NCBI RefSeq assembly: GCF_009914755.1
Contig: NC_060948.1
Direction: 5' to 3' (one strand)
Length of the DNA: 64,000 nucleotides
DNA from: the human T2T-CHM13v2.0 reference genome, Homo sapiens
Numbering within the stretch: the stretch's first letter is position 1; every line of letters starts with the position of its first letter. The position numbers and the translations under genes were made by a program. Shown in pieces: positions 1 through 64,000 of the stretch. The notes beneath the pieces are model-generated. The model was not told the DNA's origin, did not search any database, and was given only the letters and a program-made list of their open reading frames with translations.

Positions 1-1706
1 AATGGATTGATGCTGTGGGGATGTTGCCTCCACACTTGCCTCTTCTTTTCTGGACTTCCATTTTTCTCCTTGGCCTAGGTTTTAATGGGTCTGGTTCAAC
101 AGTTTTCACACGAAACGTTTCACATTTCACAAAGAATAACCCTCATCAGAATCCGTTGCATGGATATTTACTTCTAAACACTGTCACGTTTTAATGACTA
201 GGCAGCTTTGATAGTTTTAAAGCCATAAATTCCCATTAGAGCCTCCAACAAGGAAACTCTTGTTATCCCATGTCTATCAGATAGACGTGGATCCTCCTCC
301 TGTAGGATGAGAAGCAGACAGCCATGTCTGGCTTTTCCTGGTAATCTAGCCTCAGTTTTATTTCATCTACATGGTTTTCTCATTTTGGAAGGGCTCTTTC
401 ATTGGGCTGCTGCTAGATGGGACTGCCTCTCACCACAGATTATGTAGCTGACAGGATTTCAGAGAGCCCAGAGAGCCAAGGGACCTCAGGAAAGCTGGCT
501 GAGCTCCAGGTGGTGGGTCATTGTCTCGTTTTGGGGCCTGAGGTTGTTTGCACTTTGCAGAAGGGATTTGGGTCCTCTGACAGGAATCACTGAACATTGT
601 TTGGACCCCAGGACAAAGCAGCTCATTCTCTCAGTGAGCCTTGATTTATCTTTGCTTTCATGAGGAATCTACAGTGGCTCTTGATGGTACTGCTGGACAC
701 CCTTTTCAGGATTGCTATCACCACAGACGGCCTTTGAGACACTGACTCAACATCATCTGCAACTGTGAGAAGCCAATCAGAGGTGTGAGAACACAGCTCC
801 ACCTTGGTCTTGCCGTTGTCATGGTTACTGCCTTTCCCTGAGAGCCTCTGTGAGGCCCAGGATGAAGAGAGACAGTGTGGTAAAGAGAACAACCATCTTT
901 CACTGACGCCAGCCTCTGGGGTCTCAGGTATGATCCTATCACCCAAAGAACCCTAAAAAACACACCAGGCTATATTCCAAATCCCATGGGACTTGATTCT
1001 TGCACACAGCCTCTTTTGGGAATATAATTAGAGTAGAAGTTTCCAGCAACAAACTCACAGTCTTAAAATGCCTCCTTCTCCAGCAGGAAGCAATCACAGA
1101 TGGCACAAAAGGGGTCCTGGGAAGTTGAGACTTTTAAGGTCCCACAGTAGGTTTCACAGGTAGCCTTTTTTTTCTGGTACTGGGCTTGCTCTGCCTATAC
1201 CATTTTCCTCTGCCTAGGCAGGCTGACAGCTCTGACAGCTGGACACTTTAGTCTTCCTCACAAATGAGTACGCCCTAGTCCTAGGGCATGAGGCCTGATT
1301 GTGAGCTCTGGCTAGTATCACAATGAATGCACTACTGCCTAGAGACAAGCCTCCAAGGCTTGGCTGAGAAGGAGAACTCCTTGGAGGTTGTGTCAGCAGT
1401 GGACTCTTGCCTGTCTTCTCTGTGGGGTCCATAGTATGATCCCATGATCCTAGGAGAGGGCAGACGTGTGCCTACCTTAAGAAACCTCAAGCAGAGCCCA
1501 AGGAATAAACCGCGAAATACCTAAAAATCCAAAGGACCTGCAGGATTTTTCATGCTTGCCTAGATGTTGTAGGGTTGAGTCTGGAACGCAACCCAACTGT
1601 GCTCTCCAGGGTTGCTCTCTCACAGATGGTGCTTCCTACAGAACCTCAGAGCCTCAGAAGCTGCCGGGCTGTGTGTTTCTTTGGGAGTGTTGTGAGTGTT
1701 GTATGT

Positions 1707-1752
1707 CTGTGTGTGTGTTTGGCATTGTGTGTGTGTGTGTGTGTGTGTGTGA
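1707..1752. repeat. (GT)n microsatellite in array unit 1
   Basis: Interrupted gtgtgt run seen directly. Confidence 0.9.
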
Positions 1753-4199
1753 GTGCACTTGTAAATGGAGGTTGCTTAAAGGAATGTGGCTAATGCACAT
1801 AAGTGCTTCTTTTTGTTTGTTTGTTTTTGCTCTCTTAACCTTTTGATAGCCTGTCCGTGCATCTGCTTGGGCTGTGGGGCTCTGTGTTCTTTATTTTTTT
1901 GTGGATTATGAATACATAGTAAATTGAGAGGCTGGCTAAGACCTGCCAGAAACCAAATCAACTTCCCTCTATAAAAACAGCCACTCTTCTCGAAAGAAGA
2001 GGAGCACATCACACCTAAAAGCAGACATCTCCCAGTGTTTCATTGTAATGAGGCCAATCCGGGGATAGACACTAGCAGTCCTATCTGCAGTGCCAATTGA
2101 ATTTACCTTGAATTCCATTCCCAGCTGAGCAGGTGCTACAGGTCTTGAGCGGGTATTCCTCCATCATCTTGGGATTTCATTCTCAGACAGAGTGTGAGCA
2201 GAAATAAGATCAGATTGGGATGAGGATGCAATCTTCTGAGGGGTGAATGAGGACCCACACCTTCATCTGCAAAACACATGAAGACAGTTGACAGAGAATT
2301 TGCTTCCAACAGCATACCCACATTCCTTTAACTGTACAACTAGTCCACAACATGGCCCAGTATTCAGGTGGGAGTATTCAAATGCAAAGGGAACATTTGG
2401 AATGCAAACTGGGGCCATGCTGGCAAACCCCTGATTTTATGGCTTTCATACCCAGAGCCAAATAGGAGTGGGATGGGTTGATGCTTGGTGGCAGGTGGAC
2501 TCCATACTTCCCTTTTCTTTTTCTGACTTCCATGTTTCTCATCATCCTAGGGTATCCTGGGTCTGCCTCAACGTCTTCCATACTTAAAATTTTTCAGTTA
2601 ATTGCAAACAACCCTCATGGGAATCCATTGCAAGAGTGATTCCTTCTAAACACTGTCATGTTTTAATGACTGGGCAGCTGTGATACTTTTAAAACCATAA
2701 ATTCCCATTACTTCAGTCAACAAGGAAACTTGTTCACCCAGTTACATTGGAGGGCTGCATAATTCCTATAGGATGAGAAACAGGCAGCCCCACTGGCTTT
2801 TGAGTGGGAGTCTAGAATATATTTTATTGCATCTGCACATCCTTTCTCACTGTGTGTGACATTCATTGGGTTGTTGCTGGATGAGACTGCCTCTCACCGC
2901 AGATCTTTTCACTGCCAAAGATTTCAAGGAGCAAAAGGGATTTTGAGTAGGCTGGCAGCACTCCAGGTTGTGGGTCAGGTCTGTTTTTGGAGGCTGGGTT
3001 TTTTGCAAATTGGAGAAGGCTTTTTGTGTGCTGACAGGAATCTTTGAATGTTGCTTTGACTCCAACACAAGGCAGCTCATTCTAGCAGTTGAGCCTTGAT
3101 TTATCTTTATTCTCATGGAGAATCCACAGTGCCTCTCAATAGCACTACTGGACAGCCTTTTCAGGCTTGTAATCACCACAGTTGGCCTTGAAGACACTGT
3201 CTGAACCTCTTCTGCACCTGTGAGAAGAGAGTCCGAGGTGTAAGAACACTGCTTCATCTTGGACTTGCTGTGTTGTGGTTCCTACCTTTCTGAGACAGGA
3301 CTGCAAGGGCCAAAATGAAGGGAAGCATCAAGGTCGAAGGCATGACCATCTTTTCCTAACACCCACCTCTGGAATCTCAGGTATGATTCCATCATCCAAA
3401 GACCCCTCAACCTCTGATCAGACTATATTCCAATCCCCATGGGCAAAGATTCTTTGACACAGCCTCTTTCAGGAATGGAGTCTGAATATCGTTTCCATGG
3501 ACCACCTCACAGTCTCAAAACACTGCCTTGTTCAGTGGGACCTGACCACAAAGACTGCCTGAAGGTGCGGTAATGCTGAGACTTTTAGAGTTTTGCAGAG
3601 TTTATCAGAGGCATCATTTTTTTTGACATCAGGCCACTACTGCCTATAATATTTTCCTCTGTTTAGGAAGGCTGACAGCTCTGACAACAGGACACCAGAG
3701 CCTGCCTCACCAATGCAATGCACTAGTCTCAGGGCACCAGGCCTGAGCTGTGAGCTCTGGCTAGCATCACAATGAATGCCACCATTGCCTAGCGACAAGT
3801 CCCTGCCATAAGGTAGAGAAGTAGCCCTTCGTGGAGGTGCACAGACCATGGATTCTTGCCTTCTTCTGTGTGGGGTCCACAGGATATTCCCATAGTTCTA
3901 GGAGAGGACAGACATTAGCCTGCCTAAAGAAACATCAAGCAGAGCCCCAGGAATAAACTGTGGAATTCCTAACGATTCAAAAAGATTTGCAGGATGCATC
4001 AGACCTGCCTAGACATTGTAAGGGTGAGTCTTTTTGAAATTTGCCCCACTGTGATTTCTAGGTACAGCCCATTTGTGTTGCCCGGAGTTGCTATCTCCCA
4101 GATGGGGCTTCGTGCAGAGCCACGCAGCCTCAGAAGCTGCCAGGATGTGTGTTTCTATGAAAGTAATGTGAATGTTGAATGTCTGTGTATGTGTGTGGC

Positions 4200-4201
<2 letters not shown>

Positions 4202-4237
<36 letters not shown>
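4202..4237. repeat. (GT)n microsatellite in array unit 2
   Basis: Pure gt run at the position paralogous to 1707-1752. Confidence 0.9.
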
Positions 4238-4238
<1 letters not shown>

Positions 4239-7200
4239 ACCTATAAGTAGAATCTGCTTAAAGCAATGTGGCTAATGCACTGCAGCACTTTTTTTTTTTT
4301 CAGTCTTCCAACATTTTGTTGGCCTGTCTGTGGCTCTGCTTGGGCTGCTGTCCATCCTTTTCTTTATCATTTTGTGGAGTTTGAATCTGCAGTGAATTGG
4401 GATGCTGGCTCAGACCTGCCGGAATCCAAATTACTCTCATCTGTAAAACAGCCACTCTTCTAGAAAGAAGAGAAGCACACCACAAACACAAAGAGACATC
4501 TTCCAGTGTTTCATTGTCCTGGGGCCAACCCATAGAGAGACACTAATAGTCATGTCCACCTTCAATTTACTTCGAATTCATTTCCCAGCCTAGCAGGTGC
4601 TTCAGGTCATGAGGGGTTACTCTTTCATCATCTTGTGGTTTCATTTTGGGATAGAGAATGTGAACAACAACAAGGTTAAATAGGGGTTGGGATACAATCT
4701 GATGAGGGGTGGAAAGAGACCCACACATTCACCTGCAAAAAATGTGAAGATAGTTGACACAAAAGTTGCTTCCAACAGCACCACAGCATTTCTTTCATTT
4801 CTCAAGCAGTTTACAACATGGCACAGTGTTCATGTGGGAGTTCTCCAATATGTAGGGAACATTTCAGATGCAAAATTGGGCCATCCTGGCAAACTCCCAA
4901 GTTGAGGGATTTCATACCCATAGTCAAATGGGAGTTGGATGGACTGATGCTGGGTGGGATGTGGCCTCCACACTTCCCTCTTCTTTTCATGATTTTGGTG
5001 TTCCTTGTCAGCCTAGGGTTTTCTGGGTGTGGCTCACCATTTTCCATACTAAACGTTTTCTGCTCCATGAAGAACGACCTACGTGGGAATCCATTGTGTG
5101 ATTGTTTCCTTCAAAATACTGTCAAGTTTTAAAGACTGGGCAGCTTTGATAGTTTTAAAACTATAAATTCCAGCTATAGCTGCTAACAAGGAAACTCTTG
5201 TTCTCCCACTTTTATTGGATGGCTGCATGATTCCTGTGGGATGAGAAAGAGGCAACCATGTCTGGCTTTTGCCTGGTAATCCAGCCTCTGTTTCATTTCA
5301 TCTGCACAACCTTCTCATTGTGGAAGGGTTCTTTCATCGGGCTGTTGGTGGATGGGACTGCCTCTCATCACAATTATTTAGCTGCCCTGAAATACATACT
5401 TTAGTAAACAATTTAGCACTTGTAATTTTTCAACTTTGTTTTCAGCGGAAGTTAATGATGTATGGCATTTCTAGTAGGTAAATGAATGTCTGAATTGTTG
5501 TGAGTTACTTTAGTCACTTCTCAGCTAACAATTTAAGTTATCAAAGGTCTTTACTTGTGCAATATCATAAATGATGGATATTAAAAATTAATAGAATGGA
5601 TCTAACTAAAAGCTGCCATCTAACGTGATATTTTTCAGGAAGATGACAGCAGTAATTATGCCAAAAAATAGTCATTCTCTTAGTTTGACCCATAATAGCA
5701 ATTTCCAACCAAAGATTCCACAGGCAGGGTCCAGATCTGGGCAACAGTTATTAACATAATGGTTATTGTTGAGAATAAATTTTGATACGTCTAGCTGTGC
5801 TTGAATGTCAGTGCTTTGAAGGGACAGGTTTGGCGTATTAATAAGAAAGGGTGCATTGGACTGAATACTAATAAATGAATTGTTTTTCTTATCTTCTATA
5901 ACATGAAAGTTCAATTTGAGATATAGAAACACTGGAACATTTCACAGCATGGCCTGACATTTCACTGCGTTTTTATTTTTTAACGATGTACAAAGTTCAT
6001 TAAATACACAAAGGTAGGACTGCTACAGGAAGAAAGTGGTGGAGTCAGAGGTCACAATCCAAAGCAAGGTGACAGTCTCTTGACGAAGACACCCTGAGTG
6101 CTGAATTAAGGTGAGAATCAACTTTCAGCTGTTAACAGGGGACAGGGAGAATGAAGTTATCAGCAGTTAACATTATTGGATTAATTGAAATGAATGTTGA
6201 CAGAGATTTTATTGGCTTTACATCAAATGGAGTATAGTACTTCAAATTGCGTATTTGATGAGGGTAAACTCTTATCAATTTGCCACATGTAAAATTGAGA
6301 ATTAATTAAGAGATTACACAACCCATACATTATGGGTATCTCATATAAATTTAAATACACATGTGCAAACTTGCAGTGTGCAAATATTTGTCTATACCTA
6401 AATATATCCAAATCCATTGATGAACAGTTAGAAATTTAGAAATTATTCTCCCATTTTATCATTCCCTTTCCTAGAATTTGGTCACAAATATAATTTTTCC
6501 ATCTCTTTGAATCCTACTCTCTGGAGGTATGTAATGTATGGACACAGTAAAGCCTTGAGATATCACAGGGTTTGTATCAGAGAAAATAATAACACTGGTG
6601 TTACAAAAGATCCACTGTGAGGAGAAAGATATATTTAACATGATTACAAATACAGAAGTATTATTTCATCAAAAGCTGATATCAGTGAATACAATTTGTT
6701 TTTAATGTTTTATTTAAAATATTTAATATCAGAAGAATTTCTTGAGTAGAATAATGATATTGGTAAGAAATAATGATTCAGAATTTCCTTTAATTTGTTG
6801 ATTATTTAAAATGTAAGTGAAATACTAAAAAGTACTGTATAATGTAGTTTCATGAAGCATTCTCTATGGTTTTATAAAATTAATAGTCAATGAAATTTTT
6901 TGACACAGAAATTTCCTTATATAATTTATTATTTATTATTGTACTTTCACTTTATTACTTGCATGTCATAACTGATAGAAATAAAAATATTTTCATTTAC
7001 ACATATACAAAACATCGATTTTTGTTTATGTTCTCTAGTGAGAGAAAGTCACCAATAATTTTATCTATGTAGGAAAATTTTGACAAGCCGAAAGTTCTTA
7101 ACATTCTTTTCTTTTGAAGTTTCATATTTCAGTCTAGGTATGAGATCAAATTGACTGTGATTATTTTTTGATTTCACTATGACTACTGAGTTTCTGATAT

Positions 7201-7849
7201 TGTGCTTTATATATATATATAGTGTTATATATATAGTGTTTTTATATATAGTGTGTGTTTATATATATATATATATATATACAGTGACACTCTCCTTAAC
7301 CCAGATGGACTCCTTGTCCTCACTACATGGTCATGGCTCAAAGTATTACTCCTGGTGCCCCAGCCACTGTTTCCAGGTGCAGAGATTGACCAGCATACCC
7401 CTGAGTCCTTGTCCTCCAGTCCAAGTAATATCCATAGAAATAATAAAAGGGTGGCATATTAGTCTTCATGACATTTTTAAGGCTGACCTGTTTATAAGCA
7501 TTTCATGCAGATATTTATGACTTTACCTCATTTATTTAACTTATTTATAGTGCTAATTTCAAAATCAATTTTTGCTTGAGAGTTATTTCAACATACAACC
7601 AAATGTTCAGAGCTATGACACAGGTTTCAAGCTTAAAAGTCTGTATCTGATATTACATTGGGTAAAACCCATCCAACACTTATAAAAATAAGTAATTATT
7701 AGGCATGGCCACTGTAATGATCTAAAACACACTTTGAAATTCTTTGCAAACCAATTTGAAAATATTCCTGATGTGACAGAACACAGTACTTGCTTCTAAT
7801 TAATAGAAAACAGTGAAAGCATTTTCTGGATATTGGGCCACCTCTGGCC

Positions 7850-8255
7850 TAGGCTAGAAAAGGTGACACAGCTCTGCCTAAGTCTCCTGCTGTCATGGGG
7901 ACAAACCCCTCAGGAGCCCCAGACCAGTACATCATGAAGTCTAACACCCTGATAACACTATGCAGAATGGACATCCCATGGAGAGACTCATAGAAATAAA
8001 AGGAGATGCCTGAGGATCTCAGCAGCCCAACCTCCACTATTTGAGTTATGCTAGCCATGGCACCAGGGAAATAAGAAGACACCTGGCAATGTCCCCATCC
8101 TGAGCCATCACTAGATTGTATCCTCCTGAGTGCCCCTGAACCACAATCATTTGGCTGAGAGACTGTGGAAGATTTTAGAGACTGAGAGTTAATAAATTAT
8201 AATTATTGTTTGAAGCCACTAACTTTCTGATAATTTTGAAAAGCACTTTAGACTC
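7850..8255 (+). mobile_element. Degenerate MaLR (MLT1-like) LTR fragment
   Basis: Ends 'aataaattataattattgtttgaagccactaactttctg', resembling the MLT1 3' terminal motif (ttattgttttaagccactaagtttt). Confidence 0.5.
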
Positions 8256-8703
8256 CTAGAAAAACTGAGTTGTCTACTGATTTGAGTAATTTTAGAGAGC
8301 TTTAAAGGCCAACTTCATGAATGCTAATACCTTGGAAAAGTCAAACAATCAAGACTATTCTAAACACAACAGATATTTAATTTCCCTTTGCTATGGCTGG
8401 AGAATAATCTAACATGTATCTGACAGAGTACTTTGAAAGACTCTGTTCACATCTCTTTTCTGGGTATGTGCCAACTCTGGTCTGCTTTAATTTTAGTCAA
8501 CTGCAGCAACTCATATATCATTTTAGGTCCTGGCCTACACTGATCTTTAATCACTGACTGTGTCTGTGTCTGTGTCTGTATGTATTGTGTGTTATCATAT
8601 TTTATCCAAAGGGGCTAAATAACAGTGCTATAGTGGTTTCATAATCATAAAGCATTCCAGGAACACAATATTGCTTATCAACTGAGCTTTAAAACAGATA
8701 TGA

Positions 8704-9016
8704 GGCAGGACATGGTGGCTCACACCTGCACTCCCAGCAATTTGGCAAGCCAAGGTGGGTGGATCTCTTGATGTCAGGAGTTTGTGATAAGCCTGGCCAA
8801 CATGGCAAGATCCCATGTCTAATATCATAGCAAAGCTAGCCAGGCTTGGTGTCCCATGAATATAATCTCATCTATGTGGGAGGCTGATGCAGGAGAATCC
8901 ACTGAAACGCTGAGACAGAGTTTGCGGTGAAGTAAGATGACACCACTGCACTCCATCCTGGGCACCAGAGCCAAGACACTGTCTCAGAAATAAAAATGAA
9001 ATAAAATAATAAAATA
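8704..9016 (+). mobile_element. Alu SINE
   Basis: ggcaggacatggtggctcacacctgcactcccagca ... cactgcactccatcctgggc plus A-rich tail. Confidence 0.9.
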
Positions 9017-9054
9017 GACAGGAGAGATCACTGAGAAAAGAAACACATAAAACT

Positions 9055-9350
9055 GGGTGGGCATTGTGGCTTATGACTGAAATCCCAGCATTTTAAGAGG
9101 CTAAGGTGGGTGGATGGCTTGAGGAAAGGAGCTTGAGACCAGCCTGAGCAAATATTGTGAAACCTGGTCTTTACTAAAAGTGCAGAAAAAAAAAAAAAAG
9201 CTAAGATTGTTGTCACATGCCTGCAGTCATAGCTACTCGGGAGGGTGTGACTGGAGAACTGCTGGAACCCAGGATGGGAAGGTTGCAGTGAGCTGAGATC
9301 ATGCCACTGCACTCCAGCCTAGGCAACAGAGCAGGATTCCATCTAAAAAT
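9055..9350 (+). mobile_element. Alu SINE
   Basis: Dimeric Alu with A-rich linker and gagatcatgccactgcactccagcctaggcaacagag. Confidence 0.9.
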
Positions 9351-9375
9351 ATTAAACAGAGATACAGAGATAGAG

Positions 9376-9379
9376 GAAA

Positions 9380-9437
<58 letters not shown>

Positions 9438-9441
9438 AGAT

Positions 9442-9496
<55 letters not shown>

Positions 9497-9570
9497 AGGA
9501 AAGAAAGAAGGAAAGAAGGAAAGAAAGACAGGGAGAAGGGAGGGAGGGAAGAAGGGAGGGAGAAAAAGAG
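9376..9570. repeat. (GAAA)n tetranucleotide STR and purine-rich tail
   Basis: Two long gaaa runs interrupted by 'gaagata', followed by gga/gaa-rich sequence. Confidence 0.95.
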
Positions 9571-10239
9571 AATGAAAGGCATGAAACCAAAAGGAAATGA
9601 ATAAAAATAAAAACATGATTTTACTCATTATCCACATGAATTTTGAACTATGTTTACATTAATATTTTATGTTTAAAATAATATTAATAATATTTAGGTC
9701 TCTGGTGGACTAACAGAAATGTTAAAATAAGCTGGTGTATATTTGACAATACTCAAGTAACTATGAGTATTGTCAAAATTACTCATGTAACTAAGCTTCT
9801 TGGAAGAGCTGAAACCTAGTTTCCAACAACCAAACACAATTGACATTTGTCATCAAATTGCACACTATTAGGGGCAGGGTAGTCTGTATTATGCTGCCTA
9901 GTCCATATTAAATTAAAAGTGCAATCAAATCTGCAAAAGATTTTCCATTTACTATTACCAGTAATGATTGTTTTGTTTCCTGACTTGTGGAGAGTTTTAT
10001 TCCCATAGCTTTGATGGCTCTGGCAGAAAGCCTTCCTGTTCCAAACTCACCACTTATCATCATAGTACCCGCGTTCAGGCATTAAGAAGAAAAGAGCATC
10101 CAATCCCTCTGCTTTCCTGCATCGGCTCCCATGCACAAGCAAATGTGTTGTGTTAGTGGCTATCAAATATTCATGTATTTGATCAAGGAAATTTGTATTT
10201 CCAAATGGTAAAACAAAAATACTACTATCAGTTGTATTT

Positions 10240-10390
10240 TTATTATTTATTTACTTAGAGTGAGGGTCTTGCTCTGTCAACAGTCTGAATTATACATCAC
10301 TGTAGTCTAACACTTTTGGGCTCAGAGGATCCTCCAACATCAACTTCCTAAAGTACTGAAATTATAGACTTTAGCCATTGTACCCAGCCT
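10240..10390 (-). mobile_element. Degenerate Alu/FLAM fragment
   Basis: T-rich start, 'gagggtcttgctctgtc', 'cctaaagtactgaaattatagactttagccattgtacccagcc'. Confidence 0.7.
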
Positions 10391-12220
10391 CAAGTTTAGA
10401 GATAAAGACTAACGAAGATATTGTAAAGCATGTAAATAAACATAATTGCAGGTTATCTACAGAGCTGTAAGAAACCACTGAAAAACTGCCATTGTGGACA
10501 AGGCTCCTGGCAAAAATGTAATGCAAACAAAGGAATGGGTCCTTCCCAATGAGCCTTCAGATAATACCAGAGACCAGCATGGCATTTCCATTGCTGCTTT
10601 TTGACAGAACATGAAACCTAGTTGTGTGCGTTTTGTGTGTGTGTATAAGCATACATTCACAACCAGTTGAACAATCTAGGATCACCCACACAGTGGAATA
10701 TGATGCAGCTCTTTGTATATATGGTAGAATGCATCCTGAATCTGTCAGTTTCTTGGCTTTTTTTTTTTTGGCTGGTAGGTTATTTATTAGTAATGATTCA
10801 ATTTCAGAAATTGAAATTGGACAGGCTGGAGCTGAGACCGGGTTCACTTTGATTCTGTTGTGGAACAGAGAATGGCATGGCTGTAATTTTGGCTGTGATG
10901 ATTACTGGAAGGTCTCTGCACAAATGGGCTAGTTTTCTGCCTGCAGCAGGAGGCTCTGGGGCTGAAAATCAGCTCCCTTGACATTGCTGTTGAACAGATC
11001 ATTTAGAACCTGGTCTGGGCTAAGAAAGTTGCATTTGCCCAGAAAGTTTCTCAAAGAGCTTATAATTCCCTGACATAGGGAAGAACCAGAGCTGAGAGTG
11101 GGTTCTCCCAATAGGGAACAAAGGCTGGAGAGTCTAGATCCATTTTCTGCTGGAGAGAGCCTGGATAGACTACATTCATTGGCTCAGACAGGCAAGTTCC
11201 CCAGCATGGTAGTTGTTTCTGAGCAGCAGAGGGAGGAGCTGGAACTGAGACTGGGATTCTCGGTTTCTCAATAAAATCATGTGCTCTAGAGATTCTAACA
11301 CCCCAGTGATTTCCATTAGATATATCAGAAGTGAACATCCTTCCAGAGGTAACAAGGCTTATTATATAAGCTACTTGCCCTCTGGGTCCAGTTAGAGCCA
11401 GCAACTTCATCCTTAACCACTAAACTGCCTAAACTGCCTCTGATATTCAGCCTGGGGATGGGTGGAGCACACAGGGCTAAGATGGTCAAAAGTATGATAG
11501 CCTAGATTGGGTGGGGTCACATGAACATTCTGTGGGTAATTACCAAGCTGCCTCTTTGTCACAGCCTGGGAAGTTCTGCAGAGAAAGCCAGGGTGGGATT
11601 TGGCAGTTGGCCAATGATTTGAGCCTGGCAGACCAATCAACCACGGTTGGTTGCTGCAGAATGATGTTGTTGCCTAGTTTCTCTGGTGGTTCTCCTCTGC
11701 TGGCTGGAATGCAAAGCCACCAGTAAGATTACTTTCATGGTCAATGTGAGCCCCATCCATGTAGTTTGTTTCTACCTGACCCCAGTTGTCTGATACCCTC
11801 GATGTTACCCACTGGGTAAGACTAGAGAGAACATCATGTGAAGAATTGCAAAATGGAAAAGAAAAGCCTGAATGTGCACTTTCAACTCTCTCCAATCTGA
11901 AGAAACTGTGAGTCCAGGGAAATGTTTTTCATATGCAACACTGTGCTGGCTTGGGGAGAAAAAAAACTTCAAATTAAAACTGTTCTTTTATCCTATGTGT
12001 ATGGCTATTCTATGTTCTACAGTCAAAAAAGGTGTCATAGATTCAATCCCAAGTTATAGAATCATTCACTAAGGTGTCCTTATCTAAGGATATTTGTGAG
12101 CTGAGTTTTTGTTTGTTTGTTTTTTTGTTTTTGTGGAGAGGGTAGGAATTAGCAGAATCACAGAATGCCTACTCTGTCACTTCAGATCCCAGAAACAGGC
12201 AAGTTAAAAGAATGGTCTAT

Positions 12221-12521
12221 GCTGATCACAGTGGCTCACACCTGTAACTCCAGCACTTTGGGAGGATGAGGTGGGCATATCACAAGTTCAGGAGGTTGAG
12301 ACCATCCTGGCTAAAATGGTGAAATCTCCTCTCTATTAAACATACCAAAAAAGAAAAAAATCAGCCAGGCCTGGTGGCATGTGCCTGTAGTCCCAGCTAC
12401 TTGGAAGGTTGAGGCAGGAATATATCTTGAACCCAGCAGATGGAGGTCAAAGTGAGCTGAGATCATGCCACTTCCCTCCAACATGGGTGACAGAGTGAGA
12501 CTCAATCTCAAAAAAAAAAAA
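12221..12521 (+). mobile_element. Alu SINE
   Basis: gtggctcacacctgtaactccagcactttgggagg ... gacagagtgagactcaatctc plus poly-A. Confidence 0.92.
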
Positions 12522-12721
12522 TACTGGTCCTAAGGGAGGAGTTTAAAATGTTGTGGTGCTTCCATGGAGAACCTGAAAGCTAGAGTAAGCCAAGGGTTGG
12601 ATTTAAGGACAATTTCACGGGACCACCGAAAACCACTTTTTTTTTCCTCTGTGGAACAAAGGAAACAGTGAATGCTGAGCTCCACTGCTTACTGATATAG
12701 GCACATTATCAGCCAGAGATA

Positions 12722-13130
12722 CATGGCTTATTCTGTTTGTGTTCCTATAAAAGAATGAGACTGGAACATTTATAAAGAAAAAAGCTTTCATTGGCTCCTG
12801 GTTCTGGAGGCTGTAAAAGATGTGTGGTCTCAGCATCTGCATCTGGTGAGAGTCTCATGAGGCTTCCACTCAGGACAGAAGGTAAAGGAAAACAGGCATG
12901 CCACATGTGGAGAGAGCAAGAGAGAGAATGGGAGACAGTATCAGGCTCTTTTGAACAACCTATTTGGATGTAAATTCCATTGTGGGAACTAATAGAGTGG
13001 AAAACTCACTTATTAACCATGGTGAGGGTGCCAAGCCATTTATGAGGGATCCAGCCCCACACTAGGTGTCATTTATAGTGTGGACAACCACATTTCAACC
13101 TGAGGCTTGGAGGGAAAAATATTTAAACTA
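12722..13130. mobile_element. MaLR LTR (MST/THE1 group)
   Basis: 'gagactggaacatttataaagaaaaaag...ggctcctggttctggaggctgta...agcatctgcatctggtgag...gaaggtaaagg...cacatttcaacctgaggcttggaggg' matches the MSTA/MSTB pattern. Confidence 0.75.
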
Positions 13131-13471
13131 CAAAAATAAGCCAGTTTAATAGTCATGCAGAGTTATGGTAAAAAAAATCATTTTTCCTCTTCAAAACCCT
13201 GGGGCTACAAGATGCTGGGCTTCATTAGCTTCCAGAGATTGGCAAGTTAGTATTAAAACTCTTAGGCATCAAGCTGAGAAGTCAGGGAAATAGTTGGGTA
13301 GTTTGACTTCTTGGAAGGAAAATTTAGAAGCTCAGTATATTGCTAGAGTGAGTGACGATGAAGACTGATGGGAAATGCCTATGTGCCTGCTCTCAGAGGA
13401 CCTTGACAGATCCAAAAGTCAGGAGGATTAGAAGCAAGATACCTGGGCAGAAGCTATAAAAGTGAGGACAT

Positions 13472-13770
13472 GACTGGATGTGGTGGCCCATGTCTGTAAT
13501 CCTAGAACTTTGGGAGGCCAAGGAGGGGGATCACCTGAGGTCAGGAATTTGAGACCAGCGTGACCAACATGGTGAAACTTTTTCTTCACTAAAAAATACA
13601 AAAATTAGCCTGTCATAGTGGTGGTCACCTGTATTTCCAGCTACTCGGAAGGCTGAGGCAGGGGAATCACAGGAGGCAGGGGTTGCAATGAGCCAAGATC
13701 ATGCCATTGCACTTCAGCCCAGGTGACAGAGTAATACTCTGTCTCAAAAGAAATGAAAAAACAAAAAAAG
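13472..13770 (+). mobile_element. Alu SINE
   Basis: Full dimer with A tail; degenerate TSD (aaaagtgaggacat before, aaaagagtcaagccat after). Confidence 0.9.
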
Positions 13771-13922
13771 AGTCAAGCCATTAGATGTACAATCTAAGTT
13801 ATTTGAGGTACAAAGTGGGAGCTGAGATTTTTGACTACTTGAGATCCCTTAAGCCAGGGGGAAACCATTTCAGAAGTGCTTGAATGTCTATTTAAATCCC
13901 CATTTTTTCTTGGAGGTCCTAG

Positions 13923-14529
13923 TGACAGGTGAAGCCACCTGGACTTCCTGGGTCAAGTGAGGACTTGGAGAACTTTTCCCTCTAGCTAAAGGATTGTAAA
14001 CACACCAGTCATCACTCTAAAAATGCACCAATCAGCACTCTGTGTCTAGCTAAAGGATTGTAAATGCACCAATCAGCACTCTCTAAAATGGAACAATAAG
14101 CACTCTGTAAAATGGACCAATCAGCACTCTGTAAAATGAGTCAATCAGCAGGTCGTGCATGGATCCAAATAAGGGAATAAAAGCTAGCCACCTCACCCAG
14201 CATCAGCCACCTTCTTGGGTCCCCTTCTAAGCTCTGGAAGTTTTGTTCTTTTGCTCTTCACAATAAATCTTGCTGCTGCTCATTGTTTGGGTCCACACCA
14301 CCTTTAAGAGCTGTAACACTCACTGTGAAGGTCTGCAGCTTCATTCTTGAAGTCATTGAGACCACAAGACCACTGGAAGGAAGAAAGTCTAGGCACATCT
14401 GAACATCTGAAGGAACAAACTCTGGATATGCCACTTTAAGAGCTGCGAAACTCACTGTGAAGGTACGCGGCTTCATTCTTGAAGTCAGCAAGACCAAGAA
14501 CCCACTAGAAGGAATAAATTCCAGACACA
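13923..14529 (+). mobile_element. 5' LTR (LTR12 family) of ERV9 provirus
   Basis: Starts TG (tgacaggtgaagcc) and ends CA (ccagacaca); tandem 'ctagctaaaggattgtaaa' and 'ccaatcagcactctgt' enhancer repeats typical of LTR12; aataaa signals. Confidence 0.92.
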
Positions 14530-14532
14530 TTA

Positions 14533-14550
14533 TGGCAACCATGAAGGGAC
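14533..14550 (+). promoter_or_regulatory. Primer-binding site (tRNA-Arg type)
   Basis: tggcaaccatgaagggac 3 nt after the LTR end; close to the recalled ERV9 PBS TGGCGACCACGAAGGGAC. Confidence 0.75.
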
Positions 14551-15718
14551 TATCACCTATCACCAAGCAGTGAGTACCATCAGACACCTTTCACTTGCTA
14601 TTCTGTCCTATTTTTCCTCAGAATTCTGGGGCTAAAAAACCAGCCACCTGTAAGCCAGTTAAAAGTGACTAGCATGGCCGCTGGACTAAAGACATGGGTG
14701 TCATGCTTTCTGGGGAAGTGCTGTCTAACAAGCCCCAACTCTTCAGATTTGGGAGCATTGGTTTGCCTGCAACCAGCTTCTGCTTTCCCTATACCTCTGG
14801 GCTGAGCTGGGGGTCAACAGAGAGGAAAGCCATTCAGCTCCAAAGTCCCAATAACAAGTTGGTTAATGCTGCAGCCATGAGTAGTACTCTCAAAGTCACG
14901 TTGCACAAGTGAGACTCGCCCATCTATCCTATCTATCCTGACATCTGACCTTTGCTTCCTGGGTCCTAATACCTGTCAGACAAACTTCCTCTTGTCTCTT
15001 CTCTGAGGCTAGCCCTGCTTCTGAAAACCACTCCCTGTCTCTGGTGCTTTTCTAGTTTCTCTGCTAAGAATGATTTCTAGTATAAACTCCAGGACTCTAT
15101 TCCCTTCTTTAGGCACCCGGGCTTACCAATCAGAAAGATATAATTTTAGCCCAAAGCCCCACTGGGGGACTGGGGGAACATCTTATCTAGAATTTTAGGA
15201 TCTCTCTTTAGACTAGCAGGCCTAACAAAAGCTACTCCTGAAGCTAGGGTATGGGGAGCTTCAGAAATGGTATCCTTCCTATTCAAGTGAGGACAAAAGG
15301 CATCACTCTTCCAACCCTGGATAACATTTCCCTCTCTCAGGGTATGGCCCTCCACTTCATTTTTGAGGTGTAATATCTTTATAGGACAGGGGCATAGTCC
15401 CAATACTAATGGGAGAATGCTTAGGACTCTAACAGTTTTTCAAGAATGCATCAGTAAGTGCCACTAAATCCGATTTTTCTTGGTCCTCTTTGTGGTCTAG
15501 GAGGACAGGAAAGGGTGCAGATTATTGAGAATACATCAGTAAGGGACACTAAATCTGACCTTCCTCAATCTTCTTTGTGGTCTTGGAGGAAAACTAGTGT
15601 TTCTGCTGCTGGGTCAGTGAGCGCAACTATGCCAATCAGCAGGGTTCAGGGACCATTGCAGTTCTTGGGCAGGGGAAGAAACAAACAAACCAAAATTGTG
15701 GGAAGTTTTGTCTTTCAG

Positions 15719-17180
15719 ATGGGAAACACTCAGACATCAACAGGCTCACCATTGCAGTGCATCCTAAGCCATCGGGACCAATTTGATCCACAAATCCTTG
15801 ACAAAGAGGTGGCTCATTTTTTTCTTCACTATTACCAGGCCTCAATATTCTCTCCAATGGGGAAAAATGGCCAACTGAGGGAAGTAAAAATTAAAATACT
15901 ATCTTGCAGTTTGACCTTTTCTATAAGAGAGAAGGCAAGTGGAATGAAATACCTGATGTCCAAGTTTTATTTTCATTGAAGGAGAATCCACAGCTTTGCA
16001 AAGCTTGCCATTTACATCCCACAGGAGTACCTTTTAGCTTACCCCTATATCCTAGCCTCTGTATAGCTCCCCTTTCTATTACTGATAAGCCACCTCTAAT
16101 CTTCCCCCTGCAGAAGGAAACAAGCAAAGAAATCTACAGAGGACCACAAAAAAACTCCGGGCTATTGATTATGTCCCCTTCAAGATGTAGGGGGAGGGGA
16201 ATTTTGCCCAACCTGGGTACATGTCCCCTTCTCTCTCCCTGATTTGAAGCAGACCAAGGCAGACACAGGGAAGTTTTCAGATGATCCTGATAGGTACATA
16301 GATATCTTATAGGGTCTAGGGCAAACCTTTCACCTCACTTGGAGAGATGTTATGCTAATGTTAGATCAAATCCTGGACTTTAATGAAAATAATGTGGCTT
16401 TAGCTGCAGCCCAAGAGTTTGGAGATACCTGGTATCTTAGTCAAGTAAATGATAGAATGACAGCTGAAGAAAGGGACAAATTCCCTACCAGTCAGCAAGT
16501 CATCCCCCATATGGATCCCCACTGGAAACTCAACTCAGATTATTGGGACTGGAGTCACAAACATCTGCTGACCTGTGTTCTAGAAGGACTGAGGAGAATT
16601 AGGAAAATGCTCCTGAACTATGCAATGATGTCCATCCTAACTCTGGGAAAGGAAGAAAATCCTTCTGCCTTCCTCGAGTGGCTATGGAAGGCCTTAAGGA
16701 AATCTACTCCTCTGTCACCTGATTCCCTTGAGGGTCAATTGACTCTGAAAGATAAGTTTATTACCCAATCAGCTGAAGATATCAAGAGAAAGCTCCAAAA
16801 GTCAGCGCTGGACCCTGAACAAAATCTGGAGGCATTAGTAAACCTGGCAACCTCAGTGTTCTCTAATAGCTACCAAGAAGACCTGGCCAAAATGGAAAAG
16901 TGAGATCAGAGAAAGGTTGCAGCCTTATTCATGGCCCTCAGACAAACAAACCTTGGTGGTTCAGACCGGACATAAAATGGAGCAGGCCAATTACCAGGTA
17001 GGGTTTCTTACCAGTGTGGTTTGCAAGGACACCTTAAAAAAGTTTGTCCAACAAGAAACAAGCTGTCCCCTGGCCCATGTCCACTCTACCGAGGCAATCA
17101 CTGGAAGGCTCTCTGCCCCAGAGGACAAAGTTTCTCTAGGCCAGAAGCCCCCAACCAGATTATCCAACAACAGGCCTGAG
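15719..17180 (+). pseudogene. gag: ERV9 gag, frameshifted
   Basis: MGNTQTSTGSPLQCIL start; QFDLFYKREGKWNEIP; major-homology-like GKEENPSAFLEWL; zinc-knuckle remnants near 17010-17110; spread over several ORFs (15904, 16352, 16917). Confidence 0.85.
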
Positions 17181-17199
17181 GGTGTCTGGGTCAAGTGCC

Positions 17200-18445
17200 A
17201 GCTCATGTCATTACCCTCACTGAGCCCCAGGTACATTTAACCATTGAGGGCCAGGAAATTGACTTCCTCCAGGACACTGGTGTGGCCTTCTCAGTGTTAA
17301 TCTCCTGTCCTGGACAGCTGTCCTCAAGGGCTGTTACTATCTGAGGAATCCTGGTTTGGCCTGTAACCAAGTGTTTCTCCCACCTTCTCAGTTGTAACTG
17401 GGAGACTTTGCTCTTTTCACATGCCTTTCTTCTTATGCCTGAACATCCAATACCTTATTAGGGAGGGACATATTAGCCAAAGCTGGAGCTATTATCTACG
17501 TGAACATAGGGAACAAGTTACCCATTTGTTATCCCCTGCTGGAGGAGGGAGTCAACCTTGAAGTCTGGGCACTGGAAGAAATAAACTCAAGCTCCAGCCT
17601 TAAGCCTTCTGAGAGGACAAAACTTTTATTTATATGCCAGAGAGAGAGTAGGAATAGCTCTTGGAGTCCTTACTCAGACTCATGGGACAACCCCACAACC
17701 TGTGGTATACCTAAGTAAGGAAATTGATGTACTAGAAAAAGGCCAGCCTCACTGTTTACTATTAGTTGTGGCAGTGACCATCTTAGTGTAAGAGGCTGTC
17801 AAAATAATATGAGGAAATGATCTCACTCTCTGGACTACTCATGATGTAAAGGGCATAGTAGGTGCCAAAGGAAGTTTATGGCTATCAGACAACAGCCTGC
17901 TTAGATACCAGACACTACTCCTTGAGCGACAGGTGTTTCAAATATGCACATATGTAGCCCTCAACCCTGCCATTTTTCTCCTAGAGGATGGGAAACACTA
18001 GTCAAGCATGACTGCCAACAAATTATAGTCCAAATTTATGCTGCCCGAAAGCCTCTCTTAGAAAGCTCCTTAGTTAATCCTGACCTTAACCTATATACCA
18101 GTGAAAGTTCATTTGTGTAGAATGGTATATGAAGGGCAGGCTATGCCATATTTAGTGGTGTAAGGGCACTTGAAAGTAAGCCTCTTCCCCCAGGGACCAG
18201 CGCCCAGTTAGCAGAACTAATGGCACTTACCCAAGCCTGACAATGGGGAAACGGAAGAAGAATAAATGTGTGTATTGATAGTAAGTATGCTTATCTACTC
18301 CTACATGCCCATCCTGCAATATGGAAAGAAAATGAGTTCATAACCTCGGGGGGAAGCCCCATTAAATATCACAAGGAAACCATGGAGTTATTGCACACTC
18401 TGCAAAACCCAATGTGGTGGCAGTGTTCCACTGCCGAAGCCATCA
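17200..18445 (+). pseudogene. pol: ERV9 pro-pol remnant lacking most of RT and integrase
   Basis: Protease motif 'IEGQEIDFLQDTGVAFSVL' at ~17243-17300; abrupt jump at ~17580 into the connection region (QAPALSL); RNase H motifs SAQLAELMALTQA and IDSKYAYLLLHAH. Confidence 0.8.
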
Positions 18446-18484
18446 TAAGGGGAAGGAGAGGGGAGAGCAGCAGCATAAGTGGCT

Positions 18485-18722
18485 GGCAGAGGCAGGAAAA
18501 GACCAGCAGAGAGAGAAGAGAGAGAAAGAGAGAAACAGAAGAAGAGACAGAAATTCAGAGAGAGTGAGAGAGAAAGAGAGGAAGAGACAGACAAAGAGGG
18601 GGTCAGAGAAAAAGAAAAAGAAAGAAAGAGACAAGGTCAAAGACAGAAGGAAAGAGAGAGAGGAAGAGACAGACAAAGAAGGAGTCAAAGAGAGAGAAAG
18701 AGATTGAAGTAGTAAAGAAAAA
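18485..18722. repeat. GA-rich low-complexity tract inside the provirus
   Basis: Purine-only gaga/gaaa runs. Confidence 0.9.
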
Positions 18723-19339
18723 GCAGTGTATCCTATTCCTTTAAAAGCCAGGGTAAATTTAATAACCATAATTGATAATTTAAGGTTTTCTCAATGACCT
18801 CTAACACCCCAATACCACCTTGTTGTCATTGTAAACAAGGGCATAGTCTGAAAGCACTGAGGCCACTGAGAACCCCTAGACCTCCTATCAAAAAATTTTA
18901 ACTCAGCAGGATTCCTAACGGGGATCTAAGGATCAAAGTCTTAACTAATTACCATACAAAGGTCCAACAAGACCTAGGAGGAATTTCCTTCAGGACAGGA
19001 TGATAGATGGTTCCTCCCAGGTTATTAAGGGAAAAAGACGCAATGGGTATTCAGTAAATGATAAGGGAACTGTTGTAGAAGCAGTTAGGAAAATTGCCTA
19101 ATAATTTGTCTGCTTAAATGTGCGAGCCGTTTGCCCTCAGCCAAACCTTAATGTACTTACAGAATCACGAAGGAGCCATCTATACCATTTCTAAGTGAAT
19201 AGGGACTGAACGAGGTCTTATTAATAGCAAAGAATACTTGAAATCCCAAACTTAGAAGGTTTTCAACAAAAGTAAAGTTTGCTAAAAGTTAACAGTGTAA
19301 CATGTATTATCCTACTACCACACACTCTCAAAGGATTTC

Positions 19340-19800
19340 TCAGACAGTTTGTGAAAAATAACAAAATCTATCCTTTCTCTACAATCCCAAATAGACTTTT
19401 TGGCAGCAGTGGCTCTCCAGAACCACTGAGGCCTAGACTCCCTCACTGCTGAGAAAGGAGGGCTCTAAACCTTCTTAAGGGAAGAGTGTTTCTTTTACAC
19501 TAACCAGTCTGGGATAGTATGCAATGCCACCCAGCATTTAAAGGAAAAGGCTACTGAAACCAGACAATGCCTTTCAAACTCTTATACCAACCTCTGGAGT
19601 TGAGCCATATGACTTCTCCTCTTTCCAGGTCCCATGACAGCCATCTTGCTATTACTTTCCTTCAGGTCCTGTATTTTTAACCACCCTGCCAAATTTGTTT
19701 CCTCTAGGATTGAGGCCATCAAGCTACAGTTGATCTTACAAATGGAACCCCAATGAGCTCAACTAATAACTTCTACCAAGGAACCTGGATCAACCCACTG
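19340..19800 (+). pseudogene. env: env transmembrane-subunit remnant
   Basis: Immunosuppressive-domain-like 'LAAVALQNH*GLD.LTAEKGGL...EEC.FYTNQSGIV' at ~19400-19520. Confidence 0.75.
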
Positions 19801-19926
19801 GCCCTTTGGCTGGCCTAGAATATTCCCCTCTGGAGGACACTACCACCAGAGACCCCTTCTTTACCTCTATCCAGCAGTAAGTAGCTAGGGTGGTCATCAC
19901 CCAATTCCCAACAGCAGTTAGAGCAT

Positions 19927-20536
19927 TGAGATGTGAAGACAGCTAGACTTCATGGGTTGAGTGGGGACAGGGAGGACTTTTCTGTCTAGCTAAATGATTG
20001 TAAATGCACCAATCTGCACTCTGTGTCTAGCAAAAGGAATGTAAATTCACCAGCACTCTGTAAAAAAGCATCAATTATTGCTCTGTGTCTAGCTAAATGA
20101 TTTTAAACACAACAATCAACGCTCTGTAAAATGGACCAATCAGCACATTGTAAAATGGATCAATCAGCAGGATGTGGGTGGGGCCAGATAAGGGAATAAA
20201 GCTCGCCAACCCACCCAGCAGTGGCAATCCATGCAGGTCCCCTTCCATGCTGTGGAAGCTTTGTCAATAAATCTTGCTGCTGCTCGCTCTGGGTCTGCAC
20301 CAACTTTAGGAGATTCAATACCAGCCATGAAGGTCTGCAGCTTCATTCTTGAAGTCAGGGAGACCAGGAGGTCCCCTGGGAGAAGGAAGAAACTCTGGAC
20401 ATATCTGAACATCTGAACGAATGAACTCTGGACACACTATCTTTAAGAGCTGTAACACTCTATGTGAAGGTCCACGGCTTCATTCTTGAAGTCAGAAAGA
20501 CCGAGAACCTACCAGAAGGAACCAACTCTGGAAACA
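19927..20536 (+). mobile_element. 3' LTR (LTR12 family) of ERV9 provirus
   Basis: tgagatgtgaagacagctagacttc ... ctctggaaaca, colinear with the 5' LTR. Confidence 0.92.
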
Positions 20537-20539
20537 ATA

Positions 20540-20838
20540 TGCCAAACTCAGTGTTTCAGGGCTATAATTGCAACACTTTGGGAGGTCAAGGAAGGAGGAC
20601 ACTTAAGCCTGGGAGTTTGAGACCACCCTGAACAATATATCTGAAGCATTGTCCTTGCCACACACACACACAAAAGTGGGGCACAGTGGTGTGTGTCTGT
20701 AATTCTTTCTACTTGAGAGGCTGAAATGGAAGGCTCACACATTTGAACCCAGGAGTTCAAGGCTGCAGTGAGTTACAATGGTGCTGCTGCAGTCCAGGCT
20801 GGACAACAGTGTAACCTTGTGTCTAAAAAGAAAAAAAA
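20540..20838 (+). mobile_element. Old Alu (J-like)
   Basis: caacactttgggaggtcaagg ... gagttcaaggctgcagtgag plus A tail; paralog at 22887. Confidence 0.85.
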
Positions 20839-20904
20839 TGATAAGTGCTTGAACTGAAGGATACACTATTTATTATTTATATATTTATTGATTTATATAA
20901 TTAT

Positions 20905-21200
20905 TTGTGACTTGGAGTCCCACTCTGTCACCCAGACTAGAGTGCATGGTGCAATATCAGCTCACTTCAGCCTCAGGCTCACAGAGACAAAAAAATTATC
21001 CTTCCTGAGTCTCCCAATTAACTACTACTAGTTAACATACTACTAGCATGGGCCACCAAGCCCAGCTAATTGTTGTATTTTTGGTAGAGATGGGGCTTCA
21101 GGGTTTTGGCCAGGCTGGTCTTGAACTCCTGACCTAATGTGATCTGCAAGACTTGGCGTCCTAAAGAGCTGGAATTAAAGAACTGAGCCATCACACCTAG
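20905..21200 (-). mobile_element. Alu SINE
   Basis: ggagtcccactctgtcacccagactagagtgc ... ctggtcttgaactcctgacct. Confidence 0.85.
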
Positions 21201-21481
21201 ACAATAACATATACAAGACTAGGGAGTTTTATCCTTTCACTTCATCCTCACAATGCTACATTATAAGTGAATGAAAACAAAACTTCATATCATGAATAAA
21301 TCACTTGAAAACAAAAGTTGGTAATTTCTCCCTTGAAAATTATTTGCACACTTACCCTGTAAAAATTGATGATCTTGCCAGAATTTTACCAATAAAATAC
21401 TTTTTCCCTGAAGATTAGTCTGTTAATTGTAAGAATTATGAACTGTAAAACTTCTGGAACTTCATGTATTTCATTTCTTTA

Positions 21482-21721
<240 letters not shown>

Positions 21722-21763
21722 CTAATGTTTTCAAAGATGGATGATATTAAAGGCTGAAGAAAA

Positions 21764-22066
21764 GGCTGGGCACAGTGGCTCATTCCTGCACTCCCAGCAC
21801 TTTGAGAGGCTGAGGTGGGTTGATCACCTGAGGTCAGAAGTTCAAGACCAGCCTGGCCAACATTTTGAAGCCCCGTCTCTATTAAAACTACGAAAATTAG
21901 CAAAGTGTGATGGTGGATGCCTGTAATCCCAGCTACTCAGGAGGCTGAGGCAGAAGAATCACTTGAACCAGGAGGCAGAGGTTGTAGTGAGCCGAGATCA
22001 TGCCATTACACTCCAGTCTGGGCAACAGAGCGGGACTCCGCCTCAAAAGAATAAAGAAAAAAAAAA
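21764..22066 (+). mobile_element. Alu SINE (probable chimeric duplication junction)
   Basis: Full dimer; its 3' flank is paralogous to that of the Alu at 13472 but its 5' flank is not. Confidence 0.88.
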
Positions 22067-22886
22067 GTCAAGGCATTAGATGCACAATCTACGTTCTTCG
22101 AGGTACAAAGTGGGAACTGAGCTTTCTTGAGTGTGTGAGATCCAGTAAGCCAGGAGGAAACAGTTTCAGAAGTGCTTGAATGTTTACTTAAATCCGTCTT
22201 TTATCTTGGAGGTCCTAGGAGAATTATGAATGCAAGTCTGTGTTAGAATCCAGAGATAGGCAAGCTAGGTATCATTTTGTGGAGAAGCAGCTGTAGCATT
22301 TAACAGGTGGGGTGCTACATATGTGATTTAATACTTCGGTCATCTGAGAGAAGCTGTGAAATAATAGTTCTCTATTCATTCTAGGGCACTGTGTCAGACA
22401 TAAACTCTAGAAAAAATTTATGATTCAGTTTTTATTACCTCTTTTTAAGTGAGTATTTTCATAATCGTATGTGTGCAAGAGTATCTCAAATACTTTCTGT
22501 GTTTATCTCACAGGGAATTGATGTGGGTGAGGCATTTTATTTGTTGCATTTGTGGATGCAGGGACAAATTAGAGCCTCCCATTTTATCACCTTAATGGAG
22601 ATACCCTTTCTATTATTTCTTTTACTTATTTTAAAAAATTGTATGTAACGTTTGTAGATACTTTTGGTGATATCATGTGATATTATATGATATTTGATAC
22701 AAGCAATGTATACTGGTAAGGAAGGTATCATAGAAGGGTTGGGGGTGGGTTAAATGACAGTTGCTTAGAAGGAATACGATCCAGTGTTCGGTAGCCCAGG
22801 ATGACTACACTTAATAATGGTTTATTGTATATCTCAAAAGAATTAAAAGAGTGAAGGTGGAATGTCACTTATACTGACAAATGATA

Positions 22887-23197
22887 TGCCAGACTCAGTG
22901 GCTCACAGCTACAATCACAACACTTTGGGAGGCCAAGGAAGGCGGATCACTTAGGCCTGGAATTTTGAGACCAGCGTGAACAATATATACGAAACATTGT
23001 CCCTACCATACATGCACAAACACAAGAGCTGGGGATGGTGGTGTGTGTCTGTAATTCCAGCTACTTGGGAGGCTGAAATGGAAGGTTTGCACATTTGAAC
23101 CCAGGAGTCCAAGGCTGCAGTGAGCTATGATGGTGACACTGCAGTCCAGACTGGACAACATAGTGAGACTCTGTCTCTAAAAAAGAAAAAAAAGAAA
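22887..23197 (+). mobile_element. Old Alu (J-like), paralog of 20540-20838
   Basis: Same unusual features ('aacaatatat', 'gctgaaatggaagg', 'acatttgaacccagg'). Confidence 0.85.
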
Positions 23198-23261
23198 TAA
23201 CTAGTTGAACTGATGGATACATTATTACTTATGTATTTGTTGATTTATATAATTATTTTTA

Positions 23262-23492
23262 GTTGGTGTCTCACTCCATTACCCAGGCTAGAGTGCATGG
23301 TGCAATATCGGCTCACTGCAGTCTGAGGCTCCCATGTTCAAACGATTCTCTTGTCTGAGCCTCCCAATTAACTGTAACATAATACAGGCATGGGCCACCA
23401 TGCCCGGTTAATTTTTGTATTTTTGGTACAGATGGGGTTTCATGGTGTTGGCTAGGCTTGTCTTGAACTCCCGACCTAAAGTGATCTGCAAG
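23262..23492 (-). mobile_element. Truncated Alu, paralog of 20905-21200
   Basis: Colinear with the 20905 copy until 'gtgatctgcaag', then switches to unrelated sequence. Confidence 0.85.
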
Positions 23493-25025
23493 CCAATATC
23501 CCCCTTCAGTCACAGAATGCTTCAAGTAGATTGTTCCAGATGTCTTAAACTTTAGTATCAACCACATCTAATTATTTCCTTTGACCTGTACTATTACTCT
23601 ATAAGATAAACATTGTATGGTGAGGCAAACAGTTTTGTAGTGTTTCTGGAGATTTCGCTAATGTTTTAATCTTGTAATTTTTTAAAGAGAAACACAGCCT
23701 AATTAGAAAACTTATGCAACTTGAAAGGGAGACATAATATATGCCTGATTTTGTATCTATTTATGTTCAAAGAAACAAAGTGTTCACAACGCAATTTACT
23801 CTTCTATTTAATTTGCTTTTAAGCATGTGTAGCTAAGCAGTAACATCAGGCATTTTGCATTACATGTAAAAATTGATTATGAAAATTTTATTCCAGATAT
23901 TATAACTAACAGTAACAAGTATGAAATTACTTTGAAAAAAATTCATTTTCCTTTAAATAGCTCAAAAAATTCATGGAGTAAGTTAGTTTCTGCATTTCTA
24001 CCTCTCTCCACAAAAACAAGTTTCTTTTAGTAAGACACATGTAACAAGGCAGAAATAAAATTTCAATGTTCGATTTGCAAACAAGGTTTAGTATGCAATA
24101 ACTATTATTTTGAATACTTGCTTTAATATCTACTTCAGTCTCCTTTTTCAGATCGGCTTCTGCCACCATCTCCTATAGATGTCACATAACTTGAGCTACC
24201 ATAGGCTTCACAAGGAGCAGTGTGCACCCTGTCCAGAGAAAATGGATTCCTTCCGTCTTTTCTGCCACTGTGCTCACAACCGCAGGAATAAAAATTACTG
24301 CAGCTTCTTAGGTAACTCTCCCAAGTTCTGCCATATCTATCTCATAAATTGTTATAATCATGGTGGCTTCTTCCACCATAAGGCATCTGAGGCCCTTGGA
24401 CAGGTGGTGCACCATCAGAGGTCCCTGCAGGGTTGATAAAATAATATGTTGGACTACATTTAAACATTTTTAGTGCTATCACTAAAGTATTAATTAGTTA
24501 AACTACTACTTGGAAATATCTGCTTTCCTCCGCCTTCATTTACAGATATTAATTATGCCTGCAATAGTCAGAAGGTTTTTTTTAAAAGAAGTGTAAGAGT
24601 AGTATTTTGAAGCTTAACAAATTTAATTCTAAAGTAAACGTTGAATCACATTTAACTGAACGTGAAATGAAATTCTCACCTTTATATCATTCCCTACACT
24701 TTATGCTGTTAAGAATACTCAATATTTAAACATGTTATATTTGTCCTTTATAATTTCCTTAGTTTTCTTTAAAATAATGATCTGGTCTATTTAATATAAT
24801 TCTATAATTTAAAAATCCAACCTGGACTCATACCATAACTCTGAAATGCATCTCTGTAAGAACTTCCACTTGGACATTCAGAATGTTCTCTACCTCACAG
24901 CAGCCATCAAGATCACTAAATTGAAAAAAAAAAAAAAGGTTTCTTTTGTCAGAATGAACAATTTAAGAAATCTGTTTTATAAATCCACAAAACATTATAG
25001 TACCTATATAGTACTTATATAGTAC

Positions 25026-25644
25026 CTATATCCTCTAAAGGAATGTTCATCCTGACTCAAACGACTGTAATAATGGTATGCATAGCCTCTAGGTGTTAGA
25101 GCATAATCCCTCATTTCTTGGGAACTTGGATGATTTCTGTGTGCATAAGTTTAAGCAATAAATTTTAAATTTTCAAATTCTAGTGTCCAAAATATCCATC
25201 ATAACTAAATTACAGCATACATAATACCTAAATTACAACTTAAACAAAATTAAAGGGCCAAACAGCTAAATAGATATTTCTCCAAATAAAATAGCCAAAT
25301 GTCTCAAAATCGCATGAAACAGATACTCATAATCTGTGATTCAGAAATACATTTCAAATCCAAAATGAGATACCATAATTCACGTACACACTGGAAAGGC
25401 AATAAATTTTAAAAAGCAGGAAATAGTAAGTGTTTGAGAAAATGTAGATAAATTGATACATTGATGCAATGTTAGTTGGAATGAACAATTCAAGAACTCT
25501 ATTTGGCAAATGCAGAAAGTATTATTATAGTACCTATTTCCTGTAGAGGAATGTTCATCCTGACTAGAATGACCATAATCACGGTATGCATAGTCTCTAG
25601 ATGGTGGAGCATAATCCCTAGATTCTGAGGAACCTGGATGATTA
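25026..25644 (-). repeat. Two tandem SRGY-box exon/intron units (508-bp spacing)
   Basis: [37 protein letters not shown] and its paralog; the intron flank 'gtgcataagt...caacaaattttaaattttcaa' is also duplicated. Confidence 0.9.
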
Positions 25645-25734
25645 CTGTGTGCATAAGTGTATGCAACAAATTTTAAATTTTCAACTTCTGGTATCCAAAA
25701 CATAACTAACTTACAACTTAAACAAAATTAAAAG

Positions 25735-26420
25735 GCCAAACATCTAAATGGATATTTCTCCAAATAAAATAGACAAATGCCCAAAAAGCACATGGAACAG
25801 ACACTCATAATCAATGATTCAGAAAATGCATTTCAATTGAGAGGATGTAGATAAACTGGAACCCTGATACAGTGCTAGCTGGAATGGAAAATGATGCAGC
25901 TCTATAGAGAAATGTGGTGGTTCCTCAAGAACACACACATAATTATCATAGGGCCAAGCAATTCCACTTCTATATATACCCAGAATTGATTAAGTGTGCC
26001 CAAACAAATATTGGTTCATAGAAATACTGGGGTGGAAACAACTCAAATAAAATGATCGGTTAACAGCTTGTGGAAGAAATGAAGTGCTATGACATATGTG
26101 AACCTTCTGGACATCATGAAAAAGGAAAACAGACAGTAAAAAAGTCATGTAGTGTTTGACCCCATTAACATTAAATGCCCACAACAGGTATGTGCACAGG
26201 CAGAACACAGATTGGTGTTTGCTAGCAGCTGAGGGAAGGGAGAAAATGAAGGACTGCTTAACTAGTAGTTGGAATTTTAGTTTGGAGTCATGAAAATGTT
26301 TTGGAACTCGATGGAGGTAGTTGCTGCACTACACAGAAGGTATCTAACTCCGCTTAACTGTTTACCTTATAATATTTAATTTTGTTAAGTGAATTTCATC
26401 ACCACAACAAAAAAAAATTA
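25735..26420 (+). mobile_element. Old L1M (L1MB-like) 3' fragment in RBMY intron
   Basis: 'gaggatgtagataaactggaaccc', 'agcaattccacttct', 'gaaaatgttttggaactcgat' resemble ancient L1 3' ends. Confidence 0.6.
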
Positions 26421-27859
26421 ACTATTTTTTCTTTCTTTTTTTTTTTTTTACCTATCCTTAGTTGCATAACCAACATCTTTTGATGACACATGGTCATTTC
26501 TCCAGGAAAAGACTGACTGTCTCTGTGGAGGAACTCCATAATTCTCTCTTCCATTACATTTAATATTAAAATGATGGAACATAATGTAAAGAACACGAAA
26601 TCTGAAACATTATTTTCTCTTCTCTCAAACAACTTTTTAAAATTATTTCATCTACGTCTCCATTCTTTTTTTCCCTAAATTACTAGAAAATCATGACACT
26701 GTGAATATTTCTTATGGCCTTGGATAACCCCATGGCTCCTGCAAGGCCAGTTCTTCTAACAAAGCTGAAGGCAGATGTTAATTCTTTTGTAAAAGTTCAT
26801 TTTAATGTTTAATAACTACTTAGTTATTATTTTCCTTTTTATAGAATTACTAATGAATACTAATGACACATGGAAAATGTAAAACCATCAAACTCTCCAC
26901 TGATTTTAAAGTTTACATACATTGTCCTTTCTCAGCTGAAGAAGGTAAATTTTCCCATGTTGTTCAGTCCATCTCACACACACAAATACTGCCACCTTTG
27001 AATGACTGCATGCTAAACTTTTACCTAAAAGTTCTCCTTTATCTCTAAGTGGTTGGCTCTATCTTAAATGTTGGCAAATTAAAATATACTAGTGAAGATT
27101 TTCTAATGATGACCAAGATTTTCTTATACTGCAATAAGCAATAGTGTTCAAGGGGTCATTATCACATTGTTGTTATTTCAAAATAGAAAAGGTTCTCCTT
27201 TAATATACTCTTCACGTGCTACTCCTTAGAGGTCTGTCTTTCACTTATAATATGTTCACTGGCTAATTTTCCTATGGAAATGTGTTGGCTTGTGTATCCT
27301 GAAGACAATAAATAACTAACTTCACTGATACTCTACACATGAAATGTAAAATTAAAAATGGCAGTTTTCATTTTCCTCCATCTTAGGATGGAGGACAAAG
27401 TAAGAATTTTATTTTGTTCTGCTAAACGTCGTCCCTAAGAATTTTTATTTATTGTCTTGTTTTCTTCTGTTCAGTCTGCAATCTTACAATTCTCCTTCTC
27501 AAAAATATTACTTCTATTCGATCCTACTGTTCAACTCTTGTTGCTTAGTTCTAAATTCTCACCTCAAATAATTTCAAATCTTACACTAAGGTCTTGTGTT
27601 AATGTTTAAACATCCAGGTACAATCTTAATTATTGATTTACATCCCCTTATATTTCATAACTCTACACTTCTGTGATATCCACTTAATTTAAGAATATTG
27701 GACTCCTTCATGTCTAACTTACAAGCCTTAAATTATTTTTTAAATAATGTTTAAGCTCAGTGAATCTTTTTCTGCTAAATATTCTTGCAGTTCTTTTCAA
27801 TCTTTATATAAGCAGGAAAAATGCCTCACGGATTAGAATTATTGAGGTCTCAAAACCTA

Positions 27860-28145
27860 GATGGCCAGGCTAACTGGCTAACACTGTGGGCCAGTGTGGA
27901 AGGGTGAGGCACCTGGACTGCTTGAGCCCCGGGCTTTAATGTCAGTTTTGTCAATGTGGTGAGATCCTCTCTCTACAAAAATATAGGGGAAAAAACTTAG
28001 CTAGATATGGTGGTGCATGGCTATAGTTGCAGCAACTCAGGAAAATGAAACAGGAGAATTGCCTGAGCCCAGGAGTTTAAGGCTGTAGTAAGCCATCATC
28101 TCACCTATGCACTCTGACCTCATAAGAGCAAGACTCCAACCCAAC
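27860..28145 (+). mobile_element. Degenerate old Alu
   Basis: 'tctctacaaaaat', 'ggagaattgcctgagcccaggagtttaaggctgtag'. Confidence 0.7.
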
Positions 28146-29564
28146 AAAGGAACTGAACAAGCAATTTTTAGAATGGGACACCAGGGAACCACTACCAGGG
28201 GACCTAGGAAATGGAAGAATTCATTAGATGAAGAAGACTACAATCAAAGAATACTGCTAGGAACTGTTAGAATTATTAAGGGGAATTCTCTAGCAAACAC
28301 AGGATTAAAAGTAATGTTGGCCTCACTCTAATAACTTATTTCACCTGCAATGAGAAGCTCAAGTATTTCTTTACCATAAATCTGAAATGTAGTTAGTGAT
28401 ATATAAACCATAATAAAAGGTATCAGTCTGAATTATGCCCATGTATGTGTCACTCCTCTTTCGTTCGATGAAGTTAAAGTTAAGCATTCAAGTAAAATAG
28501 CTTATTTTTAGTCATACGAAAAATACTGTCTTTCTCTCTGGTAGCACTTACCTTGGCCTCCCATCCAACTACTGCTTCTTGCCACAGCAGGAGCAGATTT
28601 TGTAGGAGGAGGACCTCCACTTCTTGAAGGTGGACCGCTTTTAACTGGAATGTGCCCCCTAGAAGAACTCATGTTGAGATCAAGAGTTTATCCACCATCA
28701 TCTGTATTTCAAACAAAATCTTTTTAGTTGACTAACATCACTGTTTCTTAAATAGCTAAGTTTTAGTTGTTTATAAAGATTTTCTACATATTATAATCTT
28801 ACAAATTCACATTTGTCTAAACTAATAAAATTAACATTTTTATATGAAATAAGTACAATTCAAGCAATAAAAGTCCATTTAGAAAATCTAGAAAGAAACA
28901 CAAGAATCATAATATGTTTGCGTGAGAGAGAGATGTGGAAAAAGTGGGGAGTGAACAGGGAGCAGAAAACTATCAGTAAAATATCTAAGTATAATATATA
29001 TAAAAACATTGAAAGAAAAATGATAAATGACTGTTTATATCATTCTCTTATGAGGAAAAATTTTCAAAGCATATCATAAAGATAAACTAAATTCCATTCA
29101 AAGAAACTCAGATATTTACAATATCAAAAGGTGACACATCAGGAAAATATATTATCTCTAAAATTTGTTAACATAATATTGAATTCTTACAATTCCCTTA
29201 TGAAACACTAATTTTCAGGTTAGACTATGCTAAATATTAATAATCTTTAAGAATTCCATATTAAATAATATGAAAAAATATTTTTATATATCTACAAAAA
29301 ATGTAGATATATGCCAATTGCCAGGCAGTGTTACAGGTTAGAATATGCACATTCTTATCCACGGCAGAATATTATTGAACCTCACCCTCAAGACCAATGG
29401 AGACAAAATAATCATGAAGCTGTGTTTCTTAAAATGGAGCAAACACTGCAATTTCAACTTTAAAAAACATCTCCCATTAATTAAAAATCTGGTTACTAAA
29501 CTCAAAATTAAATGATATATATTTGAAGGTTGATTAGTAGATAATAAAAGTTTAAAAATGGATT

Positions 29565-29720
29565 TATTATTTATTGAGATGGACTCTTGCCATATCCCAC
29601 AGGCTTGAGTGCAAAGTCGTGACCTTGGCTCACTGCAGCTTCCACCTGCCAGTTTTCAGTGATTCTCCTGCCTCAGTCTCCCGAGTACCTGGGATTAGAG
29701 GTGGAAATCACCACACCAGA
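29565..29720 (-). mobile_element. Alu right monomer
   Basis: gagatggactcttgc ... ctcctgcctcagtctcccgagtacctgggatta; it breaks into the AT minisatellite at the linker position. Confidence 0.85.
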
Positions 29721-30488
29721 TATATCTATATCAATATCTATCTATATATATAATATGTTTATATTATATATAAATACATGAAATATATTTATTTCTATAT
29801 ATAAATACATGAAATATATATATTTTCATACATAAATACATGAAATATATATATTTTCATATATGAATACATGAAATATATTTATTTTCATATATGAATA
29901 CATGAAATATATTTATTTTCATATATGAATACATGAAATATATTTATTTTCATATATGAATACATGAAATATATTTATTTTCATATATAAATATATAATA
30001 TATTTATTTTCATATATAAATATAAATATATTTATTTTCATATATAAATATAAATATATTTATTTTCATATATAAATATATATTTATTTTCATATATAAA
30101 TATATAATATATTTATTTTCATATATAAATATATAATATATTTATTTTCATATATAAATATATAATATATTTATTTTCATATATAAATATATAATATATT
30201 TATTTTTATACATAAATATATATTTATTTTTATACATAAATATATTATATATTTGTTTTTATATATAAATATATTATATATTTGTTTTTATATATAAATA
30301 TATTATATATTTGTTTTTATATATAAATATATTATATATTTGTTTTTATATATAAATATATAATATATTTATTTTTATACAAATATATAATATATTTATT
30401 TTATATTTATATATAAATATATATTTATTTTTATATAAATATATAATATATTTATTTTTATATATAAATACGTTATATATATATATAT
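29721..30488. repeat. AT-rich minisatellite (~23-31-bp units)
   Basis: Units 'tacatgaaatatatttattttcatatatgaa' grading into 'tataaatatataatatatttattttcata'. Confidence 0.92.
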
Positions 30489-33402
<2,914 letters not shown>

Positions 33403-33792
33403 TTTTATTTATTTTTATATATAAATATATAACATATTTATTTTTATATATAAGTATATAAAATACATTTATTTTTATATATAAGTATATAAAATACGTT
33501 TATCTTTATATAGAAATGCATAAAATATGTTTATCTGTATATAGAAATGAAAAAAGTACATTTATCTGTATATAGAAATGCATAAAATACGTTCATCTGT
33601 ATATAGAAATACATAAAATACGTTTATCTGTATATAGAAATACACAAAATATGTTTATCTGAATCTAGAAATACATAAAATACATTTATCTGTATATAGA
33701 AATACATAAAATATGTTAATCTGTATACAGAAATACATAAAATACCTTTATTTTATAAAGAAATATATAAAATTATAAATATATATACAATA
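33403..33792. repeat. AT-rich minisatellite (~29-bp units)
   Basis: Repeats of 'aaatacataaaatacgtttatctgtatatag'. Confidence 0.9.
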
Positions 33793-34305
33793 TATGGTTT
33801 GATTTTCTTTTTTATGTAGAAATAACCCCTTATTTCTTTTGTGTAAATCACTCATGAATATCATTTTCAGAGACTCATCCTTCAGCAAAGAAAGATATAT
33901 AGATATGTGTGAAGCAGTAGTTCTTAGACATTTCCAGAGTCACAGACTGTTTTCAGAAATTAAAGTTCTACATTTCTTCAATTGAAAACGCTTTATGGCA
34001 AGCCAATGTACAAACTCTGTTTATCAAAATTACAAAGCGATTCATCTGCATAGATGTTTGCACAGGTATACACACATAAAAAATGAAATATTGAAAAATC
34101 AATCTTAAGTACTGAGTTACTTTTTTCCCATTTGAAAACTGTAAATATTCCATTGTATTTTGATAATAAAACTGATTTGAATTTCTGGGCCCTGGAGTAG
34201 AAAACTCTAAAGTATAATAAATATAAATGAGTTATGCAGAAAACCAGTTGAGTACAGGCAATCAGCATTCATAAAATCAATTCAGTTTGAAATCTGTGTT
34301 ATTTC

Positions 34306-39019
<4,714 letters not shown>

Positions 39020-39763
39020 GAAATCTGTGTTATTTCAATGCAAAGTTGTTACAATTTTAAAATGAATTTTAGATATTAATTCAATCATTCTTATAATACA
39101 CCTTTAGTAATTAGAGATAATTGTGCTTATCAATAATTAATATTCTGCTCATAAAGATAATAAATAAAATTGAGAAATTTTGATACCTTCAAACTTGTTT
39201 TCTTTCAGTCCCATGGTTCCACCTTTATATTTTAAAACATTACCCAAGTGTTCTTCATGTGAGGGCAGCCACGCTCTTTTTCCTCCACTACTTCCTCTTG
39301 CAGATCTCAGATTTGCTGACGGGCTTCTGTTTCTTGAAGAAGGTGGTGGTCTCCGCCTACCACCACTTTGAAAAGACGGTTTTTTGGCTTATTCTACTTT
39401 TATTGCTTTTCGATCCAAAGACTAAAAGTACTAAGGGTACCATCAATAACATTGGCACATTTAACATAAGCACATTTACAAACATTTTTACATCAACTAC
39501 AGTTCATAGTTAATTAGGTGACAGGAAAATGTTGGAAGAAGTGTTTTGAAGTCACTTTGTCTTTAAAAATGCTTTACTTGAGCAAGGACTAAACCGTTGA
39601 GGAAGTAATCTAGGAATATATTTGGAGGAAGAGAATTCCAGGCAGAGAAAATAACCATTGAAATAATTCTGAAACTAGAATTAAGCAAATAGTCATACTG
39701 CCATCATGTGGCAAGATGAACTAAGGAAAACTCTTAAGTGAGATCAAAGACAAATCCTTTTGA

Positions 39764-40343
39764 TTTTATTCTGAGTATAATTCCGGCTACTGGGAGAACA
39801 AACTAAGCTACACGTGAGTGTCCGAATCAAGCAGAGAGACCAAACAAATGATGATGCTTCAACAAATGTAATGGCAGAGGAGGTGATACACACAGTCGTT
39901 TCATGTGACTGTATAAACCGTATACTTGGCTGAGGGCATAAGTAATAGTCAGATAATGATGTTGAATATGTAGGTGATTTTTTATTGTTACAACTTTCCT
40001 CTAAATTCCCTCTAGTATTTGGTTTTACTCTTTTAACCAGAGTTTCAATTATTTATGCCTAAGTGTTATATGGAACTCATTAGGTATGTACCATGTAAAA
40101 TTTCTTACTGTCCATCCAGTAATATAAAATTTGCATGTGATAGAAAAGTATAATTTATATGTTTAAGTTAATATTTTATAATGTATGTATAAACCCCTTG
40201 TTATATAGCTAATTTATAAATATAAGTGTTCCAAAACATATATATGTATCTGTATACTTTATAATATATATGAATTGCATATAGATGAAATGTATGCATT
40301 ATATATATTTTAATTCATGTATAGTATATGTCTATATGTATTT
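39764..40343. repeat. Direct repeat copy 1 (~580 bp) flanking an L1
   Basis: Colinear with 43169-43772: 'ctgagtataatt..ggctact.ggagaacaaact', 'caaatgtaatggcagaggaggtga', 'ttatttatgcctaagtgttatatggaactc'. Confidence 0.9.
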
Positions 40344-43168
40344 TTTATATACTTTAAGTTCTGGGGTACATGTATCGAACGTGCGGTTTTGTTACACTGG
40401 TATAAACCTGCCATGGTGGTTTGCTGCACCCATCAACTTGTCACACACATTAGGTATTTCTCCTACTGCTATACCTCCTCTAGCCCTCCACCCCTGGCAG
40501 GCCCTGGTGTATGATATTCCCCTCCCTGTGTCCATGTGTTCTCATTGTTCAACTGCAACTTATGAGTGAGAATATGTGGTGATTGGCTTCCGGTGCTGGT
40601 GTTAGTTTCCTGAGAATGGTGCTTTCTAGCTTCACCCATGTCCGTGCAAATGACATAAACTAATCTTATTTTATGGCTGCTTAGTATTCCATGGTGTATA
40701 TGTGCCACATTTTCTTTATCCAATCTATCATTGATGGACATTTGAGTTGGTTCCATGTCTTTGCTATTGTGAACAATGTGTCAATAAACGTAAGTGTGCA
40801 CGTGTCTTTATAGTAGAATTATTTATAATCCTTTGAGTACATAACCCATAATGACATTGCTGGGTCAAATGGTATTTCTAGTTTTAGAGCCTTGAGGAGT
40901 CACCAGACTGTATTCCACAGTGGTTGAACTAAGTTACACTCCCACCAACAGTGTAACAGCGTTCCTACTTATCCACATCCTCTCCAGCATCTGTTGTTTC
41001 CTGACTTTTTAATGATAGCCATTCTAACTGTCATGAGATAGTATCTCATTGTGGTTTTGATTTGCGTTTCTCTAATGACCAGGGATGATGAGCTTTTTTC
41101 ATGTTTGTTGACTGCATAAATGTCCTCTTTTGGGAAGTATCTCTTCATACCCTTCACTCAGTTTTTGATGGGTTGGTTTAGTTTTTTTCTTGTAAATTTG
41201 TTTAAGTTCTTTGTAGATTGTGGATATTGGTCTGTTGTCAGATTAATATGTTATCCCTTGTCAGATGGCAACTTTATGGTGATAGCATTGAATCTATAAA
41301 TTACTTTGCACTGTAGGGCCATTTTCATGATATTGATTCTTCCTATAATGAGCATGGAATGCTTTTCCACGTATTTGTGTCCTCTCTTATACCTTGAGCT
41401 GTGGATTGTAGTTCTCCTTGAAAAGGTCCTTCACATCCCTTGTGAGTTACTTTCCTAGGTATTTTATTCTCTTAGTAACAACTGTGTGTGTGAGATGACT
41501 GTGATTTGGCTCTCTGCTTGTCTGCTATTGGAGTATAGGAATGCTTGTGATGTATGCACATTGATTTTGTATCTTGAGACTTTCCTGAAGTTGCTTATAA
41601 GCTTAAGGAGATTTTGAGGTGAGACAGTGCAATTTTCTAAATATACAATCTTGTGATCTGCAAACAGAGACAATTTGATTTCTTCTCTTTCTCTTTGAAT
41701 ACACTTTCTTTCTCTTGTCTGATCGCCCTTGTCAGAACTTCCAAAACTGTGGTGAATAGGAATGGTGAGAGAGGGGGTAACCTTGTCTTGGGCAGGTTTT
41801 TAAATGGAAAGCTTCCAGGTTCTGCCATTCAGTATTATATTGGCTATGGTTTTGTCATGAGTAGCTTTATTATTCTGAAATGCATTCCATCAATACCTAG
41901 TTCACTGACAGTTTTTATCATGAAGTATGTTGAATTTTATCGAGGGGCTTTTCTGGATCTGTTGAGATAATCATGTGGTTTTTGTCATTGATTCTCTTTA
42001 TGTGATGGATTAGGTTTATTGATTTGTGCATGTTGAATCAGCCTTGCATCCCAAGCATGAACGTGACTTCTTCATGGTGGATACACTTTTTGATATTCTG
42101 CTGGATTTGGTTTGCCAGTGTTTCATTGAGGATTTTTGCATCAATGTTCATCAGAGACATTGGCCTGAAATTTTCTTATTTTGCTGTGTCTCTGTCAGAT
42201 GTTGATATCAGGATGATTCTGGCCTCATAAAATGAGTTAGGGTGGATTTCCTGTTTTTCTATTGTTTGGAATAGTTTCAGAAGGAATGGTACCAGCTCCT
42301 CTTTGTGCCTCTGGTAGAATTCTTCTGTGAACAACCTACTCTTCGACCTTTTGTTGTTGTTGTTGTTGATAGGCTCCTAATTACTGCCTCAATTTCAGAA
42401 CTTGTTAGTGGTCTATTCAGAGATTCGATTTCTTCCTGGTTTAGATTTTGGAGGGTGTATGCATCCAGGAATTTATCCATTTCTTCTAAATTTTCTAGTT
42501 TATTTGCATAGAGGTGTTTACAGTATTCTCTGATGGTAGTTTGTATTTCTGTGGGATCAATGGTGATATCCCCTTTATCATTTTTTATTACGTCTGATTC
42601 TTCTCTCTTTTCTTCATTAGTCTGGCTAGTGGTCTATCTATTTTGTTGATCTTTTCAAAAAACCAGCTCCTGGATTCATTGATTTTTTTGAAGTGTTTTC
42701 ATGTCTCTGCTTCCTTCAGTTCTGTTCTGATCTTATTTATTTTTGTCTTCTCCTAGCTTTTGAATTTGTTGCTTTTGCTTTTCTTGTTCTCTAGTTCTTT
42801 TAATGTTGATGTTAGTGTGCCAATTTAAGATGTTTCCTACTTTCTCTTCTGGACATTAAAAGTGCTATATATTTCCCTCAAAACACTGCTTTAAATGTTT
42901 CCCAGAGATTCTGGTATGCTGTGTCTTTGTCCTTATTGGTTTCAAATAACATCTTTATTTCTGCCTTCATTTCATTATGTACCCAGCAGTCATTGAGGAG
43001 CAGTTTGTTCAGTTTCCACATAGTTGTGCAGTTTTGAGTGAATTTTTAAATACTGAGTTCTAGTTTGATTGCACTGTGGCCTGAGAGACTGTTTGTTATG
43101 ATTTCTATCCTTTCGCATTTGCTGAGGATTGTTTTACTTCCAACTATGTAGTCGATTTTACAATAAGT
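40341..43168 (-). mobile_element. Older L1PA (PA7/PA8-like), 5'-truncated with an internal deletion
   Basis: 3'UTR 'tatactttaagttctggggtacatgt'; broken ORF2 pieces ([30 protein letters not shown]); ORF2 jump at ~41268. Confidence 0.92.
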
Positions 43169-43772
43169 GTTTACTCTGAGTATAATTCTGGCTACTAGGA
43201 GAACAAACTGCAAGCTGCAAGTGGGCATCAGAATTAAACAGAGAGACTAAACAAATAATGATGGCATCAACAAATGTAATGGCAGAGGAGGTGACACAAA
43301 CAGTCATTTCACATGATCGTATAAGTTGTGCTTTGCCTAAGACTGCTTGGCTAAAGGCATAAGTAATATTCAGATAATGATGTTGAGTATGTAGGTAATT
43401 TGTATTGTTTAGAACCTTCCTCTAATTTCCTTCTAGTGCTTGATTTTACTGTTTTAACCACAGTTAGAATTATTTATGCCTAAGTGTTATATGGAACTCT
43501 TGAAGTATGTACAATATATTATTTATTACTGCCCATCAAGTAATATGAAATGTACATGAGATAGAAAAGTAAAATTTATACTTATAGTTTAGTATCTTTT
43601 AATTTAATATATAAGCCATATAAACTATATAATTTATTGATATAAGTATTCATAAACATATACAAGATATGTATCTGTATATTTTATAATTAATATATAT
43701 GTATTGCATGTATATGTAATTTATGCATTACATATTGTAATACATGTATACTACACATCTATGTGTATTTCT
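43169..43772. repeat. Direct repeat copy 2 (~600 bp) flanking the L1
   Basis: Paralog of 39764-40343; ends at TTTCT/AA. Confidence 0.9.
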
Positions 43773-43850
43773 AACATATATGGTTAACTTTGTTTCCAAC
43801 CATTCAGGTACAGCAAGGTCATCCTGTTCTTTGCCTCTTTGGCAGTCACT

Positions 43851-43926
43851 GCCTGGTCAGTGATACCTCAGTAGTAGGCCTGGTCAGTGATACCTCAGTA
43901 GTAGGCCTGGTTAGTGATACCTCAGA
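43851..43926. repeat. 27-bp tandem triplication
   Basis: gcctggtcagtgatacctcagtagtag x ~2.8, near-perfect. Confidence 0.95.
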
Positions 43927-45099
43927 AGCCTGTTATGACCCCGTTCTTGTCATCAGGACAGCCCAATACATATCTTGAATGAGATGGCTTATCAAGGCAT
44001 CCCAGAAACCACTGGGGGTATTTTTTTCTCTATCCTGCAATTTTTCTCCTGGAGTAGAAGATAGTCCACAAAATACAGTTACCTCTAATACAGGCTCTGA
44101 CAATTTGATCTTTCATGGATTCTCAGAACAAATAAGGAGGAGAAGATTAAGCACTTCCCCAGTGTACAGAAAGCACCGGAACCCCCACTGAATGTTTTTT
44201 TTTTTTTTTGGTTAGAATAATAGAGATTTTTTCATGCCAATAGACTATTACACTTTCAAAGTGGTCACCTCTCCTCAGCTAGCAAATTCCCAATGGTACA
44301 ATCCCGGATTTCTCCTGCTGCCAAACCACGGGATCATCCTGGTACAGCTGAATGCTGGAGTACCCCAGAAATGGAAACTTCTCAATATTTCTTTTTTTTT
44401 CTGGACTCCAGAACTCCCAAACAGATATTAAACCTATAGCCTGGAATTTTCCTGAGAAAAATACAATGGATTATAAATATTAAGCTGTGACTGATTCAGC
44501 AAGATTCTGGATTAATACATTAGCTAGTACAATTAGGCTTCATACTCTACCATTAGTTAATGCTGGTACATCCTGGTTTCTCTTTTCAAGTGGGATAGGT
44601 GAATCTCAAGTTCCTGTTAAGATGGATACTGGTCAGTCTCAAGTTCAATTTATTAATGTTCCATCTCATGGACAACTTGTAGCTAAACCTTGGCTAGAAA
44701 TTACTCCTGAAGTTGAAACTTAGAAACAATTTTTAGCTTATAAAACAGGAACAGTGATGCAGATTAAATCCAGTGAAGAGAGTACTAGAAACCAAAAGTA
44801 TCATGTAGCTCATAGAGTTAACCCTGGTGCAAAACCAGCAACTTACAACTAGATTCCACCAGTACTTTTCATAGTTAATAAAATTGAAATATGGACTCAT
44901 TGATCACTCAATGAAGATGGATCTCAGCATCCTACAGTAACCCATACCTTTGAACCATGGTGTCAGCTAGTGTTGAATATATTTGTATCCCCAAGAAATT
45001 ATAGAAAGGACAGATGGATACTAGATTCTCACTGAACCTGAGTCAACTCAGTTCTGGATTTCTTCTATACTGCATACTCTTCATGTGCAAAGTTAAAAG

Positions 45100-48000
45100 G
45101 TGACAATATTAGGGCTTGGACACAACAGAAAACCAGTATAATGAGGCCCTCAAATCAAATAGATAGATTGAGTCCATTGAGTAAACATGTGGCTATTATT
45201 ACTGAAACCCCTGATGCAGACATGAATCTTAATACATCCTATTATGAATGCAATTGAGCCCTCAATTCACTCCAAAGTTGAGATGATCAAACCCTGAAAG
45301 CAGCCTAAAACAGCCATAGTCCTAACATGGATCTAGTCAGAAACTCAATCAGGAAGACTCTTGACTCACCTGAAAGCTGATACAATTAAACAACAGTTAC
45401 AAATTGAAATAGAAAGAATGAGACCTTGGATTCAGCATAAATTTAAAATACTGAGGCCCAGAACCCAGACTCAAGAATGGAAAGAAAAACACTGGACCCA
45501 ACCAGAAGCAGATCCAGTTAGGTACTGGTCCCAAACTGGGATGGAAACAGTGGTACCCAGGCCCCAAACTGGAGGTGATAGATCCAGACCCTGAAATCAC
45601 ACTGAAGCTGATATCATCAAACTTTTGTTTTGATCTCAAGCAGAGACAGTCACACAGTGGAGAGAACCAGTAACTCTGACAAATCAGCATTGGATACAGT
45701 CTGAAACTGAAATATTGAGGTTTTGGAACCAACCTGTGACTGATAAGTTAAGAGACTGGATACAACATGAAGCTTATGCATTTAGACTCTGGGGCAAGTT
45801 TGAAAGTGTTAAAGTTAGATCGTGGACCCAAGCTGAAGATGACACTTTGAGACCCTGGAATCAGAAAGACATTGGTGTAATTGACCCCTGGGTACAAAGT
45901 AAAGCTACCGTACTAACACAATGGATGCAGGGAGAGTCTCAAGAATTAAATCCCTGGACACAATCTAAAACTCACACAGTCCCACTGTGGACCCAGACTG
46001 AAACTCCAATAGTAAACTCTTGGACCAAGATGTTAGCAGATACAGTCACAACATGGACAAAGGCTGAATTTCAAAAATTAACATCCTGAAGACAGTCTGA
46101 AACTGATCCAATCATACTGTGAACTATTGCCAAATCTCCAGCAGTGAATCTCTGGACACATTCTGTATCTGATAAAGTCACATGTTGGAACCAAGAAGAA
46201 TTTCCAGCCTTATTTCCCTTGACATATTCGTATAGCTAAGACAGTCACACCATGGATCCAGGATAGATTTACAACAGTGAATCTCTGGGCAAAAACTATA
46301 GCTGAAACTGTCATACCATTGACCCTTGATGAAATGCACCAATAAATCCATGGAAAGATTGCAGCCTGAATATCTAGAAGGAAATAACTTACTCCCATCT
46401 GAATTTAATCCAGTCTCATTGTGGACCATGGCTTATTTGCCAGCAGTAAATTACTGGATACAGTTTGATACTGAGGCAATAACACTGTGAACCCAGATTG
46501 AGGCTCCAGCAATACATTCCTGGAAACAGTAGGTAACTGATATAATCACACTAGGGACCAATGATGAATCACTAGTGATGAATTCATGAATATATTCTCC
46601 TATATCTGATACAGTCATAATAATGTGTATCTAGGCTGAATCGCTATTATTACATCGTTGGAAACAGTCTGAAACTGATATACTCACAACATGGATTCTG
46701 GCTGAAACTCTAGGAGTAAGTCCCTGGGCACATGATATATTCCTATCATGGACCCACCCTGAACATCCACCAGTATCTTGGACTCAAACATGGATTCTGG
46801 GTGAAACTCCAGCAATGAATCCCTGGAGAGAGGCTACAGCTGATATGGTCCTACCAAGGAATTAGGCTGAACTTAAAGAGGGAAATGCATGGACAAAGTC
46901 TGAAATGTATACAGTCACAGAGTGGATCCTGGATAATTCTCTAGCAGTAAATTCATGGACACAGACAACAGTTGATGCAGACAAGCTGTGGACCAAGCCT
47001 GAATTTTCAGCCGTAAATCCCTGGGCAGTCTCTGGGTGATAGTACTATACTGTGGATTCAGGATGACTCTCCAGCAATGAATCCTTTTACACAGTATCTA
47101 TCTTATAGAATCAAACCATGGGACCAAGATGAATCTTCAGCAGTAAAGCATTTGACACAGGCAATAGCTTATACAATCAAACTCTGGAACCAAGTCAAAT
47201 TACCTGCCATAAATCTCTGGAAACAATATGAAACTGATACCTTCATACAGTAGACCAAGACTGAATCTCCAAAAGTAAATGACTGGACACAGCCTATACC
47301 TGCTGCAGTTATACCACAGAACCAAGATGAACCTGTAGGAGTAAATCCCTCCACAAAGCTTGAAACAGAAATTGTCTTACTGTGGACCCAGGCTCATTCT
47401 AAAATCAATAATCTCTGTACATATACTTATTGATAGAGTGAAACCATTGGCTAAGAATGTTTATGTAGTAGTAAATCTATGGAGACAGTCTAAAACTGAG
47501 AAAGTCACATCATGGACCCAGGATCTGTTGCCAGCAATAAGTCACTTAGCATTGGCTGTAACTCATATAGACACACTGCAGTACACGGATGTATTTCTAA
47601 TAATAATTCTCAGGAGAGAGGCTCTAGCTGATATATTCATAACATGGACACAGACAAAATCACCAGCAATCAATTTCTGGTTACAACCTGTACCTGATAC
47701 AGTCACACTATGGACCTAAACAAAATATCTATAAGTAAACACTTGGAATGAGGCTGAATTTCCAGCTGTAAATCCCATGATGCAGTCTAAGTCTCTAATT
47801 GTAAATATCTGGACAGAGTCTGAATGTTCAGTCCCAAGTCCTCTGTTACAGGATGAGACTGACACAGTCATACCATGGACACAGACTGAATTTTTGGCAG
47901 TAAATCCATGGACCAAGTCTGTTGCTGATACATTCACAGTGTGTACACAGCCTGTAACTCCATCATTAATCTTCTTTTCATAAAGTTTACATGGTACACT

Positions 48001-50650
48001 TAAAGCAGGGCATCAAACTGAATGTCTACCAGTAAATATCTGGACAGAGGCTGTAGCTTCCAAAGTTATACCCTGGACCCAGGCTGAATTTCCAGCAATA
48101 AATCCCTGGACACAGCCTGTTTTTTATACAGCTACAACTTGGGCACAGGCTGTATCTGCAACAGTAAAGGCCTGGGCACAGCCTTCATCTAATACAATCA
48201 GATTATGGTCCCAAACTGAATCTGCAGCATTAATTACATGGATCCTGCCTGTATCTGAGACATACATAGGATTGATCCAATTTGAATCTTCAGCAGTAAA
48301 TCCTTGGATACTGCCTATATCTAATACATTATCACTGTGGACCCAGCCTGTATCTCTAGCAGTCAATCCATGGATAGAGGCAATAGCTACCAAGTCACCC
48401 CATGGATCAAAGCTTTACTTCTAGCAACAAATCCCTGGATACATTCTGTATCTGATATAGTTGCACTGTGGGTGCAGGCTGAATCTTCTGCAGTCATTAC
48501 CTCCACACAGCCAGTATCTGACAAAATTATACTGTGACTTCTGGCCCAGTCTCCAGTAGGAATTACCTGGACACAGACTGTATCTGATATACTTATATCA
48601 TGGAACTATGATGAAACTTCAGCAGAAAATCCAGAGGCATGCATGGGCTGAGAAACTGCATGGGCTGCAGTTTCCTCAGTGTTACCATGGACCCAGGGTA
48701 TCCCTTCAGCAGGAAAAACCTGGACACTACCTGTGTCCAAATCAATCACCCCATGATCTCAGTCTGAGTCTCCAGTGGTAAACACATGGACAGAGGCCAC
48801 AGCTTCCACAGACACAAAGTGGACTCATGATGATTTTCCAGATGCAAATTCTTATACACAGAGTGATATGGGCTCATTTTGGATGATGGTTAAAACTGAA
48901 GCTAAGAAACTCTAGGCACTGCCTGAAGCTAAAATATTTATAGAGTTTCCTTGCTGCCTTAACCTTATACTACGCAACTTTTGATCCAAGATGAAAATCA
49001 AGCATCTATTTTATGGACACATCATGAAATTGAAAATATCGATGAATGGACCTTGCCTGAGTTTGGAACACTTATATCCTGGATACTGGCTGTGCCTCAA
49101 GCAGCAAAACCATGGTCCCAACCTGAAGCTCAAGTTAAAGAACTTCGTTTAAAACTGGAACAGAAAAAATAAAACCTTGGGCTCAGTCAGAATTTCAAAC
49201 ATTGAGCACGTTTACTCCCTTTGGACCTGGTAAAATAGAATCCTGGGCCAAACAGAGAACTACAACATTTATAACATGGATCCAGTCTGAAATTGATGGC
49301 TTCTTCCTGTGTACCCAATCTGAAGTAGGTACAATGAGATCCCAGACCATTTCTGAAGCTCATACAGTAAAACTATGGATCCGGTCTGAAGCAGGCACAA
49401 TCCACCCCTGGACTCAAGGCAACATTAATACAATCATTGTCTGACACACTATTATATCTGGCTGAAATGCAGGCAGCAAAATGCTTGACCATGCCTGACA
49501 TTAATACTCTGAGTGCTTGGTTTCAGACCCAAAACAATGTAAGAAGAAGTGGTACTCAACTTTCTTCTCAAAGAGTTACTACCTGGATGAAGCCAGAATG
49601 GCAAATAATCCGCCCATTGAACCAATCTGAAAAGAATGCAGTCATACCCTGGACCCAGTCTGAAGGTGATGTTCTGAAACCTTGGATCTATGCTGAAACC
49701 AATACAGTCAGACACGAGACACATTCTGCAACTGATAAAATAGAGCAATGGACTGAGCCTGAATCTCAAGCAATTAGGATGTGGCATGAGGTAGGTATGG
49801 TGACATGTTGGTCCCCAACTCATAACGCTTCTGTTTGGCCCTGGACCCAACTTGGATCTCAAATGACACACTCCTAGATCCAGAATCAAGTTAGCATAAA
49901 TTATTCCTGGACTCAGCATGTACGTGCTACAATCAGACCATGGACTTACTCTGAAATTCATCCCTGGACCCACCCTGAAGACAATATAGTGATAAGATAC
50001 CTGTTCCAGACTCAAATGAATTCAGTAAGATCCTGGAACCAACCTGAAACTGAAGTTTTCCAAATTTGGACTGTAAGCCAAGGAATAAAGCCCTGAAACA
50101 TGACTGAAATTGATACAGTCACATCTTGCTTATAGACTTAATGTGATACAGTTAGACCCTGGATTCATCCTGAAAGTCAGCTGCTCTTTCCCTGGCCACT
50201 GACTGAAGTTGGTACATTTTGGACCTGGACTCAGCCAAGAGCTGCTACATATCAAACCTGGACCCACCTTGAAACCCAAGCAGTGAGACCCTCGATCGAG
50301 CAGGAAACTAATATAGTCAGATCTTCATTTTACATTCAAATGAATAAAGGCAGATCATGGGTTTATTCAAAATCTCAAACAGTCAGTCCCTGGATCCAGC
50401 TGGAAGTTGACATAATTCACCATTTTATCCAGTCTGAAACCTTCTTACTAAGATTCTGACCCAAGATTCTACCTCCAGTAGTCAAAACACGGACCTTGCT
50501 TATAGGAAGAACACTCGTATGTTGGATACTGCCTGTAACCCAAGCAGACAGACACTGTATCCAGTCTGAAGCTGATATTATTGAATCCTTTGCTATTTTT
50601 AAAGCGGGAAAAGTAAGAACATGGATCCAGCCTGAAACAGAAATACTAAG
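45100..50650 (+). repeat. Cryptic 33-bp (11-aa, Trp-periodic) coding repeat; 66-bp higher-order unit in the centre
   Basis: Translations show W every 11 residues, e.g. RFWNQPVTDKLRDWIQHEAYAFRLWGKFESVKVRSWTQAEDDTLRPWNQ; DNA motifs 'aatccctggacacag' and 'acagtcacaccatggacccaggctgaa' recur throughout. Confidence 0.92.
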
Positions 50651-52259
50651 ACCCATAAACCATTTTAAGGCTGATATAATTGCATCATTTTCTCCTCCTG
50701 AAATTGAGCCTAATGGAGAAACACTATTAACGAGTCATTTTGGCTCCTTGTCTAAACATGTGCTCTTTTTGCCAGTAAAAACTGTTTCTTACCCAGATCA
50801 GTATTTTATCTTTGTTAACTGAGATAACTGCCACCGAAAGCCAGGATAAAATCAATTCTCTCCAGTTGAGCCAGCGTACAAGTACTTGGTTTCCTGGAAG
50901 AGTGTTTACCAGCACTACGGCAGGAAATTAAAAATTATCCAGATAAAAGAAAGCCCTGATGTCCAGGTACCTCTCTTATCTCTCTTTCTTCCTCCATTTT
51001 CCTTCCTCTTTCTTATTCTCTTCCATCTCCATGTACACTGTGCCCTTCTTGTTCAGTCTTTTCTTCTTGTACATTCCCTTCATTCTTCATTTTCCCATCT
51101 TGCTCAGTTATTTATCCTCTGGTCTCCTCTCTTGTTCTCCTATCCATAGCCTCTTCTACTAATGTTCTTCAGAAAATATCTTCCTCAACATTTCCTGAAG
51201 AGTCCATTATTTCTCATTCTTTTTCATCCTTGCATGCTGCTGCAGCCACACTTTCAACAAAACAACTTCTCCTGATGCCTGGATTTCAATCTGGACCCAA
51301 TCCTGGACAAAAACCTCTTAAGCAATCAGAACTCAATGTTTCCCGGTTGAGTGTCAACTAGCTGTAATCTGGAAGTTTCCAGGCTTTCTGGCTCTTCAAG
51401 ACAGCTGTTATTTCTCATGAAACCACAGGCACCTTTAGACTAGTCATATGTGTGAGTTAATATACTTGCTACGAAGACTCTTGTTGAACCCTAAAACCAC
51501 AGTTTGTAAGATCAGAGGTTATGTCCTCAAACCTTTGCAAAACCAAAATTTAGATTATTGTATGAATCAGCAGAGATGTCTAAATATTGAGAGAATATCT
51601 TACTTTTGCCAAACAGGATTTATGGGCTATGTTTTATAAACACAATTCTATTCAGAGAAGAGTATTTTTAAGATAGTCTTACTTCTTAGAAATGGTTTAT
51701 TATTCCACTTGAAGTATATGAATATATACACCCACAACTGGATAATACTATAATATCTTGGATACAATAATAAGATATATTATATATTTATATATACATT
51801 AAATTATCATTTGAAGGGAAAGTATCCAAATAACCTCTGTAGCATATCTAAAATTGTAGCATGAATAATGTATATTTCCAAGTATTTTCTCAGAATTGAA
51901 GATACTGAATTTCCAAGAACATTCCTAAAAACCTAAAATTATATTTTATAAATAGGATAGTAGTAACACTAATCTCACTCTATTCCACATGTGTATTCCT
52001 TCTGCAGAGTGTGGATTATGCCCTGGCCATATCACCCACTGTCACAACCGCTGGGAGTCAGAAATTGGTGAATTCTCTTGAATAGTTTCTGTACAACGTT
52101 CTGTCTCCCATTTCTGTGCTGGCTCCATACTAAATGAACACTATTTCCTTACTACAGCTAGATGTGTCAATTTTATGTAAGTCTAAGAAATTTATCTTAA
52201 GATTAAGATATCATTATAAAGCAATAATAACATTGAGATTCTAAAGGAATATATTTACC

Positions 52260-52261
<2 letters not shown>

Positions 52262-52302
<41 letters not shown>

Positions 52303-52345
52303 CTATGTGACAGAAAGAGACAGAGAGAAAGAGAGATAGAGACAG
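52262..52345. repeat. (GT)n plus (GA)n microsatellite
   Basis: Seen directly. Confidence 0.92.
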
Positions 52346-52536
52346 GGTCTTGCTCTATTGCCCAGGCTGGAGTGCAGTGGCGTGATTCAGAGTAGCCTCA
52401 AACTACCAAGATTAAGGAGTTCTCCCACCTCTGCCTCCTGAGTTCATGGGACCACAGGCACATACCATTGCATCTGGCTAATTTTTTTTCAGCAGAAATA
52501 AAGTCTTATCATGTTGCCTACCTGGTCTCAAATGAT
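52338..52536 (-). mobile_element. Degenerate Alu fragment
   Basis: gacagggtcttgctctattgcccaggctggagtgcagtggcgtgat. Confidence 0.85.
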
Positions 52537-55316
52537 CCTTGAAAATAGTTTCTAAAGGAGTATTTGTACTTTAGTGCTTACCTGGACTTCATCTGATTCA
52601 CGTGACCTCCAGGGCTTTATTCAAATTGAAATGTAGAAATAATAAGACTTTTTCTTGACTTTTTTTTCCCCTGAAAAAACTCAGCAGCCCTGGCCCTGGT
52701 CCAAGTGGAGCTTAATCATCTTCTAGATTCTGCCCAAGCTCAGACTGTCAGCATTGACTGTGCCATACCCTACCTAGGTTCCAAGTGATTCTGTGACCTG
52801 GGTTGATCTTCCTGAAGCAGCCACCATATTTTCAACCCCTGGTCCTTCCTATATGCCTGAAGGAAAGTCTGGAACAGGAGAAATTTATACAACTATATGA
52901 CTGTTGGCTATCTAGTTGGTCCCTTATGTGGGCTGAGTAATGAAGAAGACAGTGGGATGAAAGAGAAGCATGTTTGGAAAGAGAATATTATTCTCTCTTG
53001 AATAATAAAGTATTTGTCTTTCTCTTCACCATATTCTCTCTCTAATCTAGGCTAAGTATGAAAACAAACACAAAAACCTCTTCTCTGTTTTCTATCAAGG
53101 AGTCCTGGAATTATGCAGAAACAGCACCTGAGCATCCTACAAGTCAGCACTTGTAACCAATTTTGCCCAAAACTAAATGAATTCACTTTTTGTGTGGAGG
53201 CCAAGAAAGCTACGTGGGAGCCTGGCTGTAAGTTGACAAATTCATGGGGTGTGAATGCCAGGGAGAAGAAGGAATATCTTGAACACCAAAAGTTACTTCC
53301 GGCCATCCTTCAAAATATTATTTCCTTGGAAATTGAGGGATCTCTTTTGGTCTCATGAATTAAATGTGCATTTAACCACAGCTATTTTATAGCTACCCCT
53401 ATTTCTATAGCTACAGTGAATAATATATTTAAAACATAAAGGAGGCCATAATTATTTGCTCACATCCTCCAAGTCTAATTCAAAGAAAACTACATGTAAG
53501 ATATTAGTTATGCTTCTAATTTCATCTCTACTTGCTTACCCTTTCTATAGACAGGTTATCTCTCTATATATATTCAGGAGCATTGCTTCAACTCAATTTT
53601 CTGAGGAACTCTAAAATCATTTCAAAAATATAAGCTCTTTTCTGAAACTCAAACTTGAATTTTCTATTTAAACTATTGGATTGGTATCTCACGAACACTA
53701 TACGTTTATGAAGATAAGCCCTCTCTAATTTAGAGACAGGTGCTTTATCTCCAGATTTTTCACTATTTATCTAATAGCTTCAAATCATTGCATTTTTTGT
53801 TGCCTATCTACTTCAATGACTTCTAAGTAGCTAAAATCATAGATAAATAAATGTTGCAATGGGGGAGAAAGCTGGAATGACTCCCAGTATTTTGACTAAA
53901 GAAACTTAAGCTAGGACATAAAGAAACTATGATCTTGGAAAGATAATAAGAACACTTATTTTCAAGAAAAATGCATAAACACAAAAGAGGTAGAAGTTTG
54001 TCCTTGCTAGTCATATTTCTCAATGCTGACTTGGTTAGCAGAAATAGGAGGGATTTAAAACTTTAAATAATGGTCTACAGATGGCAATTCTATTCAAATT
54101 AGCACATTAGCTTATTTTTCTCCTCAGCTTCAGCAGATCAGATTTCTCTGCAATATGCCATGCCTTGGTAGGCTGGGATCATCAGCTGTGGCAGTCAGGT
54201 CTGCAGTGGTTCCGTAGTTAGTAGCTCTTGGGTTCTCACAGCTGCCCACTATGTCAGGAACATGTAAGATTGTGCCTGCCTCTTCCAATACCCTGTAATT
54301 CATTATCCTATAATTACATTGCTGAAGGTTTCTGTGTCCAAATTCACTTCAATAATGCATGACCATCTCACTTCTACAGATATCATTTTTGTTTTAGGCT
54401 GAAAAGAAATTGCTTTACTGTGGCTTACTAGTACCTCTGTTAGTTAATTCCTCTGCAATCCCATTGTCTGTGGGATTTATTCATATATTTCTGATTTCTC
54501 TGAAGATGAGCTAGGGACCTTGTGTATCATGACTAAAAAATATGCTAGAAAGCCTGATGTACGTGTAAGGTTCAGGTTTTCTAATGAATGTACCACAATA
54601 AATCTTTGCCTATGCACACAGGAATCCTGAAGACACCGCTGTGATTCTGGGCCTGAGGCACCGTGGGGCATTATTGAGAGTTGTGAAGGTGTCTAGTATT
54701 CTATTGCATGAGAGGTTCCAGTTGGTCAGTGGGGCAGAAGGAATGACCTGGCATTACTACTCCTCCAAGATGTCCAGACTCCCATTTGGCTCTTAGCCCC
54801 CTTGGGCTATCTGAAGAACCTGAATAGTTCAGCATGCCGGCTCTCTGGGCCACAAATTATTACACCAGGTCAGTGGTTAGTTTTCTTATTTGGGTAGCAG
54901 TTCTAAAAAATGAGGTTCATATTTTTAATATTATGGTTCAAGGAAGAAGTACAATCACAATTGTATATATTACTAAGTGTAAGATATTTAATCCACATAA
55001 GAGACCCAATAGGAGATTTGTTTTCATTTTATAAGATGATGGCTCTGATGATAACTTCATAGGATTTTAGATCCGAAAACAATTACATGAGGATCTTTCC
55101 CTGTACAGTCAATTTTGTAAACTAAAGTAGAGATGATTTGCTTTCCAACTCTTTGCTGACTTCAAAACAAAGGAAAAAGGAGTTTTTTTGTTTGTTTTGT
55201 TTTTCCCTCTTTATGAAAATTAAACTGAACTTGACTTGGCGTTTAGAATTTCATAAGTAAAATTTACTTGTTACTTTTGAAGAGTGGCATTTAGAAAGTG
55301 ATTAAAGAGTGATGAT

Positions 55317-55618
55317 GCTGTCCGCAGTGGCTCACTCCTATAATTCTAGCACTCTGGGAGCTTGAACTAGGAGAATCCTTTGGGCCCAGGAATTTGATAC
55401 CCACTTGGGCAATATAGCAAGGCTTCATCACTAAAGAACAACAACAACAACAACAACAAATAGCCTGGTGTGGTGTTGCACACATGTAGTCCCAGCTACG
55501 TGGGAGGTTGAGACAGGAAGATAGCTTGAGACTGAGAGTTTGAGGCTGCAGCATGTGAAGGTGGTGCCAATGCACTCCAGCCTGTGTGACCACACAATAA
55601 CTTGTCTCAGAAAAAAAG
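55317..55618 (+). mobile_element. Old Alu with (CAA)n linker
   Basis: cagtggctcactcctataattctagcactctggga ... cactccagcctg. Confidence 0.85.
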
Positions 55619-55623
55619 AGAGG

Positions 55624-55922
55624 GGGCTGGTGTCGTCGCTCATGCCTGTACTCCCAGCATTTTGGGAGGTTGAGGCCAGCGAATAACCTGAAGTCAGGAG
55701 TTTGAGACCAGTCTGACCAACATGGGGAAAACCCATCTCTACCAAAAATATGAAATTAGGCAGGAGTGGTGGTGTGTGCCTGTAATCCCAGCTACTTAGA
55801 AGGCTGAGTCAGGAAAATTGCTTGAAACCAAGAGGTGGAAGTTGCAGTGAGATCAGGCCACTGCATTCCAGGCTGAGTGACAGAGTGAAACACCATCTCA
55901 AAAAAAAAAAAAAAAAAAAAAA
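55624..55922 (+). mobile_element. Alu SINE with long poly-A
   Basis: Full dimer directly after the previous Alu. Confidence 0.92.
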
Positions 55923-57698
55923 TGAAGTCACTAGAAAGAGAATGAAATTATTGGCTATAAACTGAATTTCTTTCTATAAGTTATACATACAAGTTTAAAG
56001 TAATAATGATACAGTGATAGACAATTCATGGTTTTATCTCAATACTTAGTGTTTAATTGTAAAATATGTTCTATAGGATAGCTATACTCCATTTTTCTTT
56101 CTAGGGGAGACTTATGAGAATCCAGAAATGTTAAAGACGCAACTAATGCAAGCTTCCATCTGTGCCCACCTGGATTCTGACATAGGCAGCTCCATTGTTT
56201 GCTTTGTTACTGAGGCCAAAGACTCTAATGCAAATGTGGTACACAGTCAAAAATTTTTTTTCTAGCTACTATAAAACTATAGTAACTAGTTTTATAGTAG
56301 TTCTATAGTGATAGAAACTATAACTTTGTTCCTATATACAAGGGTATACAGCATATGCCTAAATGATAAATTTAAGTGAATCATTGATTAACAGGAAACC
56401 ATTTTAAAAGTCTTCAATTGCAGAAAAAATCTCTGAAAACACTTTGTTGTTAATCTCTGAGTTTTCTTACATGGGTCACTAATCTCTAGCCATGCTAAAT
56501 TGCTGGCATGCTGCCCTTGAAACAAATTAGACATTTTATATAATTCTCATATTCTAATAATAGTATCTTTACACCTCAGAGTTTAAAATGAGTCTAACCT
56601 TTTCCTATTTCCCTAATTAAATAACTTTTTTAAAGTTTAATCTTCAGTGATTTTTTGTAGTAATACTTTTGAATGTATTTCATCAGGATGATTTACTTAT
56701 GTAGTTACCTGATGTCTCACTTTCTTCTGAATGCATATTTTTTATCCATTTATTAGATCTAAGTTTAAGAAGTTGGAATAGGGATTTAAATCCAAATTCT
56801 ACGTTTGAATTTACAGGAGTCAGTGAGTCTAGGAAGTGCCGTTATTTGTAGACCAATATCTGGCAATGGCAGTTGGAGACAAATAAGCTTCAATAGTCTC
56901 AAAGCCCTAGCTACTACAGTGAGTTCACACCTCTCCTGGGTCATATCTACTTCAGCAAAAGAAGGCCACCCACTAAACTAGGCCTTTATGCCTTGGGTGT
57001 AAACTCCTAAGTCCTCTAGTCTCCTTAAGCAGCCAACCACAGTGCCACTTACTTCAATAATAATTACTGCACCTCTGAGACTTTCGTAGCCTTGTGACTA
57101 TAACTAGTGATGCTAGAGTCTGGTCATAGTATGATAAAACACCAGAGCAATAAAAACAAAATATTGACTTAAGCCTCCTAAAATCTCTCTAAATATACCT
57201 TCAATAAATATGCTTTTTCTACATAACAACTGCTTTCTACTTACTTCCTGAACTAATGCTTGGCCTTGGATTATTTTCATTCTTGAAATTGATTCAAAAG
57301 TGTATATTTAACATGAGGGCGAATACAGAATTTCATATGTCAGCAAATAAAATTTTCAAAGTGATGCAAAATACAAATGTGAACTTGTGTTTGTGAACTT
57401 TACTATTCCTTCAAATTAAATGCTCATACCTACCCACTCACACAATTTTTTATAACTATCTGCATGTTCTTCTCAGGTGGGAGAAAACAGTATCAGAGTT
57501 CTTGAATAATTTATGGAAGTCAGAATGACAATACTATACAAGGTTTAACCTATTCACAATACTGTATTTAGTGAATGAAGACATGACTTTTAAAATCCTA
57601 CTAAAGTATTAAGTAAGTAAAATATATGATTTCAATAACTCTAAAATATGTGTACATGAAGAAAATAGATCAAGGATTAAAATACGTAAACAACAAAT

Positions 57699-58055
<357 letters not shown>

Positions 58056-59229
58056 TTAGAAAAAGTGCTCACAGGAAACTCACATATCTAACAGAAAAAA
58101 AAAAATTCTTGAAAACAAAAGTTCCAGAATGGGCAGATAAGAAAACAAATTTAACACTTTGCATATAAAGTACAAATAGTAAACTGAAAAGAACCACAGG
58201 GGAAAACCATTCAAAATTTACAACTAAGTACTCTAAAAGAAGCTGAAAGTCCCTCAAAAACTTTCTAGAGCCCATGTTCCTGTATTGCAAAAATGATCAT
58301 AAAATTTGCCAAGAGTAGAACAATAAAAATGTATCTTAAACCTTGATAAATACTTCAAGTCTCACATAAGATTTGTAATGGAAAATGGATCCTTCCGCAG
58401 GTTTTGCATACAATTATGAACAAACCATTTTTCTTTGTATTTAAATTGGCTTTTTCAATATTCTAAGAAATTAACTTTTATATTAATAGTAGGTGATGTA
58501 ACAAAGCAGGTCTTTATCAAGATAACTGACACTGGATATCCACACCATTACTCAGGTGGGCCTTAATTCCCAGTCAGGTTCCCTCCCTGGACACACACTG
58601 AAGGTCCACATCTATTTTGTAATCTCTTCACATTTACAGCCCTGGAGGAAGCTCTAAAATACATGTACATTCAGAAAATAGAACATTTCCTCACACTGGA
58701 GCCCAGTGTGGTCCTCCAGATTCCCTGTACAGTGGCCTGTCTTATCTGGGAAGGAAGGGCAGTGGGAGTGCAAGTGAGGATGGCAGAGAGGAGAATGCAT
58801 GTCAGGGGTGCCTGGGGTCATTAAAACAGAACATGACAGGCCTGGGAGAAACATTTTGAAAGGGTGTAGACCTAGATTGGCCTCAGGTGCACATCTGCTT
58901 GGAGAGGGAGAGGGCCCTGGTTGAGCTCAATCTGAGCCCCAGGTGGCAGCAGGCCTCAAGGCAGGGGAGGGAGCTGGTGAGTGATGATGAGACAGCTATC
59001 CCTTAAGCCCTGCTTCTCACTGACATTAGACACATATGCATTGTCGATGGCTTAGGGTTCCCCAATCCTAAAATGTGGGTGTTACAGTTCCCTGATGGGC
59101 CTTTCTTCCCAAACCGATGGTTGGCCTGGGATTGCTCACTGCAGTCTTCTCCATGATCCTTGAGTTCTCCATGCAGGGTACAGATCCATGACTCGAAGGC
59201 CTCTCAGTTCCCAGACCTAGGCTGCTCAC

Positions 59230-61500
59230 CTGGCCTCCTCTTTGTTCCCTCTCTAATGCTGTCCCTCACTCCCTGGGGTAGAACTCCAATGGATTGAGCC
59301 ATAGGCCCTGGCTAATGATCTGGGGAACTGCAGAAGGGGTCCACAACAGGTCAGGTCACAGTTCAAAGCCCATTCCCAAGAGGCCAAGGAATGAGCAGCA
59401 AGGTCCTTTCCCATGATGCCCCACCACGGACCCCACCTCAGCAATCCTGCCAAAACCCAGGCAGTCATATTCAGCCAAACAGCTGAACAAGCTCAGGTAG
59501 GCAATGTTCTGCCTACAGCTGGAGGCTTGACCTTCATGATCCCACTGGACTGCAGTGGAATGAGACACCCTGTACCCTGCAGGGAGAGGAGTCAGGGAGG
59601 TTCATGACAGGCTTACCCTCTCACACACCAGCTCCCTTACCATGCTGAGAGGCACTTCTTACCCAGGATGCCAAAGAAGTATTCCTTAATGATAACTTCA
59701 TTGTGGAAGTAAAGGTTGTGATGAAAGGAAATTTCATCCAGCCGCCGGTAACCAGGATGACTGAGTTCCTCCACCTGTCTGATCAAGAAGAAGAAAGAGG
59801 ATGGACTCAACGGGACCATTTCATCTAGCTGGGCTGAAGTGGGCTGCCATCTGGAGTAAAGGATGAGTTTCCCCTTTCCAGCTCTGCCACTGAGACAGCC
59901 CCAGGCCCCAGGGGAACCTCAAACTGACTCAGAAACTGGACCACTCCCACAGACCCAGGCTCCCCACCCTGACCTGCAAATCCATCATGTAGCAAAGCAG
60001 GACTTCATCATGGTTTCTGACCTAGGCCGACATCTGGGCTTGCCAAGCAATCTACCTCTGGTCAAGGAGCCTCCAGATGATTGGTTGGGCAAGCGTGGTG
60101 ACACCCTGCAATTTTGCAAGATCACAGAGAATGTGGAGCAGGGCTATCTTCCAGACATTTGGCCTGTCACCCTCTCTTGTTGATCCCCTGTCTTTGGCAA
60201 GAAGGCAACACCACGACTGTGGTGGTTTTTGGTTGGGTGGAGCCAGGCCAAGCTGGCCTGCACTGACCAGGGACAGGAAGCAGAATGAGTGGGCAGGTGG
60301 TTTTGGCTGAGGGAGGGATGGGGGAAGGCAGGGTGGTATGAGGTGTCTGCTTCCTCAGGGTTCATGAGCTGCAGGAGGCCCTTGTGTGCTGGGTTCTGGA
60401 CATGCTCTGCTGATATCTGGGTGTGTGGTGTCCTCTTATCCTGGACTCCCTGAGGGTGTGCCTGTCCACTTGAGGGAAGCCTTGTAGGTAGAAGGAGCTT
60501 GCAGGATTTTGCCTGGTGCTCCCCATGGGAATTGTGTGGGTGCAAAGGAGTTTATATATGCTCGGGGCCTACACCTCTTTTGGTGCAGCGCCCGCAGGGG
60601 AAAGAAAGCGTTATCTGGGGAGCTGGTACCTGCCTTGAGGAGGTCAGCAGCCCCATGCACCACAAACTCGAGTCTTTAGCACCTTGTGTTTCTGGGGTGA
60701 GCCTGGTGGAAACAGGCACTAAAAGCGGGGGTGGTTCATTAGCTGGCCCGAGCTTGCAGACTCCCCTTCCTCCAGGGCATTTCCCAGGGAAACGTGCCCC
60801 TTAACTTTGTGCTGTGAGTGAAGGACCCTTGGCGCCGAGATTCCTCCTTGTGAGTACTGTGCTTGGCTTCCCTTCCCTACCACGTGCTCCCGGGGCTCCC
60901 ACAAGCAAGCTAGCCTCCTATCTGCAGGAACCTGGCCTCCGCTCCCAACCTGTGCCCCATCCCCTGCCTCCTGGCTCACCCCATACGCCTCCCTCCTGGC
61001 TCCTCCCCCAACCCAGCCCCCATGCCCCCCACCCCGAAGCCTGATGCCCATCCCCTGCTGCCAGCAATACCGAATGGACAGCTGCAAGGATATGGCTCTG
61101 TCCCAGAAGCCGGAGACGCCCTGTGGCCTGGCCCATTCACAGCCCAGCTGCAAGTGAAGGACCTCCAGAGAGTCCATTCACGGCCCGGTTCTGCTGGGTC
61201 CAGGGCCAGGCTGTGCCCGCTGGTCCTCCTTCTGCCACTACACATTGGTCTCCTCCTTAACCACCACCTCCTTCTCAGCCATTATGTCTTCCACCATCAG
61301 CACCGCCTCCTCTTTCAAGGCCGCCTCCTTGCTCTGTACCCGGGCCGTCCTCTCCAGCAGAGCCTCCCGCCTGAACACTGTGCCCTCCTGGGTACTCCCG
61401 CAGACCCCGGTCTGTGCAGCCCAGCCCATCCCCGGCACCACTAGGCTCTGGGGCCGCTCCCCAGGAGGCCCGCTCCCCGGAAGGCCCACAGACCTCGCCC
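59230..61500 (-). pseudogene. Divergent TSPY-family (SET/NAP) pseudogene, possibly FAM197Y-type
   Basis: Exon 1 ~61500-61094 ([17 protein letters not shown]...V*, ...VSGFWDRA; donor GT>AT), exon 2 60051-59974 (78 bp, IAWQAQMSA*VRNHDEVLLCYMMDLQ), exon 3 59774-59663 (112 bp, VEELSHPG...NLYFHNEVIIKEY), exon 4 59576-59437 (YRVSHSTAVQW...RIAE), exon 5 59319-59230 (IISQGLWLNPLEFY). Confidence 0.85.
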
Positions 61501-62900
61501 TGCTGAGAACCTAGTCCCACAGGTACGTAGACGCAGGTTTCCTGAAAAGCCCGGCTGGGCCCGCAGATCGCCGCACTTGACCTGGGGCTCAGGTCCCCAG
61601 CAGGGTCAACTGCGCACAGGAGCTCAGGAGCCACAGCCCAAGGCCTTGGGCTTGCAGAGCCCCACCAGCAGGCACCGCAGCCGCTGCTGCACGTGCGGGA
61701 GCCTCTAGGTCTGCAAGGCAGCGCACAATTGTGTGCACGCAGGATATCGACGGCCAACCTGGCGGCTGGTCTCCGGTGTGCCTAGGGCATAGGACGAGAG
61801 GCACTTTGGAATGCTCCCCGGAGTACAGCATCCTCACGGAGGAAGCATGGTACGCGGAGCCTGTATTTGCCTCGACCTGCGAGAGCGCTTGCCGGGGTTC
61901 TGGCCTCTAGAGGCGACGACTTCCACCCAAGCATAACCCGGCTACTTTCCTCCCTAGCGTCGGCCCCGACCCACTTTCCCCAGGCCACCCCCACTGCCCT
62001 CGCCCCAGCAGCCAGAGAGAGTTCTCCTCTGGATCTGCAATATTCCGTATCATCTACCTGGCTTGCCTAATGAAATGAGATGTTTCATGTGCTCCTTGTG
62101 GGTCAATGATTTGCCACATTCAGGATGTCAGTTAGGGCACAGGTCTCCCATGCCCGCAATTCCAAAGGCCACGCAGCCCACGTGTGCCTGGACGCAGCGC
62201 TACCTGGCACAAGCTCCAAGGGCTTTTCAGAGGAGGGTTACCCCAGGAGGCTGGGACTGCAGGCCAACCTGGGTTGGTGCCGCCCAGGGAGACGCCCACC
62301 GCCCTCCGACTGATTGACCGCGGGGGGAGGCGGGTGGTGTTGGCGCGGCTCCTGGCGCCGTTTGCCTGAAGTCTGTTGGGGGAGCCTGGAGCCCAGTGCA
62401 TGCGCCCTGAGGGCCCTCCGACCCACAGGCTCCAGTAAGGGCAGCGGCAGGGTTCCTGTGGTGTGGGTCAGGCAGCACAGGCGGTGGTCTGTGGGAGTCC
62501 GGAGAAGGGCACTGTCTTCAGGATGGAGGCTGTACAGGAGGGGGCTCCCGGTGCGCAGAGCGGGGAGGCAGCCTTGGAGGAGGAGTTGTGCTGCTGTTAG
62601 ACAACATAATGGCGGAGACGAAGGTGGTGGCCCAGGAGGAGGCCGACGTGGAGCTGCAGGAGGAGGACCAACGGGCACAGCCTGGCCCTGGGCCCATGAC
62701 CCCAGAGTCTGCACTGGTGGAGCTGCTGGTCGTTCAGGTGGGGCTGGAGCTGGTTAATGCCCGAGCCAGGAATACCTTTTCTCAGGAGAGGAGAAAGATG
62801 GAGCAGAGGCGCAAGCCCCAGCTGGACCGCAGAGGCGCCATCATCCAGAGCATCCCTGGCTTCTGGGCCAGTGTTGCATCATTTTCAGTGTTTCTTCTGC
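60900..62900. promoter_or_regulatory. GC/CpG-rich island spanning the two divergent TSPY-like first exons
   Basis: Visibly GC-rich with many CpGs compared with the AT-rich flanks; lies between oppositely oriented exon 1 copies. Confidence 0.6.
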
Positions 62901-63518
62901 CTATCTAGTTGAGAGGTGCTCTTGGGGAAGTGTAAGTAACTGATGGGCAGCTCGGCGTCGATGTGACCATTTGGGGAAGAAACGTGGGTTGCCACGGACA
63001 CATGTGGCTGTAAAAAGCCGGAGCAGAGGCGGGTACTATCTTCCTGCATGCAGCGGAGAAACCCTTCGTGATGCTGAGCATCAGACGTTTGGGGCATCTT
63101 TTTGAAGAGCAGAAGCGAGTTCTCACCAGAACAGGTTTTTCTGTGAATCAAGATATTGTTAAGGGTGTGTGATTGCTCCCCCTTACTAGTCTGATCTGAG
63201 ACTGGGAGTCTTTGGGTATAAGCAGATTCTGCCACTCCTTAGACACCAGGAACTCTCTGCAAATTTCCCCTCCCAATATCAGTGCAGTCAGCCTCAGAAT
63301 TACATACTCTCCGTGAACCCAAGAGTCCTTAATTCAGGGGGAGGGAGAGGGGAAAGGGAGGTCATACATGGAAGCAGATCTGATAAATTCCATACCCCTG
63401 CCTTTGGGTGCTCTTAGGCCTTCTTCCCTGTTGTTTCTAGCTTTTCCTTCCATGGCATCTAAAGCCTCTTTGACCTAAATCAAGATTGCGAACCACCCCC
63501 AGATGTCAGCCTTGATTA
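62400..63518 (+). pseudogene. TSPY: TSPY pseudogene, 3'-truncated inside exon 2
   Basis: ATG at 62400, [12 protein letters not shown] (TAA 62436), frameshift ~62585, then LLLDNIMAE...[12 protein letters not shown]...[16 protein letters not shown] to 62875 (donor GT>GC); 609-bp intron; exon 2 IANHPQMSALI from 63485, with homology stopping at ~63518. Confidence 0.95.
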
Positions 63519-63878
63519 TGGGTTTATATGCCCACAGATACATCAATCACATCTCCTGGCACTGCTCTGTAATAGAGAGGCCTGGCCTCTGTGAGTCATG
63601 GTTCCTAGGCTCCCATAAAAATTACTTCCTGTTTCAATTCAGTTGAGGGGTGACAGTGAAGAGACTAGAGAACAAGAAGACTAGAGAAGCCAGTGTGTGT
63701 CCCTCTCCTTCTCAGCAGGGGATATGTTTCTGCAGTGATTCCATGGCCTGCAGGACATGCTCTCTGTTTTCATTTTCTATTTAGTGACCCTAATCCTAGA
63801 ATATTCTAATGCTATTTCCTCCAATTGTCTTCTCTAAAGAATTTGGGTATCATTTTTGGAGACTTAAATAAAAACTAT

Positions 63879-64000
63879 TGATATGGAAGGGGGTAGAGAA
63901 GTGCTGGGTAGGGGAGGGCATGGTCCTTGGTTAGGGCTCCACCCTCAGACCTGTGTTCACTCACATAGGTGAGGACAAACACTTCTGTTTTCTTGTCCAA
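63879..64000 (+). mobile_element. Start of an ERV1-class LTR (LTR27/LTR28/MER52-like), cut by the window edge
   Basis: tgatatggaagggggtagagaagtgctgggtagggg...agggctccaccctc...aggtgaggaca. Confidence 0.6.

What the first reader, a model, noticed from the sequence alone, without database searches (positions are those of the whole stretch)
45100..50650. Hidden ~5.5-kb coding repeat with a tryptophan every 11 residues
Seen: no long ORF survives, yet the short ORFs stitch into one reading (e.g. 45361 and 45715 share a frame) with W at strict 11-aa spacing, consensus ~(R/N)PWTQ(P/S/A)E.DT(V/I). By length this is roughly 160-170 units (estimate from 5.5 kb / 33 bp). Many stops fall exactly on the Trp position (RP* at 45592, TS* at 46087), as expected if TGG decayed to TGA/TAG in a once-translated repeat. 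Inference: this encoded a very long solenoid or fibrous Trp-ladder, or a Thr/Ser-rich glycosylated stalk, of a sperm protein. I know of no named repeat family matching it.
Basis: partly seen in the sequence, partly recalled or inferred. Interest (0 to 1): 0.88.

Follow-up and report, generated by a model that had tools for sequence, protein, structure and literature searches.

The report
Decayed giant exon of PRSSLY pseudogene
The hidden repeat with a tryptophan every 11 residues is real: it is the broken giant exon of PRSSLY, a Y-linked testis protease-like gene that is intact in many mammals but already known to be a pseudogene in humans.

Summary
Window 45,286-50,678 is a degenerate array of about 163 33-bp units. 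A position weight matrix (PWM) detects 137 of them, and 95 of those 137 carry TGG at the same codon. The array also shows a 66-bp super-period.

The array is not an orphan. It is the core of a 7.6-kb giant exon (43,808-51,427) of a PRSSLY pseudogene. Six downstream blocks of trypsin-like exons follow, up to 57,065.

A profile built from the human fragments finds intact proteins with the same repeat in bats, sheep, beaver and murid rodents. All of these carry Pfam Trypsin domains. Hughes et al. 2022 (PMC9178871) already reported transcribed PRSSLY pseudogenes on the human Y. Their human model is the paralogue at chrY 10.24 Mb, not this copy, and RefSeq annotates nothing here.

The family is Y-only in this genome, at 13-14 loci that differ by 9-19%. 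Decay looks neutral:
- dN/dS between copies is 0.90-0.96.
- 11 of 19 stops sit on the Trp codon, as mutational opportunity predicts.
- Nearly all lesions are specific to one copy or one clade.

What seems unreported is the repeat itself. It has an 11-residue Trp motif that is shared across orders and matches no Pfam family. The fold is unresolved: the one AlphaFold2 model collected has pLDDT 42.

The parts
43808..51427 (+). Giant exon (the 'upstream ORF') of a PRSSLY pseudogene. It starts just after a cag acceptor at 43,805-43,807. Its end is set by homology; the next two bases are GC, not GT.
   Evidence: tblastn of P0003 and P0006 is colinear from 43,808 to 51,427. The sequence at both ends was read.
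43808..44185 (+). C-terminal end of an upstream trypsin-like domain, fused to the start of the giant exon. It contains one in-frame stop.
   Evidence: 53% identity to P0003 residues 96-207, E 5e-36.
43851..43925 (+). 27-bp tandem repeat, 2.8 copies. It amounts to a 9-residue triplication inside that trypsin-like end.
   Evidence: TRF score 143. It appears as an insertion relative to P0003.
44227..45285 (+). Weakly periodic 5' part of the upstream ORF.
   Evidence: 40-45% identity to P0003 and P0005. Scattered PWM units.
45286..50678 (+). Array of 33-bp (11-codon) Trp units with a 66-bp super-unit. It spans about 163 unit lengths; 137 units are detected; it carries 19 in-frame stops and 8 frame shifts.
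50613..51427 (+). Non-repeat tail of the giant exon, with stops and frameshifts.
   Evidence: 39-53% identity to P0006 residues 241-558; 46% to the P0002 tail. Its relatives in this genome are on chrY only.
52001..52177 (+). First exon of downstream trypsin-like domain 1. It has TGA at a Trp codon and reads LTTARC where trypsins have TAAHC.
   Evidence: 64% identity to P0006 557-615. The stop is private to this copy.
52675..53232 (+). Further exons of trypsin-like domain 1, with intron sequence between them.
   Evidence: P0006 616-746; the core 52,797-52,928 is 89% identical.
54106..54264 (+). Exon of trypsin-like domain 2, with one stop.
   Evidence: 75% identity to P0006 840-892.
54623..54873 (+). 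Exon of trypsin-like domain 2, with a frameshift near 54,737.
   Evidence: 82-87% identity to P0006 893-976 in two frames.
56104..56235 (+). Exon of trypsin-like domain 2.
   Evidence: 64% identity to P0006 975-1018.
56817..57065 (+). Last exon: end of domain 2 and the hydrophobic C-terminus, with two stops.
   Evidence: 63% identity to P0006 1020-1102.

Best explanation
The 33-bp array is the core of the giant 'upstream ORF' exon of a dead copy of PRSSLY (protease, serine-like, Y-linked).

In mammals that keep the gene, this exon encodes a region of one to several thousand residues. The region is built from 11-residue units of the form [V/I/L]-x-[P/L/S]-W-[T/I]-Q-[P/S/A/T]-[E/V]-[S/T/A]-x-[T/A/I], often alternating as a 22-residue pair. 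Two trypsin-like domains and a hydrophobic C-terminus follow it.

In the human lineage the whole gene was duplicated to 13-14 Y loci, and every copy examined is broken. This copy, and its near-identical inverted partner at chrY 5.97 Mb, now evolves neutrally. TGG and CAG codons turn into stops, and small indels shift the frame. The exon therefore does nothing as a protein today.

Shown here: the homology, the exon anatomy, Y-only multicopy status, and neutral, mostly copy-specific decay.

Taken from the literature: testis and post-meiotic expression of intact PRSSLY, and low-level transcription of the human pseudogenes.

Inferred: the repeat formed an extended, possibly beta-rich spacer or binding surface carrying the protease-like domains in spermatids or sperm, with Trp as the selected residue.
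For: 1. Profile search. A profile of 20 in-phase 88-residue human fragments was run against 1.84 billion representative proteins. It gave 109 hits at E<=1e-3 and 6 at E<=1e-30. P0001 (3058 aa) scored 6e-110 with 40 matched stretches, and P0002 (2357 aa) scored 1e-89.

2. Domain content. P0006 has Trp repeats, then the tail, then Pfam Trypsin (E 1e-41) and a second protease-like domain. P0110, P0111, P0113 and P0114 also carry PF00089.

3. Colinearity with the window. tblastn of P0006 and P0003 covers 43,808-57,065, with 63-89% identity in the trypsin exons.

4. Source names. P0006 is LOC107505200 (Rousettus aegyptiacus), P0111 is LOC132658999 (Ovis aries), and there are further hits from Rhinolophus sinicus and Castor canadensis. 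P0001 is 76% identical to 'Serine protease 55' of Apodemus speciosus and 62% identical to rat 'Tmprss9l1'.

5. Literature. PMC9178871 (abstract, section 5, Discussion, supplement 2 part 1, and term searches over all 9 supplements) describes giant single-exon ORFs upstream of a trypsin-like domain, and transcribed human, chimpanzee and rhesus pseudogenes. Fruit bat and sheep are among its PRSSLY species.

6. Link to the published human model. A 28-base motif from that model occurs in L005 and L011, the 10.24 Mb paralogue, which is 86.5-87.8% identical to this copy.

7. Y-only. Relatives of the array, the tail and a trypsin exon lie only on chrY.

8. Decay. The window has 19 stops and 8 frame shifts. 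dN/dS to five paralogues is 0.895-0.963, and third codon positions are not faster.
Against: - No database record that I retrieved is actually named PRSSLY. The names are 'uncharacterized protein', 'Serine protease 55' and 'Tmprss9l1'. Equating them with PRSSLY therefore rests on the paper's description, its species list and its human model.
- I could not align the paper's mouse-lemur, bull or mouse sequences directly.
- The exons for the start codon and for most of the upstream trypsin-like domain were not found in 28,000-43,800 at E<=5.
- The giant exon ends at GC rather than GT.
- RefSeq lists no gene here (hub table).
- dN/dS near 1 does not by itself show loss of function. The paper reports Ka/Ks near 1 for this ORF even in species where it is intact.
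Confidence: 0.95

Rival explanations
1. It is a non-coding 33-bp minisatellite whose unit happens to lack stops in one frame. The Trp ladder would then be an accident of translation.
For: A repeat unit that is open in one frame gives a long 'ORF' automatically. A GC-rich 33-bp minisatellite on chr4 also reads W every 11 residues by chance. Some third codon positions (columns 7 and 9) are better conserved than first positions.
Against: The same repeat is an intact reading frame of 1000-3900 codons joined to trypsin domains in bats, sheep and rodents. Between intact orthologues W is kept in 69-93% of aligned positions, against 36-65% for other residues. Conservation across the 33 columns is very uneven: 1.25-1.57 bits at TGG against 0.04-0.96 elsewhere. 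The irregular unit spacings shared by both clades of human copies (60, 93, 93, 60) are all multiples of 3.
Confidence: 0.01
2. The locus still makes a protein, either from one of the surviving short ORFs or by recoding of stops.
For: Stop-free stretches of up to 151 codons survive in the window array. The paper reports low-level transcription.
Against: There are 19 stops of all three kinds and 8 frame shifts within 5.4 kb, and more in every trypsin exon block. There is no sign of constraint between copies. Each copy carries different lesions. [quoted passage not shown]
Confidence: 0.02
3. The pseudogene transcripts have been co-opted as non-coding RNAs, like the neighbouring TTTY genes. This reading does not exclude the pseudogene reading.
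For: Low-level transcription is reported: 0.13-0.23 TPM in two testis and two of three brain samples, in the passage of Additional file 6 shown. The copies sit among testis lncRNA genes (hub table) and are kept in 13-14 copies.
Against: Copies differ by 9-19% and no column or region is spared. The expression values are near the noise floor. Multicopy status follows from lying inside Y amplicons and inverted repeats.
Confidence: 0.04

Closest known systems
PRSSLY (protease, serine-like, Y-linked) and its human, chimpanzee and rhesus pseudogenes (Hughes et al. 2022, BMC Biol, PMC9178871)
   Same: Y-linked. A giant single exon lies upstream of trypsin-like exons. There is no X copy. The ORFs are truncated. 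The published human model is a paralogue of this copy.
   Different: This copy (chrY 10.15 Mb in T2T-CHM13, with a twin at 5.97 Mb) is not the published model and is not annotated in RefSeq. The paper calls the giant ORF free of identifiable domains and homologous only between close species. Here it resolves into an 11-residue Trp repeat that a profile detects across orders.
PRSS55 and the PRSS family of testis serine proteases
   Same: Trypsin-like domains are present. The paper states that PRSS55 is the closest paralogue and is testis-specific (abstract).
   Different: No relative of the array or tail was found off the Y. A trypsin exon found nothing off the Y at E<=0.1. The relation to PRSS55 was not tested here.
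Giant repetitive coding exons such as MUC16 and other mucins (comparison made in the paper; mucin features recalled)
   Same: One exon of many kilobases encodes a degenerate tandem repeat rich in Thr, Ser and Pro.
   Different: The unit is only 11 residues, with an invariant-type Trp, Gln and Glu. It is not a Pro/Thr/Ser mucin unit. No glycosylation evidence exists.
Known 11-residue repeat proteins: apolipoproteins, alpha-synuclein, perilipins, LEA proteins (recalled, not tested)
   Same: Period of 11 residues.
   Different: Those are amphipathic helices without Trp or Pro. Here Pro or Leu precedes Trp in most units. The low-confidence model draws strands, not helices. There is no sequence match to any solved structure at E<=1.

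Membership tests
PRSSLY gene / pseudogene | Located on the Y in eutherians, with no X homologue | tested here: met
   The window is chrY. Relatives of the array, the tail and a trypsin exon are all on chrY, apart from chance hits on chr4, chr8 and chr1.
PRSSLY gene / pseudogene | Most of the ORF lies in one giant exon upstream of the protease domain | tested here: met
   43,808-51,427 is colinear with P0003 and P0006 without introns.
PRSSLY gene / pseudogene | [quoted passage not shown] | tested here: met
   Six exon blocks from 52,001 to 57,065 match the Pfam Trypsin region of P0006 at 63-89% identity.
PRSSLY gene / pseudogene | Sequence identity with a published PRSSLY sequence | tested here: inconclusive
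   Only a 28-base motif of the published human model was checked. It lies in the 10.24 Mb paralogue (L005, L011), which is 86.5-87.8% identical to this copy. Full published sequences could not be brought into the tools.
PRSSLY gene / pseudogene | Orthologues in species where PRSSLY was reported | tested here: met
   Best full-length relatives come from Rousettus aegyptiacus, Ovis aries and rat. Fruit bat, sheep and rat are in the paper's species list. The records themselves are not named PRSSLY.
PRSSLY gene / pseudogene | PRSS55 is the closest paralogue | not tested
   Stated in the paper's abstract. No tree was built here.
Processed or unprocessed pseudogene | Disabling lesions in the reading frame, with introns retained | tested here: met
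   The array has 19 stops and 8 frame shifts. Stops or shifts occur in all but one (56,104-56,235) of the trypsin exon blocks. The exon-intron layout is kept.
Any curated protein repeat family (Pfam-A) | Match to a family model | tested here: not met
   No family matched five window fragments at E<=1, apart from a chance Frtz hit at E 0.098. No family matched the repeat part of P0001-P0005.

The most novel reading that the evidence does not exclude
The PRSSLY 'upstream ORF', described in print as lacking identifiable domains and alignable only between close species, is a previously undescribed 11-residue (22-residue paired) tryptophan-repeat protein domain. It is shared by primates, rodents, bats and ruminants, with selection acting mainly on the Trp.

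The 13-14 human Y copies descend from an ancestor whose giant exon was still open. PRSSLY would then have been amplified as a coding multicopy testis gene in early anthropoids, like other Y ampliconic genes, before all copies died.
Probability: 0.35. Interest if true: 0.55.

Novelty: already known. Interest (0 to 1): 0.33.

Why it matters
As a locus it is ordinary: one more dead copy of a gene whose human pseudogenes are already published. Three points have some value.

1. RefSeq annotates nothing here, so the 13-kb pseudogene (43,808-57,065) and its sister copies could be added to the T2T Y annotation.

2. The 11-residue Trp motif gives the first handle on the enigmatic giant ORF of PRSSLY. 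A profile built from dead human fragments recovers intact orthologues across mammalian orders. Trp is the residue that is kept. Both facts argue that the ORF is a real protein domain rather than filler, despite Ka/Ks near 1.

3. Lesions that are almost all copy-specific suggest that the gene was multiplied on the primate Y before it died. That bears on how Y ampliconic families arise and are lost.

Tried and rejected
- Tandem Repeats Finder found no array at min_score 30, so a PWM was used instead.
- Pfam on window fragments found nothing.
- My first ideas were PRY, the TTY2 family and X-linked ADGRG4. The TTY2 paper (PMC311066) is not held, and all three ideas were dropped once the trypsin-bearing orthologues appeared.
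- The word-indexed search for longer proteins with one 145-residue fragment found nothing. The exhaustive profile search did.
- Some profile hits are unrelated low-complexity proteins without Trp periodicity (P0007, P0026, P0043, P0048). P0029 has its own unrelated 11-residue repeat.
- The chr4:1.544 Mb hit is an unrelated GC-rich 33-bp minisatellite.
- A majority consensus and a Fitch reconstruction of the six copies cut in-unit stops from 19 to 6. They did not resolve frame shifts, because gap placement differs between pairwise alignments. A MAFFT alignment of all copies came out at 9194 columns and was dropped. I therefore rely on event-by-event comparison.
- AlphaFold2 on the 88-residue in-phase alignment gave mean pLDDT 42.3 and pTM 0.26. 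It drew eight strands, one per unit, and is too unreliable to use or to search with.
- A second AlphaFold2 job, on P0004 with 6 relatives, had not finished after 16 polls. Its result was never seen.
- The profile matched no solved structure at E<=1.
- The upstream exons were not found in 28,000-43,800.
Full report
**Observation**

Over 45,100-50,650, base identity is 0.425 at lag 33, 0.455 at lag 66, 0.400 at lag 99 and 0.427 at lag 132. Six control stretches of the window give 0.265-0.269. A sliding scan finds the signal only between about 44,000 and 51,000. Tandem Repeats Finder sees nothing, because units are only about 42% alike.

An iterated 33-column PWM finds 146 units in 43,500-51,500, of which 137 lie in 45,280-50,650. 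The span 45,286-50,678 equals 163 unit lengths. TGG occupies codon 4 in 95 of the 137 units. A 66-bp model shows two alternating unit types.

**Identification**

Pfam has no match for the fragments. In the window's own genome every real relative is on chrY. The single chr4 hit is an unrelated GC-rich 33-bp minisatellite.

I cut 20 stop-free, in-phase 88-residue pieces from the window and five sister copies and aligned them. I then searched the profile against 1.84 billion representative proteins. There were 109 hits at E<=1e-3, 30 at E<=1e-10 and 6 at E<=1e-30.

- The top hits are long proteins with the same Trp spacing. P0001 has 3058 aa and 40 matched stretches; P0002 has 2357 aa.
- P0006 (1109 aa) joins the repeat and a distinctive tail to two protease-like domains, with Pfam Trypsin at E 1e-41.
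- Source names place these proteins in Rousettus aegyptiacus, Rhinolophus sinicus, Ovis aries, Castor canadensis, Apodemus speciosus and rat.

A search for 'PRSSLY' then led to Hughes et al. 2022 (PMC9178871). I read its abstract, section 5, Discussion and supplement 2 part 1, and ran term searches over the main text and all nine supplements. The paper describes:

- PRSSLY as a Y-linked, testis-specific protease-like gene;
- most of its ORF as lying in one giant exon with 'no identifiable domains';
- Ka/Ks near 1 in that exon;

A 28-base motif of the paper's 'Human (model)' sequence occurs in L005 and L011, the copy at chrY 10.24 Mb, and not in this window. That copy is 86.5-87.8% identical to this one.

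**Anatomy in the window**

- The giant exon starts at 43,808 after a cag acceptor. It begins with the end of an upstream trypsin-like domain, which carries a 27-bp triplication at 43,851-43,925.
- A weakly periodic part runs to 45,285. The array follows to 50,678, then a non-repeat tail to 51,427. At that end GC stands where a GT donor is expected.
- Trypsin-like exons follow at 52,001-52,177, 52,675-53,232, 54,106-54,264, 54,623-54,873, 56,104-56,235 and 56,817-57,065. They are 63-89% identical to the bat protein. Stops or frame shifts occur in all but one block, 56,104-56,235.
- Exons for the start of the gene were not found in 28,000-43,800.

**The family on the Y**

The array DNA has 42 matches, all on chrY, at 13 loci. 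One is a twin at 5.975-5.980 Mb, reported as 100% identical over the full length and in inverted orientation. A trypsin exon finds 14 Y loci and nothing else at E<=0.1. The tail is likewise Y-only.

Copies are colinear over at least 10 kb at 78-91% identity, and the flanks are as similar as the array. Pairwise differences within the array from this copy are:

| Copy | Difference |
|---|---|
| 6.17 Mb | 8.9% |
| 10.24 Mb | 11.1% |
| 22.32 Mb | 12.6% |
| 22.79 Mb (one of four near-identical) | 16.2% |
| 8.55 Mb | 16.3% |

The 22.79 Mb and 8.55 Mb copies form a second clade.

**Decay**

In the Trp frame, dN/dS between this copy and the five others is 0.925, 0.895, 0.923, 0.963 and 0.942. Third positions are not faster than first or second positions. 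The shifted frames gave 0.60-0.76, so the estimator is not centred on 1, and the value shows only that constraint is absent.

*Stops.* The window has 19 in-frame stops in detected units: 11 at the Trp column and 5 at the Gln column. For all 19, at least one paralogue still has a sense codon, mostly TGG or CAG/CAA. The Trp-column excess is what mutational opportunity predicts, with an expected share of 0.34-0.53. Over six copies there are 58 distinct stop positions, 29 at Trp and 13 at Gln. None is shared by all copies, and sharing mostly follows the two clades.

*Frame shifts.* For 7 of the 8 frame-shifting spacings in the window, one or more paralogues carry an in-frame spacing at the same place, often through the same indel in two to four copies. 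The eighth, at 48,913-49,014, is out of frame in all four covering copies: 101, 101, 98 and 98 nt, against 33 residues in bat and sheep. It is the one candidate for an ancestral lesion. The stop in the first trypsin exon is private to this copy, and three other copies each have their own indel there.

**The repeat in intact orthologues**

Gaps between successive Trp residues that are multiples of 11, compared with the maximum seen in shuffles:

| Protein | Multiples of 11 | Maximum in shuffles |
|---|---|---|
| P0001 | 59 of 123 | 17 |
| P0002 | 38 of 82 | 13 |
| Sheep | 57 of 83 | 13 |
| Rhinolophus | 35 of 61 | 11 |
| Beaver | 22 of 41 | 11 |
| Apodemus | 69 of 161 | 22 |
| Rat | 70 of 162 | 23 |

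Column preferences around Trp are the same as in the human relic. Between intact orthologues, Trp is kept at 69-93% of aligned positions, against 36-65% for other residues. One caveat applies: the scoring matrix favours aligning W with W. Bat, sheep and beaver repeats align over 269-658 residues at 39-53% identity.

In the paper's main text and nine supplements, 'tryptophan' and 'periodic' occur 0 times. 'Repeat' occurs only in unrelated senses. No held paper pairs PRSSLY with 'tandem repeat' or 'tryptophan'. The figures themselves are not held, so a dot plot may show the repeat without any words.

**Mechanism**

Today the exon is an inert relic. For the ancestral protein, the sequence suggests a long, regular, Thr/Ser/Pro-rich region with one selected aromatic residue per 11 positions, placed ahead of two protease-like domains. 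The first of those domains reads LTTARC in both bat and human, where trypsins have TAAHC. I read this directly from the sequences; the TAAHC motif itself is recalled.

The fold is open. AlphaFold2 on the in-phase alignment gave pLDDT 42.3 and drew one strand per unit. No solved structure matches. The second model was never returned.

Mouse mutants are fertile. [quoted passage not shown]

**Verdict**

The object, however, is a known pseudogene family. The residual novelty is the repeat architecture and the multicopy history.

Noticed in passing
G000 chr4:1,543,772-1,544,311 (L017 about 3300-4900, minus strand): A GC-rich 33-bp minisatellite (identity 0.69 at lag 33). It reads W every 11 residues in one frame and is open for about 265 codons. 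It is unrelated to PRSSLY and shows that a Trp ladder alone is not evidence of coding.
   Followed up: partly
window 43,851-43,925: A 27-bp tandem repeat (2.8 copies, 97% matches) triplicates nine residues inside the trypsin-like end of the giant exon, relative to P0003.
   Followed up: partly
L012 about 6037 to L013 about 2634 (chrY 22.321-22.328 Mb); L009 4964-6916 (chrY 6.174-6.176 Mb): Two sister copies have their arrays interrupted by inserted or rearranged DNA: about 6.6 kb in the 22.32 Mb copy and about 2 kb without units in the 6.17 Mb copy. The nature of the inserts was not examined.
   Followed up: no
window 51,428-51,429: Where homology to intact orthologues ends the giant exon, the next two bases are GC rather than a GT splice donor.
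   Followed up: no
P0006, P0110, P0111, P0113, P0114 (database records): Apparent PRSSLY orthologues are named inconsistently in public records: 'uncharacterized protein', 'Serine protease 55' (Apodemus) and 'Tmprss9l1' (rat). None carries the name PRSSLY.
   Followed up: no
window 52,001-52,177 and P0006 residues 557-615: The first downstream trypsin-like domain reads LTTARC in both the bat protein and the human relic, and GDLGAP in the bat. The usual His and Ser appear to be replaced, which would fit a non-catalytic 'protease-like' domain. The motif assignment is recalled, not tested.
   Followed up: no
chrY 5.9186 Mb and 7.9429 Mb: Two further loci match the trypsin exon but did not appear among the array matches. 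They may be partial copies that lack the giant exon.
   Followed up: no
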